Made by a program: the position numbers and the translations under genes. This document shows, piece by piece, positions 1 through 64,000 of a stretch of 64,000 nucleotides of DNA. The notes under the pieces were generated by a model. That model saw only the letters and a list, made by a program, of their open reading frames with translations, searched no databases and was not told where the DNA came from. Position 1 is the first letter of the stretch. Every line of letters begins with the position of its first letter. Source of the DNA: a virus (taxonomy: Duplodnaviria > Caudoviricetes); IMG/VR virus record IMGVR_UViG_3300032216_001965, positions 1 to 64,000 of that record. One strand, 5' to 3'.

Positions 1-7
1 ATAAAAA

Positions 8-1891
8 ATGGCAACAGTAAATAAAGATTTTAAAATTAAGAGTGGTCTTATCGTTGAGGGTTCAACAGCAACCGTAGGCGGATATGATGTTCTTACAAAG
101 AAGCAAGGAGACCAAGATTATATTGTTGGTCTTATTGGTGGTACAGCAACATCTGCTAACACTGCTAACACAGTTGTAAAGCGTGATGCATCAGGTAACT
201 TTGCTGCAGGAACAATTACAGCAGCAGTTACAGGAAATGTAACAGGTAACGTAACAGGAAACGTAACAGGTAATTTAACTGGTAACGTAACTGGTAACGT
301 ATCAGGTTCTGCTGGAACAGTAACAAGCCTTTCAGGTAATTCAACAACAGGACTTACAGAAGGAACTAACCTTTACTTCACAGATGAAAGAGCACAAGAT
401 GCAATTGGAAACAATCTTGGAACTGGTCTTTCATACAATGATTCAACAGGTGCAGTTTCTGTAACAGCAGGAACATATGATGCATATGGTGCAGCATCTG
501 CAGCACAATCTGCAGCAGAAGCAACAGCATCAGCAGATGCAACATCAAAGGCTAACGCTGCACGGACTGCAGCAGAGGCTACTGCATCAGCAGATGCAAC
601 CGCCAAGGTTGCAGCAGAAGCAACTGCAAGAGCAACTGCTGTAACTTCAGCAATCTCAACTGCAGCAGCAGATGCTACTTCAAAGGCTAACGCTGCACGT
701 ACTGCAGCAGAATCAACTGCAGCAGCAGCACTTTCATCTGCAATATCAACAGAAGTTTCAAACCGTAATATAGCAATCGGAGCAGCAATTGATGCAGTTG
801 TAGATGGTGCACCAGCACTACTTGATACATTGAATGAATTGGCAGCAGCAATAAATGATGATGCTAATTACACAACAACTATTACAACTGCATTGGGAAC
901 AAAAGCCCCACTTGCATCACCAGCATTAACTGGTACACCTACAGCACCAACTGCAGCAGCAGGTACAAATACAACTCAGGTCGCAACAACTGCATACGCA
1001 AAGGCAGCAGCAGATGCTGCACAGACTGCAGCAACTACAGCAGCAGCATCAGATGCTACTACAAAGGCTAACGCAGCACAGGCAGCAGCAGAGGCTACAG
1101 CAGCAGCAGATGCAACTTCTAAGGTTGCAGCCGAAGCAACTGCTCGTGCAACAGCAGTTACAAATGCAATATCAACCGCATCAGCAGATGCAACTTCAAA
1201 GGTTGCAGCAGAAGCAACAGCACGTAATACTGCAATTGCTACAGCAATCTCAACAGAAGTTTCAAATCGTAACACAGCAATTACTTCAGCAGTAGATGCA
1301 ATTGACACAGACGCAATTGAAGAGGGTACAGTTAATAAGTACTTCCTAGATTCTCGTGCTAAGGCTTCAGCAGCAGATCTTTTGACTGGCGCTACAAAGA
1401 CTAACATCACAATTACAGGTTCAGGTTCAGGCCTTGTTATTACCGCAGAAAACGGTGTAGCAGATTCTACAACTTCAGACCTTACAGAAGGTTCAAACCT
1501 TTACTTTACAAATGCTCGTGCAGTATCTGCTGTACAAGCAGTTGTTCCAAACTTTACATCAGTTGATTTGAATTCAGTTGCTAAGCAAGTTGCAGCAACT
1601 CTTTCAGCACCAACTGCTGGAGTTCAAACAGCACACGCTTTTGCAAAGGCTGACTATCGTTCAGCAGAATACCTTGTAAAGGTTGCATATTCAACACACA
1701 CTGAAATATCAAAGGTTCTTTTGACTCTTGATACTTCAGATAATATTGCAATTACAGAATACGGAATGGTAGGAACAAATGGTTCACTATCAGCAGTTTC
1801 TGCAGGTATCTCAGGAGCAAATGTACAACTTCTAGTAACAACTGCTAACAATAACTCAACAGTTACTGTTATGGGAACACTACTTAAGTAA
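8..1891 (+). CDS. Tail fibre / virion appendage protein (Ala/Thr-rich, modular)
   Basis: VTGN tetrapeptide repeats; three LTEGxNLYFT-type repeats; P2 gpH-like fibre repeat DGAPALLDTLNELAAAINDD...KAPLASPALTGTPTAPTA; C-terminal domain of the YRSAEYLV...ITEYG type seen in phage virion proteins. Confidence 0.75.
   Translation: MATVNKDFKIKSGLIVEGSTATVGGYDVLTKKQGDQDYIVGLIGGTATSANTANTVVKRDASGNFAAGTITAAVTGNVTGNVTGNVTGNLTGNVTGNVSGSAGTVTSLSGNSTTGLTEGTNLYFTDERAQDAIGNNLGTGLSYNDSTGAVSVTAGTYDAYGAASAAQSAAEATASADATSKANAARTAAEATASADATAKVAAEATARATAVTSAISTAAADATSKANAARTAAESTAAAALSSAISTEVSNRNIAIGAAIDAVVDGAPALLDTLNELAAAINDDANYTTTITTALGTKAPLASPALTGTPTAPTAAAGTNTTQVATTAYAKAAADAAQTAATTAAASDATTKANAAQAAAEATAAADATSKVAAEATARATAVTNAISTASADATSKVAAEATARNTAIATAISTEVSNRNTAITSAVDAIDTDAIEEGTVNKYFLDSRAKASAADLLTGATKTNITITGSGSGLVITAENGVADSTTSDLTEGSNLYFTNARAVSAVQAVVPNFTSVDLNSVAKQVAATLSAPTAGVQTAHAFAKADYRSAEYLVKVAYSTHTEISKVLLTLDTSDNIAITEYGMVGTNGSLSAVSAGISGANVQLLVTTANNNSTVTVMGTLLK
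226..305 (+). repeat. Imperfect 12-bp tandem repeat encoding (VTGN)n
   Basis: gtaacaggtaac-like units; protein AVTGNVTGNVTGNVTGNLTGNVTGNVSG. Confidence 0.85.
909..1022 (+). repeat. 114-bp perfect direct repeat, copy 1 (copy 2 at 4497-4610)
   Basis: Base-by-base alignment from cacttgcatcacc to gatgctgcac is identical in both fibre genes, including synonymous sites. Confidence 0.9.
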
Positions 1892-1904
1892 TTAATTAAA
1901 GGTT

Positions 1905-1929
1905 TGGGGGATCCTTTCAAAATCCCTCA
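1905..1929 (+). other. Intergenic stem-loop (possible attenuator or RNA-stabilising hairpin)
   Basis: tgggggat / atccctca, 8-bp stem with one G:U pair; followed by an A-run rather than a U-tract. Confidence 0.35.
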
Positions 1930-1957
1930 CAAAAAAAGTGGTAAAGAGGAGAAATAA

Positions 1958-2419
1958 ATGACAGCAGCATCAGTCACAGTCGATAAAGACTTCAGAGTTA
2001 AAAATGGATTAGTCGTAGCAAATGGCGGTCTATTTGGCGGAACAGTTACAGTAGCAACACCTACAAGTAATTCTCACGCAGCAACAAAGGAGTATGTCGA
2101 TTCACGCTCAATGGCTGTCGGAGATACGGCTCCCTCTTCACCAACTAATGGAACACAATGGTTGGACACTCTAACAAATAGAGTTAACTTTTATTATGGT
2201 GGATCTTGGTATACACAAGCAACTCTTGATGATACACATAATATCCCACAGCACATTCACGATACAGCAATTGATGGAACAGGACTTATTGTAAGTATGT
2301 TTGTTGAATCTGGTTTTCCAGATAGCCCAATGACTTCGAATACAGATTCTGGTAATGCATCAGATACAGTTTTCACATCTACAATAGATGGTGGATTAGC
2401 AATAGATAATTTCAATTAA
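1958..2419 (+). CDS. Small virion/fibre adaptor protein
   Basis: N-terminus VDKDFRVKNGLVV paralogous to the N-terminus of 8-1891; HAATKEYVD and APSSPTNGTQWLDT fibre motifs; C-terminal IDGG; SD gaggag. Confidence 0.65.
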   Translation: MTAASVTVDKDFRVKNGLVVANGGLFGGTVTVATPTSNSHAATKEYVDSRSMAVGDTAPSSPTNGTQWLDTLTNRVNFYYGGSWYTQATLDDTHNIPQHIHDTAIDGTGLIVSMFVESGFPDSPMTSNTDSGNASDTVFTSTIDGGLAIDNFN

Positions 2420-2427
2420 TAAATTGA

Positions 2428-2436
2428 TGTTATAAT
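2428..2436 (+). promoter_or_regulatory. Extended -10 promoter (TGTTATAAT)
   Basis: TGn-TATAAT in the intergenic gap upstream of 2474. Confidence 0.65.
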
Positions 2437-2473
2437 AAGATACATATGGGCAACCCCCATGAGGAGGAAGTAA

Positions 2474-4021
2474 ATGGCAGTTAGACAACAACAGCGTAGA
2501 GGTACTGCATCACAATGGACTGCAGCAAACCCAATTCTTTCAGCAGCCGAAATTGGTGTTGAAATTGATACAAATAAATTTAAGATTGGTGATGGAACTA
2601 ATCGCTGGGCAGACCTTGTTTACTTCACTGCAGATGCAGCAGCAGCAATTAATGACCTAATCGATGGTGCTCCAGATCTACTCAATACCCTCAATGAACT
2701 AGCAGCAGCAATCGGAGACGATGCAAATTTTGTTACAACAATGACAACAAATCTTGCAGCCAAGGCTCCAAAAGCGTCACCTACATTTACTGGAACAGTA
2801 TCTGGTGTAACTAAGTCTATGGTAGGTTTAGGAAATGTAGACAATACTTCTGATGCCAATAAGCCAGTCTCAACAGCAACTCAGGCTGCGCTTGACCTTA
2901 AGGCTAACTCAGCAGATATTACAGAACTTTCGCAAGATGCTGTCAACTCAGCACTTACTGCAGGATCAGGTATTACAAAGACCTATAATGATGCAGCAAA
3001 TACAATTACAGTTGCAGTAGACTCAACAATTGCAACAAAGACATATGCAGATGGTAAAGCATCTGACGCACAGACTGCAGCAGCAGCGGATGCAACTACC
3101 AAGGCTAATAATGCCAAGTCAGGTGCAGAAACTACAGCAGCAACTGCTCTTGCTTCACACGAAGCAGATACAACAAATATTCACGGTATTGCAGATACTT
3201 CTGCTCTTGCAACAAAAACATACGCTGATAATGCAGCATCTACTGCAGTAGCAGCAGTTGTTAACTCAGCACCAGAAGCCCTTGATACACTTAGGGAACT
3301 TGCAGATGCTCTTACAGCAGACGAATCAACAGCAGCAACACTTGCTACTTTAGTAGGAACAAAGGCACCTTCTGCAAACCCAACCTTTACTGGAACAGTA
3401 CAAGGTATCACAAAATCTATGGTAGGTTTAGGAAATGTTGATAACACATCTGATGCAAATAAGCCAGTTTCAACTGCCACTCAAACAGCACTAGATGCCA
3501 AACTTGCTTCTGCAACTGCAGCATCAACATACGAAACAATTTCAAATGTAGCACTTAAGGCACCACTTGCTTCACCTACATTTACTGGAACTGTTTCAGG
3601 AATTACAAAGTCAATGGTAGGACTGGGTTCTGTAGATAATACAGCAGATACAGCAAAGCCTGTTTCAACCGCTCAACAGACTGCACTTGACCTAAAGGCT
3701 CCACTTGCGAACCCAACATTTACTGGCACAGTCTCTGGTATTACATCAACAATGGTTGGTCTTGGAAACGTAGATAATACTTCAGATGCTAATAAACCAG
3801 TCTCAAGTGCTACACAAACAGCACTTGACCTGAAACTTGCTTCTGCAACTGCAGCATCAACATATGCACCACTTGCTTCACCAGCACTTACTGGAACACC
3901 AACAGCACCAACAGCATCTTATTCAACAGATTCTACACAATTAGCAACAACTGCTTTTGTAAAATCTGTATTAAATAATATTGGATCGTTAAATCTCGTC
4001 CTTGATGGCGGGGGAGCGTAA
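2474..4021 (+). CDS. Tail fibre protein with Mtd_N/hyaluronidase-like N-terminal domain
   Basis: RRGTASQWTAANPILSAAEIGVEIDTNKFKIGDG N-terminal motif; repeated KAPLASPTFTGTVSGITKSMVGLGNVDNTSDANKPVSTATQ fibre modules; ends in LDGGGA. Confidence 0.8.
   Translation: MAVRQQQRRGTASQWTAANPILSAAEIGVEIDTNKFKIGDGTNRWADLVYFTADAAAAINDLIDGAPDLLNTLNELAAAIGDDANFVTTMTTNLAAKAPKASPTFTGTVSGVTKSMVGLGNVDNTSDANKPVSTATQAALDLKANSADITELSQDAVNSALTAGSGITKTYNDAANTITVAVDSTIATKTYADGKASDAQTAAAADATTKANNAKSGAETTAATALASHEADTTNIHGIADTSALATKTYADNAASTAVAAVVNSAPEALDTLRELADALTADESTAATLATLVGTKAPSANPTFTGTVQGITKSMVGLGNVDNTSDANKPVSTATQTALDAKLASATAASTYETISNVALKAPLASPTFTGTVSGITKSMVGLGSVDNTADTAKPVSTAQQTALDLKAPLANPTFTGTVSGITSTMVGLGNVDNTSDANKPVSSATQTALDLKLASATAASTYAPLASPALTGTPTAPTASYSTDSTQLATTAFVKSVLNNIGSLNLVLDGGGA
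3716..3792 (+). repeat. 77-bp perfect direct repeat, copy 1 (copy 2 at 4805-4881)
   Basis: acatttactggcacagtctctggt...tcagatgctaa is identical in genes 2474 and 4079. Confidence 0.9.
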
Positions 4022-4078
4022 ACCAATGAAAAATTTAAATAATAAAGAGTACGCAGCCCGTACAGAGGAGAAATAATT

Positions 4079-5731
4079 ATGTCAACAAGAATGCAACAAA
4101 GAAGAGGAACTTCTTCTCAATGGACAACAGCAAATTCAGTACTTGCTTCTGGTGAAATTGGTTTTGAAACCAATACTGGAAAGTTTAAGATTGGCAATGG
4201 CACAAGCGCTTGGGCTGATCTTGTTTATTATGCATCATCAGATGATGTAGCAGCAATTATTGATGGTGCTCCTACAGCACTAAACACATTAAAAGAATTA
4301 GCAGCAGCAATTGATAATAATGCATCTTTTGCATCAACAATTGTTCAGTCATTAAGTGAAAAGGCTTCAACAGCATCAGTTTCAACAAGTTTTACAAGTG
4401 AAAGAAGTTATACAAACTCAGCAATAACAAGTGCTATTGACTCAGAAGTTTCATCAAGAAACTCAGCAATTTCAACTGCTGTATCAGGTCTTGCCTCACT
4501 TGCATCACCAGCATTAACTGGTACACCTACAGCACCAACTGCAGCAGCAGGTACAAATACAACTCAGGTCGCAACAACTGCATACGCAAAGGCAGCAGCA
4601 GATGCTGCACGGACTGCAGCAGAGGCTACAGCAGCATCAGATGCTACTACAAAGGTAGCAACAGAAGTTACAAATCGTAACTCAGCAATTTCAACACACA
4701 ATTCTGCTACTACAAATGTACATGGAATTACAGATACATCAGCATTAGCATTAACTGCAACCGTTAACTCAGGATTGGCACTTAAGGCTAACCTTGCCTC
4801 ACCTACATTTACTGGCACAGTCTCTGGTATTACATCAACAATGGTTGGTCTTGGAAACGTAGATAATACTTCAGATGCTAACAAGCCAGTATCTACTGCA
4901 ACAACAACAGCCCTTGCTTTAAAGGCTCCATTGGCCTCACCTACATTTACTGGCACAGTAACAATTCCTGCAGGCGCAAGCATCTCAGGTTTTGCCCCAC
5001 TTGCTTCACCAGCATTGACAGGAACTCCAACTGCTCCAACAGCAGCAGCAGGAACTTCAACTACACAGGTTGCAACTACAGCATTCGTAGGAACAGCAGT
5101 TTCAAACCTTGTTGCATCAGCACCTGCAGCACTTGATACTCTTAATGAACTAGCAACTGCTCTTGGAAATGACGCATCATTTTCAACAACAATTACAAAT
5201 GCACTTGCAGCAAAGGCTCCACTTGCTTCACCAACATTTACAGGAACTGTAACAATTCCTGCAGGCGCAAGCATCTCAGGTTTTGCCCCACTTGCTTCAC
5301 CAACATTTACAGGCACAAACACTGTGGCAGCACTTACAGTATCTGGTTCTGGACTAATAACAGCATCTTCTGCTGGTGTAGCATTTACAGATGGTACACA
5401 GACTAAAGAAGGAGTTATCTCACGTACACCAATTGTACAAAAGACAGCATCTTATACACTTTCAGCATTGACAGAAAGAGATTCACTTGTTGAAATTTCT
5501 TCAGCATCTGGAGTAACTTTAACAGTTCCTACAAATGCAACAGTTGCTTACCCAGTAGGAACATCTATTGATATTCTTCAAACTGGAGCAGGACAAATTA
5601 CTGTTGCAGGTGCCAGTGGCGTTACAATCAATGCAACACCAGGATTAAAGTTAAGAACACAATGGTCTGGAGCAACTCTGTTTAAGAGAGCAACAGATAC
5701 TTGGGTTCTCTACGGCGATCTATCAGCATAA
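4079..5731 (+). CDS. Tail fibre protein with Mtd_N-like N-terminus and C-terminal adaptor domain
   Basis: RRGTSSQWTTANSVLASGEIGFETNTGKFKIGNG; P2-like fibre repeats; C-terminal VTINATPGLKLRTQWSGATLFKRATDTWVLYGDL domain common in phage fibres. Confidence 0.8.
   Translation: MSTRMQQRRGTSSQWTTANSVLASGEIGFETNTGKFKIGNGTSAWADLVYYASSDDVAAIIDGAPTALNTLKELAAAIDNNASFASTIVQSLSEKASTASVSTSFTSERSYTNSAITSAIDSEVSSRNSAISTAVSGLASLASPALTGTPTAPTAAAGTNTTQVATTAYAKAAADAARTAAEATAASDATTKVATEVTNRNSAISTHNSATTNVHGITDTSALALTATVNSGLALKANLASPTFTGTVSGITSTMVGLGNVDNTSDANKPVSTATTTALALKAPLASPTFTGTVTIPAGASISGFAPLASPALTGTPTAPTAAAGTSTTQVATTAFVGTAVSNLVASAPAALDTLNELATALGNDASFSTTITNALAAKAPLASPTFTGTVTIPAGASISGFAPLASPTFTGTNTVAALTVSGSGLITASSAGVAFTDGTQTKEGVISRTPIVQKTASYTLSALTERDSLVEISSASGVTLTVPTNATVAYPVGTSIDILQTGAGQITVAGASGVTINATPGLKLRTQWSGATLFKRATDTWVLYGDLSA
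4958..5302 (+). repeat. 54-bp perfect intragenic repeat (4958-5011 and 5249-5302)
   Basis: gtaacaattcctgcaggcgcaagcatctcaggttttgccccacttgcttcacca occurs twice. Confidence 0.85.
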
Positions 5732-5762
5732 AAATTTAGTTTAGAAATAGGAGAAATAAAAT

Positions 5763-7094
5763 ATGGCAGTAAATAAAAAAATGGGTGGTCACTCACAGTC
5801 AGCAAATGACTTTTTAGCACCCTATGCTCCAACAATCGGAACAGCAACAAATGTTCCTTCAGGCCGTGCATATAATAATGGACGGATTGATGTAACATTT
5901 ACTCCAGATTCAAGATATGCAGCAACATCTTTCACTGTCACATCTTCTCCTGGAGGTTATACAGGAACTGGATCAGCATCTCCAATTACTGTCACTGGTC
6001 TTCAATCTAATACATCTTATACATTTACTGTAACTGCAACAAATAACTATGGAACTTCATCAGCATCTTCTGCATCTAATAGCATAACTGCTACCACAGT
6101 TCCAGATACAGTTGCTACTCCTTCAGTATCTACAGTAGCAATTGGTGGTGCTTCAGCCCAAGGTTCTGCAAATACTGCAACAGATACAGTTTCATGGTCT
6201 GCTCCAGCAGATGGTGGTTCAGGAATTACAAACTACCACTGGACATCATCTGATGGAAAATCAGGGGATACTGGATCTACATCTATTTCAGTATCACAAG
6301 AATCTGGAACAGCGCAGACTTATTCTGTTTATGCAACTAATGCTAATGGAAATGGTGGAACTGGTACATCTGGTTCAATAACATCTGCTTTCTCATTTAC
6401 ACCGTTTGGATTTACTCCATTTGGATTTACTCCATTTGGATTTACTCCATTTGGTGCATTTGGTTTTGCACCATTTGGTGCCTTTGGTGCATTTGGTGCA
6501 TTTGGTGCCTTTGGTGCCTTTGGTGCATTTGGTGCATTTGGATTTACACCTGCAGGACCAAGAGATGGTGTAAATAATCAAGTTGGCGCACGTTTCTATT
6601 TTAATACTTTCTCACTAAACTACAACACTCAGGTTGTTATGGCTCCAGTTCCTGGTCAGCCAGATACAACAAAACCTGCAGGTGAACTAGTTGTTGGAGA
6701 TAAACTAAAGGCACTTGATTTAGGAGATGTTCCTGCTAATTTAAGAGAAGCAGTATTTACAGAAGATCTTGATATGACTAAAATTGTTGAAACAGAAATT
6801 GTTAGACTTGATCATCATGATGAAACAATATTTATTTATGTTGACGGCGATCTATTCTCAAGAAGTCACTGGATTCTTGCTAAAAAAGATGGAGTAATTT
6901 CATTTATTAAGTCTGATGCAATTGATACAACTTACCAACGCTACTCTCCAGAAGACACAGCATGGGTAGATATTCAAATTGTTGAACAAGTTGAGTTGGC
7001 AATGACTAAAGTTACTATTAACTGTGAGCCTTACGATAACTTCTTCACTAAGAAGATGCTTGTATTTGACGGTCCAGATCTGCCAACAGAATAA
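5763..7094 (+). CDS. FN3-domain virion protein with FG-rich repeats and C-terminal Hint-like domain
   Basis: Two FN3-like units (VTGLQSNTSYTFTVTATNNYG; VSWSAPADGGSGITNY); FGFTP/FGA repeats; C-terminal ~153 aa match Hint blocks A (SLNYNTQVVM...GELVVGDKL), B (SRSH) and F/G (INCEPYDNFFTKKMLVFD). Confidence 0.7.
   Translation: MAVNKKMGGHSQSANDFLAPYAPTIGTATNVPSGRAYNNGRIDVTFTPDSRYAATSFTVTSSPGGYTGTGSASPITVTGLQSNTSYTFTVTATNNYGTSSASSASNSITATTVPDTVATPSVSTVAIGGASAQGSANTATDTVSWSAPADGGSGITNYHWTSSDGKSGDTGSTSISVSQESGTAQTYSVYATNANGNGGTGTSGSITSAFSFTPFGFTPFGFTPFGFTPFGAFGFAPFGAFGAFGAFGAFGAFGAFGAFGFTPAGPRDGVNNQVGARFYFNTFSLNYNTQVVMAPVPGQPDTTKPAGELVVGDKLKALDLGDVPANLREAVFTEDLDMTKIVETEIVRLDHHDETIFIYVDGDLFSRSHWILAKKDGVISFIKSDAIDTTYQRYSPEDTAWVDIQIVEQVELAMTKVTINCEPYDNFFTKKMLVFDGPDLPTE
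6395..6551 (+). repeat. 15-bp (FGFTP) and 9-bp (FGA) coding tandem repeats
   Basis: tttggatttactcca-type units followed by a run of tttggtgca/tttggtgcc units. Confidence 0.9.
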
Positions 7095-7109
7095 TACCTA
7101 CTTTCAAAG

Positions 7110-7118
7110 TGGTATACT
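7110..7118 (+). promoter_or_regulatory. Extended -10 promoter (TGGTATACT), leaderless start
   Basis: TATACT ends 6 nt before ATG 7125; no SD. Confidence 0.7.
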
Positions 7119-7124
7119 TATAAA

Positions 7125-7871
7125 ATGAAAAAAAATAAACCTTCAAAGGTTAAGTTTATATCAACAATGCCTAAAAGTCCAGGTATATTTCCAGAACCTG
7201 AACCAGCATATAAACATATACCTTCATGGTACAAAAAAGTTGAATCTTTTTACAATGGAGACTCAACACCTCAGAATGGTCATCAAAATATAACAGTCAA
7301 AAGGTGTATTGCATTTTTAGACATGCTGTCTACTGGCTATTTTTTACTTGCACCATTTGATATTTATATAGATACAACAGATGGAAAACAAACTTTTGAT
7401 ATTCCTGCAGGTGTTCTTGGTTTACAAAATATGGGAGTTAAGCAGTTTATTGGAAACCACGATATGCGTCAAGTCGATGGTTATCCATTTGATAAAAATA
7501 TATTTATAGATTATTTATTTAGAGTACATCCTATATGGATTGTTAAAACTGATCCAGGAGTAAGTTGTATGTTTATACAACCACAACATCATGAAGAATC
7601 TCCACTATATGCTATATCTGCAGTAATTGATACAGACTCCTATTCTTCTGACGGACTTCTATCATTTTTAGTTAAAAAGAATTTTAAAGGAGTTATTAAA
7701 AAAGGAACTCCAATGGTTCAGGTAATACCTTTTGTTAGAAAAGATTATGAATCTGAAATAATTTTAAATCAAGAAGAATACTCAATCATAAAATCACAAG
7801 GAATTAAAATTAGAACTGTTTTTAATTCTGGATATAAAAAATATTTTTGGAAAAAGAAAAAATATATTTAA
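7125..7871 (+). CDS. DUF6065-like protein (dUTPase-like beta fold suspected)
   Basis: IPSWYKK...TVKRCIAFLDMLSTGY...IDTD...IKKGTPMVQVIPFVR motifs; clear paralog at 59697. Confidence 0.6.
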   Translation: MKKNKPSKVKFISTMPKSPGIFPEPEPAYKHIPSWYKKVESFYNGDSTPQNGHQNITVKRCIAFLDMLSTGYFLLAPFDIYIDTTDGKQTFDIPAGVLGLQNMGVKQFIGNHDMRQVDGYPFDKNIFIDYLFRVHPIWIVKTDPGVSCMFIQPQHHEESPLYAISAVIDTDSYSSDGLLSFLVKKNFKGVIKKGTPMVQVIPFVRKDYESEIILNQEEYSIIKSQGIKIRTVFNSGYKKYFWKKKKYI

Positions 7872-7912
7872 ACATAACTAAAAGGTTGAGAGTTTTGATT
7901 TTTTAAAAACTC

Positions 7913-7921
7913 TGCTATACT
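7913..7921 (+). promoter_or_regulatory. Extended -10 promoter (TGCTATACT)
   Basis: Upstream of the RNR gene; SD aaagga follows. Confidence 0.6.
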
Positions 7922-7954
7922 TAACACTATTCCGTTTTTGAAAGGACGATACAC

Positions 7955-9985
7955 ATGTCAGATTTTTTTAGTTTTAAACTTCCAGAAGATTTTGTAGAAA
8001 AGTATAAAAATACAGAGAGTCCATTTGGTTTTAAAGATGCAGCAGAAAATTCACTTGGAGAAATTACTTTTATACGTACTTATTCTCGCATGAAGGAAGA
8101 TGGAACTAAAGAGCGTTGGCATGAAGTGTGTCGTCGTGTAATTGAGGGTATGTATTCAGTTCAAAAGAATCATGCCAAAGAAAATCGTTTGCCATGGAAT
8201 GATTATAAGGCTCAGAAATCAGCACAAGAAGCATTTCAAAGAATGTTTGAGTTGAAGTGGACACCACCAGGACGAGGCATGTGGGCATTTGGAACTCCAA
8301 TGACTATGGAGAAGAAGAACTCTGCAGCGCTTCAAAACTGTGCAATGGTATCTACCAAGGATCTTGATAAGAATGACCCAGGAGCCTTATTTGCTTGGGT
8401 TATGGATGCACTTATGCTTGGTATTGGTGTAGGGTTTGATACAGTAGGACAGGATAAGAATTTCTCAATCTATACCCCAACAGAACCAGAACAGGTATTT
8501 GAAATTCCAGACACTCGTGAAGGTTGGGTAGAGTCAGTCAGACTTCTAATTAACTCATATCTTAGAGCAAACCAAAGCATTCAGAAGTTTAACTATGATT
8601 TAATCAGACCTCTTGGAGCACCCATTAAGGGCTTTGGAGGCGTTGCATCAGGACCTGCACCTCTTATCAAGTTGCACGATCAGATAGACCGTGTAATCGG
8701 CTCCAGAGGCGGGGAAACACTAGATTCTCGTGCGATTGTAGACTTAGTAAACCTTATTGGTACATGCGTTGTATCAGGCAATGTACGTAGGTCAGCAACA
8801 CTTGCTTTAGGTAACGCTGGTGATGATACATTTATGAATTTAAAGAACTCAGAAATGTTTCCAGAGCGTAACTCGTTTGATCCAGAAAATCCAGGATGGG
8901 CCTGGATGTCCAATAATTCTATTTCAGCAGAAGTAGGAACAGAGTACGAAGATTATGTAGATTTAATTACGGAAAATGGAGAACCAGGTTTTATCTGGCT
9001 TGATGTTGCTCGTAATTATGGACGACTAAAGGATGCGCCAGACGGTAAGGACTACCGTGTGATGGGATTTAACCCATGTGCGGAGCAGCCATTGGAATCA
9101 TATGAATTGTGTACACTTGTAGAAGTACACCTAAATCGTCATGAATCTAAGGAGGACTTCCTGCGTACCCTGAAGTTTGCATACCTTTATGGAAAGACTG
9201 TAACACTTGTTCCAACACATTGGCCACAAACAAATGGTATTATGCAACGCAATCGTCGTATTGGTACATCTCTTACAGGTATTGCATCATTTGCTGATCA
9301 AAAGGGTCTTCCTATTGTTCGTGAATGGATGGACGAGGGATACAATAAGATTCGTCACTACGACCACCAGTATTCAGAATGGCTATGTGTTCGTGAATCA
9401 ATTCGTGTAACAACAGTTAAACCATCTGGGTCAGTTTCAATTCTTTCTGGTGCAACTCCTGGAGTTCACTGGGGACCTGGAGGAAACTTCTTTCTTCGTG
9501 CTGTTAGATTTGGTAATACAGATCCAATGATGCATCTATTCAAAGCAGCGGGATACACAATTGAAGATGATGTAGTGTCAGCAAATACATCAGTGGTATA
9601 TTTTCCAATCAAGTCAGGTCATCCAAGATCTGAAAAAGATGTAACACTATTTGAAAAAATTGCACTTGCTGCAACTGCTCAAAAATATTGGTCTGATAAT
9701 GGTGTTTCTGTAACATTGTCATTTGATAAAGAAACAGAGTCAAAACATGTTGTTCCAGCACTTCACATGTATGAGGGACAACTAAAGGCAGTATCATTCC
9801 TTCCAATGGGAAATACAGTTTATCCACAACAGCCATACACTCAAATTTCTGAACAAGAGTACGAGTCATATATTGGTAAATTGAAGCATATTGACTTTGG
9901 AGCAATTTATGACGGTGTAGATAATCTAGAAGCACAAGGTGAGGCATATTGTACTACAGATTACTGTGAAATAAAAGTATCTTAG
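7955..9985 (+). CDS. nrdJ: Class II adenosylcobalamin-dependent ribonucleotide reductase (monomeric RTPR type)
   Basis: WTPPGRGMW, LQNC, VVSGNVRRSA, FNPCAEQPLESYELCTLVE, VTTVKPSGSVS and C-terminal CTTDYC motifs. Confidence 0.93.
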   Translation: MSDFFSFKLPEDFVEKYKNTESPFGFKDAAENSLGEITFIRTYSRMKEDGTKERWHEVCRRVIEGMYSVQKNHAKENRLPWNDYKAQKSAQEAFQRMFELKWTPPGRGMWAFGTPMTMEKKNSAALQNCAMVSTKDLDKNDPGALFAWVMDALMLGIGVGFDTVGQDKNFSIYTPTEPEQVFEIPDTREGWVESVRLLINSYLRANQSIQKFNYDLIRPLGAPIKGFGGVASGPAPLIKLHDQIDRVIGSRGGETLDSRAIVDLVNLIGTCVVSGNVRRSATLALGNAGDDTFMNLKNSEMFPERNSFDPENPGWAWMSNNSISAEVGTEYEDYVDLITENGEPGFIWLDVARNYGRLKDAPDGKDYRVMGFNPCAEQPLESYELCTLVEVHLNRHESKEDFLRTLKFAYLYGKTVTLVPTHWPQTNGIMQRNRRIGTSLTGIASFADQKGLPIVREWMDEGYNKIRHYDHQYSEWLCVRESIRVTTVKPSGSVSILSGATPGVHWGPGGNFFLRAVRFGNTDPMMHLFKAAGYTIEDDVVSANTSVVYFPIKSGHPRSEKDVTLFEKIALAATAQKYWSDNGVSVTLSFDKETESKHVVPALHMYEGQLKAVSFLPMGNTVYPQQPYTQISEQEYESYIGKLKHIDFGAIYDGVDNLEAQGEAYCTTDYCEIKVS

Positions 9986-10005
9986 TATGATAAAATAGAC
10001 TTATA

Positions 10006-13000
10006 ATGTCTAGTCCATCAAATTTATATGCAGAAAAGGTGTTTGCAGAACACCCAACAGTTTTGTGGGCACTAGATGATAAAGCAGATTACATTTCTTT
10101 AATTAATGAAGAAAAAAGATCTGTTTTTAATTGGTCAGTATCAGGTGGAACAGCAGAAGAGTTTATTTCTGTATATGATGAACCATTTATTGATAGTTCT
10201 GTAACTAAACTTATTGGAGAAATAACTACCGAAGATTTTGGAGAACTTGTCTGCATAAGTGATAATTTAAATAACTTTAATGTTTTAAATTCATATATGT
10301 CTACTTTTTCAATTGGAGCATATGTAAATTCAATAAGTTCTTATATTGCTGGAATTGAAATAGGTTATGAATACTATGATCCATTAAGTGGTGAAGTGGT
10401 TCAAAATTTAAAAAATTATAATACATCTGTATACGGAAAATGGATTTTTGTTTCAGAAACTTTTGAAATTCCAAATAAAAATACTACATTTAGAATTGTA
10501 TTAAAGGTTAAATATATTAGTGGTGCTCAGTCTGAAAATGATTATCAATTTCTTGTTAATGGTATAACTCTTGGTCAGTGGTCAGAAGAGTTTAACTCAA
10601 CATCTTTAGGAACACAAAAAGTACTAGTTTCATCAGATATAGCAATGAATGAATCATATGGAATTAAAGCAGAGGCTTATGGTTTGTCGGATTCGCATGG
10701 ATATTACATGATTTCTGACAATGCACTTGTTGCAAAAAATTCTGGTATTCCTTTAGTTTATGGTTCTACAAGTACGACAATATTAAAAGAAAATGCAGGA
10801 CTTCCATCTTTAATAATTCCTGGAAATGGGTTTTTAAATGAAAGTGGTAAGTTTAAAGAGCAAACATTAGAAATGTGGCTTAGGATTAATTCTGATACAA
10901 ATATAAAGAAAAGAATATGTGGTCCAATTTCTTCTTCAGATGGAATTTATGTAGATGGACCTTTTATAATTTTAAAAATTGATAATCATTATGGATCTCA
11001 CTATATTGGTGAATGGGTAAGGCCAATGATTATTCATGTTAGATTAACAAATAATTCGGCCAATCTTCTTATTAATGGAGAACAGGTAATTTCATTAAAT
11101 TTAATAACTACAGAACTTAATTTGCCAAATAAATATAATTCCGAGGGCAAGGATCAGGACTGGATTGGATTCTATGCCTATGAAGATGTATCTCCTATTG
11201 AAGTAGACTGTATTGCAATTTATCCTTATCAGGTTCCAGCAATTGTTGCAAAAAGAAGATTTGTTTATGGTCAGGGTGTTGAAGTTCCAGAAAATATTAA
11301 TGCATCATATAGCGGAACATCTCTTTTTATTGATTACCCATTTTCAAATTATTCAAATAACTACTCTTATCCAGACATTGGTAGTTGGTCTCAAGCATCC
11401 ATAGATAATCTAGTTGCATCAAACAATAAATTATCTTTACCAGAATATAAGTTACCAACAATATTTTTTAATAATAAAACAACTGAAGATTGGTATACAG
11501 CATGTAAAAATATACAAAATGAATCAAGTATGTTATTTAGATTAAGACCAAATTCTGATTGGAATTCTACAAGTGGATATATATTGTTTGATAGTTTAGA
11601 TGTTACAAATACTCCAATTAGATCTTTTTATGGAGTATTTAAAGTTTTATCTACACCAACAACACCGCAAATATTATTTAAGGTTAATGATCAGATCACT
11701 GGAAATTCTTTTGTTATTGAACTTCAGGATACTTTAGAATTAGAATATAAGATTATAAAAGCATCTGGAGAAAAATTTATATATGAAACAGTTGCAGTAA
11801 ATATAGGCGAAGAATTTATTTCTGGTATGGATATTAATACATTTTGTTCACACTATGGACAAGATGTTGCTAGTTTTTTTGGAAATAGATCAGGTCTTAA
11901 ATTGTACGTAGGTGGAGATATAACACTTTCTAAGATGTTTTTAGGAAACATATATAAGATTGGTTTTGCAACCGAAAGAAACTATTCTTTTATTTCGGAA
12001 TGCTTTAATGATTTTGGAACACCAACTAATTTTGAAAATGTATTTAATACTTACAATCAGTATATTGATTATGATGCTGGTCAGTATGCTGGTGCAAGTT
12101 CATATTTCTGGGACTATATTTTAGATGGTGGAAATATTAGTTCTTATTCAACACAAAAACTAGTTGAGCATATAGCAAGTTACACACTAAGTCCAAAAAA
12201 TTATTTTGATACATTTGCCTTAGACATAGATATAGACGGATATTGGGAAGATCATATTCCTTTATCGTATTTTGCAAAATATGTTAAAAATGCAAAAAAT
12301 GAATCTTATTATGATTTAGATTTTATACAATTTAATATAAATTATCCAGCACCGTCAAAGTTTGTAGAGAAGTCTCAAATTGGTTCTTGGACATATGACG
12401 AACTTAATTCTGAATACCAAAACCCAATTCAGAGAACTTACGAATCCCTTGACAATCATCTTTTTACTGGTTATATAGATTATTCAGATTTAAAAAATAG
12501 ATCTTTAAAAACATATAAGTATGACACTTCAAATTCATTGGTTAAATCTTATGTAAGTTTTCAATATGTTTCAACTGGAGCAAATGCCAAAGACTCTTAT
12601 TTTACAAATATAGAGTCACCATTGCAAAATGGAATCGTTGAGCCAGGAACATATCTTTTGGGATATGATGATAATAACAAACCAATATATGATAATTTTA
12701 TAAATACTAAGTATGAAGTTGTTGATGGAATGTTGTTGTATCCACCAAGAGGAACTGATTTTAGTCATCTTGCAGTAGTTGTTCACTTAAATTTTAAAGT
12801 TAGTGGAATTTTAAATAACCCTATTAAAATTAAAAGTTTGCAGTTAGCAGCACAGGCATACAATGATGTTGCTCCAAATCCAATTGGAAGCAGATTTGGT
12901 GTTCAGGTTTACCCATATACAAAAACTGGTATTTACTATGATTACAAGAAACCAAACCCATATACAATTTATAAAGGCAGTTCTCCATATCTCTACCTTA

Positions 13001-13740
13001 CTAAAAACTCTGGAATACAAGTAAAGGGTTCATATGATCCATTAGTAAATCGTGGACTTTCAATTCCAGTTAATCCAAATAAATCTTCTAACTATAAAGT
13101 TATGGCTATGCAAGCAGCAATTAGATATGATCAAGATTTTTTCCCATATGCTCCAACACAAATTTTTGAGATTGAAAGTAAAAATGATCTCATAAAGTTT
13201 TACATGGTGGCAAATCATCCAGATGGTAAAAGAGCAAAAATTTATGCAATTAATGCAAGAACTGGTCAAGTTGAAAACGGTATTGGATTTTATTGGAATG
13301 GCAACCTTGTAAAAGAACCAAACATAACAATCAGAGAGTGGGGAATGCTTGGTGTATCATTCTCAAGTATCATAAACTTTGATAACTATGTTGGATCAAT
13401 TAAAATTAATGGTCCCTTACTTGTAAATCTTGTTTCTCATTATAAATCTACAAATTTACAAGAAGTTCAAAATATTACAGAAAGGCCTTGGTTTAAGGTC
13501 AAATATTTAGGACCTTTAGATTTAGAGTGGAACTACTGGAACTCAGCATATGTTTGGAATGGTGTATTGGTCTTATCTACTAAGTCTTACTATGGAGTAG
13601 ATCCCTCTGATGTGTATAAAAGTTATGTTGGCACAAACAAAATAATCGTAGACGATACAAGAAAATTTAGGTTAAATTCATATCAATATGAACTTTATAC
13701 GGATATTGTTTGGCAGTCTCAAATATCAAATCCAGTATAA
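10006..13740 (+). CDS. Large virion structural / minor tail protein
   Basis: 1244 aa, beta-rich LamG-like segments (TLEMWLRI..., LLINGEQV); located among structural genes. Confidence 0.55.
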   Translation: MSSPSNLYAEKVFAEHPTVLWALDDKADYISLINEEKRSVFNWSVSGGTAEEFISVYDEPFIDSSVTKLIGEITTEDFGELVCISDNLNNFNVLNSYMSTFSIGAYVNSISSYIAGIEIGYEYYDPLSGEVVQNLKNYNTSVYGKWIFVSETFEIPNKNTTFRIVLKVKYISGAQSENDYQFLVNGITLGQWSEEFNSTSLGTQKVLVSSDIAMNESYGIKAEAYGLSDSHGYYMISDNALVAKNSGIPLVYGSTSTTILKENAGLPSLIIPGNGFLNESGKFKEQTLEMWLRINSDTNIKKRICGPISSSDGIYVDGPFIILKIDNHYGSHYIGEWVRPMIIHVRLTNNSANLLINGEQVISLNLITTELNLPNKYNSEGKDQDWIGFYAYEDVSPIEVDCIAIYPYQVPAIVAKRRFVYGQGVEVPENINASYSGTSLFIDYPFSNYSNNYSYPDIGSWSQASIDNLVASNNKLSLPEYKLPTIFFNNKTTEDWYTACKNIQNESSMLFRLRPNSDWNSTSGYILFDSLDVTNTPIRSFYGVFKVLSTPTTPQILFKVNDQITGNSFVIELQDTLELEYKIIKASGEKFIYETVAVNIGEEFISGMDINTFCSHYGQDVASFFGNRSGLKLYVGGDITLSKMFLGNIYKIGFATERNYSFISECFNDFGTPTNFENVFNTYNQYIDYDAGQYAGASSYFWDYILDGGNISSYSTQKLVEHIASYTLSPKNYFDTFALDIDIDGYWEDHIPLSYFAKYVKNAKNESYYDLDFIQFNINYPAPSKFVEKSQIGSWTYDELNSEYQNPIQRTYESLDNHLFTGYIDYSDLKNRSLKTYKYDTSNSLVKSYVSFQYVSTGANAKDSYFTNIESPLQNGIVEPGTYLLGYDDNNKPIYDNFINTKYEVVDGMLLYPPRGTDFSHLAVVVHLNFKVSGILNNPIKIKSLQLAAQAYNDVAPNPIGSRFGVQVYPYTKTGIYYDYKKPNPYTIYKGSSPYLYLTKNSGIQVKGSYDPLVNRGLSIPVNPNKSSNYKVMAMQAAIRYDQDFFPYAPTQIFEIESKNDLIKFYMVANHPDGKRAKIYAINARTGQVENGIGFYWNGNLVKEPNITIREWGMLGVSFSSIINFDNYVGSIKINGPLLVNLVSHYKSTNLQEVQNITERPWFKVKYLGPLDLEWNYWNSAYVWNGVLVLSTKSYYGVDPSDVYKSYVGTNKIIVDDTRKFRLNSYQYELYTDIVWQSQISNPV

Positions 13741-13742
13741 TA

Positions 13743-13751
13743 TGGTATACT
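13743..13751 (+). promoter_or_regulatory. Extended -10 promoter (TGGTATACT), leaderless start
   Basis: TATACT ends 7 nt before ATG 13759. Confidence 0.65.
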
Positions 13752-13758
13752 TGTGGTT

Positions 13759-14163
13759 ATGAATATTGAAAATCCAAATAAAAAACGTAAAACCTTGCCA
13801 AAAATGAAGGGCCAAGTGGGTGAGTCTCGTGCAAAAATTATTGAAAAACATTATGATTGGGGCCTATATGTTTATAAAAAGGCTAATGGCAAATGGTTTA
13901 CAGATGGAACTGGATCTGTTTTAAACATTCCGTCAATGAAGGGCGATATAACAAAAATCTCTGAATTAAAAAAAGCAGCAAAACATTATGGGGATGAGGG
14001 AGATGGAGAATGCATCTTCGTGCCAGGGTTAACTAGAATTTCAGAAGAAGAATATTCAGAACAAAAACAAAGAATGGCAGAAGGATTAATTCCTTCTATG
14101 AATGATCTTGGCGCAGTTCAAGCAGCAAAAGATACTATTGCAAAATACGGGAGTGATGACTAA
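13759..14163 (+). CDS. Hypothetical protein upstream of portal
   Basis: Open frame coupled to portal (TAATG); ATG 13759 preferred over GTG 13753 from promoter spacing. Confidence 0.7.
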   Translation: MNIENPNKKRKTLPKMKGQVGESRAKIIEKHYDWGLYVYKKANGKWFTDGTGSVLNIPSMKGDITKISELKKAAKHYGDEGDGECIFVPGLTRISEEEYSEQKQRMAEGLIPSMNDLGAVQAAKDTIAKYGSDD

Positions 14164-15782
14164 TGTCAGAAGAAAATGAATATATTGTTCGTGCATCTAT
14201 GGATAACTTTGCACAAGAGTTAGATGTTTTTAAAGAGCAAGATCCATTTAACAAAACCTGGGATGAATTAAAAACTTTATCTGGATTAGACAATAATTTT
14301 AAGCGTCGTGCTGCAAGACTATCTAAGGTAGATGCTTCACAGCAATACATTGATAGTTCTAGAGCAGAAAGTACAGGTCTGGATGGAGCAAGATCAAAAG
14401 AAATTAATCCAGGACTTGTTTATAGAAATGGCTATGGTTTGTTTGATGTAATTACACCACCATGGAATCTTTACGAACTTGCAAGTTACTATGATACTTC
14501 ATTTGCAAACCATGCTGCTATTGATGCAAAGGTAGAGAATATTGTTGGGCTTGGTTATGACTTTGAGGTATCTTCAAGAACAATGCTTAAATTAGAATCT
14601 TCTTCAGATTCAGAAGCAGTTGGTCGTGCTAGAAAAAGAATTGAAAGAGCAAAAATAGAATTAACAGATTGGTTAGAAAGTTTAAATAGTGAAGATTCTT
14701 TTACCACTACAATGGAAAAAGTTTACACAGATGTTCAAGCAACTGGAAATGGTTATATTGAGGTTGGACGTACAGTAAAAGGTGAAATTGGATACATTGG
14801 TCATATTCCATCAGTAACGATGAGAGCAAGAAGATTGCGTGATGGATTTGTACAAGTTATTGCAAACAAAGTTGTTTATTTCCGTAATTTTGGAGCAACA
14901 AACCCAAATCCACTTGGAACAGATCCAAGACCAAATGAGATTATTCATTTTAAAGCATATTCTCCAATAAACACTTTCTACGGTGTTCCAGATATTATCT
15001 CTGCGGTTACATCTCTTCAAGGAGACATGCTTGCATCACAGTACAACATTGACTACTTTAGCAATAAAGCAGTTCCACGATATGTTGTAACACTTAAGGG
15101 TGCAAAACTTTCTGGAGAAGCAGAAGATAAGATGTTTAGATTCTTACAGACTGGAATGAAGGGGCAAAATCATAGAACTCTTTATATACCACTCCCAGGA
15201 GATTCAGATACAAACAAAGTTGAGTTTAAGATGGAGCCAATTGAAAATGGTGTTCAAGAAGGTTCATTTGAAAAATATCGTAAACAAAATCGTGATGATA
15301 TTTTGGTTGCTCATCAAGTGCCACTTTCAAAACTTGGTGGATCGGATTCTTCTGCCACAGCAGCAGCCCTTGCTCAAGATAGAACATTTAAGGAGCAGGT
15401 TGCAAGACCAGCACAAAGAGAACTTGAAAAACCAATCAATAAGATCATTCGTGAAAAAACAGATATTCTTCAATTTAAGTTTAACGAATTAACTCTAACA
15501 GATGAGATTGCACAGTCACAAATTCTTGAAAGATATGTCAAGAATCAAATTATGCTTCCAAACGAAGCAAGAACTATTTTGCGTATGCCACAGCGTGATG
15601 GCGGAGATCAGCCATTAGACCTCACATCACAACAAGTAGCAGATGCAACTACAACAAGGTCAAGAGATAGTCAAAGAACTAATAACCAATCTGATGGATC
15701 AGCAACGATTGCTGGAAGAAATCCAAAGGGTGAGGGTAGAAAATTTGATGAAATTGATAGCATTGCCGAAATGTCCGAATAG
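14163..15782 (+). CDS. Portal protein
   Basis: HAAIDAKVENIVG, GNGYIEVGR, EIIHFK..YGVP, YFSNKAVP, ILVAHQVP and IMLPNEAR portal motifs; position before protease and capsid. Confidence 0.9.
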   Translation: MSEENEYIVRASMDNFAQELDVFKEQDPFNKTWDELKTLSGLDNNFKRRAARLSKVDASQQYIDSSRAESTGLDGARSKEINPGLVYRNGYGLFDVITPPWNLYELASYYDTSFANHAAIDAKVENIVGLGYDFEVSSRTMLKLESSSDSEAVGRARKRIERAKIELTDWLESLNSEDSFTTTMEKVYTDVQATGNGYIEVGRTVKGEIGYIGHIPSVTMRARRLRDGFVQVIANKVVYFRNFGATNPNPLGTDPRPNEIIHFKAYSPINTFYGVPDIISAVTSLQGDMLASQYNIDYFSNKAVPRYVVTLKGAKLSGEAEDKMFRFLQTGMKGQNHRTLYIPLPGDSDTNKVEFKMEPIENGVQEGSFEKYRKQNRDDILVAHQVPLSKLGGSDSSATAAALAQDRTFKEQVARPAQRELEKPINKIIREKTDILQFKFNELTLTDEIAQSQILERYVKNQIMLPNEARTILRMPQRDGGDQPLDLTSQQVADATTTRSRDSQRTNNQSDGSATIAGRNPKGEGRKFDEIDSIAEMSE

Positions 15783-15814
15783 TGATACTTCTGTAAAAAG
15801 GGGTATATAATATA

Positions 15815-17224
15815 ATGACCATGACCATATCAAAAGCCCATTGGAATACTGAGGGTGAAAGTCTTCGCCTTTCTCTTCCATTTGCAAAAGTCGACAAAGA
15901 AAGACGTATAGTCTCAGGCTTTGCCTCACTTGATAATATTGACAAGCAAGATGATATTGTAACTGCAGAAGCATCAATGGATGCATTTGCAAAATTCCGT
16001 GGAAATATTCGTGAAATGCATCAACCATTAGCAGTCGGTAAAATGGTATCTTTTAAAGCAGATAAGTATTTTGATCCAGAATCAAAAAAGTTTTATAATG
16101 GTGTTTTTGTATCAGCATATGTTTCAAAAGGTGCACAAGATACTTGGGAAAAGGTTCTTGATGGAACTCTTCAAGGTTTTTCAATCGGCGGAAGAATGAA
16201 TAAGTGGGATGACGGTTATGATGAAAAATCAGATAAGGCAATTAGAATTATTAAGCAATATGATTTGGTTGAGTTGAGTCTTGTAGATTCCCCAGCAAAT
16301 CAATTTGCAAATATTGTATCTGTTGAAAAAGTTGATGGAGTAAGCATTGTAAAAGTTGATGAAACAGTTTTAGAAAATGTTTTCTACGATAAAGAGTCAG
16401 GCATTGTTATGGTTTCAGAAAATGAACAAGAGTTAAGTCCAACAACAGGTGAGCCAATGGCTAATATAGGTTTCGTTGAAAAAGCGGATAATGAAAAAAC
16501 AAACATGATAAAATTCTTAGTTGATAGTGCTAAAGGCATTAATACTTCTAAGATGAACAAGGAGGAAAACCTTATGGCAAAAGTAACAAAACCAGTATCA
16601 GAAATTATTGAAAAGTCTGATGCAGAAATTGAAGCAGTTAAGGTCGCTCCAGTAGCAGAAGATGGGGCAGAAGAAGTTACAAAGGCTTCAACATGTCCAG
16701 ACTGTGGAAAGGCTATGGATGCATGTAAGTGCAACATGAAGTCTGATGCAGAAACAGATGATTCAACAGAAAAGGCTGCAAAGCCAACAGATACTGAAGA
16801 ATCTGCTGCTCATGAAGGAACTGAATCAACAGATGTTGAAGCAGAAGAAGACAAGAAGAAGCCAATGGCTCCTAAGTCAGATGATGTAGTTGCAGAAGCA
16901 GTTACAGAAACAAATGACAGTCTTGAAAAAGCCTTTAGCGATCTATTAGATGTTGTCAAATCACTTCAATCAGAAGTAGAACTTTTAAAGTCTACCAAGG
17001 TTGATGTTGAAACAGCAAAGCAATCATTTGAAGCAGTTGCAAAAGATATTGCAGCAGTATCAAATGGTTTTAATGAATTTGGTAAGCGAGTCGACGCTGT
17101 AGAAGCAGATACCGCTTTCCGAAAGTCTGGCGATCTCGGCGAGATAGTACAGAATCAGCCTGAAATGGTTGAAAAATCCCTATGGGGCGGTAGTTTCCTC
17201 AAAACAGCCGATCTATTAAATTAG
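15815..17224 (+). CDS. HK97-type prohead protease with C-terminal scaffold
   Basis: IREMHQ, LQGFSIGG and LVELSLVDSPAN motifs; acidic coiled-coil tail; start could be 15821. Confidence 0.88.
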   Translation: MTMTISKAHWNTEGESLRLSLPFAKVDKERRIVSGFASLDNIDKQDDIVTAEASMDAFAKFRGNIREMHQPLAVGKMVSFKADKYFDPESKKFYNGVFVSAYVSKGAQDTWEKVLDGTLQGFSIGGRMNKWDDGYDEKSDKAIRIIKQYDLVELSLVDSPANQFANIVSVEKVDGVSIVKVDETVLENVFYDKESGIVMVSENEQELSPTTGEPMANIGFVEKADNEKTNMIKFLVDSAKGINTSKMNKEENLMAKVTKPVSEIIEKSDAEIEAVKVAPVAEDGAEEVTKASTCPDCGKAMDACKCNMKSDAETDDSTEKAAKPTDTEESAAHEGTESTDVEAEEDKKKPMAPKSDDVVAEAVTETNDSLEKAFSDLLDVVKSLQSEVELLKSTKVDVETAKQSFEAVAKDIAAVSNGFNEFGKRVDAVEADTAFRKSGDLGEIVQNQPEMVEKSLWGGSFLKTADLLN

Positions 17225-17247
17225 AAAAAATCACAGGAGGTGACAAT

Positions 17248-18405
17248 ATGTCGGAACAAAATATAGAAAAAAACCAGCCAGGTGCTGCAGGTGGAGAACA
17301 CATCGGTGGAAATATTCCAGGACTTTATCAGGGTCAAGGAGCATTTGCATCAGGTAATGAAACACATCCATACACACCAGGCAACTACGCAACAGGTGGA
17401 GTTCTAGGAAATATCCCAGAAGCAACACTTGGTTCAGTAAGTGGTCCAAACGCAGTAAATCCTTCAGGTGAGGCTGGATCAGGTATCCTACGTCCAGAAC
17501 AGGCACGTCGTTTTATTGACTACGTGTGGGATGCTACCATTCTCGCCCAAGATGGCCGTCGTGTTACTATGAGAGCCAACACAATGGAACTCGAAAAGGT
17601 AAACGTCGGAGAGCGTGTAATCCGTTCTGCTACACAAGCACTCGGAGAATACACAAACGCAGGAGCAACTTTCTCAAAGGTTGAATTGACTACAAAGAAG
17701 ATTCGTCTTGACTGGGAAGTAACTGCAGAAGCACTAGAAGATAACATCGAAGGTGCAGCACTTGAAGATCACATCGTTCGTCTTATGACAAACGCATTTG
17801 GTAATGACATCGAAGACCTTGCTATTAATGGTACAGGTTCAGGAGATGCATTTACATCTATCATGAACGGTTTCGTAAACCGTGTAAAGACAGACGGAAG
17901 CGCCCACGAGTCAGTTGTAACAGTTACAAATGGCGGATGGACTCCAGAAGTCATGCAGAACATCATCTTGGCAATGCCACGTAAGTACCGTGCACTTAAG
18001 AACAATCTTAAGTTCTACGCAGGTACAGATGTTTTCCAGGGTATCGTAAAGAATAACGGTACACTTGCTGATGCAATCGCAGAAGCATTTGGATCACATG
18101 CAGGTGGTGCTGGTACTGCACAAATGCGTCAAGCATATCTTGATGGAAACGCACAGACATTCGGACAGGCACGTACAACTCGTGTACTCGGAATCGATGT
18201 ACAGGAAGTTCCTTACTACCCTGCAGGATTTGTCGACTTGACATTCCCACAGAACCGTGTATGGGGATTCCAGCGTGACATCACTGTTAACCGTGAATAC
18301 AAGCCAAAGAAGGACACTGTAGAATACACAGTCTTCGTTCGCTTCGGAATTCAATGGGAAGAACAAGATGCAATCGCATGGGCTGACGCTGCAGCAGATG
18401 CATAA
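17248..18405 (+). CDS. Major capsid protein (HK97 fold)
   Basis: GILRPEQARRFIDYV, LTTKKIRLDWEVTAEALEDNIEG, AFGNDIEDLAING; strong SD ggagg; followed by a terminator. Confidence 0.9.
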   Translation: MSEQNIEKNQPGAAGGEHIGGNIPGLYQGQGAFASGNETHPYTPGNYATGGVLGNIPEATLGSVSGPNAVNPSGEAGSGILRPEQARRFIDYVWDATILAQDGRRVTMRANTMELEKVNVGERVIRSATQALGEYTNAGATFSKVELTTKKIRLDWEVTAEALEDNIEGAALEDHIVRLMTNAFGNDIEDLAINGTGSGDAFTSIMNGFVNRVKTDGSAHESVVTVTNGGWTPEVMQNIILAMPRKYRALKNNLKFYAGTDVFQGIVKNNGTLADAIAEAFGSHAGGAGTAQMRQAYLDGNAQTFGQARTTRVLGIDVQEVPYYPAGFVDLTFPQNRVWGFQRDITVNREYKPKKDTVEYTVFVRFGIQWEEQDAIAWADAAADA

Positions 18406-18425
18406 TCTGTAAACAGTACAATTTA

Positions 18426-18460
18426 GGGGGAGTAGGAGTTAACGCTCCTGCTCCCCTTAT
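18426..18460 (+). terminator. Intrinsic terminator after major capsid gene
   Basis: ggggagtaggag / ctcctgctcccc 12-bp stem followed by ttat. Confidence 0.75.
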
Positions 18461-18469
18461 CACTTATAA

Positions 18470-18478
18470 TGATATAAT
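18470..18478 (+). promoter_or_regulatory. Extended -10 promoter (TGATATAAT)
   Basis: Directly after the terminator, before SD ggagg of 18497. Confidence 0.65.
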
Positions 18479-18496
18479 ACTATTTAGGAGGAAATA

Positions 18497-18949
18497 ATGG
18501 AAAATTTAGATAATAACCCTGTAGAAGATGTAGTTGTAGAGGCACCAGCAGTTGTAGAAACACCAGTTGTAGATACACCAGTTGTTGAAGAAGCACCTAT
18601 TGCACCTGCTCAGGAAGAAGTAAAAGCAGAAGAACCAGTAGTAATCTCAAGACCATCATATCCTGGATCAGATACAGTCCAGGCTGTTGGAAGCGTAGCA
18701 AATGGAGCAATCGGTGCAACAACTGCAAAGCGTGAACCACGCACAGAGCCAGCACCAAAGGCTGCAAAAGTTGCAAAAGATGATAAGACAATTGCTATTA
18801 GATCAACCAAAAATGTTTCTTGGGTTGGCGTTGGAAAGGTTTCAACAGGAATCAATATTGTTTCTCAAAAAGAAGCAGACCAATGGCTTACTCGTGACCA
18901 CATTACACTAGTTACACCAGAACAAGTTAAATCGGAATTTGGTGCATAA
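18497..18949 (+). CDS. Hypothetical head/neck-associated protein (low-complexity N-terminus)
   Basis: Strong SD; Pro/Glu/Val-rich N-terminus and small C-terminal domain; structural-gene context. Confidence 0.65.
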   Translation: MENLDNNPVEDVVVEAPAVVETPVVDTPVVEEAPIAPAQEEVKAEEPVVISRPSYPGSDTVQAVGSVANGAIGATTAKREPRTEPAPKAAKVAKDDKTIAIRSTKNVSWVGVGKVSTGINIVSQKEADQWLTRDHITLVTPEQVKSEFGA

Positions 18950-18952
18950 TTA

Positions 18953-19864
18953 ATGGAAGTTCTGAGAGTTCCGCCATATCCTTTATCAACAACATGGACA
19001 TTACCCATACCTAACTATGAGTATATTGTTTATGTTGAGGATTTGGTGGATCACTCAGTAACTGAAACTAATCTTTTTTCAGATGCCAATGGAAAGTTAG
19101 TTTATGAAATACCTTTGGCTCAGGTCCAGTATGACCGCAAATTTTTAATTAAATTTTATGATACAGAACACATTCAAACCCTTTACGAAGAAAATCTAGA
19201 TATTGTCAGACCATATGTAGATCCAAATAAACTTGGAACTACTGCTTCAGAAATAGAAGAGTATAAAACTTTAGAGATGGTAGCAAGATCTTTAATCGAT
19301 ACAGTTGTTGTTAATGGTTTTTATAACTCAAAGCATATTGTCCAACGCAATGGTGATGGATCAGATTATTTTGCAATTTGGGAAGATATTAACAGAGTAC
19401 TAAAAGTATATGAAAATAATGTTTTAATATATGACATAGATGCACCAGAAACAAATGTATTTGAGTTCAAAACTACTTTTGATAGTTCTGCAGTAGAAAG
19501 AGTTATTGATGGACAATACAATAGATTAGAACAAGGTACACAGCAATATCCAAAAGATTTTGGTGACCTAGCAAATATATTTGGAACATCAGCAGTTGGA
19601 TTTCCAAAGGGATGGGATTATACTTTTGTATTAGATATTGGATATAGAGCATTACCGCCTGATGTTGAGTATGCCACTAAGTTGCTTATTGAAGATTTAA
19701 AATGTGGAAAATTAGACTATTACACAAGATATGTTACATCTTATAACTCAGATCAGTATAGAATTCAATTTGATAAGTCAATATTTAGTGGAACTGGAAA
19801 TATGATTGTTGATAAGATTCTTGATAAGTATGTTGTCACGATTGCTAAACCAGGGTTGATCTAA
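18953..19864 (+). CDS. Head-tail adaptor
   Basis: Synteny; C-terminal LPPDVEYATKLLIEDL motif typical of adaptors. Confidence 0.55.
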   Translation: MEVLRVPPYPLSTTWTLPIPNYEYIVYVEDLVDHSVTETNLFSDANGKLVYEIPLAQVQYDRKFLIKFYDTEHIQTLYEENLDIVRPYVDPNKLGTTASEIEEYKTLEMVARSLIDTVVVNGFYNSKHIVQRNGDGSDYFAIWEDINRVLKVYENNVLIYDIDAPETNVFEFKTTFDSSAVERVIDGQYNRLEQGTQQYPKDFGDLANIFGTSAVGFPKGWDYTFVLDIGYRALPPDVEYATKLLIEDLKCGKLDYYTRYVTSYNSDQYRIQFDKSIFSGTGNMIVDKILDKYVVTIAKPGLI

Positions 19865-20310
19865 TGAAGTGCGAGGGAAAAGATTTTATGTTCCCTATGC
19901 AAGTGGATGTTTTTTATCCAATTGTAGATCAAGGTGCATATGGAAATATTAAAAAACAATGGATTTTAAACAAAGTTATTGCTTGTCATTTTACAACTGC
20001 TGGATTAAAAGCAAAAGAAGAAATTGTTCCTAATGTAAATATTACACAGGATACATTGATTAGAGGAAGGGTTAAAACTGATATAAGAATTTCAAATCTT
20101 GATAATCAAAACTCGCTAACAAATGTAATTTTAACAAACATACAAGATAAAAATTGCAACAATATTTATATTGAAACATCTGGAATAAGAGCAGGGAAAT
20201 CAACAATATTTGAAGTTGCATCTCAAGAACCTTTTGTTGGTCCATTTGGAAATATTGAACACTATAAATTAATTCTGCGTAGATCTGAAAATCAGGGAGT
20301 AGACATATGA
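19864..20310 (+). CDS. Head closure/stopper protein
   Basis: Synteny, size and beta-strand pattern (VDVFYP...HYKLILRRS). Confidence 0.5.
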   Translation: MKCEGKDFMFPMQVDVFYPIVDQGAYGNIKKQWILNKVIACHFTTAGLKAKEEIVPNVNITQDTLIRGRVKTDIRISNLDNQNSLTNVILTNIQDKNCNNIYIETSGIRAGKSTIFEVASQEPFVGPFGNIEHYKLILRRSENQGVDI

Positions 20311-20981
20311 TACAACTTAAATTTAATGCTGTACAGTTTAATAAAGAAATGAATAATATAGTTAACTACTCTTATGGTTTTGTTGATGGCGCAGTTGCTG
20401 CAAAAACAGAGTTTTTACAAAATCTTGGATCTGCAGTTTCAGAGCAAGCATCACTCTATATTGATTCAAATGCAAGGGTAGATCAACAATCATTGCATCA
20501 TGTATATGAATGGTATAACGCAGGAAACCCAACAGCAAGGCTATTTGATATTAAGTACTCTATAAATAATCGTGGCATTTCATTTACTTCTGAATTTAAA
20601 CAATCAACAAGCATACAACAAGGGTCAGCCTCCCCTTTTTATGATAAAGCAAGAATAATGGAAAATGGAATAACAGTAAATATTGCACCAAGAAAATCAG
20701 ATGTTCTTAGGTTTGAAGTTGGTGGAGAAGTAGTTTATACAAAAAAACCAGTAACTATAGAAAATCCTGGAGGAAATGTACAAGGTCAATTTGAAAACAC
20801 ATTTGATACATTTTTTAAAGTATATTTTACTCAAGCATTTTTAAGATCAAGTGGTCTTTCAGAATATTTTAGTAACCCAATAGTATATAAAACAAACCTA
20901 CGCAATGGAGCACAAAATGGAAAATCTGTTGGCGTAAATGTTGGATATCGCTGGGTAGCAAATGCTAAGGTGGTTGCATAA
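20307..20981 (+). CDS. Neck/tail completion protein
   Basis: Synteny (ATGA overlap with previous gene). Confidence 0.45.
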   Translation: MIQLKFNAVQFNKEMNNIVNYSYGFVDGAVAAKTEFLQNLGSAVSEQASLYIDSNARVDQQSLHHVYEWYNAGNPTARLFDIKYSINNRGISFTSEFKQSTSIQQGSASPFYDKARIMENGITVNIAPRKSDVLRFEVGGEVVYTKKPVTIENPGGNVQGQFENTFDTFFKVYFTQAFLRSSGLSEYFSNPIVYKTNLRNGAQNGKSVGVNVGYRWVANAKVVA

Positions 20982-21529
20982 TGGCTCTTTCAGAATCAGT
21001 ATTAAATACACCAGGTTTGTGGATAAATAAATACTTGCAAGAAAAAATTTTTAACCATACAGATATAGCCATTCCATTTTTTCCAACTACACCAACTACA
21101 ATAGATGATCTAACAGAGCAGTGGGTGGTTATTAATGATCAAAGGGCATCTTATCAAGGAATTCTTTCTGTTTACGACAGAATGATAAGAATGAGAAGGT
21201 CTGTTTTCCCTCATGTTAAATCTGAACAATTATTATATTATTTTTATGCAACACAAAACGATGTAACAGAAAGCATGATTAAGGTCCTAGAGTCAGTCCT
21301 TAGATTGATGGATCGAGAAGACGAAACAGCAGAAGAAATTAATTTTTGGGTTAAAGACAAAATTATAGATGGAATGACCTGTGAGTTTTATTTTCATAAA
21401 TTTAAGGTTTATCAATTACAAGAAACTAGAGATATAGTTAATTTTGGCACAGCAAGGACTTTTGGTGGTAATAAGATAATTATTGATTTTGAATACCACC
21501 AATCAGACCTAATTAAAGATCAGTTTTAA
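20981..21529 (+). CDS. Tail terminator-like protein
   Basis: Synteny, immediately upstream of the tail tube gene. Confidence 0.45.
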   Translation: MALSESVLNTPGLWINKYLQEKIFNHTDIAIPFFPTTPTTIDDLTEQWVVINDQRASYQGILSVYDRMIRMRRSVFPHVKSEQLLYYFYATQNDVTESMIKVLESVLRLMDREDETAEEINFWVKDKIIDGMTCEFYFHKFKVYQLQETRDIVNFGTARTFGGNKIIIDFEYHQSDLIKDQF

Positions 21530-21545
21530 AATAATTTAAAAAGGC

Positions 21546-21554
21546 TGTTATACT
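21546..21554 (+). promoter_or_regulatory. Extended -10 promoter (TGTTATACT)
   Basis: Intergenic, upstream of the tail tube gene. Confidence 0.6.
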
Positions 21555-21605
21555 TGTCAATGAGGAAACAAGCCCTTTTTTAATAACATGAAAGAGGTGA
21601 AAACT

Positions 21606-22253
21606 ATGGCAAATTATACAAGAGGTTCGAACACTAACATTATCGTGGGTGCAGCAGCACTTTTTACATATGAAGGTGGACAACTTACAGATGCAGACCT
21701 TCCAACATACGAAGTCAATAAGTCATTTAAGGCAAGCCTTACAAATGATTCAGACTACCGCAATGTTGGTTACACAACAAATGGTTTGGAACTTGACTTC
21801 CAGCCAAATTTTGGTGAGGTTGCAGTCGATCAGGTACTTGACGTTGCTAAACTATACAAGCAAGGCATGAAAGTTAACCTTAAGACAACATTCGCAGAGG
21901 CAACTCTCGAAAATCTTCTTGTTGCATTAGCAGCAAAAGACGCAGACAAGTCTGACCTAACAGGTACAGGACTTGCAACAGGTTCTATGGAACTTAATCT
22001 TTCCGCAGGAGATCTTGGCGAATGCCCAGTTGAGCGTGGTTTGGTAGCAGTTGGTCCAGGTACAGGTGACTGTGCAGCAGGATCTTCAATTGAACGTATT
22101 TATGTTGCATACCGTGCATTATCAATCGATAACGTAACAGTAGCAGCAAAGCGTGATGCAGTAACAGAGTTTGCTGTCTCATTCCGCCTTCTTCCAAATG
22201 ATGATGCATCATATGGTAAGATCGTAGATCGTACAATTCCAGCAACAGCATAA
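21606..22253 (+). CDS. Major tail tube protein
   Basis: VGYTTNGLELDFQP...VKTTFAEATLENL...FAVSFRLLP siphoviral tube pattern; SD gaggtg favours ATG 21606 over 21588. Confidence 0.8.
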   Translation: MANYTRGSNTNIIVGAAALFTYEGGQLTDADLPTYEVNKSFKASLTNDSDYRNVGYTTNGLELDFQPNFGEVAVDQVLDVAKLYKQGMKVNLKTTFAEATLENLLVALAAKDADKSDLTGTGLATGSMELNLSAGDLGECPVERGLVAVGPGTGDCAAGSSIERIYVAYRALSIDNVTVAAKRDAVTEFAVSFRLLPNDDASYGKIVDRTIPATA

Positions 22254-22270
22254 TACAACTTAATAACATT

Positions 22271-22310
22271 ATTGCCCTTCTCATTAATTTGAGTAGGGCA
22301 ATTTTGTTTT
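22271..22310 (+). terminator. Intrinsic terminator after tail tube gene
   Basis: attgccct...agggcaat stem plus tttgtttt. Confidence 0.8.
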
Positions 22311-22319
22311 TGGTATACT
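22311..22319 (+). promoter_or_regulatory. Extended -10 promoter (TGGTATACT), leaderless start
   Basis: TATACT ends 6 nt before ATG 22326; no SD. Confidence 0.7.
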
Positions 22320-22325
22320 ATATAT

Positions 22326-23006
22326 ATGGCTACTGAAATTTATAAGATTAATTTTATTTATTTAACTAATGGTGAAGAGTTAGAAATATCTCCATTAAAA
22401 ATAAAATATTTAAGACGCCTTATGGAAAAATTTGAAAATGTTAAAAATGCTAAAAATGATTATGAAACTATTACCGAGTTGTCTATTTGTGCCATGGAGT
22501 GTATGAAACAGTTTAAGCCAGAAATAACAACAAGTATTGAAAAGTTTGAAGAGTTTGTAGATTTAAAAACAATCTATAAACTGCTTGATTTTTGTGCGGG
22601 AATTAAAATTGATAAAGACTCACAAGAATCAGTAAAAAAACAAGCAGTAGATAGTGGATCATCATGGGATGATTTAGATTTGGCTCAATTAGAATCTGAA
22701 GTTTTTCTTCTTGGAATATGGAAAGATTACGATGAACTAGAAAGATCTATTTCTATGCCAGAACTAACATCTATTTTAAATATTAAAAGAGAAGAGGATT
22801 ATGCTCATAAAAAATTTCTTGCAGCCATGCAGGGCGTAGACTTAGATGAAGGTAAAAAATCTAATGCTTGGGAAGAAATGAAAGCCAGAGTTTTTAGTGG
22901 TGGCCAATCATCTGACCCAAACGATATTATTGCACTTCAAGGTCAAAATGCAATAAATGCTGGTTTTGGAATTGGTATGGGTTTAAATTATGAAAAAATT
23001 GATTAA
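22326..23006 (+). CDS. Tail assembly chaperone, long (G-T-like) form
   Basis: Between tube and tape measure; N-terminal half paralogous to 23057; extra C-terminal domain. Confidence 0.65.
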   Translation: MATEIYKINFIYLTNGEELEISPLKIKYLRRLMEKFENVKNAKNDYETITELSICAMECMKQFKPEITTSIEKFEEFVDLKTIYKLLDFCAGIKIDKDSQESVKKQAVDSGSSWDDLDLAQLESEVFLLGIWKDYDELERSISMPELTSILNIKREEDYAHKKFLAAMQGVDLDEGKKSNAWEEMKARVFSGGQSSDPNDIIALQGQNAINAGFGIGMGLNYEKID

Positions 23007-23021
23007 AAATAATACCTGCTA

Positions 23022-23030
23022 TGGTATAAT
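23022..23030 (+). promoter_or_regulatory. Extended -10 promoter (TGGTATAAT)
   Basis: Upstream of 23057, followed by SD ggagg. Confidence 0.7.
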
Positions 23031-23056
23031 TAACTATCAAACTAAATGGAGGAAAA

Positions 23057-23386
23057 ATGACTGACAATGTAGAAAATACTGTTCAAAAGTTAAGACTTAT
23101 TGATGGTACAGAGTTTGAAGTAAAACCGCTAAAGATTTCACTATTACGACCATTCATGAAAAAGTTTACTGGTCTAACAGAGGTAGCGGATGATAATGAT
23201 AAATCAATGGATCTATTGCTTGATTGTGTTCAAATTGCATTTAAGCAATTTTATCCAGACCTTGCAGAAGATAGAGAAAAACTTGAAGAAAGCCTAGACC
23301 TTCCAACGGTCTATAAGATCATCGATGCAGCGTCTGGATTCTCACTTTCAGATACAACAGCACTCGTTGGTCAAATGTCAAAATAA
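23057..23386 (+). CDS. Tail assembly chaperone, short (G-like) form
   Basis: LIDGTEFEVKPLKISLLRPFMKKF...LDLPTVYKIIDAASG; directly before the tape measure gene. Confidence 0.7.
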   Translation: MTDNVENTVQKLRLIDGTEFEVKPLKISLLRPFMKKFTGLTEVADDNDKSMDLLLDCVQIAFKQFYPDLAEDREKLEESLDLPTVYKIIDAASGFSLSDTTALVGQMSK

Positions 23387-23403
23387 AAAAGAGGGTGTAA
23401 TGA

Positions 23404-26400
23404 TTGTCTGATGTAAACGCTAATATTGGCATTGTCTTCGATACCACAGAGGCTCTTGTTAGTTTACGTCAATTACAGGCTGGTTTAAGTAGATTTAATC
23501 AGTCATTAACTCAGGGCAATATTGCAGCATCAAATGCTCAAAAAGGTCTTAATGATCAACTAGTTCAATCAATTAACTCTACTGGTAAATTTGTAGCATC
23601 ACAAAAAACAGTAGCAACAAGCACAACTGCATTTACATCAGCACTTGAAAAAAATAAACTCAGTATGCGTGAGTATTTTAGATATACTGCTGCTGCAGCG
23701 ACAGCAAATACAAAAGTTTTGAATAATGCTTTTACTGCTGAAAGAGATATTATAAACCGTGCTCGTAAAGATAGGGTTAAATCACTTCAATCTCAATATG
23801 TTCAATTAACCAGTGCCAATGGAGAATTTATAAAAGTTTTACAGGTAGTTCCAAAACATCTTGAAATGGTTAATGGCAAGTATACAGATTATGCTACTAG
23901 AGTTCAAATGGCTGCACAAAGACAGCAACTTCTTAATCAGTTAATAAAACAAGGCTCAAACCAACTTTTAAATTTTGGTAAAAATACCCAATGGGCGGGT
24001 CGTCAGTTGATGGTTGGTTTAACAATTCCATTAACAATGCTTGGATCTGTTGCAATGAAAACATTTAAAGATATGGAAACAGCAATAGTCAAATTTCAAA
24101 GAGTTTATGGAGATATGACTACAACCAATGATGCAACTAATAAAGCAGTTGAAGATATTAAAAAACTTGGTATGGAATTTACTAAATATGGTGTTGCAGT
24201 AAAAGATACTATTGAAATGGCTGGTTCGGCTGCAGCGATGGGTCTTACTGGAAATGCATTAAACCAACAAATAATTGCAGCAACAAGGCTTGCAGTTCTT
24301 GGTCAAGTATCTCAACAAGATGCTTTGCAAACAACTATTTCTTTGCAAAATGCATTTGGCATATCTTCAGAAGACCTTGGCAAAAAAATTAATTATCTTA
24401 ACGCAGTAGAAAACCAAACTGTTCTATCTATTGAAGATATGACTACTGCTATTCCAAAGGCTGCTCCTGTTGTCAAACAACTTGGAGGCAGTGTAGAAGA
24501 TCTTGCATTCTTTTTAACAGCAATGAAGGAAGGTGGCATTAATGCATCAGAAGGTGCTAACGCACTTAAGTCTGGACTTTCTGCATTAATCAATCCATCT
24601 AAAAAAGCATCAGACTTTCTTGCAAATCTTGGTGTTAATATAAATGGTATTGTTAAAGCAAATGCAGGGGATTTAAAAGGAACAGTAGTAGGATTTGCAA
24701 GAGCATTAGATACACTTGCACCACTAGAAAGATCTCGTGCCATCGAACAATTATTTGGAAAATTTCAATTTGCTCGTTTATCAACATTATTTCAGAATGT
24801 TACAAAAACAGGATCCCAGGCAAGTCGTGCTCTTGATCTTGCTGGAAAATCTACAGAAGAACTTGCAATTTTATCTGAAAGAGAATTAGGTAAAGTAGAA
24901 AATGCAGTTAGCGTAAAGTTTCAAAAATCAATTGAGCAATTAAAACAAGAACTAGTTCCAGTAGGAAAAGCATTTTTACAAGCACTTACACCAATAGTAA
25001 ACTTTTTTGGAAAATTATTGGATAAGTTTAATAACTTTAGTGATGGAACAAAAAAAACAATTGCTATTGTAGTTGGTGTAGTTGGTGGACTTGCACCAAT
25101 TGCTCTTATGACTTTTGGTTTGCTTGCTAATGGTATTGCAAACCTTATTAAATTTTTTGCAATGCTTCGTGGAGGAATGGCTAAACTTAATGGACAAAAT
25201 TCAGTACTTGGTGGAGGATTTGATTATTTAACACAACAAGAAATTGATAACCTAACAGAAACAAATGCCCTTCACATGTCTCATAAAAACCTTATTGAAA
25301 CTTTTAATGTTGAGGTTGGATCTGTAAATGCTTTAGCAACAGCATATGCAAATGCTGGATCACAAGCAAGAGCCCTTGCTGCATCAAGTCCAGGACTATT
25401 TAATGCATCCCCTGGTGCAAAAGGCGCTGTTTCTAAAATTAAATTTTCTTCGGGTGGAGTAGTTCCAGGAACTGGAAACTCAGATACTGTTCCTGCAGTT
25501 TTGACTCCTGGAGAAGTTGTATTAACAAAGCAAACAGTTAAAGATAACCCAGAGACTGTTGCAGCATTGCAAAATGGAAATGTTAGAAAATACATGGCTG
25601 GCACTGCAGATAATTCAAGAAGCGGTGCAAGTTATCGTGGAGTTCATAATCTTATTATGGGAAGATCTGGACTTGACAATGGTCAAACATCTCAATCTCA
25701 AGTAGTTTCATCTTCTAAAGATCTACCAGGATTTTTACAAAAAGAATATGACAGAATTGCTAAATTAAATGAAGCAAACCTTAAGCGTTATGCAGAACTT
25801 ACTGGTATGGGCACAGAAAAAACAATGGAAGAAATCCGTAATGCAGTCCTTAAAAACTTTGAAGAACTACTTGCAGAAGTTAAGGCAAAAACTGGAAAAC
25901 TTACACAAGAAGGATTAAATGAAATAGGAAAGGCCCCAGGAGCCAATGGTGGTCCAAGTATTATGGGCAAATGGTTTAAAAAGTTTGATGAAGGTCAAGG
26001 TGCATCCTTCGCACACGTAGGAGATACTCAAAAAGTTGACATTGGAACAGCAATTGATTTAAAAGTTTCTTCAAAGATTCAAAAACAAATGGATATTGTT
26101 AAAGCATATTATGCAGAAACTGGCAGACAGGCTCCAGATGTAAGAGTTGCAGATGCTTTTGGTTTTGATATGAAACAGTCTGTTAATAGAGGTATGGCAA
26201 GCACAAATCAAAAGAATTTTGAAAAGAAAAATGGTAAAACTGTTGGTGCTGCATTTGAAGAAGAGTTTGCAAAAACTGGTGCTCAAAAATGGAAAACCAT
26301 GACAGATCTTGTTGGCGCAGATTTTGATAAAATACATGGACAGGCAGAAATTTATGATAAAGCATTACTTCAAAAAATTCAAGCATGGAATAAAAAAAAC

Positions 26401-29400
26401 TCAACAAAAAAAATTCCAGATCCATTTACAGATGACGTATTTTTAAGATTAGAAGAAGAAGTAAGAAAAGATGTAGATTCATTAATACCAGACTTTAAGT
26501 CTGTAATACAAACAGCAAAACAAACAATTACTGCACTTAGAACATCTATTAAGCAAGAAGATCTTATACCAATTAATAAACGTCTTGCAACAGCCGATGC
26601 TGGAACCCTAGGTCCAAAAGCAAGTAGTGCAAAATATGGAAATGTTGAAGCAAGAAATACATCAGAAGTTCTTGGAACTATTGAAACTCTTCCAGCAACT
26701 GTTGAAAAAAGTTTAACCAAAGCAGAAAAAATAGCACAAACTGCTTCACCTTCAAAAAGAACTAGAAAACTTGGACAAGATATTGGTGATGGACTTATTG
26801 AGGGAATGAAATCTAGAGAAGCAGGAGTCGCATCCCAATCAGATAAACTTGCAAATGCTGCATCCAATATAGATAAACAAAATTTTGCAAAATATAGAGC
26901 ATTAAATTCAAATCCAGATATGCGTCAAACACAAAAATCTATAGATAGAAATTATAGAAAAGTAAATGATAAATTAATTACAACTACAAAAATAAATGAT
27001 GCAATTGCATTACAAATGAAAAATACAAATAAAAATGTTGCTAAATCTGCTACACAAGAACAAAAATTAAATGATTTAAGACAAAAAGAAATTATTGCAA
27101 AAGAAGAGGCAGTAAGAAATGCACAGGCAGCAGCAGCAGCAGGAAACTATCCAGGAACATCTCAGTCAGACCTTGTTGCTGGAGATATAGGATTTATTGG
27201 TCCACTTACACCAGAACAACAAAAAATCAATGATTCAAATCTTAAAGCACAAAGGAAACTAGAAATCAAAAAAGCAAGAGGTTTACGCAGAGAAGCAGTT
27301 AGTGAGTACTCTGGAAAAGTTGCAGGAGGACTAGGAACTGCTGCAATGGTTGCTGGCATGGTAGGAGCACCAGGTGGCGTTACAGCAGCACTAGGGGCAG
27401 GATCACTCGTTGCTTCTTTTGCACCAATGCTTGCTGGATTAAGCGGTCCACAAGGTCTTGCTTTAGGTGTCGCAGCAGCAGCGGGATCAATATGGTTGAT
27501 GAAGAAAAATTTTGATGCAACTGTTCAAAAACAAGTTGACTATATTAAATCTATATCTGCTACAACAGATAAAATGAAACAAATTGGTGAGATAACTGGA
27601 AAAGTTGGAGCATCAGAACTTTACTCAAGAAAAAGACAAGATGGAAGCGCAGATAGATATACTAAAATATTTGAAAGAGGAAAGAGTCAATTTGGAACAG
27701 ATTTTTTTCAGTCAAATATTGGAAAATCTATAAAAGATTCTTTTGTTAAAGATCTTGCATCTGGCGGTGAAGAAGCATCAAAGAAGTTAGCATTGCAGTT
27801 ATCAGCATACATATCTGATGGAATTTTAACATCAGAACAAGCATATAGTGTTGCAAGGCAAATTGGCTTAGATCTTGGCAATATGACAATTGGAACAAAA
27901 GTTCAAGGTGAAATAACAAACCTTGTTGGTCCTGATGGACAAAATCTTTTAAAAGATCCGCTATCTATTAGAATTAAATTAATTGATACACAAAATTCTA
28001 TTACAAATTCTATTACAACTGCTGCAGAAAATTCAACAAGAACTGGTATATCTGGAAATAAAAGTATTGAATCTTTTGCAGCAGCGTCTGCACTTCAATC
28101 ACAAAACTTAACTATTATTCAAGCACAAAGAGATGCACAAAAGAAACTTTATGATGATCAAATTAATCAACTTGAGGCACAAAAATTAACAACAACAGAT
28201 AAAGCAAAGCAGTTAGTTATTGATGGAAAAATAAAAGATTTAAAGGCAAAACAGTTATCTGATGATGCAAAATTAAATGCGCTTGCTTCAAAAAGTTTAA
28301 AACAAACATCAGATTTATTTGATAAATCTTTAAAGGGCAAACTACCTGGTCAAATAGGGATGAATAAAAATGCAGTTATTTCTGCATCAAGAGATGCTGT
28401 TTCTGCTAAATATACAGGAGATGCAGCACCTCTTGCAAAAGCATTTCTTTCACAAACTAAAAGTCTTAAATCAGAAAAAATAGAAGTATTGTTGAACACA
28501 ATTGTTGCTGGTGGTCAACTAGATCCAGTATCTGCAACAAACTTATTAAATATTTTTGGTAAAGATGAACAAGGAATGTATAGAGAAATAACAACAGCAT
28601 TTAAAACAAAAGACCCAGGAGATATTCAACAACTGCTAACAATTCTTTCTAATTTTGACTCTAAAACTGCAAAAGATCTTTTTATAAATATTACATCCAA
28701 AGATAATGCTGCTAATTTTGTTAATGATATGAACACCCTTAACTCTTTAATGCAACTTGATGGCAAAGAGTTAAACATTGGTGTATTTCTTAAAACAAAA
28801 GGAAACTTAGAAAAACTAAGTGCTCTTCTTGATTCTGTAGATAAAAAAATTGGAACTGCTCCAGTTACATTAACTGTTATACAGGATATAATTAAAGCAA
28901 ATCCAGATATGCCAGATATAACAGCATTAATTAATGATTGGGATAAGTGGAAAGATAAAGATCCAAAAATTCAAAAGAGTGTTGTTCTTACATATATAGA
29001 ACTTTATAAAACAATCGGAAAATCAGAAATTGCACAGTACAGAAAAAATAAATCTATACCATCAGTAGTAACCGACTCTGCCGTTACTGGAATGATTGCA
29101 AATGATCTATTGCCAAACAAAGTTCCAACATCAATTCCAACAGCAACACCAGGACCTGTACAAGGTAATAATCAAACTGGACCTACCCCACTAGATTTCC
29201 TTGACTCACTTGCAATGAGAATTAAAAATGTTCGTGATGGAGCATTTGATGCAACTACTCCACTCAAATCTATGATTGCAGCATTTAGTGGAAAAGAAGC
29301 ACAAAAAGATGTTTCAAAGATGTTTACATTGTTTGATGGTTTGCAACAAAGAATGATTAAACTTGGTGTTCCAAAAGAGTTTAGAGATATGATTTCTGGA

Positions 29401-31779
29401 ATGAATGCAGATGATTTTAAAAAGTTTGCCTCATTACCAAAGGGTAAAAATATGTTTACCTATGAAAAAGGTAAAGAAAAAACAAAAGCAAATATAACTG
29501 GATTAACTAAAGAAGGCCAAGCGGTAATGCAAACATACCGTGAAGCCGTAATTGGTGAATTTAATGTTGCACAAAAAGAAATTATTGAAACAACTAATAA
29601 TCAAGATAAGGCATTTAAACTTTTAATTGCTTCTGGAATGAGTGCATCAGATGCATTAAAGACTGTTGAAGATTCTGCAGTAGCAGCAGGTATTGCATCA
29701 GGAGCAGTAGGAAAACAAGGATCTGCAGAAATGAAAAAGTTTATTGCAGATACTCAGGCAGCAGCCGATGCCACATCTAGACTGAATGCACTGACAAAAG
29801 CAAGAAAATCAAACTCAGATTTTGCTATTTCAAAAAATGCTCCAGAATTAGCAAAGTCTATGAAAGAAGCAGGATATAGTGCAGATCAAATTAATGAAGC
29901 ACTGTCAGATCCAGATATTGCTAAATATTTAATTGAAGATCTTAAAGATGGAAAAATTCAAGCAGGAGATATAAAAGATTATATTGATTCAATTGCAGAA
30001 AAAAAATCAATTGATATTCGTGTAAAACTTGCAATGGGAGATTTTGCAGGGGCTGCAGAACAAGGCAGACAACTAGTAAATGAAATGTTCTCTGTACAAG
30101 AGGCATTGATTAAGAATGGACCACTTGGACAACAACTAAATGCAAACAATTCAAAAATTGCAGATTATCAAGCACAACTTCTTCCATTCCAAAAACAAAT
30201 TGCTGATATTAATCAATCAATAGCAGATGCACAAAGAAGCATTGAGATTGCATATACAAGACCAATAGAGGCCCTTAACACTCAAGTAGAATCATTAAAT
30301 AGACAACTTGAAACAAGTCCAATATTTGGCAACCGTGCAATGCAGGCAATTCAAGATCAAAATACAGTTTATGGAAATGATCTTGCTGTTATTTCTCATC
30401 AAGCAGATGCTATTAATAAATCTTATGACGAACAAGTTAAAAACCTTAATGAGGTAAAGGCTGTTAATGATCAGATAATTGCTCAACAGGGAAGACAACT
30501 TGGACTTGCTGATGCGTTAACTCAGGGTGATATTGCAGCAGCAGCAAAGGCTGCACAAGAAATGAGACAGGCTAATGCTGATCAATATGCTACATCACAA
30601 ATGGGTGCCCTTGAGCAATCACGACAAAATGCTTTAGGAGTACTGAAGGGTCCACAGTCTGGCTTGACAGAAATACAAATTCAAGAACAACAATATCAAA
30701 ATTCTCAAAAACTTTATGCAATGGAAAATGATCCAACAAGACTTAAAATTGTTGCAGATATTAAGGCAAAGCAAGATGAAATTTACAACTTGCAACAACT
30801 TCAAAATGCTGAACTTGCAAAAATTAAAACTCAAGAAGATGAAATTTATAATATTGAAAATACAAAAATTCGTCCAATTCAAACAAATATAGATGCATTG
30901 ACATATCAAAATACTATTCTTCAAAATCAAATAGATAAGCAAGTTGCTTCATTAACAGTTTTAGGAAAAACTCGTGAAGAATGGGATTTAACATTTGCAA
31001 AGATTGATGCATCTGCTCTTGCATCAAAAAACTTAGATTCTGCTTTTGGTGCACTTCTAGCATCTGCATCAGCGATTGACAGTATGTGGTCAAGCATCTT
31101 ATCTAAGATACAATCTTATGCAGCAGGAATTCCATCAAGTGTTATAACAGAACAAAAAAGTTTTACAGAATCAGTTCCTAAAACAGATGCAGATGCAAAG
31201 GCTGCTGCAGATGCAAAGGCTGCTGCAGATGCAAAGGCTGCTGCAGATGCAAAGGCTGCTGCAGATGCAAAGGCTGCTGCAGATGCAAAGGCAAAAGAAG
31301 ATGCTTATCTTTCATCTCTTGCATCTCAGGGAGCAGGAGCATCTGGAGGATTCTCTTCAGTAGTTGCAGCAGCAATGTCCAAGGCAGCCCAAGCAGACAA
31401 GATAGCAACTTCTGGTTCTTGGAATGCAAGTTTAGCACTTGCAGATGCTGCAATGTTTGTTGGTGGAAGAAAAGGTGGTTTTGCTACTGGAGGACTAGTT
31501 CCTAAATATTTTGCTGTTGGCGGGTATGCAAGAGGAACTGATACAGTACCAGCAATGCTAACACCAGGAGAATTTGTTATGAGCAAGTATGCTGTTGATA
31601 ATTATGGCACGGGAACTATGAAGGCCATGAATAATGGCTTACAACAACTTGGATCAGTGTATAATTATGAATTGACGGTAAATGTTAAATCTGATGCCAA
31701 TGCAAATGATATTGCAAATACAGTAATGACTAAGATTAAACAGGTTGATTCTATGAGGATAAGAGGTAATAAATTATAA
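23404..31779 (+). CDS. Tape measure protein
   Basis: 2791 aa, helical and Ala-rich; TP901-type core (LAFFLTAMKEGGINASEGANALKSG); DTVPAxLTPGE motif twice; TTG start with SD gagggtg. Confidence 0.92.
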   Translation: MSDVNANIGIVFDTTEALVSLRQLQAGLSRFNQSLTQGNIAASNAQKGLNDQLVQSINSTGKFVASQKTVATSTTAFTSALEKNKLSMREYFRYTAAAATANTKVLNNAFTAERDIINRARKDRVKSLQSQYVQLTSANGEFIKVLQVVPKHLEMVNGKYTDYATRVQMAAQRQQLLNQLIKQGSNQLLNFGKNTQWAGRQLMVGLTIPLTMLGSVAMKTFKDMETAIVKFQRVYGDMTTTNDATNKAVEDIKKLGMEFTKYGVAVKDTIEMAGSAAAMGLTGNALNQQIIAATRLAVLGQVSQQDALQTTISLQNAFGISSEDLGKKINYLNAVENQTVLSIEDMTTAIPKAAPVVKQLGGSVEDLAFFLTAMKEGGINASEGANALKSGLSALINPSKKASDFLANLGVNINGIVKANAGDLKGTVVGFARALDTLAPLERSRAIEQLFGKFQFARLSTLFQNVTKTGSQASRALDLAGKSTEELAILSERELGKVENAVSVKFQKSIEQLKQELVPVGKAFLQALTPIVNFFGKLLDKFNNFSDGTKKTIAIVVGVVGGLAPIALMTFGLLANGIANLIKFFAMLRGGMAKLNGQNSVLGGGFDYLTQQEIDNLTETNALHMSHKNLIETFNVEVGSVNALATAYANAGSQARALAASSPGLFNASPGAKGAVSKIKFSSGGVVPGTGNSDTVPAVLTPGEVVLTKQTVKDNPETVAALQNGNVRKYMAGTADNSRSGASYRGVHNLIMGRSGLDNGQTSQSQVVSSSKDLPGFLQKEYDRIAKLNEANLKRYAELTGMGTEKTMEEIRNAVLKNFEELLAEVKAKTGKLTQEGLNEIGKAPGANGGPSIMGKWFKKFDEGQGASFAHVGDTQKVDIGTAIDLKVSSKIQKQMDIVKAYYAETGRQAPDVRVADAFGFDMKQSVNRGMASTNQKNFEKKNGKTVGAAFEEEFAKTGAQKWKTMTDLVGADFDKIHGQAEIYDKALLQKIQAWNKKNSTKKIPDPFTDDVFLRLEEEVRKDVDSLIPDFKSVIQTAKQTITALRTSIKQEDLIPINKRLATADAGTLGPKASSAKYGNVEARNTSEVLGTIETLPATVEKSLTKAEKIAQTASPSKRTRKLGQDIGDGLIEGMKSREAGVASQSDKLANAASNIDKQNFAKYRALNSNPDMRQTQKSIDRNYRKVNDKLITTTKINDAIALQMKNTNKNVAKSATQEQKLNDLRQKEIIAKEEAVRNAQAAAAAGNYPGTSQSDLVAGDIGFIGPLTPEQQKINDSNLKAQRKLEIKKARGLRREAVSEYSGKVAGGLGTAAMVAGMVGAPGGVTAALGAGSLVASFAPMLAGLSGPQGLALGVAAAAGSIWLMKKNFDATVQKQVDYIKSISATTDKMKQIGEITGKVGASELYSRKRQDGSADRYTKIFERGKSQFGTDFFQSNIGKSIKDSFVKDLASGGEEASKKLALQLSAYISDGILTSEQAYSVARQIGLDLGNMTIGTKVQGEITNLVGPDGQNLLKDPLSIRIKLIDTQNSITNSITTAAENSTRTGISGNKSIESFAAASALQSQNLTIIQAQRDAQKKLYDDQINQLEAQKLTTTDKAKQLVIDGKIKDLKAKQLSDDAKLNALASKSLKQTSDLFDKSLKGKLPGQIGMNKNAVISASRDAVSAKYTGDAAPLAKAFLSQTKSLKSEKIEVLLNTIVAGGQLDPVSATNLLNIFGKDEQGMYREITTAFKTKDPGDIQQLLTILSNFDSKTAKDLFINITSKDNAANFVNDMNTLNSLMQLDGKELNIGVFLKTKGNLEKLSALLDSVDKKIGTAPVTLTVIQDIIKANPDMPDITALINDWDKWKDKDPKIQKSVVLTYIELYKTIGKSEIAQYRKNKSIPSVVTDSAVTGMIANDLLPNKVPTSIPTATPGPVQGNNQTGPTPLDFLDSLAMRIKNVRDGAFDATTPLKSMIAAFSGKEAQKDVSKMFTLFDGLQQRMIKLGVPKEFRDMISGMNADDFKKFASLPKGKNMFTYEKGKEKTKANITGLTKEGQAVMQTYREAVIGEFNVAQKEIIETTNNQDKAFKLLIASGMSASDALKTVEDSAVAAGIASGAVGKQGSAEMKKFIADTQAAADATSRLNALTKARKSNSDFAISKNAPELAKSMKEAGYSADQINEALSDPDIAKYLIEDLKDGKIQAGDIKDYIDSIAEKKSIDIRVKLAMGDFAGAAEQGRQLVNEMFSVQEALIKNGPLGQQLNANNSKIADYQAQLLPFQKQIADINQSIADAQRSIEIAYTRPIEALNTQVESLNRQLETSPIFGNRAMQAIQDQNTVYGNDLAVISHQADAINKSYDEQVKNLNEVKAVNDQIIAQQGRQLGLADALTQGDIAAAAKAAQEMRQANADQYATSQMGALEQSRQNALGVLKGPQSGLTEIQIQEQQYQNSQKLYAMENDPTRLKIVADIKAKQDEIYNLQQLQNAELAKIKTQEDEIYNIENTKIRPIQTNIDALTYQNTILQNQIDKQVASLTVLGKTREEWDLTFAKIDASALASKNLDSAFGALLASASAIDSMWSSILSKIQSYAAGIPSSVITEQKSFTESVPKTDADAKAAADAKAAADAKAAADAKAAADAKAAADAKAKEDAYLSSLASQGAGASGGFSSVVAAAMSKAAQADKIATSGSWNASLALADAAMFVGGRKGGFATGGLVPKYFAVGGYARGTDTVPAMLTPGEFVMSKYAVDNYGTGTMKAMNNGLQQLGSVYNYELTVNVKSDANANDIANTVMTKIKQVDSMRIRGNKL
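31189..31292 (+). repeat. Perfect 18-bp tandem repeat (about 5.8 copies) encoding ADAKAA
   Basis: gcagatgcaaaggctgct repeated without mismatch. Confidence 0.95.
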
Positions 31780-32432
31780 TGGCTACTAACCCAAATGCTG
31801 CTGCCTATATGTCTGGTAGAAGAAAATATCAAAGACCACAGGCAATGCTATGGTCAGAAAACTCTGGAACACTAGTCAATGGTGTTTATGTGCCAAATGG
31901 CTATGAAATTGGATCAACAACTGGATCAGAAACAGATGAATCTACATTTAATCAATTTTTAATTCTTTCAGATGACAATAGAGCAGCAATTGACTTTAAA
32001 CAAAATAGAATTGAAAAACGTGAGCGAATGATTAATGGAAGAATGCGTTCTTATCATATTGCAGATAAGTTGACAATTTCTACTAGTTGGAACATGCTTC
32101 CTTCTAGATCTTTTGCACTTGCCCCAGAGTTTAATCCATCAAACGGAAAACCCTTAGTAAAAGAAAAGAACTCTTTGGAGTATACTTCTGACGGAGGTGC
32201 TGGAGGAGTCGAACTTCTTGATTGGTATGAAAATCATCAAGGATCTTTTTGGGTATATCTAGCGTACGATAAATACTTAAATTTTGGAAAAGATGATGCA
32301 GACTATGAACATCTTGGACAATATAACCAACTGATTGAAATGTTTTTTAGTGATTTTTCTTATAGCGTACAAAAGCGTGGCGGAAGTAATCATGATTTTT
32401 GGAATGTCTCAGTAACTCTGGAAGAGGCATAA
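31779..32432 (+). CDS. Distal tail (Dit-like) / minor tail protein
   Basis: Immediately after the tape measure gene, translationally coupled; size and C-terminal WNVSVTLEE pattern. Confidence 0.55.
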   Translation: MATNPNAAAYMSGRRKYQRPQAMLWSENSGTLVNGVYVPNGYEIGSTTGSETDESTFNQFLILSDDNRAAIDFKQNRIEKRERMINGRMRSYHIADKLTISTSWNMLPSRSFALAPEFNPSNGKPLVKEKNSLEYTSDGGAGGVELLDWYENHQGSFWVYLAYDKYLNFGKDDADYEHLGQYNQLIEMFFSDFSYSVQKRGGSNHDFWNVSVTLEEA

Positions 32433-32433
32433 A

Positions 32434-35400
32434 ATGTTTCAAAATGATGAATTAAAAAATCATCTTCAAACATCTTCAGTTATTAGAACTAACTCTGCTG
32501 TAATTGCTGAGTGGAATATGAATATACCAGAAAATATTCAAAAGATTGGCAACTATAGATATAGACCAACACAAGATAGTTCTGTATATAAAAATATTAT
32601 ATCTAGTTTTAATGATGGAGAAGATAAAGATACCCAGGTGCCATTTTATTATGGAGCAACAGATGCCGATGTAACAATTGATGGTGGAATGGACGATATC
32701 AATCAGCCAACATTACTAACTTCTAGAAAAGAATATATTAAACTTCTCTATTCACTAGAAAACTGTTTTTATAAGTTTAGACCAAGATCAGGCGTTAACA
32801 AGGCTTCATATTTTTCAAACTCATATATTCATAATGCTAATTCAGATATGGCAAAAAGACCAAGATACTATATGCCAGATAAAGGCGATTATTTTAAATA
32901 CTGGACATCTTATAGAACTGAAAATGGTTCTGAGTATGGTGTTGCAAATAAAACTTTAAATGGTCAATACTTTATTGAGGATGCAGCACCATTTATTGTT
33001 TACAAAAATAAAATTCCAGTAAATAGAGTTATAGTAAAAATGCAAACACATATTGGGTCTGTTGATCTTGGTCCATTTTCTACATCTTCTAAATCATTTT
33101 CAGATCCATTTTATGGTGATGCAAATAAAAAAACACCCGTTAAATGGAAGATTCAAGCGCTTAAAAATAACAACTGGGTTGATATAAAAAAATTTGATGC
33201 AAGCATAAAAAGAAAAAACGGTACACCAATAATTGGTCCAGACGGATATGTAGAACTAGCATATGGATTAATAGTTCCAGATAAATATCAAGATGCATTT
33301 ATTAGAGCAGAAGAACATGCAACAACATCAACTTTACCAGAAGCATCAATAAATGGTTATGCATATTTAGTTAAAGAAAATGAAAATTCTTTAGGCACAT
33401 ATTATATTTGGGTATCAGATAAATATGAGACTTTTGTCCCAACATATGGTTGGTATGTAAATGAGGAAACGGTAGATAGACTAACCAACTTTGTTACAGA
33501 CACAACATCTCCAATTCAATACTCCAATGAATCTGATGGTTTGTCAATGTATAGAGAGTTTGATTATATTAATGGTTTAAGGATTGTTGTTGATACTATG
33601 ACAAAAGTTGATTCAACCTTTGACCTAATAGAGTTATCACCAAGATTAGTAGTAGATCTATCAGGAAAAACAATAGATTTTTCTATAACAAAAACAGCAT
33701 CTGATTTAGGATCTTCTGGTCTTCCAGTTGGTCAATTGCTTGCATCAAATGGAACAATAAAACTATTTGACTATGATCAAGCATTTAATCCAAATAATGA
33801 TAACAGTATTATTAAAAACTATATAACTAAAAATATACAAATTAAACTTTATGAAATAGTTATGAATGTTAATGGATATGATTACTTTATTCCAATTAAA
33901 ACAATGTATACAGAAGGTTTTCCAGAATCAAATAATGAAACAAGACAAGTCTCTTTAAAGTTAAGAGATCTGTTCTTTTATCTAGAATCAATAAATGCTC
34001 CACAACTACTAGTTACAAATGTGTCTCTTAGTTATGCGGTGTCAACACTTTTAGATTCAGTTGGATTTACCAACTATTCATTTAAAAGGGTAGAAGGTGA
34101 AGTTGATCAAATTATTCCATATTTTTTTATTCCGCCAGACACTAGTGTTGCTCAACTATTAAATCAATTAGCGATATCAACACAAACAGCCATGTTCTTT
34201 GACGAATATAATAATTTTGTAATGTTGAGTAAAAATTATATTCTTCCAAAAGAATCAGAAAGAGAAACTAACTTTGAGTTTTATGGCACCAAAGATTTTG
34301 TTGAAGATGGTGCAATCAATAATAAAAACACAAATGAAAAACTTGCAAATATAATTTCTCTTAATTCTCAAAACAATGAAATTTTTAATGATGGAAGTAT
34401 TAACTATAAAACAAGATACATTCAAAAAACATATGGATCAATTAAACAAGCAAGTATGATTGATCAAGAAAAAACATGGATTTATAAACCAGTACTACTG
34501 TGGGAAGTTGCTGGAGACGACAATACAAAATCTATTAATGATCAAGCAAATAAACAATCTAGTTATGTTTTAGGAGCAATACCACTAAACTCTGATTTGT
34601 CTGATGCAGTACCTAGTGTTTCTAATAATATAATTATTAATAATACAATGGATTTAGGTGAAGGAATTTATTGGCTTTCAAGATACAGTGGATACTTTTA
34701 TGCAAATGGAGAAATCATAAAATATGATGCAGTTCAATACACTGTAAGCGGTATTGGTAATGTATGGATTACAAGTGTAACTGATTATCAAAATTATTTT
34801 TCTAAACTAAGTCACAATGGAAAGATATACCCAACAGGATTGGTAAGAATTTACTCCTACCCAAACTATCAAACTATAAATGAAATAACTAAACTAAAAA
34901 ATGGGGAAGTGGCAAAACACGGCAGAGGTCAGTTTGGAACAAGTATTTTAAAACATGATGCAGGTCTAAACTCATATTGGTCTGATAATACAAATGTTCG
35001 TGGTTGCTCAATGAAATCTGACTACCTATTTAGTCTTGCTAATAAAACAGAAATAGATGCAAAGATCAAACTTCTTACATTAGATAATCTTGCAGCAGGG
35101 GTAAATAATGATTTAGCAACACAATCCATTAGATCAGGAATTATAAAAAATTTCTTATCTCAATACTATGGCACAGAAACAGATTTTAATAAACTTAAAA
35201 CAACACAAACTGGCACAATTCAATCATCTGCATTTATTTTAAATGGTCCATCTTTTACTACTACTCAAAAGGGAATTGACTTTATTTCTTATGTTCAAAA
35301 ACCACTTACAGACTCATTTAAACATTTTGGTACAAGAATGAGAATTGTTGGAAAAATTGAGAATAATCAAAATCGTGGACAAACTCCAATTGGTAGTGAT

Positions 35401-36753
35401 ACATACTTTGTTGTAACTGGAAACTCTCCAGATCAAAATATTAATATCAGTGCTGGATCAGGCGGGTTAGCAGTTATGCTAAATCCAACAACAAATGTTG
35501 GATACTACTTTGAAATTTTAGCATTAACAGAAAATAATATCAGTAGTTATAATAAGTCTGCTGAAAACCTTCATAATGTAATATTTTACAAAATCATGCG
35601 TGACTCTGCTACATCAGATGCAATACCAATTAAACTTTGGGGTGGTCTTGCAAGCATAACGGTAGATGACGGAAAGTTTACTGGACAATATCGTATGGTT
35701 GGTGAGCAAAATCCAACGGTATATGATCTAGCAGTTGAATATCAAAATGTAGGAAACAGTAGAAGATTCTACTTATACATAAATAATAAACTTGTTGCAA
35801 CCGTTGATGATACTTCTCCTTTGCCAGTATACAATAACATGGCAATGTTTGTAAGAGGATCTGCAAGATGTATGTTTGAAAATATTTATGCATTAACAAA
35901 TAACTATAGTCAGAATACAACCTTTGCCCTTGATACACCAGTTATGTCAGCAATTAATGATTCTGAGATAGATGCTAATGAATCATTTAGAAAATATGCT
36001 ATGAGCGGTATTGTTCAGTCAACTTATTTGTCTGGTATCAATCCCTCTCAACCACCACAATACAATATGTATTTTGAAGAATTTGGTACAATCATGAGAG
36101 AAGCAGCATATTTTAATATTCGTTATGACAAAGCATATCCAGCACTATATGCCAAACTTTCTCCAACATTTAATAAAATAAAGGGATACACCGTGTCTGG
36201 ATTTAGGGCGGGATCTTACGGAGCAGAATTTTTAATATTTAATGCAACAGACACAGCCCTAAGCCTTGATGAAACTACAGGTAACTATTTAAGAATTCAG
36301 GGTATAACATTTACACAAGAATCACAACATCAATTAACAATGGATCAGTATTTTAATAAAAATAGCGATTTTTCAAATCCTCAATTAAGCGGATCAACAC
36401 TATTGAAATCCCCTGTAAAGTATGATAATGATTATGAAGATATTAAAGTAAGCAGAATTACTTATGGAAAAAAAGATTTTTCATTAGAAACACCATACAT
36501 ACAAACACAAGATGATGCAAATAGTTTGATGGAGTGGATTGTAAATAAAGTGGTCAAGCCTAGAAAGTCTGTTAGTCTTAAAGTTTTTGCAACACCGACA
36601 GTTCAGTTAGGAGATATTGTTACTATTGACTATAAAGATAAAGACTCAGTAAATCAAATATCATCATCTAACTCTAGGTTTGTAGTATATAATATAGGGT
36701 ATGCAAAAAGTTTTGGAGGGCCAGATATGACTATTTATTTGAGCGAAATTTAA
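32434..36753 (+). CDS. Tail tip/hub (Tal-like) protein
   Basis: 1439 aa; hub-like LAISTQTAMFFDEYNNFV and VQLGDIVTIDY motifs; synteny. Confidence 0.6.
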   Translation: MFQNDELKNHLQTSSVIRTNSAVIAEWNMNIPENIQKIGNYRYRPTQDSSVYKNIISSFNDGEDKDTQVPFYYGATDADVTIDGGMDDINQPTLLTSRKEYIKLLYSLENCFYKFRPRSGVNKASYFSNSYIHNANSDMAKRPRYYMPDKGDYFKYWTSYRTENGSEYGVANKTLNGQYFIEDAAPFIVYKNKIPVNRVIVKMQTHIGSVDLGPFSTSSKSFSDPFYGDANKKTPVKWKIQALKNNNWVDIKKFDASIKRKNGTPIIGPDGYVELAYGLIVPDKYQDAFIRAEEHATTSTLPEASINGYAYLVKENENSLGTYYIWVSDKYETFVPTYGWYVNEETVDRLTNFVTDTTSPIQYSNESDGLSMYREFDYINGLRIVVDTMTKVDSTFDLIELSPRLVVDLSGKTIDFSITKTASDLGSSGLPVGQLLASNGTIKLFDYDQAFNPNNDNSIIKNYITKNIQIKLYEIVMNVNGYDYFIPIKTMYTEGFPESNNETRQVSLKLRDLFFYLESINAPQLLVTNVSLSYAVSTLLDSVGFTNYSFKRVEGEVDQIIPYFFIPPDTSVAQLLNQLAISTQTAMFFDEYNNFVMLSKNYILPKESERETNFEFYGTKDFVEDGAINNKNTNEKLANIISLNSQNNEIFNDGSINYKTRYIQKTYGSIKQASMIDQEKTWIYKPVLLWEVAGDDNTKSINDQANKQSSYVLGAIPLNSDLSDAVPSVSNNIIINNTMDLGEGIYWLSRYSGYFYANGEIIKYDAVQYTVSGIGNVWITSVTDYQNYFSKLSHNGKIYPTGLVRIYSYPNYQTINEITKLKNGEVAKHGRGQFGTSILKHDAGLNSYWSDNTNVRGCSMKSDYLFSLANKTEIDAKIKLLTLDNLAAGVNNDLATQSIRSGIIKNFLSQYYGTETDFNKLKTTQTGTIQSSAFILNGPSFTTTQKGIDFISYVQKPLTDSFKHFGTRMRIVGKIENNQNRGQTPIGSDTYFVVTGNSPDQNINISAGSGGLAVMLNPTTNVGYYFEILALTENNISSYNKSAENLHNVIFYKIMRDSATSDAIPIKLWGGLASITVDDGKFTGQYRMVGEQNPTVYDLAVEYQNVGNSRRFYLYINNKLVATVDDTSPLPVYNNMAMFVRGSARCMFENIYALTNNYSQNTTFALDTPVMSAINDSEIDANESFRKYAMSGIVQSTYLSGINPSQPPQYNMYFEEFGTIMREAAYFNIRYDKAYPALYAKLSPTFNKIKGYTVSGFRAGSYGAEFLIFNATDTALSLDETTGNYLRIQGITFTQESQHQLTMDQYFNKNSDFSNPQLSGSTLLKSPVKYDNDYEDIKVSRITYGKKDFSLETPYIQTQDDANSLMEWIVNKVVKPRKSVSLKVFATPTVQLGDIVTIDYKDKDSVNQISSSNSRFVVYNIGYAKSFGGPDMTIYLSEI

Positions 36754-36754
36754 T

Positions 36755-37243
36755 ATGTCAAGTGCAATACCACTTACACCAGATACAACAATCTCTAATG
36801 CAGACACAGGTGTGCTTGCTGCAACTACCAACCTCATAATTACAAGTTATGATGAAACACCCTTAGAGGTAATGACTGATCTTATTTTTGAAGATATAGG
36901 TGGTCAAGAAATTATCAATATATCTAGAACCGATATTGTTAATGGTCAAGATATTATTTATCAACCAATTAAAAATTTAGCAAGTATTAATTATCAATAT
37001 AATCCACAAAATATTTTATCGCTTCAAGATACTTCAGAAAATTATTTTAAAAAGTTTCCTATTAATGCAGCAAATAAAGTTCCAAATTTTGGAACAGGCT
37101 TAAATGGATCAACAGTTTATATTGATGAGGATACTGGAAATCTTATTATTGAACTGGTAAATATAGAGGATGACGAACAGGTAGAGGTTCAAATACTAAG
37201 AAATGGAAAATTTTTTAATGATACAATATATGAGGTGCAATAA
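36755..37243 (+). CDS. Minor tail/virion protein
   Basis: Synteny; coupled to neighbours. Confidence 0.5.
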   Translation: MSSAIPLTPDTTISNADTGVLAATTNLIITSYDETPLEVMTDLIFEDIGGQEIINISRTDIVNGQDIIYQPIKNLASINYQYNPQNILSLQDTSENYFKKFPINAANKVPNFGTGLNGSTVYIDEDTGNLIIELVNIEDDEQVEVQILRNGKFFNDTIYEVQ

Positions 37244-38400
37244 TGATTACTAATACTGGAAAAAACATTTTAGCAAAATATTTACTAGGTCAGGCTTCTG
37301 CTTATGCCTCATATATTGCTATTGGTTGCGGTTCAAAGCCTTTAAACTCTGACGCAGTTCTTGGGGATTACTCGACTAAAGAAAGACTTGATTTTGAAAT
37401 GTTTCGTGTTCCCATCACTTCAAGAGGATATGTAAGCGAAGATGGAATTACTAAGATTGTTTTAACTGCAGAATTGCCAAGTGAAGAAAGATATGAGATT
37501 AGTGAAGTTGGTATTTTTTCTGCGGGATCTAATACTGCAGCAGGTGCATATGATAGTAAGTCTATTTATGCTTTTACACAAGATGAAAACTGGGAACATC
37601 ATAATAGCCAGGGTTCATACTCAATTCCAGTAAAATACACACCACTAGATGATGACTCAAATAATATAATTAGTGATGTTTTGGTTACAAGAGAAGGTTC
37701 TCAAGTTGTTGCAAAAGTTTTTCAAACAAATGCAGACAACAGAATTTTTACAGATCAAGGAAGAGTTTTGAGATATGAAAGATGTAGATTTTTAAACAAT
37801 ACAGTTATGCTTAAAGGAAATTCTTCTATTTTGACTGTTGATGGATCTGGAAATCTTTTAATAGACAATGACTCAGAGCATATACATTTGACTGGTGCAA
37901 TACTAGACTTTAATAAAAACTCACCCACTGATGAAATTAAACTATCTTTTGCAATAGTTAATAAAGATGGGGAATCAACAAATGTTCCAGATAGTGTTAG
38001 AATAATGGTAGAGTTTTCTTCTTCTGATTCACTTGTTGGTCAATTTGCAAGATTTCAGGTAAACATTAATAATGGAACTGGAGTAGGTCAATATGATTTT
38101 TCTACAAATAGATATGTTGTAGCAACAAAACAACTACAAGAATTATACAAGAGTGCTGGATTTACATGGAGCCAGGTTGATGTTGTTAAGATCTATGCAT
38201 GTGTTACAGATAATGGAAGTCCAACAGATAACTTCTATATTGCTCTAGATGCCCTAAAACTTGAAAACACAAGTTCATCAAATCCACTTTATGGAATGAC
38301 TGGCTACTCTGTAATTAAAAATACTGATGCAGCAACTATTGTAAAATCTGCAAATACAACAAACTATATTGAATTTAGGTTTGCTTTGGATGTTCAATAA
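37243..38400 (+). CDS. Minor tail/baseplate protein
   Basis: ITNTGKNILAKYL...YIAIGCG...EISEVGIF, resembling fibre-attachment N-terminal domains. Confidence 0.55.
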   Translation: MITNTGKNILAKYLLGQASAYASYIAIGCGSKPLNSDAVLGDYSTKERLDFEMFRVPITSRGYVSEDGITKIVLTAELPSEERYEISEVGIFSAGSNTAAGAYDSKSIYAFTQDENWEHHNSQGSYSIPVKYTPLDDDSNNIISDVLVTREGSQVVAKVFQTNADNRIFTDQGRVLRYERCRFLNNTVMLKGNSSILTVDGSGNLLIDNDSEHIHLTGAILDFNKNSPTDEIKLSFAIVNKDGESTNVPDSVRIMVEFSSSDSLVGQFARFQVNINNGTGVGQYDFSTNRYVVATKQLQELYKSAGFTWSQVDVVKIYACVTDNGSPTDNFYIALDALKLENTSSSNPLYGMTGYSVIKNTDAATIVKSANTTNYIEFRFALDVQ

Positions 38401-38840
38401 TGGCACAAGAAAATTCTAGAATAAAAAAGGTCATTATACCAAAATCTTCATTACCAGAAATATCTGGCGTTGGACAAGACTATGTAGTTAGATATAGAAT
38501 TGTTAGTGAAGATAAAAATAGATATTCTTATTGGTCACAAAAATATAGAGTTGGCATACCAAATACAACCGCTGTGCCTTTTTCTGTAACTAAATCTGGT
38601 TCAACTATAACAGCAGTTTGGACACCAGATAATAGTGTAAAATCTGAGTTCGATATTTATATTAAATGGGATTCAGAAGATTGGAAATATGTTACAACTG
38701 TATATTCAACAATCTATGCTAGTATAATCAAGAGTGATGCTACAAAGGTAAAAATTGCAGCACAAGTGCCTACTTTTCCAAAAGAAAGATTTAATTCTGC
38801 TACCCTTTTTGAATCTAACGAGATTGCCTTAGTGGTATAA
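38400..38840 (+). CDS. Minor virion protein (Ig/FN3-like)
   Basis: YVVRYRIVSED..RYSYWS beta-sandwich pattern; synteny. Confidence 0.45.
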   Translation: MAQENSRIKKVIIPKSSLPEISGVGQDYVVRYRIVSEDKNRYSYWSQKYRVGIPNTTAVPFSVTKSGSTITAVWTPDNSVKSEFDIYIKWDSEDWKYVTTVYSTIYASIIKSDATKVKIAAQVPTFPKERFNSATLFESNEIALVV

Positions 38841-38841
38841 T
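38833..38841 (+). promoter_or_regulatory. Extended -10 promoter (TGGTATAAT)
   Basis: TATAAT ends 9 nt before ATG 38851; no SD. Confidence 0.55.
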
Positions 38842-38850
38842 TATATAACC

Positions 38851-39294
38851 ATGGCAAAATTACCTTTACCCGAAAGAGGGCAACCACTAGATGTTGCTTA
38901 TATTTATCAGTTAGCAAATACTATAAATGATCTATCATCACAAATATCTCCAGCAACATACAAATATGTAACAGTAGATACTCCTGGAGTTGGCAAACAA
39001 AGTGTAAAGGCTTCAGAGGCTAGAATTATTGGCGGGTATGTAAATGTGGTAAATAGTTCAACAAGACAGGCAGGAACAGAAGTATCATTTTCATATGACT
39101 TCCCAACAGATTTTAAATATGCACCTATTGCAACAGCAACTCCAGTAAATACTGGTGGAACAGATGCTGGTAAAAATGTATCAGTAGTTTTAAAAAATAT
39201 AACAACTTCTAAGGTTGATGGCATTGTAAGATTTGGTACAACTGGTGATATGTCAGTTGATGTCAATATTATAATTATTGGAATACCTAACTAA
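38851..39294 (+). CDS. Minor virion protein (H-type lectin-like beta domain suspected)
   Basis: FSYDFPTDFKYAPIATATP...VNIIIIG pattern as in fibre-tip domains. Confidence 0.4.
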   Translation: MAKLPLPERGQPLDVAYIYQLANTINDLSSQISPATYKYVTVDTPGVGKQSVKASEARIIGGYVNVVNSSTRQAGTEVSFSYDFPTDFKYAPIATATPVNTGGTDAGKNVSVVLKNITTSKVDGIVRFGTTGDMSVDVNIIIIGIPN

Positions 39295-39297
39295 ATA

Positions 39298-39489
39298 ATG
39301 ATTAAATGTGATAGATGTAATAAAAGAATGTTTGTTGATAGACAGTATACTTCAGTTTCTCATTTAGAAACATACTGTATGTGTTGTGGATCTAGAAAAT
39401 TTTTTAATCCACCTGAGCAATCAAAAGAGGGGCGATGGCTACTAGAAAAGGAAAAATTGAGAGCGAAAACTACAATCTCTCCCCTATAA
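39298..39489 (+). CDS. Small Zn-ribbon protein
   Basis: CDRC...CMCC motif. Confidence 0.6.
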   Translation: MIKCDRCNKRMFVDRQYTSVSHLETYCMCCGSRKFFNPPEQSKEGRWLLEKEKLRAKTTISPL

Positions 39490-39977
39490 TTCCTGGTAAC
39501 AAAAAAGTTTGGTTTTTAAATGGTGATCTAGTTAGAGTTCATCACCTTAATAGATCTAATGGCATTATGTCTGTTTATAATATTACAAAAGATCAAATTG
39601 AAAGTTGTTTAATTAATGATTTTAAAAAAAATAGAGAACGAGCATATACAGTTGGCCAAACTGCTGATTTAGTTAATCGTCATAAAAAATATATGCCATC
39701 ACTAATGAAACGAGGAGTTATTCCTTTTCCTACTGGATCACAAAAAGGCGGAGCAAGAGGTTTTCAAGTAAGATCATACTACTCAGAATCCCAAGTAAGG
39801 GCGATACGTGATATACTTGCTACGTACCATATTGGAAGACCAAGAAAAGATAATTTAATAACCAATGATATTACGCCATCACCACAAGAGTTGACAAGAC
39901 GCATGGGCGACGGTATAATTACATATACAAGAACTGAAGATGGAAGATTTATCCCTATTTGGGGAGAATCTATTTAA
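39435..39977 (+). CDS. HTH DNA-binding protein (MerR/excisionase-like)
   Basis: AYTVGQTADLVNRHKKYMPSLMKRGVIP...RSYYSESQV; SD gagggg. Confidence 0.6.
   Translation: MATRKGKIESENYNLSPIIPGNKKVWFLNGDLVRVHHLNRSNGIMSVYNITKDQIESCLINDFKKNRERAYTVGQTADLVNRHKKYMPSLMKRGVIPFPTGSQKGGARGFQVRSYYSESQVRAIRDILATYHIGRPRKDNLITNDITPSPQELTRRMGDGIITYTRTEDGRFIPIWGESI
39891..39919 (+). promoter_or_regulatory. Consensus sigma70-type promoter TTGACA-N17-TATAAT inside the HTH gene
   Basis: Exact consensus hexamers with 17-bp spacer, upstream of the replication genes. Confidence 0.8.
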
Positions 39978-39995
39978 TAATAAAAGGGGTATGAA

Positions 39996-40202
39996 ATGCA
40001 AAACGAAGACACTAAAGTTGGAGTTACTTTGGGATATACACTTAATCTTGGTAACTTTCAATCACTAAGGATTGATCTTAATGTAATTGATTCTAAGCGT
40101 GAAGGTGAAAATACAAACGATGCTTTTGAGCGTGTTTACAAGTTTGTAGAAGATAAGTTAACTGAAAAAATTAATGAAGCAAAGTCTGAAATAGCAGAAT
40201 AA
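39996..40202 (+). CDS. Hypothetical protein (replication module)
   Basis: 68-aa ORF, SD aagggg, coupled to the next gene. Confidence 0.7.
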   Translation: MQNEDTKVGVTLGYTLNLGNFQSLRIDLNVIDSKREGENTNDAFERVYKFVEDKLTEKINEAKSEIAE

Positions 40203-40510
40203 TGGCAGAACGCAAAGACCGAATGGCTTTGCTTTCACGCTATAGCAAGTTTCATACTGCAAGATATGAGCAAAAGCCATCTTTAAATTTAAATGTAGAA
40301 CAATGGGCTTCAGATGCCCTTATTGAGTCATATGGTATATCACAGTGCTATGATATTCTTGATTACTACTTTAGTGTTGCTCAGTCTCCCTCTTGGAATT
40401 ACTTTGCATATAATGCAGAAAAAATATTACAAGCAAGATTAGATAAACAGCAGGACGATAAAGAGAGAGCAGAAAGAAGAAGAATGGCTAAGGAGTGGTT
40501 GAGTGAATAA
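40202..40510 (+). CDS. Hypothetical protein, possible helicase loader/partner
   Basis: Overlaps the DnaB start. Confidence 0.55.
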   Translation: MAERKDRMALLSRYSKFHTARYEQKPSLNLNVEQWASDALIESYGISQCYDILDYYFSVAQSPSWNYFAYNAEKILQARLDKQQDDKERAERRRMAKEWLSE

Positions 40511-41723
40511 TACAGAAGCAAAATTAATCACAGCAGTTCTTGAAGACAAACAAGTTCATGTTCTTCTTCAAGCAAATATAGATAATCTTCTTAGAACTCA
40601 TAATGATGTATGGAATTTTATAAGAAATTATTTTGAGCATAACTCTGCAGTTCCTTTAGTATCTTTAGTTGTTGAAAAATTTAGAGATTTTGAACCTATT
40701 CAAGGTGTGGGTGCAACTAAGTACCATTTAGAAGAACTTCAAACAGAATATTTAAATGATAGCCTAAAAGATATTCTTCGTTCTGCTGCTACAGATGTTC
40801 AACATGGTGAAGGAGTAAAGGCTTTAGACTCATTAATTACACAAACATCAGAATTAAAAAAGAACACATCTGCAATTCGTGATATTGATGTAACAGATCT
40901 TGAATCTGCAATTGCATACTTTGAAAATATGAAAGAGCAGCAGGCACTTGGCAAGGTTGGAATTAAAACTAATCTGCCAGGATTTGACAACTATCTTCCA
41001 GCAGGAATTATGCCAGGTCAACTAGGAGTCTTTTTAGCATACCCAGGTATAGGAAAGTCGTGGATGGCTCTATACTTTGCTGTACAGGCCTGGAAGCAGG
41101 GTAAAACACCCCTTGTAATATCCCTTGAGATGTCAGAAACAGAAGTGCGTAATCGTGTATTCACAATTATGGGTGAGGGTATTTGGTCTCATAGAAAAAT
41201 TTCAAATGGTGAGATTGAAATAGATATGTTGAAGCAGTGGCATGCAAAGCATTTACAAGGTAAGCCTGAGTTTCATATCATTTCAAATGACCAAGGTGGA
41301 GAAATTAATCCTTCAGTTCTTCGTGGAAAGATTGACCAGTACAAGCCAGACTTTGTAATCGTTGACTATCTTCAATTGATGGCTCCCAATCAGAAGTCAG
41401 ATAACGAAACGGTACGAATGAAAAACCTTTCAAGAGAACTTAAACTTATGGCTATTGGTGAAGAGGTTCCAATTATTGCTATCTCGTCTGCTACACCAGA
41501 CGATGTTAATGATCTTTCTACGGTACCTACATTGGGTCAAACAGCATGGTCTAGACAGATTGCATATGATGCAGACTGGGTTATTGCCCTTGGTCGTGCT
41601 ACAAATAGTGATGTTATTGAATGTGCTTTTAGAAAAAATCGTCATGGATTTATGGGAGATTTTCTTGTACAGGTAGATTTTGATAAAGGATACTATAGAT
41701 ATAAAGATTTTGAAGATAAGTAG
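40503..41723 (+). CDS. dnaB: DnaB-like replicative helicase
   Basis: Walker A AYPGIGKS, ISLEMS, VIVDYLQL, IAYDADWV, KNRHG. Confidence 0.93.
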   Translation: MNNTEAKLITAVLEDKQVHVLLQANIDNLLRTHNDVWNFIRNYFEHNSAVPLVSLVVEKFRDFEPIQGVGATKYHLEELQTEYLNDSLKDILRSAATDVQHGEGVKALDSLITQTSELKKNTSAIRDIDVTDLESAIAYFENMKEQQALGKVGIKTNLPGFDNYLPAGIMPGQLGVFLAYPGIGKSWMALYFAVQAWKQGKTPLVISLEMSETEVRNRVFTIMGEGIWSHRKISNGEIEIDMLKQWHAKHLQGKPEFHIISNDQGGEINPSVLRGKIDQYKPDFVIVDYLQLMAPNQKSDNETVRMKNLSRELKLMAIGEEVPIIAISSATPDDVNDLSTVPTLGQTAWSRQIAYDADWVIALGRATNSDVIECAFRKNRHGFMGDFLVQVDFDKGYYRYKDFEDK

Positions 41724-41735
41724 TTATAATATGAT

Positions 41736-42062
41736 ATGTCAAATTTTCACCATAAGACAATTAAAAGATTTAGTTTGGATGGAATCATCCATGATGAATC
41801 TGCACTTGGTAGACTAAAAGGTGAATACACTAGGTTACTTGTTTCAGAGATGCGTCTCTGTGGATATGTACCAAGAATTGACATTGATCCAGATTTTACT
41901 ATAGACTATAATGAAAAAAAAGAATATTTTGAATTTGAAATATCAATACATGGCGTATACGCAGGGAAAAGGAAAAGCGAATGGATAGCAGGGATAGACG
42001 GAACAAAACCAATATATATACAAAAGAACAAATTAAAAGAATTCTTGAAGGAACAGGTATAA
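41736..42062 (+). CDS. Hypothetical protein
   Basis: 108-aa ORF; TATAAT at 41725-41730 suggests a leaderless start. Confidence 0.65.
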   Translation: MSNFHHKTIKRFSLDGIIHDESALGRLKGEYTRLLVSEMRLCGYVPRIDIDPDFTIDYNEKKEYFEFEISIHGVYAGKRKSEWIAGIDGTKPIYIQKNKLKEFLKEQV

Positions 42063-42925
42063 CTATAGAGTCTGAAGTTGATTCAGACTATATTATTTTT
42101 TGTCCATTTCATAACAATAATAGAACTCCTGCTGGAGAAATTGATAAGAATAATGGAACCTTTTTTTGTTTTTCTTGTCACCATGTTGCAGACCTTGTAG
42201 AATTTGTAATGCATACCTCTGGAAGATCTTATTTTGAGTCTATTAGATTTATTAAAACAAAAGAAACTCAACAAGATCTGGAGCGTGATATCAATCAAAA
42301 ACTTGTTACAAAACCAGAGTTTGTTACCTTTGATGAATTAATCATTAAGCGTTTGTATAATGGATTGCTTGCATCAGATAGGGCAAAAGACTATTTTAAA
42401 TATCGTAAAATTTTTACATCTTCTTGGTCTAAGTTTTCTCTTGGTTATTCAGAGAAACAGGACATGGTAACAGTTCCAGTGCATAGTCCAGATGGAATTT
42501 CAGTTGGTTTTGTTGGTAGATCTATTGAAGGAAAAGAATTTAAAAATACTCCAGGATTGCCAAAAGCAAAAACATTATTTAATTTAAATCGTGTAAAGAC
42601 TGCAGATAAAGTTTATGTTGTTGAGTCTTCGTTTGATGCTATTCGTTTAGACCAACTAGGATTTCCAGCAGTTGCTACACTTGGATCCAATGTATCAAAC
42701 CTGCAAATAGAATTGCTTCAAAAATATTTCAATAATATTATTGTTATTGCAGATAATGATGAAGCGGGAGGAAATATGAAAACTAAGATAATTGAAAAAC
42801 TTGGATCTCGTGTTTCCGTTATACAATTAAATAAAGAATATAAAGATATTGGGGATATGTCAGATGAAGATATAAAAAAATTGGAAGTCTCATTTGACAA
42901 AGACATTATCTCTATGCTAAACTAA
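41981..42925 (+). CDS. dnaG: DNA primase (Zn finger plus TOPRIM)
   Basis: CPFH...CFSC; YVVESSFDAI; IADNDEAG; KDIGD. Confidence 0.9.
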   Translation: MDSRDRRNKTNIYTKEQIKRILEGTGITIESEVDSDYIIFCPFHNNNRTPAGEIDKNNGTFFCFSCHHVADLVEFVMHTSGRSYFESIRFIKTKETQQDLERDINQKLVTKPEFVTFDELIIKRLYNGLLASDRAKDYFKYRKIFTSSWSKFSLGYSEKQDMVTVPVHSPDGISVGFVGRSIEGKEFKNTPGLPKAKTLFNLNRVKTADKVYVVESSFDAIRLDQLGFPAVATLGSNVSNLQIELLQKYFNNIIVIADNDEAGGNMKTKIIEKLGSRVSVIQLNKEYKDIGDMSDEDIKKLEVSFDKDIISMLN

Positions 42926-42948
42926 TATAACAAACAAAGGAGAAATAT

Positions 42949-43602
42949 ATGAGCGTAATTAAGGGATTAAAAGATATAAACGCCCTGCTCGAAAAACCAA
43001 AGTATGAAGGAACAGGACAAAAAGTTCGTTGGGTTAAGTTGGCTGACGGACAATCAGGAAAAGTTCGTTTTGTTGAAGAACTGGACCAGGACTCAGCAAA
43101 CTATTCAGAAGCCCGTGGCCTTTCTGTAGTAGTTTCAGAACACACAAATCCAAAAGATTATAAGCGTAAGGCTGCTTGTACACAAGAATCAGAAGGTCGT
43201 TGTTTTGGTTGCGAAATGGCACGTAAAGAACCAAAGTCAGGTTGGAGAGCAAGACTTCGTTTTTACTGCAATGTACTAATCAACGATGGACTTGAAGATC
43301 CATATATTGCTGTTTGGTCACAAGGAATTTCAAAGCAATCAGCATTTAATAATATTCGTGAGTATGCGCTTGATACAGGTAGTATCTCAAACCTTGAGTG
43401 GAAGTTAAAGCGTAACGGTCAGGGAACTGAAACTAATTACACGCTTCTACCATCAAAACCAGATGCAGAGCCATTCAATTGGGACGGCTTTGAATTCTTC
43501 AACCTAGAAAAGGTTGTTCGTGAAGTTCCATATCCAGAGCAAGAAGCGTTCTACTTTGGATTTGACACACCTTCTGTTACCAGCACCAACATCGACTGGT
43601 AA
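42949..43602 (+). CDS. Single-stranded DNA-binding protein (gp32-like)
   Basis: Zn-ligand H/C motif (EHTN...AACT...CFGC), KLKRNGQGTETNY, acidic aromatic tail; between primase and polymerase. Confidence 0.7.
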   Translation: MSVIKGLKDINALLEKPKYEGTGQKVRWVKLADGQSGKVRFVEELDQDSANYSEARGLSVVVSEHTNPKDYKRKAACTQESEGRCFGCEMARKEPKSGWRARLRFYCNVLINDGLEDPYIAVWSQGISKQSAFNNIREYALDTGSISNLEWKLKRNGQGTETNYTLLPSKPDAEPFNWDGFEFFNLEKVVREVPYPEQEAFYFGFDTPSVTSTNIDW

Positions 43603-43605
43603 TAG

Positions 43606-46600
43606 ATGTCTTACGTAGGCTTACACGTACATACTCATTACTCGTTATTTGACGGGATTGCTACTCCAGAAGAATACATTGACCGTGCAGTTGAGTTAGG
43701 GATGCCAGCAATTGCCATCACTGACCACGGTACTTTATCTGGGCATAGGGAACTGCACCGTATTGCAAAAGCAAAGGGTATTAAGCCTATACTTGGCGTA
43801 GAAGGCTATATGTGTAAAGATAGATTTGATACTAGAGATAAGTCTGAAAGAGACGGAGATCTAGATCTAGTTTATAACCATATAGTACTTCTCGCCAAGA
43901 ACCAAATTGGTTTAGAGAATTTAAATAAGATTAGTGAGATATCTTGGACAGAAGGATACTTTAAAAAGCCAAGGTTTGATTTTGAAATTCTTGAAAAGTA
44001 TTCTGAAGGAATTATAGTAACATCTGCATGTCCAAGTAGTGTATTGGTAAAAGCACTTGAAAATAATGAATTTGCTATAGCAAAAGATTATATTCAATGG
44101 TTTAAGCGTGTTTTTAATGATGACTATTATATTGAGGTCATGCCCCATAATGAAGCAGAGATAAATAAACAACTAATTCAATTGGCAGATGAGTTTGGTG
44201 TAAAGGTTGTTGTAACTCCAGACTGTCATCATAGTTCTACTGATCAAAAAGAGATTCAAGAGTTTAAGTTGCTACTTAATACACATGTTAAGATTGACAA
44301 AGAGCACACTTTTGAAAAATCTAAAAAGCAGCCAGACATGATGAAAAGGCTTGATTATCTTTATGGTGAAGACCGTCAAATAACATTTAACAAGTTTGAC
44401 ATTCATTTACTTTCTTATGAAGAAATGAAGACTGCTATGGAAGTACAAGGTATTGATCGTCCAGATATTTATGCAAATACTTTAGAGATTGCTGAAAAAG
44501 TTGTTGACTATGGAATTCAAGAAGGACTAGACCTACTTCCAGTACAATATAAAAATCCAGATAAAGAATTAAAAGAACTTGCACTTGCTGGATTAACTGA
44601 GCGTGGTGTAGATGGTCAAGATTATTTGGATAGACTTGATGAAGAGTTGCAAGTAATTAAAGATAAAAAGTTTGCTCCTTATTTTTTGGTTGTACGCAAT
44701 ATGATTGCATGGGCAAAAAAAGAAGAGATTATGGTAGGTCCTGGTCGTGGATCTGCAGCAGGTTCATTGTTATGTTACGCACTAAGAATTACTGATATTG
44801 ATCCAATTAAACATAAACTTTTGTTCTTCCGTTTTATTAATCCAGATCGAAATGACTTTCCAGATATTGATACAGATATTCAAGACTCTCGTCGTGAAGA
44901 GGTAAAGGATTATCTTGTTAGACAATATCGACATGTTGCATCTATTGCTACATTTCTTTCTTTTAAAGATAAGGGTGTGGTACGAGATGTTGCACGAGTT
45001 TTAAATATCCCACTTACTGATGTCAATAAGGTTCTTAAACTTGTTGATACATGGGATGAATATTGTACATCAAAAACAACACGAGAATTCCGTGATAAAT
45101 ATCCAGAAGTAGAAATTTATGGAGAACAACTTCGAGGTCGCATTAGAGGTACTGGTATTCACGCTGCTGGTGTTGTAACAAGTAAAGACCCTATTTTTAG
45201 GTACGCCCCAATGGAGACACGCTCTTCTACTGGCAGTGATGAGCGCATTCCTGTTGTTGCAGTTGACATGGAAGAGGCTGAAAAGATTGGCCTTATTAAG
45301 ATTGATGCACTTGGACTAAAAACTCTTTCAGTTCTTAAAGACACACTTGATATTATTGAAGAAAGAAATAAAAAGAAGATTGACCTTCTTAATATTGATA
45401 TGGATGACAAGAATGTTTATCAAATGCTTTCAGATGGATATACAAAGGGTGTATTCCAGTGTGAAGCAGCACCATACACAAATTTGCTAATTAAAATGGG
45501 TGTAAAAAATCTTTCAGAACTTGCTGCTTCAAATGCTCTAGTTCGTCCAGGTGCAATGAATACAATTGGTAAAGATTATATTGAGCGTAAACATGGTCGT
45601 CAAAACATTGGGTATACTCACCAAGTACTAAAAGAGTTTACGGAGGAAACATATGGTTGTATTCTTTACCAGGAACAAGTTATGCAAGCATGCGTATCGC
45701 TTGGCGGTATGTCCATGTCGGAAGCAGATAAAGTTAGAAAGATCATTGGAAAGAAAAAAGATGCTAAAGAATTTGATCAGTTTAAGGAAAAGTTTGTAGA
45801 GGGTGCATCAAAGTTTGTCTCACCAAATATGGCTAAAGATCTTTGGCATGACTTTGAGGCTCATGCAGGGTACTCATTTAATAAGTCTCATGCAGTAGCA
45901 TACTCAACGCTATCATACTGGACAGCATGGCTTAAGTATCACTACCCACTAGAGTTTATGTACTCACTACTAAAGAATGAAAAGGATAAAGATGCAAGAA
46001 CTGAATACCTTATTGAGGCAAAAAGAATGGGGATTAGCATTAAACTACCTCACATTAATGACTCAGATATTGATTTTAAGATTGAAGGCAAAGGCATTAG
46101 ATTTGGCCTTACTGCTATTAAATATATTTCCGATAAAATTGCAGAGCGTTACATTTCTGCAAGACCTTTCTCATCGTATGCTCAACTTGAAGAGTTTACT
46201 TTTACTAAAGGAAATGGAGTTAACTCTCGTGCTCTTCAAGCATTACGAGTTATCGGTGCAGCGACATTTAATGATAATGCAAGAAATGAAGAAGAGATTA
46301 AGCAAAATCTCTACGAATATCTAAATCTACCAGAATTTAATATTACCGTTCCATCTCATTATTATGGTTTTATCACAGAGGCTCAAGACTATGAAGAAAA
46401 AGGTTCGTTGATTGTAATGGGTATGGTAAAATCTATTAAAAGAGCAAAAGGTTGGTCAAGAGTAGAAGTACTTGATAAAACAGGAAGTGTAGGAATTTTT
46501 GATGATGAGCAAACAACCATTGAGGCAGGTTTATCATATATCATTCTTGTTAATGATAATAGGATTCTTTCTGCTATCCCTATCGATCAAATAAAAACAT

Positions 46601-46878
46601 CAACATCTGGTCTTATTAAGTTTTTAAATTACAAACAATTACCATATAAAGATAATGAGATGTTTGTTTTGTCATTTAAACCAAGAATTACAAAGACTGG
46701 AAAAAAGATGGCATCTTTAACAGTTGCAGATACAGCAAGAGATTTACACTCTATTACAGTTTTTCCAACTTCATTTGCAAAAGCATATATGAAAATTGAA
46801 GAAGGAAATGCATATAATTTTAGTTTAGGAAAAACAAAAGATGGAACCGTTATATTGGAGGATATAAATGTCAGTTAG
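43606..46878 (+). CDS. dnaE: DNA polymerase III alpha subunit
   Basis: PHP HVHTHYSLFDG/ITDHG; GPGRGSAAGS; PDIDTD; GIHAAGVV; YSFNKSHAVAY. Confidence 0.96.
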   Translation: MSYVGLHVHTHYSLFDGIATPEEYIDRAVELGMPAIAITDHGTLSGHRELHRIAKAKGIKPILGVEGYMCKDRFDTRDKSERDGDLDLVYNHIVLLAKNQIGLENLNKISEISWTEGYFKKPRFDFEILEKYSEGIIVTSACPSSVLVKALENNEFAIAKDYIQWFKRVFNDDYYIEVMPHNEAEINKQLIQLADEFGVKVVVTPDCHHSSTDQKEIQEFKLLLNTHVKIDKEHTFEKSKKQPDMMKRLDYLYGEDRQITFNKFDIHLLSYEEMKTAMEVQGIDRPDIYANTLEIAEKVVDYGIQEGLDLLPVQYKNPDKELKELALAGLTERGVDGQDYLDRLDEELQVIKDKKFAPYFLVVRNMIAWAKKEEIMVGPGRGSAAGSLLCYALRITDIDPIKHKLLFFRFINPDRNDFPDIDTDIQDSRREEVKDYLVRQYRHVASIATFLSFKDKGVVRDVARVLNIPLTDVNKVLKLVDTWDEYCTSKTTREFRDKYPEVEIYGEQLRGRIRGTGIHAAGVVTSKDPIFRYAPMETRSSTGSDERIPVVAVDMEEAEKIGLIKIDALGLKTLSVLKDTLDIIEERNKKKIDLLNIDMDDKNVYQMLSDGYTKGVFQCEAAPYTNLLIKMGVKNLSELAASNALVRPGAMNTIGKDYIERKHGRQNIGYTHQVLKEFTEETYGCILYQEQVMQACVSLGGMSMSEADKVRKIIGKKKDAKEFDQFKEKFVEGASKFVSPNMAKDLWHDFEAHAGYSFNKSHAVAYSTLSYWTAWLKYHYPLEFMYSLLKNEKDKDARTEYLIEAKRMGISIKLPHINDSDIDFKIEGKGIRFGLTAIKYISDKIAERYISARPFSSYAQLEEFTFTKGNGVNSRALQALRVIGAATFNDNARNEEEIKQNLYEYLNLPEFNITVPSHYYGFITEAQDYEEKGSLIVMGMVKSIKRAKGWSRVEVLDKTGSVGIFDDEQTTIEAGLSYIILVNDNRILSAIPIDQIKTSTSGLIKFLNYKQLPYKDNEMFVLSFKPRITKTGKKMASLTVADTARDLHSITVFPTSFAKAYMKIEEGNAYNFSLGKTKDGTVILEDINVS

Positions 46879-47878
46879 TGTTGAAGAGGCAATGGCTCAA
46901 CTTGATCCAAAGTTAAGAAAAAAACTAGGAACAGGAGTAGGAGTAAACTATGAATACCAGCCTACCCCAAGTTATGGTTTAAACCGTGCTCTAGGAGGTG
47001 GACTTCCTTATGGTAGACAAGTTCTTATCTGGGGTTCAAAGTCATCTGCAAAGTCCTCTATGTGCCTTCAAATGATTGCCCTAGCACAAGCAGAGGGAAA
47101 GTTGTGTGCCTGGATTGATTCAGAGATGTCATACTCCGAGGATTGGGCTAGGTCTTTAGGGGTAGATCCAGAAAAACTTATTTACTCACAAGCAAGAACT
47201 ATCAGTGATATGGTAGATGTTGGTGTGGGCTTGATGAATGCAGGAGTTGATTTAATAGTGGTAGACTCTATTACATCAATGCTTCCTGCAATTTATTTTG
47301 AAAAGGATACTAATGAAATGAAGGCTTTAGAAAATACAAAACAGATTGGAGCAGAATCTCGTGACTTTAGTAACGCATGGAAAATGCTTAACTATGCAAA
47401 CAATAAAGTTAAGCCAACTTTGCTTGTTCTTATTTCTCAGTCTCGTAACAATATTAATGCTATGTATACTAGTCAGCAGCCTTCTGGTGGTCAGGCTACT
47501 AAGTTTTATTCCTCATGTATTGTTAAACTCTTTTCTTCAGAGTCGGACAATCAAGCGATTAAAGGAAAGATTAAAGTGGGAGATAAACTAATTGAAGAAA
47601 AAATTGGAAGAACTATTAGATGGGAATTACAGTTCTCAAAAACCTCTCCAGGGTTTCAATCTGGTGAGTATGATTTTTATTTTAGAGGTGATGATATTGG
47701 TCTTGATACCATCGGGGACTTGGTTACTACAGCAGAATTAAACGGTATTGTAGAACGCACAGGTGCTTGGTACATACTTCCTGATGGCACAAAAGTTCAG
47801 GGCAAAGAAGCATTTGTTAATAGAGTAAGAGAGGATCTTGATTTGCAAGAGTCTATCAAGAAAAAACTAAGTGCCTAA
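46868..47878 (+). CDS. recA: RecA-like recombinase
   Basis: LNRALGGGLPYGR, AWIDSE, LIVVDSI, GGQATKFYS, GAWY. Confidence 0.92.
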   Translation: MSVSVEEAMAQLDPKLRKKLGTGVGVNYEYQPTPSYGLNRALGGGLPYGRQVLIWGSKSSAKSSMCLQMIALAQAEGKLCAWIDSEMSYSEDWARSLGVDPEKLIYSQARTISDMVDVGVGLMNAGVDLIVVDSITSMLPAIYFEKDTNEMKALENTKQIGAESRDFSNAWKMLNYANNKVKPTLLVLISQSRNNINAMYTSQQPSGGQATKFYSSCIVKLFSSESDNQAIKGKIKVGDKLIEEKIGRTIRWELQFSKTSPGFQSGEYDFYFRGDDIGLDTIGDLVTTAELNGIVERTGAWYILPDGTKVQGKEAFVNRVREDLDLQESIKKKLSA

Positions 47879-48047
47879 CTACACAGTTTATTCTGGATTA
47901 TTTTTATGTCAAACATGTAAAATAGAGGTAAAGTCATTAAGATTGTATGCAGATACAAAAACTATGACATGGATGTGCAAAGATAAACACATCAGTACTA
48001 TTAATTTAGGTAAAAGAAAGAAGAGTGATTTTGACAGAGAAAAGTGA
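47871..48047 (+). CDS. Small Zn-binding protein (58 aa, absent from ORF track)
   Basis: Manual translation from GTG: MPNYTVYSGLFLCQTCKIEVKSLRLYADTKTMTWMCKDKHISTINLGKRKKSDFDREK; CxxC...CxxxH; fills the gap between neighbours. Confidence 0.7.
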   Translation: MPNYTVYSGLFLCQTCKIEVKSLRLYADTKTMTWMCKDKHISTINLGKRKKSDFDREK

Positions 48048-48318
48048 GTCTAAGAGAATAGGTGCTAAACAGCATAAAAACTCTGGAAGAAATACTCAAA
48101 AGGGGGATGCTTCTTGGAAAAATTTTGTTGTAGACTTTAAAGAAGTTGGAAAATCTTTTACATTAAATAAAGAGGTTTGGGCAAAGGCTACAACTGATGC
48201 CATAAAAAATAGTAAAGATCCAGCCATCGTTGTGGTGCTCGGCGAAGGGAACTCTAAGGTAAGACTTGCTATAATTGAGATGAGTCTGTTGGAGCAATTT
48301 TTAGAGGATAGTGTATAA
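48031..48318 (+). CDS. Hjc-like PD-(D/E)XK Holliday junction resolvase
   Basis: ESKRIGAKQHKNSGR...GD...VDFKE motif; start uncertain (48025 GTG or 48031 TTG). Confidence 0.6.
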   Translation: MTEKSESKRIGAKQHKNSGRNTQKGDASWKNFVVDFKEVGKSFTLNKEVWAKATTDAIKNSKDPAIVVVLGEGNSKVRLAIIEMSLLEQFLEDSV

Positions 48319-48325
48319 TAATAAT

Positions 48326-49009
48326 ATGAGTACAGGATATGAGCCAAAAATTAAAGTAGTTCCACATGTTATAAAAAATTTTTTTACCGCTGAAGAAGTC
48401 GAAGTGCTTCTTGCAATAGTAAAATATCAAAAAAATGCCAAAGATTTAGATGAATTTTTTGCCCCATTAATTTTGCCACAAATGGCAAGGATGCAAATAG
48501 AAGTAATGTACCCAGAACATATACGAAGAAAACTTGAAAAATTTGCTTCAAAAATGGTCGGGGAAGAAGTATTTATGTTTCACAACAGTTACTTGGATTA
48601 TAGTTTAGAGCATAATCCAGATGTAAATCCAAAATTACCAGTTCATTATGATTCAGATAATTATTTTACTAAACTTACAATGGACTATCAGTTAGATGCT
48701 AACATAGATTGGCCAATAGTAATTGAGGGTGAAAGTTTTAATCTTCAGTATGGAGACCTGCTTGTATTTTGGGGTGCAGGTCAAGTTCATTGGAGAGAGC
48801 CAGTAAAATTTAAAAAAAGAGATAGAACTGAAGTTCTAACTATGCATTTTTCAAAAAAAGAAGATTTTGAACAACTAAATCTTGCTGCTAGAGCACCAGA
48901 AAAAAGAAAAGAAAGACTTGATTTGTGGAGATCAGATCCAAAATTTTTAAAGTATAATGACGATTTTTTTGCAAAAGAAGAATTAATAAATAAAAACAAA
49001 AACTTGTAA
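48326..49009 (+). CDS. 2OG-Fe(II) oxygenase-like protein
   Basis: LPVHYDSD (HxD)...GDLLVFWG...VHWREP (distal His, Arg); TATAAT at 48314-48319 favours ATG 48326. Confidence 0.7.
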   Translation: MSTGYEPKIKVVPHVIKNFFTAEEVEVLLAIVKYQKNAKDLDEFFAPLILPQMARMQIEVMYPEHIRRKLEKFASKMVGEEVFMFHNSYLDYSLEHNPDVNPKLPVHYDSDNYFTKLTMDYQLDANIDWPIVIEGESFNLQYGDLLVFWGAGQVHWREPVKFKKRDRTEVLTMHFSKKEDFEQLNLAARAPEKRKERLDLWRSDPKFLKYNDDFFAKEELINKNKNL

Positions 49010-49021
49010 AAGGAAGAATAA

Positions 49022-49327
49022 ATGCAAAACGAAAACACTACAATTGATATGGTAAATGGTCTTGCAGAGATTGCAGATTATATGGAAGATGAAGAATTAA
49101 CGGTTGCACTAACGATGATTGCTAAACTAATTATAAAACCAGATATTCCAATTAATGTTGCTCATGTAGAAATTGTTAGACTACAGGCAATAGCAGCAAA
49201 AATGGCTTTTAAAGCAACCTGGATGGCTAATGTTGATAAGTCTGATCGTGGAAAAAAGAATCTTTATTATACTGCAGCCGAATCAATTAACAATTTGGTT
49301 TCTGCACTTAAATACATAACACGCTAG
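49022..49327 (+). CDS. Hypothetical helical protein
   Basis: 101-aa ORF with SD aagga. Confidence 0.7.
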   Translation: MQNENTTIDMVNGLAEIADYMEDEELTVALTMIAKLIIKPDIPINVAHVEIVRLQAIAAKMAFKATWMANVDKSDRGKKNLYYTAAESINNLVSALKYITR

Positions 49328-49331
49328 ATTC

Positions 49332-49340
49332 TGCTATACT
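49332..49340 (+). promoter_or_regulatory. Extended -10 promoter (TGCTATACT)
   Basis: Intergenic, upstream of the Cas4-like gene. Confidence 0.6.
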
Positions 49341-49368
49341 TATAAGAATAGAAAAGAGTTTTAATATA

Positions 49369-50220
49369 ATGACAAAAAATTTACTAAAGCAAGTTATGAT
49401 TAGACCAGAAACGGGCAATAAATCTGAAGAGCCAACTTTTACTGATGGACTTATTGAGGCAATTAGGAATGGCTATACAGTTAACATAAAACCAAGATTT
49501 CAAAAAAAGACAACCTTTGCTCCTTCATCTTTGACATATGGAGCAGGTGAGTGTGCTAGATATTGGTATCTTGCATTTGAGGGTGGAATTTTTCATGATG
49601 ATGCAGATGCTTTTGGTGTAGCAAATAGAACTAGTGGCACACTTAGTCATGACAGAATTCAAGATGCTGTTATGAATGCTGGTCTTTTAGCAGAAGATAT
49701 GGAGTTTGATCCAGAACCAAGCAAGTACAAGAAACAAATTCATCCAGCACTAGAGTTTAGAATTAAACATGATGACCCACCAATTTCAGGGTATGGCGAT
49801 GTAATGCTTAATTATAATGGTCAAACCATTCTTGGTGAAATTAAAACCATGATGAATGAAGGTTTTGAATATAGGAAAGCAAGTAGGAAGCCAAAGACTG
49901 GCCACCTAATGCAATTAATTATGTATATGAAAATTCTCAAGAAAGATAAGGGGGCATTAATTTATGAAAATAAAAATAATCATGACCTACTTATTATTCC
50001 TGTAGAAGTAAACGATCATTACCGTCGGTGGGTAGACCAGGCATTTGATTGGATGCGTACAGTTCGCAAGGCATGGGAAGATAAAACTTTGCCTCAAAAA
50101 ACATATAGATCAAATTCAAAGATCTGTAAAGTTTGTCCATTACAAAAAACTTGTGCCGAAGCAGAGACAGGGGTAATTAAAATTAAACCTCTGGAGTTGC
50201 TGGAAGATGAAACATTGTAG
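49369..50220 (+). CDS. Cas4-like PD-(D/E)XK exonuclease
   Basis: ECARYWY; GYGDV...GEIKT; QLIMYM; CKVCPLQKTC (four-Cys Fe-S staple). Confidence 0.85.
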   Translation: MTKNLLKQVMIRPETGNKSEEPTFTDGLIEAIRNGYTVNIKPRFQKKTTFAPSSLTYGAGECARYWYLAFEGGIFHDDADAFGVANRTSGTLSHDRIQDAVMNAGLLAEDMEFDPEPSKYKKQIHPALEFRIKHDDPPISGYGDVMLNYNGQTILGEIKTMMNEGFEYRKASRKPKTGHLMQLIMYMKILKKDKGALIYENKNNHDLLIIPVEVNDHYRRWVDQAFDWMRTVRKAWEDKTLPQKTYRSNSKICKVCPLQKTCAEAETGVIKIKPLELLEDETL

Positions 50221-50488
50221 TTGGTGTGACACAGAATTTAAAACTGATATAAGTTATCAAATTTATTGCTCTGTTATTTGTAGAGAAAAAGCAACTAAGG
50301 AAAAAATTGCACAAAGATATGTAGTTTCAAAAAGACAAAAACGAAAAGGTAAAGACCGTTTATGCAAATCTTGTTTAAAACAATTATCAATATACAATGA
50401 TGATAATCTATGCAATTTATGTTTAGTTAATCCATTAGATGTGGTAAAGGCTTTAAAAGAAATAAAAGGTATAGCAAATGAAAAATAA
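50207..50488 (+). CDS. Cys-rich Zn-finger protein
   Basis: CSWC...CSVIC...CKSC...CNLC. Confidence 0.7.
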   Translation: MKHCSWCDTEFKTDISYQIYCSVICREKATKEKIAQRYVVSKRQKRKGKDRLCKSCLKQLSIYNDDNLCNLCLVNPLDVVKALKEIKGIANEK

Positions 50489-51065
50489 ATGGGGACTAGA
50501 GGTTAAGCCAAATACAATTTGCGCTATTGATGCTAGTACAAATAGTCTTGCTTTTGCATTATTTTCTGAAAATGATCTTAAGTCTGTAGGAAAAATTAAC
50601 TTTGATGGCGATGATATATATCAAAAGGTTATGGATGCTGGTAAAAAAGTAAAAGCATTTTTTGATATATATGGTGGATTTGAAGCAATAGTAATTGAGC
50701 ATACCGTGTTTATGAATAGTCCTAAAACTGCTGCAGACCTTGCTTTAGTTCAAGGTGCCATACTTGGATCAGCAGGACAGTCTGGAACAAGAATAATTGG
50801 AAAAGTTTCACCTATTACTTGGCAGAACTATATAGGAAATAAAAAAATATCTAAAGACGAACAACTTTTTATTCGTGCACAGCATCCTGGAAAATCTGTT
50901 TCTTGGTATAAAACATATGAAAGAAACCTTCGCAAAGAAAGAACTATAAAATTTATCAACACTATTTATGATAGAACTATTACTGATAACGATGTAGCAG
51001 ATGCCTGTGGTATTGGTTATTGGTCTATAAAAAACTGGGGTAAAGCAATAGGGATTGACAAATAA
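50478..51065 (+). CDS. RuvC-like Holliday junction resolvase
   Basis: CAIDAST, IVIEH, DVADACGI catalytic motifs. Confidence 0.8.
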   Translation: MKNKWGLEVKPNTICAIDASTNSLAFALFSENDLKSVGKINFDGDDIYQKVMDAGKKVKAFFDIYGGFEAIVIEHTVFMNSPKTAADLALVQGAILGSAGQSGTRIIGKVSPITWQNYIGNKKISKDEQLFIRAQHPGKSVSWYKTYERNLRKERTIKFINTIYDRTITDNDVADACGIGYWSIKNWGKAIGIDK

Positions 51066-51083
51066 CACTATGGCTGCTAAACT
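51055..51083 (+). promoter_or_regulatory. Promoter TTGACA-N17-TAAACT
   Basis: Perfect -35, TG-extended -10; overlaps the start of the 51070 ORF. Confidence 0.6.
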
Positions 51084-51225
51084 ATATACTAGTGAAACTT
51101 GGCTTAGAAAAAGATTTCTTATGGATAAAAAATCTCCACAAGAAATTGCTTTAGAGTGTGGAACAAGTGTAGAAACAATATATGTTTATTTGGCAAAATA
51201 TGGATTAAGGAAATCTAAAAGATGA
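51070..51225 (+). CDS. Small HTH protein (51 aa, absent from ORF track)
   Basis: MAAKLYTSETWLRKRFLMDKKSPQEIALECGTSVETIYVYLAKYGLRKSKR; SPQEIA...VETIY HTH pattern. Confidence 0.7.
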   Translation: MAAKLYTSETWLRKRFLMDKKSPQEIALECGTSVETIYVYLAKYGLRKSKR

Positions 51226-51344
51226 ATAAATTACAAAAGGCTGTTGCAGTTTTAACTATTGCAAGTGCTGTTGGAATTAGTTATGCACTCTATACCCTTA
51301 AAGGTTTGCCAGAAAGTTTTGACTGGGAGTTAGAAGATGAGTGA
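51222..51344 (+). CDS. Small single-pass membrane peptide (40 aa, absent from ORF track)
   Basis: MNKLQKAVAVLTIASAVGISYALYTLKGLPESFDWELEDE; overlaps both neighbours. Confidence 0.55.
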   Translation: MNKLQKAVAVLTIASAVGISYALYTLKGLPESFDWELEDE

Positions 51345-51579
51345 CAACCTAAATATAACAGTTGATCAAGTTAATAATCCTTTACACTATACATCTGATC
51401 CATCTGGTATTGAGTGCATTGAGATTACTCGCCATCGCAATTTTAACATTGGAAATGCATTTAAGTATTTATGGAGAGCAGGACTAAAAGATGAAGCCAA
51501 GACCATACAAGATCTAGAAAAAGCAATTTTCTATATTAAAGATGAAATAAATAGACTAGAGGGAAAGTATGTCAACTGA
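51337..51579 (+). CDS. DUF3310 family protein (T7 gp1.7-like nucleotide kinase family)
   Basis: VNNPLHYT...IECIEI...FNIGNAFKYLWRAGLK. Confidence 0.85.
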   Translation: MSDNLNITVDQVNNPLHYTSDPSGIECIEITRHRNFNIGNAFKYLWRAGLKDEAKTIQDLEKAIFYIKDEINRLEGKYVN

Positions 51580-52102
51580 AGAAGATTTAGTAAAGCATCT
51601 TGATCAAGTCAATAATGTAGTTGAAGAATATTTAAAGGGTAATGATCCAACGGTAATTTCAAAACAGTTAGACATACCAAGACAAAGAGTTGTTGCTTAT
51701 ATTGATGAATGGAAGACTATGGCTTCCGATAATGCTGCTATCCGTGCCCGTGCAAAAGAAGCACTTGTAGCAGCAGACACACATTACAGCAAATTAATTT
51801 CAAAATCATATGAAGTTATTGATGAAGCATCAATGACAAATAATCTTACTGCAAAAACAACAGCGATTAAACTTGTTATGGATATTGAATCTAAAAGAAT
51901 TGATATGCTACAAAAGGCTGGACTGCTTGAGAATAAAGAACTTGCAGAAGAAATGGTTGAGATTGAAAAACGACAAGAAGTTCTCATGTCAATTCTTAAA
52001 GATATAGCATCAGAGTATCCAGAAATTCGTGATGAAATTATGAGAAGACTTTCTTCTATTGCAAAAAATAATGAAGTAATTACTGTGGTGCATGATGGCT
52101 GA
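51569..52102 (+). CDS. Probable terminase small subunit
   Basis: N-terminal HTH (GNDPTVISKQLDIPRQRV) plus coiled coil; overlaps the TerL start. Confidence 0.6.
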   Translation: MSTEEDLVKHLDQVNNVVEEYLKGNDPTVISKQLDIPRQRVVAYIDEWKTMASDNAAIRARAKEALVAADTHYSKLISKSYEVIDEASMTNNLTAKTTAIKLVMDIESKRIDMLQKAGLLENKELAEEMVEIEKRQEVLMSILKDIASEYPEIRDEIMRRLSSIAKNNEVITVVHDG

Positions 52103-53876
52103 CTTTGGTGATTTTCTTGAGGCTTTAAAAAATAATAATTTTAAAGAAACCCCAGTAAATGCAAAAACATTTGTTGAGGGTGAAGACTACCTTGCTCAAC
52201 CACCACTATCACAAATACAATATGACATTGTTGAAGCAATGAGTCAAATATATAAAAAAGAAGACTTAATTGAACTGCTTGGTGAAGAAGAAGGCAGAAG
52301 ATATTATAAAAAATATACTAAGAATGAAATTATTCTGCAACTTGGCAAGGGATCTGGAAAAGACTTTGTATCAACTGTAGCATGTGCATATATAGTATAT
52401 AAACTATTATGTCTAAAAGACCCTGCTCGTTATTTTGGAAAGCCTTCTGGAGATGCCATTGACCTTATTAATGTGGCTATCAACGCACAGCAAGCAAAAA
52501 ATGTTTTCTTTAAAGGATTTAAAACAAAGATTGAAAAGTCACCATGGTTTGCTGGAAAGTATAACCCTAAAGCAGAAAGCATTGAGTTTGATAATGCAAT
52601 TACGGTTTACTCTGGTCACTCTGAAAGAGAATCTCATGAAGGATTGAACCTACTTCTTGCAGTACTAGATGAGATTTCTGGTTTTGCCAATGAAGTTGGT
52701 ACTGGAAATGATCAAGGGAAAACTGCTGACAATATTTATAAAGCCTTCCGTGCCTCTGTTGATTCTCGCTTTCCAGACTTAGGAAAGGTAGCACTTCTTT
52801 CATTCCCAAGATATCCAGGAGACTTTATTTCACAAAAATATGATGATGTAATTGTAGAAAAAGATGTCATCAAAAAAGATCATACTTTTATAATGAATGA
52901 GGATTTGCCAGAAGATGCTGAAGGAAATAAACTATCTATTACTTGGGATGAAGATAGTATTGTTTCTTATAAGTATCCTGGTGTTTTTGCATTAAAACGC
53001 CCTACATGGATTGTTAACCCAACAAGAAAGATAGATGACTTTAAGTTAGCCTTTTACACAGACCTTGGTGATGCAATGCAAAGATTTGCATGTGTACCAA
53101 CCTATTCAACTGATGCATTTTTTAAACAACAAGAAAAAGTTAGAGCGTGTATGACAATTAGAAACCCAATTGATACATACAAAAGATTTGATGAAACATT
53201 TAAACCAGATCCAAATAAAAAATATTATGTACATGCTGACCTTGCACAAAAGCACGATAAGTGTGCTGTAGCAATTGCACATGTAGAAAAATGGGTAAAT
53301 ATTCAGGTAATTAAAGACTATCAACAAGTTGCGCCAGTAGTTGTAGTAGATGCTGTAGTATATTGGGAACCAAAAGTTGAAGGACCAGTAAACCTTTCTG
53401 AGGTAAAACTATGGATTCAAAATCTTAGAAGACAAGGATTTGATATTGGAATGGTTTCCTTTGACCGCTGGCAGTCATTTGATATTCAAAATGAATTAAA
53501 GCAAGTAGGAATGAGAACTGAAACTGTTTCTGTTGCTAAAAAACACTATGAGGATATGGCAATGCTTGTTTATGAGGAAAGACTTGTTATGCCAGCAATT
53601 GAACTTTTGTTTGAAGAACTAACAGAATTAAAAATCATGAAAAATAATAGAGTTGACCACCCAAGAAAATCTTCTAAGGACTTAGCAGATGCTGTGTGTG
53701 GAGCAATATTTGGGGCTATATCACATACCCCAAAAAATATAGATGAAGAGGTTGAGATTCATACCTTTAGAGATAAATCTAAAGATCAATTTGACTCAAA
53801 TGCTTCAAATGTGATACACTATAAACCTATGCCAAAAGATGTAAAAGATTATTTGGATAGATTCGATCTACTATAA
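52092..53876 (+). CDS. Terminase large subunit
   Basis: Walker A LGKGSGKD, Walker B AVLDE, nuclease HADLA...SFDRWQ...KDLADAVCG. Confidence 0.92.
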   Translation: MMADFGDFLEALKNNNFKETPVNAKTFVEGEDYLAQPPLSQIQYDIVEAMSQIYKKEDLIELLGEEEGRRYYKKYTKNEIILQLGKGSGKDFVSTVACAYIVYKLLCLKDPARYFGKPSGDAIDLINVAINAQQAKNVFFKGFKTKIEKSPWFAGKYNPKAESIEFDNAITVYSGHSERESHEGLNLLLAVLDEISGFANEVGTGNDQGKTADNIYKAFRASVDSRFPDLGKVALLSFPRYPGDFISQKYDDVIVEKDVIKKDHTFIMNEDLPEDAEGNKLSITWDEDSIVSYKYPGVFALKRPTWIVNPTRKIDDFKLAFYTDLGDAMQRFACVPTYSTDAFFKQQEKVRACMTIRNPIDTYKRFDETFKPDPNKKYYVHADLAQKHDKCAVAIAHVEKWVNIQVIKDYQQVAPVVVVDAVVYWEPKVEGPVNLSEVKLWIQNLRRQGFDIGMVSFDRWQSFDIQNELKQVGMRTETVSVAKKHYEDMAMLVYEERLVMPAIELLFEELTELKIMKNNRVDHPRKSSKDLADAVCGAIFGAISHTPKNIDEEVEIHTFRDKSKDQFDSNASNVIHYKPMPKDVKDYLDRFDLL

Positions 53877-53894
53877 AGAAAAGGAATAAATTAA

Positions 53895-55022
53895 ATGAAC
53901 TCATTTAAGAAAATCGCTATAGCCATGGTTGCAGCCATGACTACCGCAACAATCGTAGCATCACCTGCAAGTGCTGCTGTAATGACAGTCGCTGTATCTC
54001 TAGATGGAACTGCTAACACAACAGCATCCGCTATTGCTACACCTGCATCATTGCCAGTCCCTGCAGACAATTCAGTCGACGCTGCTGACGCACTAAAGTT
54101 TATTGCAACAGTTGATGTTGGAACAAACGTAACAGTTTCAGCAACAAATGCAACAATCGTGTCTGCACTACACACATCTGCTGCACCAGTAGGAGCAACA
54201 TCAGGATCATCATCTTTGACAGTTGCAACTGGTACAGGAACAACAGCAACATTTTATGTCTACACAAAGACAACAGCAATTGGTACAGTTGTAATCACCA
54301 ATGGTGGAACACAACTTACATACTACGTACAGGGAACTGCTGGCAAGATTAACTCTCTTACAGTCTCTGCACCAACATCAGGTGCTGCTGGTACAAAGCA
54401 AGATATCACAGTAACTGCAACAGATACATTTGGTAACAAGGTATCAGGTAAGTCAATTACTGCAACAGTATTTGCTGCTACAGCAACACTAGATTCAGCA
54501 ACAGCAACAACTGGTGCTACACTTTCAGACTTTGGAGTTGCTACATTTAAGGCAACACTTCCAACAACTGGAACACGCTCACTAATAACATTTGCACCAA
54601 CAACATCATCTGATGCAACAACTGCAGATGTAGTTGGTCTTCCTGCTCGTGCACTTGCACCATTTGCAGAAATTGCAGTTCGTGATCTAGTATCAGAACT
54701 TGCTGCACAGGTTGCTGCTAAGGATGCAGCACTTGCTGCTAAGGCTATTGCAGATGCTGCAGTTGTAAAGGCTAACGCTGATGCTGCTGCTGCTAAGGTT
54801 GCTTCAGATGCTGCTCTTGCAGCAGAGAAGGCTGCTTCTGCAAAGGCACTTGCTGATGCAAAGACTGCACACGATGCAGTTGTAGTTGCTAAGGATGCAC
54901 AGATTGCTAAGTTGACTGCAGATAATGCTGCTACAATTGCAAATCTTAAGGCATCATTCAATGCACTTGCTAAGCAGTGGAATGCAAAGAATCCAAAGGC
55001 TAAGGTTACTTTAGTTAAGTAA
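53895..55022 (+). CDS. Secreted surface-type protein (signal peptide, Ig-like Thr-rich domains, coiled-coil tail)
   Basis: MNSFKKIAIAMVAAMTTATIVASPASA|A Sec signal; Ala/Lys coil; strong codon bias similar to the capsid gene. Confidence 0.7.
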   Translation: MNSFKKIAIAMVAAMTTATIVASPASAAVMTVAVSLDGTANTTASAIATPASLPVPADNSVDAADALKFIATVDVGTNVTVSATNATIVSALHTSAAPVGATSGSSSLTVATGTGTTATFYVYTKTTAIGTVVITNGGTQLTYYVQGTAGKINSLTVSAPTSGAAGTKQDITVTATDTFGNKVSGKSITATVFAATATLDSATATTGATLSDFGVATFKATLPTTGTRSLITFAPTTSSDATTADVVGLPARALAPFAEIAVRDLVSELAAQVAAKDAALAAKAIADAAVVKANADAAAAKVASDAALAAEKAASAKALADAKTAHDAVVVAKDAQIAKLTADNAATIANLKASFNALAKQWNAKNPKAKVTLVK

Positions 55023-55036
55023 TTAGTCCAACACTA

Positions 55037-55068
55037 AAGGGGTTACCAATTACGGTAGCCCCTTTTTT
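55037..55068 (+). terminator. Intrinsic terminator
   Basis: aaggggttacc / ggtagcccctt stem plus U-tract. Confidence 0.85.
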
Positions 55069-55079
55069 GTGCAATAAAA

Positions 55080-55088
55080 TGGTATAAT
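55080..55088 (+). promoter_or_regulatory. Extended -10 promoter (TGGTATAAT)
   Basis: Directly after the terminator, upstream of the PA14 gene. Confidence 0.7.
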
Positions 55089-55127
55089 CATCCTAACAGA
55101 CATCTTGTTTCTAAGGGGGAAAGGTAA

Positions 55128-57248
55128 ATTAAAAGATTAATACGCATAATAATAGCGTCAATATTGGCTTTTGGATGGCTATTAATATCCCCACAACATG
55201 CTCACTCTGACGATCCCTTAACAGTAGCAGCCCAAGAAATTCAAAGCCTAAACTCTGCGGTAGATAAATTAGAGTACAAACAAGGTTTAATAGATCTAAT
55301 TGACATAGCAGAAAATAAATTTATGTCTGCTAAAAGTATGAAAGAGACAACAGATATTGCTGCTAAAGCCTATGATAATGCAGTAAGCCAGGAGGCTGAT
55401 GCACTTTCTGCAAAAATATCTGCACAAGAAATAGTTGATTTACAACAATTAGTCGTTGATCAAACACTACAAAATAAAAATGATGCAAAAGACAATCTTG
55501 ATTTAGCAAATATTAATCTTAATACAGCACAATCAAATTTACAAAGTGCAAGTGGTGCTGGGTTAAAATACGATGTTTATAGTTTAATTAGACAAAATGG
55601 ACAGGCTGTTCCATATCAATACCTATGTTCTGGTATTTTAAATGGAAACTCTATGTCTCCTGGCACTGCAACATGTGGATATTATCAAAATTTTATTGTT
55701 AAGTTTACTGGAAAAATAACAGTTCCATCATGGTTTACATCAACAAAATTTGCAGGATATACAGATGATGGTTTTAAAATGTATGTCAATGGAAACCTTG
55801 CTATAAATAATTGGCGGGAGCAAGGAACTACTTGGAGTGCATACTCTCCCATATATGATGTAAGTGAAGAAAAAGCATTAAATGTAGAAATTTGGTGGTA
55901 TAACGGTGGTGGTCCAGGATACTATAGTTTGGGTTGGGCAATACTTGGAGGCTGGACTAGTGCTGGTTGTGATTATTCTGGAAATCCAAGAGTCTGGGGA
56001 CAAAACTTTAGTTGTAACTTAAATACATTTTCATCTGGATCTGGGGCAACACAAGAACAACTTTCCGCTTATGATAAAGCACTTGCTGATAAGAATACAG
56101 CACAACAAAATTATAATGATAAAGTAACTATTTATAATGCAGAAGTAGCAACATTAAATGCAGATAATCAAACTTTAACAAATAAAATATCTGAATACGA
56201 TAATGCTGTCATTAATACAGCAAATAATTTAGATGCTAAAATTAATACAGCACAAGGTTATAAAAATCAACTTAATGATTTAAATAATGCAATTGATGAC
56301 GCATGGCGTTACTATGATGAGCAATCACAAAAAGAAATTCAAAGAGCAATTGCTCAAGCAGCAGCAAATGCTGCAGCAAATCAGCCTAAGCCAGAGCCTT
56401 CTCCAGAACCAAAGCCAACAGTTGAGCCACCAAAGCCTAAGCCATCTGCTCCACCTACACTACCAGCAGATGAACAGCCAAATCCAAAACCAACTGGTAG
56501 TAGCAATACTGATAATGCAAATAATAATAACCCAACACCAAAACCTATTGAGCAACCAAAACCAGAGCCAAAGCCTACACAAGAACCCAAGCCTGATCCA
56601 AAACCTACTATTGCTCCAGAACCAAAGCCAGAACCCACTCCAGAGCCTCCTGCACCTGAGCCAAAGCCATTGCCAAGACCAGACTTTAAGCCAGCAGAAA
56701 ACATTGATCCAGTAATTAAAGATGCAGTTTTAGCAGCACTTATTCCTGAAAAAGGCAGCGGTACGTCAGAAGACTTATCTGGAGTTATAGCAAATCTTAC
56801 TAGCAAAGATAATAAACTAGTTAAATTATCACCAGAACAAACAGCAGCAGTTAGCCAAACACTTAAGGCTTTAACACAAGAAGCAAAAACACAAGTTGCT
56901 GAAAATCTTGGTATTTCTGCATCAGAAGTTGCAAAAGTTGCAGATCAGATGAAATCCAATCCAGCACTTGCTGCAGCATTTATTGCATTTAATGATAAAG
57001 CAGCAAAAGCGGGAGATACTCCAATGCCATTTACATTGGCAGATGCAGTAACAGAGGTTCAAACAGATGCATTCCTTCAAGATCCACTAGGAGCAGTATT
57101 TAATGTGGATGTAAAAGCATTACTATCTAATTTCTCTGAGTTAGGTAGCGATATGACAGATGATCAGAGAGAAAAAGCACAAGAAGTAGTTGTCCCAGTG
57201 GTCATTGTGTCACAAATTGCAGGGGCAATGATAAGGAGGAACAAATGA
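55128..57248 (+). CDS. Secreted PA14-domain protein with coiled coils and Pro-rich linker
   Basis: Signal peptide KRLIRIIIASILAFGWLLISPQHAHS (complete only from an ATT start at 55128; the track starts at TTG 55164); PA14 motif FTGKITVP...YTDDGFKMYVNG...EIWWYNGGG; (PE/PK)n linker. Confidence 0.7.
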   Translation: MKRLIRIIIASILAFGWLLISPQHAHSDDPLTVAAQEIQSLNSAVDKLEYKQGLIDLIDIAENKFMSAKSMKETTDIAAKAYDNAVSQEADALSAKISAQEIVDLQQLVVDQTLQNKNDAKDNLDLANINLNTAQSNLQSASGAGLKYDVYSLIRQNGQAVPYQYLCSGILNGNSMSPGTATCGYYQNFIVKFTGKITVPSWFTSTKFAGYTDDGFKMYVNGNLAINNWREQGTTWSAYSPIYDVSEEKALNVEIWWYNGGGPGYYSLGWAILGGWTSAGCDYSGNPRVWGQNFSCNLNTFSSGSGATQEQLSAYDKALADKNTAQQNYNDKVTIYNAEVATLNADNQTLTNKISEYDNAVINTANNLDAKINTAQGYKNQLNDLNNAIDDAWRYYDEQSQKEIQRAIAQAAANAAANQPKPEPSPEPKPTVEPPKPKPSAPPTLPADEQPNPKPTGSSNTDNANNNNPTPKPIEQPKPEPKPTQEPKPDPKPTIAPEPKPEPTPEPPAPEPKPLPRPDFKPAENIDPVIKDAVLAALIPEKGSGTSEDLSGVIANLTSKDNKLVKLSPEQTAAVSQTLKALTQEAKTQVAENLGISASEVAKVADQMKSNPALAAAFIAFNDKAAKAGDTPMPFTLADAVTEVQTDAFLQDPLGAVFNVDVKALLSNFSELGSDMTDDQREKAQEVVVPVVIVSQIAGAMIRRNK

Positions 57249-57472
57249 AAATAATCAATAAAGCCATCAACCTGGTAGGCAAAATGCTCAAGGGATTAAT
57301 CAAATGGTTTAAAGATGCAGGAATGGAATTAATTGCACAGGCATTCACCCTCCTTGGCTTCTTTATAGCATGGCTAACTTTGACGGGATCAGCAAGAGAC
57401 ATTGTTGGAATTGCAGTACTTGCAACAACAGTTATTTGGTTAATTACAATCCCACTAAGAAAGGAGGACTAA
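57245..57472 (+). CDS. Small membrane protein (2 TM; holin-like or PA14-protein partner)
   Basis: Two hydrophobic segments; ATGA overlap with the PA14 gene. Confidence 0.6.
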   Translation: MKIINKAINLVGKMLKGLIKWFKDAGMELIAQAFTLLGFFIAWLTLTGSARDIVGIAVLATTVIWLITIPLRKED

Positions 57473-57473
57473 A

Positions 57474-57761
57474 ATGGCAACTAAAAAAGTAGTAGTAGAG
57501 GCTCCAAAGAAGGAGCATCCACAAAAGGCTTTGACGAATGTTTTGATGCGTATTGTAGCGGTATTTGCAGCATCAGGACTATCAGTCTTAGGAGCAGGAG
57601 CCGTAGTAGGAATTGATACAGTTCAAGCAGTTATGCTTGCAGGACTATTAGGAGTAGCAACAGTTATTGAAAGACTGGCAAGGGCTTTTTTGGACGATGG
57701 AAGGCTATCATTAGCAGAAATAAATGATGCATTTAAGACTGTAGACAAAAAGGCTAATTAA
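57474..57761 (+). CDS. Small membrane protein (2 TM; holin-like)
   Basis: RIVAVFAASGLSVLGAGAVVG...VMLAGLLGVATVIE hydrophobic hairpin with charged tail. Confidence 0.6.
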   Translation: MATKKVVVEAPKKEHPQKALTNVLMRIVAVFAASGLSVLGAGAVVGIDTVQAVMLAGLLGVATVIERLARAFLDDGRLSLAEINDAFKTVDKKAN

Positions 57762-57777
57762 TCATTATTAAATTGGT

Positions 57778-57807
57778 TTGACATCCCCTTTTAGGTAATG
57801 GTATACT
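57778..57807 (+). promoter_or_regulatory. Promoter TTGACA-N18-TATACT with TG extension
   Basis: Near-consensus; heads the modifying-enzyme cluster. Confidence 0.75.
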
Positions 57808-57833
57808 TTATATATCCTAGAAGGGGATTCTAC

Positions 57834-58526
57834 ATGTCAAAAGAATTTGATAAAAATATTATGCCACAAAAATTTTTTTATAGAGATTTAGATGTTGATT
57901 TAAATGAAGCATCTGATATTTTAAAAAAAGAATATGAAAGAATTGCAAAAGGAGAAATGCGTGGAATAGCACCACATGATAAAGAACTGGACATTTTTAC
58001 ATATTCAAATTCATACTCAACTCAAAAATCAAGAGAGTACAATGCTTTTCAAATGTATTATCCATTTCTTCATGATCTTTACTCAAGCGTTGTTGATATG
58101 ACTCGTGAAGCATGCGAATATTATGACATTGATTATAATTCAGAACAGTGGGTTGCACAGGCTTGGTTTAATATTAATAGTAATCAAAAGGGTGGCAAAC
58201 TAAATTGGCATGACCATTTAGATCCAAACATTAAAGTTCCATCATTTCATGGATATTATTGTGTAAATGCTGAACCATCAAAAACTCACTACCAAGTAAA
58301 TGGTGAAATTAAGATTAATGAAAATAAAAACAATAGAGCAATTTTATCTTTAATTGGTTTCCCTCATGCAATGGGAAACTGGGAATGGGAAGGTGACAGA
58401 ATAACTGTTGCATATGATGTTTTTCCAATGAGAATTTTAACTCAAGAAGCATTCTTAAATGCTGATCTTAAAGATCACGAAGACTTCTGGGAGCAACACT
58501 ATTTCCCATTGCCAAAAATATACTAG
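57834..58526 (+). CDS. 2OG-Fe(II) oxygenase-like protein (TIGR02466-type)
   Basis: AWFNIN...WHDH...FHGYYCV...PHAMG...RITVAYD; ATG 57834 has SD aagggga (track start 57798 lies inside the promoter). Confidence 0.75.
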   Translation: MSKEFDKNIMPQKFFYRDLDVDLNEASDILKKEYERIAKGEMRGIAPHDKELDIFTYSNSYSTQKSREYNAFQMYYPFLHDLYSSVVDMTREACEYYDIDYNSEQWVAQAWFNINSNQKGGKLNWHDHLDPNIKVPSFHGYYCVNAEPSKTHYQVNGEIKINENKNNRAILSLIGFPHAMGNWEWEGDRITVAYDVFPMRILTQEAFLNADLKDHEDFWEQHYFPLPKIY

Positions 58527-58534
58527 GAGAAAAA

Positions 58535-59059
58535 GTGACTTGTATTGCTGTAGTAAAACATGAAGATAAAATCTATATGGCTGGAGATCGTGGTGCCTCA
58601 GATGATGGAACTATCCTATCACTTGATGCCCCTAAAGTTTGGAAAATAGGTCCATATCTTATTGGGTATGCTGGAGCAATGGATGGAGAAAGAATCCGTT
58701 ATAATTTTAAGCCAACACCTCCAAATATTAAAGACACAGATAAGTTTATGCAGACAAAGTTTGTAAAAGAGTTGCGTGAATTCTATAATGAGTTTTGGGT
58801 CGATACATCTAAAGATGGAGACCTTGGTTTAATAATTGCAGTTCGTGGAAACATATATGAACACAGTTCTGCTGATATGTCTTTATCTAAGTACACACTT
58901 CCTTATCTTGCAATGGGGTCTGGTGCGGAGTATGCATATGGTGTTTTATATGCAACTGACAAACAAAAGAATGCAAGAAATAGAGTCATGCAAGCAGTCA
59001 GTGCTGCCATTAAGTTCAACCCATCATGCATGGGTCCCGTGGATGTCATAAGTATTTAA
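58535..59059 (+). CDS. Proteasome-beta/HslV-like Ntn-hydrolase (threonine peptidase)
   Basis: After Met removal: Thr1, Asp17 and Lys33 at canonical positions; GSG motif (MGSGAEYAYG). Confidence 0.8.
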   Translation: MTCIAVVKHEDKIYMAGDRGASDDGTILSLDAPKVWKIGPYLIGYAGAMDGERIRYNFKPTPPNIKDTDKFMQTKFVKELREFYNEFWVDTSKDGDLGLIIAVRGNIYEHSSADMSLSKYTLPYLAMGSGAEYAYGVLYATDKQKNARNRVMQAVSAAIKFNPSCMGPVDVISI

Positions 59060-59707
59060 ATGTTTGAAAAAAATAATATTATTGGATCTGAGTATTGGAT
59101 TAATTCAGCAAACAAACCATTTCCAGAAATTATAAATGATAATTTTCAATTGCCTAAAAAATGGGGATCTTCTGAAATATCATTTAATGAAAACTATATT
59201 AATAAAATATTAAAACCAATTAATGGTTATGCAAATATTTTTTCAACTAAACCAGAACTTATAGATAATAATGGTGAAATTAATTTGAGATATTATACTC
59301 ATGCAGAGATATGGGTTGAACCAAAAGATAATGGCGTATATGCATTAGATAAGTGTTGGCAAACTCAGTTTTACCCATCAGAAATAGAGTTTCTTGTACC
59401 TGATGATTGTTATGATGCTGCATATAAGTTTTATACTCCTTGGCTTTTAGATGTAAGTAAAAATTTTTATTTAAAAGAAATAAAAGAATCTCCATTTAAA
59501 ATTTTAAAAAATGATATTAGTTTTAATTTATTAAAAAAACAATATCTGCTAGATTCTCCATGGATATACTTTGCAATTAAAAAAACAGGTAAACATATAT
59601 CTTATTATGAAAATGAGCCATACTCTATTTTAGATATAAAAACTCCTATTTGTGATATAATAATTGATGATAAAAACATATTAGAAAGACTGCTAAATGA
59701 ACGATAA
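59060..59707 (+). CDS. Hypothetical protein, possibly a divergent DUF6065-like paralog
   Basis: FYTPWLL and ILDIKTPICDIII loosely echo the 7125/59697 motifs. Confidence 0.45.
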   Translation: MFEKNNIIGSEYWINSANKPFPEIINDNFQLPKKWGSSEISFNENYINKILKPINGYANIFSTKPELIDNNGEINLRYYTHAEIWVEPKDNGVYALDKCWQTQFYPSEIEFLVPDDCYDAAYKFYTPWLLDVSKNFYLKEIKESPFKILKNDISFNLLKKQYLLDSPWIYFAIKKTGKHISYYENEPYSILDIKTPICDIIIDDKNILERLLNER

Positions 59708-60431
59708 AAAAATAATTAAGTTTATAACATCTAGGTTTCCAAATAATGATCCACAAGATGTACCAGTTCCATCGGTAAACATGTTGCCAAATTGGTATAA
59801 AGATCTTGCACCATATAATAATGCTACAAGCACAAATATTAAACATCTATATCCTATAAATGATCGTGGATCTGATGGCACAGATGTTTCTACAAAATTA
59901 TGTATGCCATTTTTAGATGCTATGATTTCTGGGTATATGATTGTTTTGCCAGAAGATGTAATTGTAGAAATAAAGGATGATGAAAAACCAATACTGTCAT
60001 GGTCTAGTTCAGATACAACAGTAGATATTAGGCCAAATGTAGATATGGCTATTCCTTCTGAATGCTATCCTATACATTTTGGCTGGAGAATGAACTGGTA
60101 TTATGAAACACCACCAGGATATTCTTTAATGTTTACACATCCATTAAATAGGTATGATTTGCCATTTTATGGAGCATCTGGAATTGTAGATTCAGATATT
60201 TGGGGTCTTCCTGTATTTTTACCATTTTTCTTAAAAAGAGGGTTTAGTGGTATAATTAAAAAAGGAACACCAATATATCAGGTAATTCCAATAAAAAGAG
60301 ATGAGTGGGAAATGGATGTAGATTGCTCTGAAGATTCATTTTGGAAACATAAAGAAATGGAAGAGCAAAGAAGATCACATATTACTGCACACTATAAAAA
60401 AACAACTTGGCAAAAGAAAAAATACAAATAG
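59697..60431 (+). CDS. DUF6065-like protein
   Basis: LPNWYK...STKLCMPFLDAMISGY...TPPGYSLMFTHPLNRYDLPF...GIVDSD...IKKGTPIYQVIPIKR. Confidence 0.65.
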   Translation: MNDKKIIKFITSRFPNNDPQDVPVPSVNMLPNWYKDLAPYNNATSTNIKHLYPINDRGSDGTDVSTKLCMPFLDAMISGYMIVLPEDVIVEIKDDEKPILSWSSSDTTVDIRPNVDMAIPSECYPIHFGWRMNWYYETPPGYSLMFTHPLNRYDLPFYGASGIVDSDIWGLPVFLPFFLKRGFSGIIKKGTPIYQVIPIKRDEWEMDVDCSEDSFWKHKEMEEQRRSHITAHYKKTTWQKKKYK

Positions 60432-60439
60432 GAGAAAAA

Positions 60440-61096
60440 ATGCAAAATGATGTATACTCAATTTCAAAAACTTATAACAAACCACATAAGTTTTTTGAAA
60501 GATATTTAAATAATGACCTTGATAAATTGTCGCAATTTCTTACATTGGTATATGATAAAATTCAAAAAGAAGAAATTGAAGGAATTACTCCAGTTACTGA
60601 AAAAGATTTGTGGAAAGAGTCAAGCAGCGTATCCACTATGAAATGGAGAGAATATAATGTGTTTCAATTTCATAGTCCAGCAATTTGGAATCTATACAAA
60701 GGAATTTCTGATACAGTAAAAGAAGCATGCGAATACTACGGTATTGATTTTGATAAAGAACAATACATGGTTCAAGGTTGGTTTAATATAAATAATAGAA
60801 AAACTGGAAAATTAGATTGGCATGATCACGGAGGACCGTGGGCACCATTTTTTCATGGGTATTATTGTGTAAAAGCAGAGCCATCTTCAACATTCTATAA
60901 AATAGATAATAAAGAAGAACTAATTGTAGAAAATAAAAATATAAATAATAGGTTGATTATTTCTGAAATGGGTCATCCACATGCACAAGGAGATTGGGAC
61001 TGGGACGGTGAAAGAATAACTATTGCCTATGATATTATGCCTATGAGGTTTATGCACCCAATGGATATGTCACAGCACTATATTCCACTACTGTAA
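60440..61096 (+). CDS. 2OG-Fe(II) oxygenase-like protein (TIGR02466-type), paralog of 57834
   Basis: GWFNIN...WHDH...FHGYYCV...PHAQG...RITIAYD; SD ggag favours ATG 60440. Confidence 0.75.
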   Translation: MQNDVYSISKTYNKPHKFFERYLNNDLDKLSQFLTLVYDKIQKEEIEGITPVTEKDLWKESSSVSTMKWREYNVFQFHSPAIWNLYKGISDTVKEACEYYGIDFDKEQYMVQGWFNINNRKTGKLDWHDHGGPWAPFFHGYYCVKAEPSSTFYKIDNKEELIVENKNINNRLIISEMGHPHAQGDWDWDGERITIAYDIMPMRFMHPMDMSQHYIPLL

Positions 61097-61097
61097 T

Positions 61098-61916
61098 ATG
61101 AAAACAATTAAAGTCTTTATTTATTCATATAAAAATAAAAATTTGCTCAATAATCTTTTAGATATAATCGAAAAAGAGTCTAAAGAAAACATAATAAAAT
61201 ATTATGTTTATGATCAAAATAATATTAATAATGAAAAAAAATATAAAACTTTAAATAATGTTTTTTATAATCACATTAAATGGGATAACTGGTCATCTAT
61301 TACAAATTATAGAAGAAACTTTTTGTTGAGTCCGCTTGATTATTATTTAGAGTTATCGGATAAAATTGTTTTATCTAAAAATTGGGATTCTTTTTTAATA
61401 AATAATCTAAAAGATAAATCGGTTATTTCTGGTAAAAATAAAATAAATTTAAAATTTGGAAATATTTTTATAGAAAAAAAATACAATAATTCAGATTCTA
61501 TTTCATTAACAAATTTTATAAATTTTGAATTATTTTTTAGCAAATTTAAAGATTCTATAACACTTTTAGAGTTATCTAAATTAAAAGAGGTTGGTCAGGA
61601 TATATACGGATCGGTTCTTTATGTTAATAAAAATATTAATATATTTTCTTTGCCAAATAATTTTTACTATTTAAAAGATGATTATGAGGAACCATATAAG
61701 CCATACTCTATTTATCATGGATATAATGATATGATTGATGAAATCAAAAAAATGAATACAGAAAATTTTAATAAATTTCACAACTTAGATTTATCAAAAA
61801 TAAAAAAAATTCCATATCAACATAACGATGTACCTTTTTTAAGATTTTCAAACAACTTGGATGCTAGATCCGATGGAAGATATTTAAATACGTATAACTC
61901 AATAGAAATATTATAG
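61098..61916 (+). CDS. GT-A-like glycosyltransferase (GT60/GT2-like, degenerate motif)
   Basis: KVFIYSYKNKNL N-terminal strand; DYYLELSDKIVLSKNWDSFLI resembles YLQIDSHxRFxxxWDxxLI of GT60 but lacks a clean DxH/DxD; very AT-rich. Confidence 0.4.
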   Translation: MKTIKVFIYSYKNKNLLNNLLDIIEKESKENIIKYYVYDQNNINNEKKYKTLNNVFYNHIKWDNWSSITNYRRNFLLSPLDYYLELSDKIVLSKNWDSFLINNLKDKSVISGKNKINLKFGNIFIEKKYNNSDSISLTNFINFELFFSKFKDSITLLELSKLKEVGQDIYGSVLYVNKNINIFSLPNNFYYLKDDYEEPYKPYSIYHGYNDMIDEIKKMNTENFNKFHNLDLSKIKKIPYQHNDVPFLRFSNNLDARSDGRYLNTYNSIEIL

Positions 61917-61938
61917 TATAATTATAAAAAGGAGAAAA

Positions 61939-62538
61939 ATGCATAGAATACACATTGTTGATAATTTTATTACTGATATCGATGCTCAAACACTTATAAA
62001 TGAGCAGTTGCAACCAAGTGAAATTAATGACTATCCAGAATACTATAGTAAAAGGTTCGGCGGAACTTCATTGCCATATAATAAAACTGTTATGGATATA
62101 ATGATTAAGTATGGAACTAAAGCAAATGAAATGCATCGTAACCTTAATGGTTTTAAGAATCCAATATATGTTTTTAAAGGATTTGGCTCACATTGGACAG
62201 AAGGAACTAAAGGAGCACTACATGTTGATGCTCAGGGGCCAGAGCCTTTTATTGAGTTTAGTACAATAATATATTTAAATGAGGAGCCAGAATATAGTGG
62301 GGGAAAAATTTATTTTCCAAATCAAGATTTTTCATATCAACCAAAAAAATATTCAGCAGTATTTTTTCCAGGGGCTGGGTCAGAGTATATTCATGGAATA
62401 ACAACAGTAACATCTGGACATAGATATACAGCATTATATATGCATACATCTTTGCCAGAACATGCAGATCCTGATTTTTTAGGAGAAAATAAAAAACCAC
62501 AATGGGAAGCATTGAGGTACCCACTTGCAAAACATTGA
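61939..62538 (+). CDS. Prolyl-4-hydroxylase-like 2OG-Fe(II) oxygenase
   Basis: LHVD...STIIYLN...GGKIYF...VFFP...YIHGITTVTSGHRY. Confidence 0.85.
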   Translation: MHRIHIVDNFITDIDAQTLINEQLQPSEINDYPEYYSKRFGGTSLPYNKTVMDIMIKYGTKANEMHRNLNGFKNPIYVFKGFGSHWTEGTKGALHVDAQGPEPFIEFSTIIYLNEEPEYSGGKIYFPNQDFSYQPKKYSAVFFPGAGSEYIHGITTVTSGHRYTALYMHTSLPEHADPDFLGENKKPQWEALRYPLAKH

Positions 62539-63196
62539 GCATGAAATTTTAGATCTTGGATTAGTTTACTATAAGAACATAATTAAAAATCCAGCAGAAT
62601 TAATTAAGGATATTGAAGATTTGGATAATGACTACACATTAAATCCAGACATTGCTTTGCTTACAGGGGTAAAGCCTTGGACTGCATGGAGAAACGAAAG
62701 CAATGGAACTAATGAAATTTTTTGCTGGCAAAAATTTATTCCACAAGTAAAAGATATATCAGAAAATGATTACTTTAGAGATAAACAAATAAATATTTCT
62801 TCTCAATTGTTTGGTGCGCTTGATGAAACACTTGAACACTATTCTAATCATATTTATCCATTTGCAGCAAAAAATATTAAATCAAGAGAAAGAACTATGC
62901 ATCTACTTCGTTATGATCAAAGTGGCTATCTTCCAGCACATCAAGATCAGGGGGTAAGTACAAGAGTCCTTTCTGTTTTACTATACCTAAATGATGACTA
63001 TGAAGGTGGAGAAATAACATTTAGACACTCTGGACTAACACTTAAGCCAAAACCAGGAAGTGTTTTATTTTTTCCATCTAATTTCTTGTATGTTCATGAG
63101 GTTGCTCCAATAACAAAAGGTCCAAGGTATGCTTTGCCAAACTGGTATCATAATATCGAACAAAATGGAATGATGCACTCTAATGGAAGTGAATAA
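62525..63196 (+). CDS. Prolyl-4-hydroxylase-like 2OG-Fe(II) oxygenase
   Basis: LRYDQSGYLPAHQD...LSVLLYLNDDYEGGEITF...GSVLFFPS...HEVAPITKGPRY. Confidence 0.88.
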   Translation: MQNIEHEILDLGLVYYKNIIKNPAELIKDIEDLDNDYTLNPDIALLTGVKPWTAWRNESNGTNEIFCWQKFIPQVKDISENDYFRDKQINISSQLFGALDETLEHYSNHIYPFAAKNIKSRERTMHLLRYDQSGYLPAHQDQGVSTRVLSVLLYLNDDYEGGEITFRHSGLTLKPKPGSVLFFPSNFLYVHEVAPITKGPRYALPNWYHNIEQNGMMHSNGSE

Positions 63197-63282
63197 TGAA
63201 ATACTTTATATTTAAAATAAAATTTTATTTATTTTTAAAAAATAAAAAAAGAAATGCAAAAAAGGGAAGGTTTATTTACTGA
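63196..63282 (+). CDS. 28-aa basic peptide coupled to the carbamoyltransferase gene (absent from ORF track)
   Basis: MKYFIFKIKFYLFLKNKKRNAKKGRFIY; TAATG overlap upstream and TGATG overlap downstream. Confidence 0.5.
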   Translation: MKYFIFKIKFYLFLKNKKRNAKKGRFIY

Positions 63283-64000
63283 TGATAATCCTTGGAGTTA
63301 ATGAGACATCCCATGATGCTTCGGTGTCATTAATTGAAGATGGTGAGATACTTTTTGCAGGGCATGCAGAAAGATATAGCAAACAAAAAAATGACTGGTA
63401 TGTAAATGATAATTTAATAAAAGATGCTTTGCAGTACGGTAGACCAGATCATATCGCTTACTACGAAAAACCCCTTCTAAAGGCTTCTAGACTTGTTTTA
63501 AGGGGTGGTTTGGGAGATTGGAAACCTAGGTTTGAATTAAAAAATATTCCAAGAAAATCTTTTAACCATCATTATTCTCATGCTGCAGCAGGATACTATA
63601 CAAGTGATTTTAATGATGCATGTATTGTAGTTTTAGATGCAATTGGTGAATATAATACTTCCACAATTTGGGTGGGCGAAGGCGATAAGATTAAACTAAA
63701 ATATAAACAAAATTACCCTGTCAGTTTTGGATTATTTTATTCAGCCTTTACTCAACTGATAGGACTTATTCCAAATCAAGAAGAATACATTATGATGGGT
63801 ATGGCTGCATATGGTGATTGGAAAAAATACTATAGAAAAGTTGATGACTATTTTCCTTCCTATACAAAACAAAAATATAACTTTCATAAAGGAATTACTG
63901 ATTGGGGATGGATTGAATCTGAGCAAGATAAATTTGATATAGCAGCAGCAGTTCAAGTTGTGTACCAACAAAGACTTAATGATTTTATGCACATGGCATA
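63282..64000 (+). CDS. NodU/CmcH-family carbamoyltransferase, N-terminal part (runs off the window; absent from ORF track)
   Basis: MIILGVNETSHDASVSLIEDGEILFAGHAERYSKQK...YYEKP...HHYSHAAAGYY...VLDAIGE...SFGLFYSAFTQLIG...EEYIMMGMAAYG. Confidence 0.9.
   Translation, partial: MIILGVNETSHDASVSLIEDGEILFAGHAERYSKQKNDWYVNDNLIKDALQYGRPDHIAYYEKPLLKASRLVLRGGLGDWKPRFELKNIPRKSFNHHYSHAAAGYYTSDFNDACIVVLDAIGEYNTSTIWVGEGDKIKLKYKQNYPVSFGLFYSAFTQLIGLIPNQEEYIMMGMAAYGDWKKYYRKVDDYFPSYTKQKYNFHKGITDWGWIESEQDKFDIAAAVQVVYQQRLNDFMHMA

Follow-up and report, generated by a model that had tools for sequence, protein, structure and literature searches.

The gene at 5763-7094, the last of a tail-fibre cluster in the uncultured-phage DNA analysed here (a stretch of 64,000 nucleotides, called the window below), ends in what structural modelling identifies as a Hint domain of the intein/Hedgehog type. 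Our preferred reading, to which we give a probability of roughly 0.6, is that this domain is an autoprocessing cap like those of BIL and Hedgehog proteins, which would cleave at F283|S284 and free an FN3-FN3-FG protein with an aromatic tail. The gene, its parts and its downstream neighbour are as follows:

5763..7094, + strand: whole gene (P0001), 443 aa, an open ORF with the order FN3, FN3-like, aromatic repeat, Hint, short tail
5763..5819, + strand: conserved N-terminal leader MAVNKKMGGHSQSANDFLA, about 18 aa, continuing into the first FN3 and common to 117 other proteins
5886..6074, + strand: FN3 domain 1, residues 42-104 (Pfam PF00041 fn3, E 7.7e-7, above the gathering score)
6186..6368, + strand: second FN3/PKD-like beta domain, residues 142-202 (sub-threshold PKD_6/PKD matches only)
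6384..6551, + strand: aromatic low-complexity tract, residues 208-263, (FGFTP)x4 then (FGA)x~10 (from the sequence and tandem DNA repeats)
6552..6611, + strand: linker AGPRDGVNNQVGARFYFNTF, predicted to be disordered; its last residue, F283, is the predicted -1 position
6609..6614, + strand: predicted scissile junction F283|S284, with S284 on intein Cys1 and Hedgehog Cys258
6612..7070, + strand: Hint (Hedgehog/intein) domain, S284-D436, 153 aa (AF2, Foldseek, VIA-align, hhalign)
6858..6869, + strand: block B, S366-R-S-H369, the TxxH equivalent (family conservation)
7008..7070, + strand: blocks F/G KVTINCEPYDNFFTKKMLVFD, with F435 in place of the penultimate His and D436 in place of the terminal Asn (alignment and hhalign)
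7071..7091, + strand: acidic tail GPDLPTE, 7 residues, with Gly as +1 (from the sequence)
7125..7871, + strand: downstream neighbour, 248 aa, phrog_7084, DUF6065-like, conserved, a paralogue of 59697-60431

Fold and domain layout

An AF2 model of residues 270-443 (pLDDT 85.7, pTM 0.82) gave 46 Foldseek matches at E<=1e-3, all of them Hint domains and with E values down to 6e-7, and VIA-align superposed the model on the Hint structures of BIL, intein and Hedgehog proteins with Z 14-18 and an rmsd of about 1.9 A. The resemblance to Hint domains, which the sequence-only reading had drawn by eye, is borne out by these comparisons. Model residues 15..167 (S284..D436) cover residues 1..440 of the Mtu RecA intein, 1..454 of PI-SceI, 1..159 of Ssp DnaE and 258..402 of Hedgehog in the VIA-align superpositions, where S284 lies on residue 1 of the RecA, PI-SceI and DnaE inteins and on Cys258 of Hedgehog. 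D436 superposes on the terminal Asn of solved Hint structures; both termini of the domain coincide with catalytic termini in the solved structures of inteins, BIL and Hedgehog domains (AF2, Foldseek, VIA-align).

Profile comparison by hhalign with the canonical Cys1...His-Asn Hint of orthologous proteins gave a probability of 99.7% and an E value of 3.6e-26, placing MLVFD on IVTHN and block B, S366-R-S-H369, on the F[ST]xEH of the canonical sister domain. The earlier assignment of Ser284 as residue 1, of S366..H369 as block B and of D436 to the terminal-Asn position agrees with both superposition and hhalign, and its sequence details (S366-R-S-H369, the end ...NFFTKKMLVFD of the Hint segment and the 7-residue tail GPDLPTE) were exact. 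The Hint domain alone has no Pfam match even at E<=10 and none in NCBIfam, and neither PHROGs nor a PDB sequence search returned a Hint match for the protein or its Hint part; relatives reach only Intein_splicing below threshold (best E 1.6e-6, 28 bits against a cut-off of 35.8) or Hint_2. The domain was recognised through structure prediction and profile comparison. Among the checks that had been suggested, structure prediction (AF2, Foldseek, VIA-align) returned a Hint and the Pfam search did not. Judged by its conservation, the resemblance is not a chance one, because the domain and its key residues are kept in 87 cluster representatives.

Upstream of the Hint, the two FN3-like domains proposed earlier have unequal standing: the first is a Pfam fn3 match, while the second gives a sub-threshold PKD/FN3-like match, its start carrying an FN3-like motif, W-x-x-P...GG-x-I-x-x-Y, that is kept across aligned homologues. 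The aromatic tract is encoded by two tandem arrays (15-bp x4 and 9-bp x10.8), and the number of FGA copies varies among relatives, reaching about 30 units in one of them (L014). The linker that follows is taken to be disordered because its pLDDT is below 50 in the AF2 model.

No terminator-like site was found between the Hint gene and its neighbour at 7125-7871. The DUF6065 match is weak and occurs in the paralogue at 59697-60431 only, and the AF2 model of the neighbour is poor (pLDDT 63; best matches dUTPase-like, Z <= 7.7). Genes of the 2OG type adjoin Hint genes often, not always, one being absent beside P0012 and lying two genes downstream at P0081. We do not claim the neighbour as a 2OG-oxygenase-type modifier of the repeat, given the weak match in the paralogue, the poor model and an adjacency that is not universal.

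Conservation, orthologues and distribution

The Hint family comprises 87 cluster representatives, all metagenomic and some down to about 25% identity. Residue conservation was counted over an alignment of 98 sequences, with denominators that vary by position. Position 1 (S284), whose survey among homologues the sequence-only reading had called for, is Ser in 73/76 aligned sequences, Thr289 is conserved in 69/78, position 366 is [ST] in 89/94 (S 68, T 21) and the block-B His (H369) is kept in 89/94. Position 435 is H in 36, F in 30 and Y in 20 sequences, and position 436 is Asp or Asn in 91/96 (D 80, N 11). The family-specific motif INCEPYD.FFT is strongly conserved, and C421-E-P-Y-D425 and K374/K375 are invariant beyond the core Hint motifs. 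The domain always stands at the extreme C-terminus, with a tail of median length 6 aa, behind 40 residues of low complexity rich in F (21%), P (20%) and G (14%). Tails of the closest homologues (P0001-P0015) start with x-P-[DE], and members of a His-Asp branch have Ser/Thr at +1 in 31/36 cases. The N-terminal modules vary among the relatives scanned (fn3 in 24/50, PASTA in 17/50). A reading of long family members as tail-tip J proteins was dropped, the Ig_J_second match merely overlapping an FN3.

Syntenic orthologues of the gene are present at 10 loci. Its N-terminus is common to 118 proteins, among which 68 carry a canonical Cys1...His-Asn Hint, 22 the Ser1/Asp type and 12 no Hint. Different Hint subfamilies thus occupy the same N-terminal module, as an interchangeable cap. 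The canonical orthologues share the leader, the FN3 domains, the FxP/FG repeats and a homologous Hint with our protein; they differ in having Cys1, His-Asn and a tail of 1-4 aa, nearly always with a Lys, where the window type starts with Ser1, ends in Phe/His/Tyr-Asp and has an acidic tail. Among the orthologue Hints, some look degenerate, with ends like ...LVYHLYPID or a block B without His. The 12 Hint-less orthologues stop straight after the aromatic repeat, and two of them, inspected in the DNA at the syntenic locus, showed no Hint remnant. A free aromatic C-terminus is therefore a viable end state. As far as their sequences tell, these orthologues agree with a mature protein whose aromatic tail is free, and are equally compatible with a dispensable Hint chemistry.

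Among cultured phages (50,697 phage records; blastn, tblastn) no match was found for the gene, its Hint part or its N-terminal part. A survey of 185,579 species genomes gave one match, a phage-like 10-kb contig of a Lake Mendota MAG, which is the same phage lineage, probably mis-binned, and is no reliable host clue. The layout of FN3 domains and aromatic repeat with a C-terminal Hint is common in uncultured phages. Literature searches on Hint or BIL domains of phages or tail fibres yielded nothing beyond ordinary inteins (terminase, RNR) and autocleavage of the S74 type, and found no description of a C-terminal Hint cap in phages, which matches the earlier remark that none was known for a phage appendage.

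Relation to known Hint and autocleaving systems

Type-A BIL domains (Amitai 2003; Dassa 2004) share the Hint fold of our protein (C. thermocellum BIL, PDB 2lwy: Z 16.3, rmsd 1.9 A over 130 residues), an N-terminal Cys/Ser nucleophile, the lack of an endonuclease and a non-nucleophilic +1 residue, here Gly. They sit in variable regions of non-conserved proteins, as the present family sits on variable modules with a low-complexity junction. Type-A domains are, however, defined by a His-Asn end and usually have Cys at position 1, whereas ours ends in Phe435-Asp436 and starts with Ser. The window type is further set apart by its own motif set, INCEPYD.FFT, by matching no Pfam Hint model at threshold, and by its place, always extreme C-terminal behind an aromatic/Pro-rich repeat and almost only on uncultured phage contigs. 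BIL domains in general are known from variable, non-conserved, surface-type proteins, carry no endonuclease, have a non-nucleophilic +1 and are expected to autocleave (PMC7765530).

Hedgehog/Hog proteins (PDB 1at0, 6tyy; Z 16.4-16.5, model residue 15 on Cys258) share the logic of an N-terminal functional domain, a linker and a C-terminal Hint that cuts itself away through an acyl shift at its first residue. Their Hint is followed by a sterol- or adduct-recognition region, where our protein has only 7 aa; they are eukaryotic with Cys at residue 1, ours viral with Ser and an F|S junction. The Hedgehog junction is G|C. The best structural match is BIL2 of the Tetrahymena thermophila BUBL1 locus (PDB 6y75/6tmm; Z 17.9, rmsd 1.8 A, 135 residues), at 16% identity to the window Hint. 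It lies between ubiquitin-like domains and carries Cys1/Asn, whereas the window Hint stands behind an aromatic repeat and has Ser1/Asp. Class 1 mini-inteins (Ssp DnaB, Mtu RecA, gp41-1) agree with it in fold, and their blocks A, B, F and G match those of the window Hint in register along the whole length of the domain. They sit in a conserved host protein, however, which the window Hint does not, and its C-extein of 7 residues, +1 Gly and penultimate Phe also differ; splicing is not expected.

The closest functional analogy is offered by Peptidase S74 domains (K1F endosialidase, T5 pb1), C-terminal appendage domains that cleave themselves off after folding or assembly. S74 trimeric chaperones use a Ser-Lys dyad. 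Fold and chemistry are unrelated, the C-terminal domain of the window protein having the Hint fold, and no Pfam or PHROG match to Peptidase S74 was found in it. Background on intramolecular-chaperone autocleavage by S74 domains of tailspikes and fibres is given in PMC3742443 and PMC8326128.

Predicted autoprocessing and its alternatives

We infer a modular structural-region protein in which leader, two FN3-type domains and FGFTP/FGA tract are followed by a Hint that would act as a single-turnover cap. After folding, Ser284 would attack the F283 carbonyl (an N-O acyl shift), aided by S366..H369 of block B; the resulting ester would be resolved, most likely by water; and a mature protein of 283 aa ending in ...FYFNTF would be freed, the 160-aa fragment of Hint plus tail being discarded. 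The conserved Ser1 and block-B residues are those to be expected of a working acyl-shift site. Moreover, the Hint stands at the extreme C-terminus, behind an F/P/G-rich stretch, in an arrangement like that of Hog and BIL proteins, which release their N-terminal part. The C-terminal half of the active site reads as non-canonical, with Phe at the penultimate His and Asp at the terminus, and our protein probably has little or no C-terminal cleavage or splicing activity, because the penultimate residue is Phe, not His, and +1 is Gly. A simple cut-and-discard scheme assigns no role to INCEPYD.FFT or to the x-P-[DE] tail, which may indicate an extra function. The virion tip is a candidate location, suggested only by the position of the gene (after three Mtd_N/tail-fibre genes) and by its FN3 content.

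The domain, whose sequence has diverged beyond the reach of Pfam models, could also be a Hint retained but catalytically silent, a folded C-terminal knob on a flexible aromatic linker that would serve binding or structure. Phe and Asp in place of penultimate His and terminal Asn suit this explanation, as do the degenerate-looking Hints of some orthologues; we regard it as unlikely, however, since the first-step residues (Ser1, block-B Ser/Thr and His) are near-invariant over the 87 representatives, a binding role needs no Ser at position 1 right behind a disordered linker, and the same scaffold can bear canonical Cys1/His-Asn Hints in its stead.

We see it as distinctly unlikely that the F283 ester is captured by a specific nucleophile instead of water, in a Hint-mediated ligation by which the aromatic tail would covalently anchor the FN3-FG protein. 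Possible targets include another virion protein, through a Lys or hydroxyl, and the host envelope, through an amine or lipid (compare Hedgehog with cholesterol and Tetrahymena BIL2 with its isopeptide). The Hint would then be an ATP-independent 'warhead', a Hedgehog/BUBL-style ligase stapling the protein to virion or host envelope, and, at the same low odds, 2OG-Fe(II)-oxygenase-type neighbours might also modify the Phe/Pro-rich tract. The region that recognizes an adduct is nevertheless absent after the Hint, the window protein's tail lacks the Lys found in the tails of Cys1-type orthologues, Hint-less orthologues at the same locus would be incapable of such ligation, and the proposed partner is hypothetical. 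Conservation of the N-terminal catalytic half, the unexplained role of the invariant C421-E-P-Y-D425 and K374/K375, the Lys in nearly all 1-4-aa tails of Cys1-type orthologues, and PASTA domains (of peptidoglycan-binding type) in 17 of the 50 relatives speak on the other side. So does BIL2, the nearest structural neighbour, whose Hint ester/thioester serves conjugation and forms a Lys isopeptide (PMC8616854).

Very unlikely, in our view, is self-splicing or self-ligation, in which the Hint would be excised and GPDLPTE joined to F283, either canonically or by BIL-type aminolysis after cyclisation of Asp436. The sequence-only reading had held that a Hint cannot splice without the terminal Asn, which overstates the case, as BIL domains are able to ligate even when +1 is no nucleophile, Asp or Gln can replace that Asn in some inteins (PMC4031507), and the His-Asp branch with Ser/Thr at +1 has the full class-1 residue set. 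The x-P-[DE] motif kept in the tails of close homologues also speaks for self-ligation. Against this stand the penultimate Phe and +1 Gly of the window protein, family tails that are short and variable, and Hint-less orthologues without a comparable acidic tail at their end. A conventional mobile mini-intein or its remnant, inserted by chance near the end of a fibre-cluster gene, is extremely improbable and was dropped: the fold with intein-like blocks and the sub-threshold Intein_splicing matches of relatives notwithstanding, there is no homing-endonuclease insert, the site is an extreme C-terminal one between low-complexity repeat and 7-aa tail and not a conserved site of an essential enzyme, the position is constant on varied FN3/PASTA scaffolds, +1 is non-nucleophilic, and the annotation of the RNR and DNA polymerase that the phage itself encodes shows no Hint/intein match.

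Hint chemistry is known from protein splicing, from the release of bacterial toxins and adhesins and from Hedgehog lipidation. With Ser1, few cysteines and 153 aa, the domain is a candidate self-cleaving tag, one that stands beside an extremely hydrophobic N-extein. Furthermore, the locus is a natural experiment, in which one FN3/aromatic-repeat scaffold carries a Cys1/His-Asn Hint, a Ser1/Asp Hint or none. If Hint domains routinely cap structural-region proteins of phages, they would give phage appendages a new route to maturation, and possibly to ligation.

Gene layout and predicted fold of ORF 5763-7094

The window is single-strand sequence from an IMG/VR phage record of 75 kb, estimated to be 68% complete, and encodes portal, prohead protease, major head protein, long tail genes, DNA polymerase and terminase.

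Genes around ORF 5763-7094, and parts of its product
8-1891: first tail-fibre-type gene, at the left end of the window
1958-2419: small ORF (153 aa)
2474-4021: second tail-fibre-type gene, with Mtd_N
4079-5731: third tail-fibre-type gene, with Mtd_N
5763-7094: Hint gene, open ORF (443 aa), directly after the three tail-fibre-type genes
7125-7871: function-unknown gene (248 aa)
Next: class II ribonucleotide reductase (RNR)
Leader: 18-19 aa
FN3 domain: Pfam, E 7.7e-7
Second FN3/PKD-like domain: Pfam, sub-threshold
Aromatic tract: residues 208-263, (FGFTP)x4 + (FGA)x~10; tandem repeats of 15 bp and 9 bp in the DNA
Linker: 20 aa, between the aromatic tract and S284
C-terminal segment: S284-D436
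Tail: GPDLPTE

All sequence details of this ORF given in the sequence-only reading were correct. Its claim of a C-terminal Hint domain was borne out by structure prediction; sequence searches of Pfam (even at E ≤ 10), NCBIfam, PHROGs and PDB returned no Hint match to the protein. In Foldseek, the top matches of an AF model of residues 270-443, built with 12 homologues (pLDDT 85.7, pTM 0.82), were Hint structures only (46 at E ≤ 1e-3), including Tetrahymena BIL2, Ssp DnaB, a C. thermocellum BIL (bacterial intein-like domain) and Hedgehog, and VIA-align against Hint structures gave Z of 14-18 at about 1.9 Å over 127-141 residues. Because these alignments place model residues 15-167 (S284-D436) on the catalytic ends of solved chains, with residue 1 and the terminal Asn as their limits in the inteins Mtu RecA, PI-SceI and Ssp DnaE, S284 is Hint residue 1 and D436 lies at the inteins' terminal-Asn position; the Hedgehog alignment begins at Cys258. 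Residues preceding S284 have pLDDT <50, and the N-extein is therefore predicted to be disordered. By fold and catalytic residues, the domain belongs to the Hint superfamily.

Conservation in the family and known relatives

Searched exhaustively with phmmer, 1.84 billion representatives yielded 87 clusters with the domain, which is the last element of the protein in every cluster with an intact end. Tails of 2-44 aa (median 6) follow it, and Phe makes up 21%, Pro 20% and Gly 14% of the 40 residues preceding it. The alignment singles out the catalytic set as conserved, including the residue 1 whose conservation the sequence-only reading had proposed to survey.

Conservation in aligned homologues
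Ser1 (S284): 73/76
Thr289: 69/78
Gly-Asp 312-313: 82/87, 81/87
[ST]366: 89/94
His369: 89/94
Glu-Pro-Tyr-Asp 422-425: 89, 93, 80 and 87 of 97
Position 435 (penultimate): H 36, F 30, Y 20
Position 436 (terminal): D 80, N 11

The N-terminal parts differ within the family: among 50 members scanned, 24 carried fn3 and 17 PASTA, with sub-threshold Intein_splicing in four and Hint_2 in one. Their PASTA domains suggest that these phage proteins may bind peptidoglycan. One PASTA/FTP-repeat/Hint member (L015:6001-7608, on a 120-kb contig) lies among collagen-like proteins, an SLT lytic transglycosylase, a Phage_cement_2 decoration protein and Mtd_N fibres; the Hint family is therefore found in more than one structural-module position.

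Of the 36 family members with a penultimate His, 31 have Ser/Thr at +1, the first residue after the domain, and so carry all residues of a class-1 intein except that Asp replaces Asn; terminal Asn can be replaced by Asp in some inteins (PMC4031507). The window's own branch has Phe-Asp, then Gly or Arg. Type-A BILs are the closest known class, but the window domain lacks their defining His-Asn and no curated model recognises it, so we do not file it there; by analogy it may work like a BIL or Hedgehog C-terminal domain. If so, the C-terminal chaperones that cleave themselves off tailspikes would be a functional parallel, with unrelated chemistry.

The domain had no match in cultured phages (50,697 records) and was absent from 185,579 species genomes save for one phage-like MAG contig. 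A literature search found no phage C-terminal Hint cap, only ordinary inteins in phage terminase/RNR genes and S74-type autocleavage, in agreement with the earlier statement that no description was known. The domain is real and conserved, and seems to have no published description.

Neighboring genes

The order fibres, Hint gene, 248-aa gene, RNR and 1244-aa protein is kept in six IMG/VR loci and a Lake Mendota contig, while three IMG/VR loci continue after the Hint gene with 2OG-Fe(II) oxygenase paralogues or with a DUF6065-like paralogue of 59697-60431. Where orthologues have no Hint, the next two genes resemble window 60407-61096, itself similar to 2OG-FeII_Oxy_5 clusters by Atlas features, and 57798-58526. 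The 248-aa neighbor and 59697-60431 are paralogues (30% identity, E 1e-33); the poor model of the neighbor (pLDDT 63) has dUTPase-like matches at Z ≤ 7.7. Since this fold is poorly modeled and the PASTA-type member on the 120-kb contig has no 248-aa/oxygenase-type neighbor, oxygenase adjacency is kept as a lead only.

Together with 7125-7871, window 57798-63998 forms a cluster of about nine small genes, among them the DUF6065-like gene 59697-60431 and at least two 2OG-Fe(II) oxygenases recognised at Pfam level (61939-62538, 62525-63196). The cluster also has a pair of paralogues that share HDH...GHPH motifs, 57798-58526 and 60407-61096, whose nearest Atlas clusters are 2OG-FeII_Oxy_5, together with ORF 58535-59059, which is weakly proteasome-subunit-like, and the N-terminus of a carbamoyltransferase (from 63282). 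These families adjoin the FN3/aromatic-repeat gene downstream in every related locus checked, and are not next to the relative P0012; as modifiers they could act on protein (the Phe/Pro tract) or on nucleotides/DNA. Relatives of 7125-7871, annotated only as hypothetical, occur in tailed viruses of haloarchaea (Halorubrum and Haloarcula viruses) and in cyanophages such as S-RIM44; for a function-unknown protein, this range of viruses is unusually wide.

The Lake Mendota MAG contig (JBIPMB010000265.1, labelled Gammaproteobacteria; Hint gene at L014:4852-6483) is of the same lineage (fibres, Hint gene, 248-aa gene, RNR) and is probably a mis-binned phage. Its FGA repeat has about 30 units vs. about 10 in the window, and repeat length varies greatly between relatives, which come from freshwater metagenomes. 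Elsewhere in the window, a 2791-aa ORF (23404-31779) occupies the place expected for a tape-measure protein, and the 1244-aa ORF between RNR and portal (10006-13740; 48-57% identity in related loci) had no Pfam or PHROG match. The portal (14163-15782) is 47% identical to those of the ~131-kb Streptomyces siphophages BoomerJR and Yaboi, yet window GC is 34.8%.

Alternative C-terminal ends and putative autoprocessing

The first 60 residues of the window protein are common to 117 other proteins, and all 118 were sorted with two profile HMMs. A different, canonical Hint was carried by 68, with Cys1 straight after the aromatic repeat and a His-Asn end followed by 1-4 aa that nearly always include Lys (K, YK or AKAF after HN; also RKAF), which may be a built-in acceptor. 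The window's Ser1/Asp type was found in 22, while 12 have no Hint and stop directly after the repeat, and 16 are others, some visibly frameshifted within the repeat (as are database entries P0118 and P0130). Several Cys1-type caps among P0099-P0198 lack the block-B His (F-S-L-E-E). The Cys1 and Ser1/Asp Hint types are homologous over their full length (hhalign 99.7%, E 3.6e-26, MLVFD on IVTHN). At the DNA level, two Hint-less genes, on contigs of 118 kb and 69 kb, lie at this same locus (Mtd_N fibre, FN3/aromatic-repeat gene, RNR) and end in ...FSAWT or ...AAGDW, with no Hint remnant found after them. Because genes at this locus can end there, a protein with a free aromatic tail is a viable state.

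At Hint sites of this kind, an N-O acyl shift turns a peptide bond of the F283-S284 type into an ester, which in BILs and Hedgehog, without a +1 nucleophile, is resolved by hydrolysis or an external nucleophile (PMC7765530). The window protein has essentially no sequence after the domain, and the terminal Asp/Asn and block-B Ser/Thr..His are conserved. By analogy, we favor an autoprocessing cut at F283-S284, with a probability of roughly 60%: Ser284 would convert this bond to an ester, freeing FN3-FN3-FG (283 aa) and discarding the 160-aa Hint and tail. C-terminal cleavage or splicing is unlikely, because the penultimate residue is Phe and +1 is Gly. That the Hint is instead retained as an inactive knob is improbable, with the catalytic positions as conserved as they are. 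That the ester passes to a partner, for which BIL2 provides a precedent (PMC8616854), is slightly less probable still, and ligation by the Hint of its own tail, here only GPDLPTE, is doubtful. A mobile intein can be practically dismissed for a domain that is always C-terminal.

Since orthologues with a Cys1 Hint, a Ser1/Asp Hint or none share one scaffold, the Hint is an exchangeable, dispensable cap. Under the favored autoprocessing cut, it may hold a very hydrophobic tail soluble until assembly.
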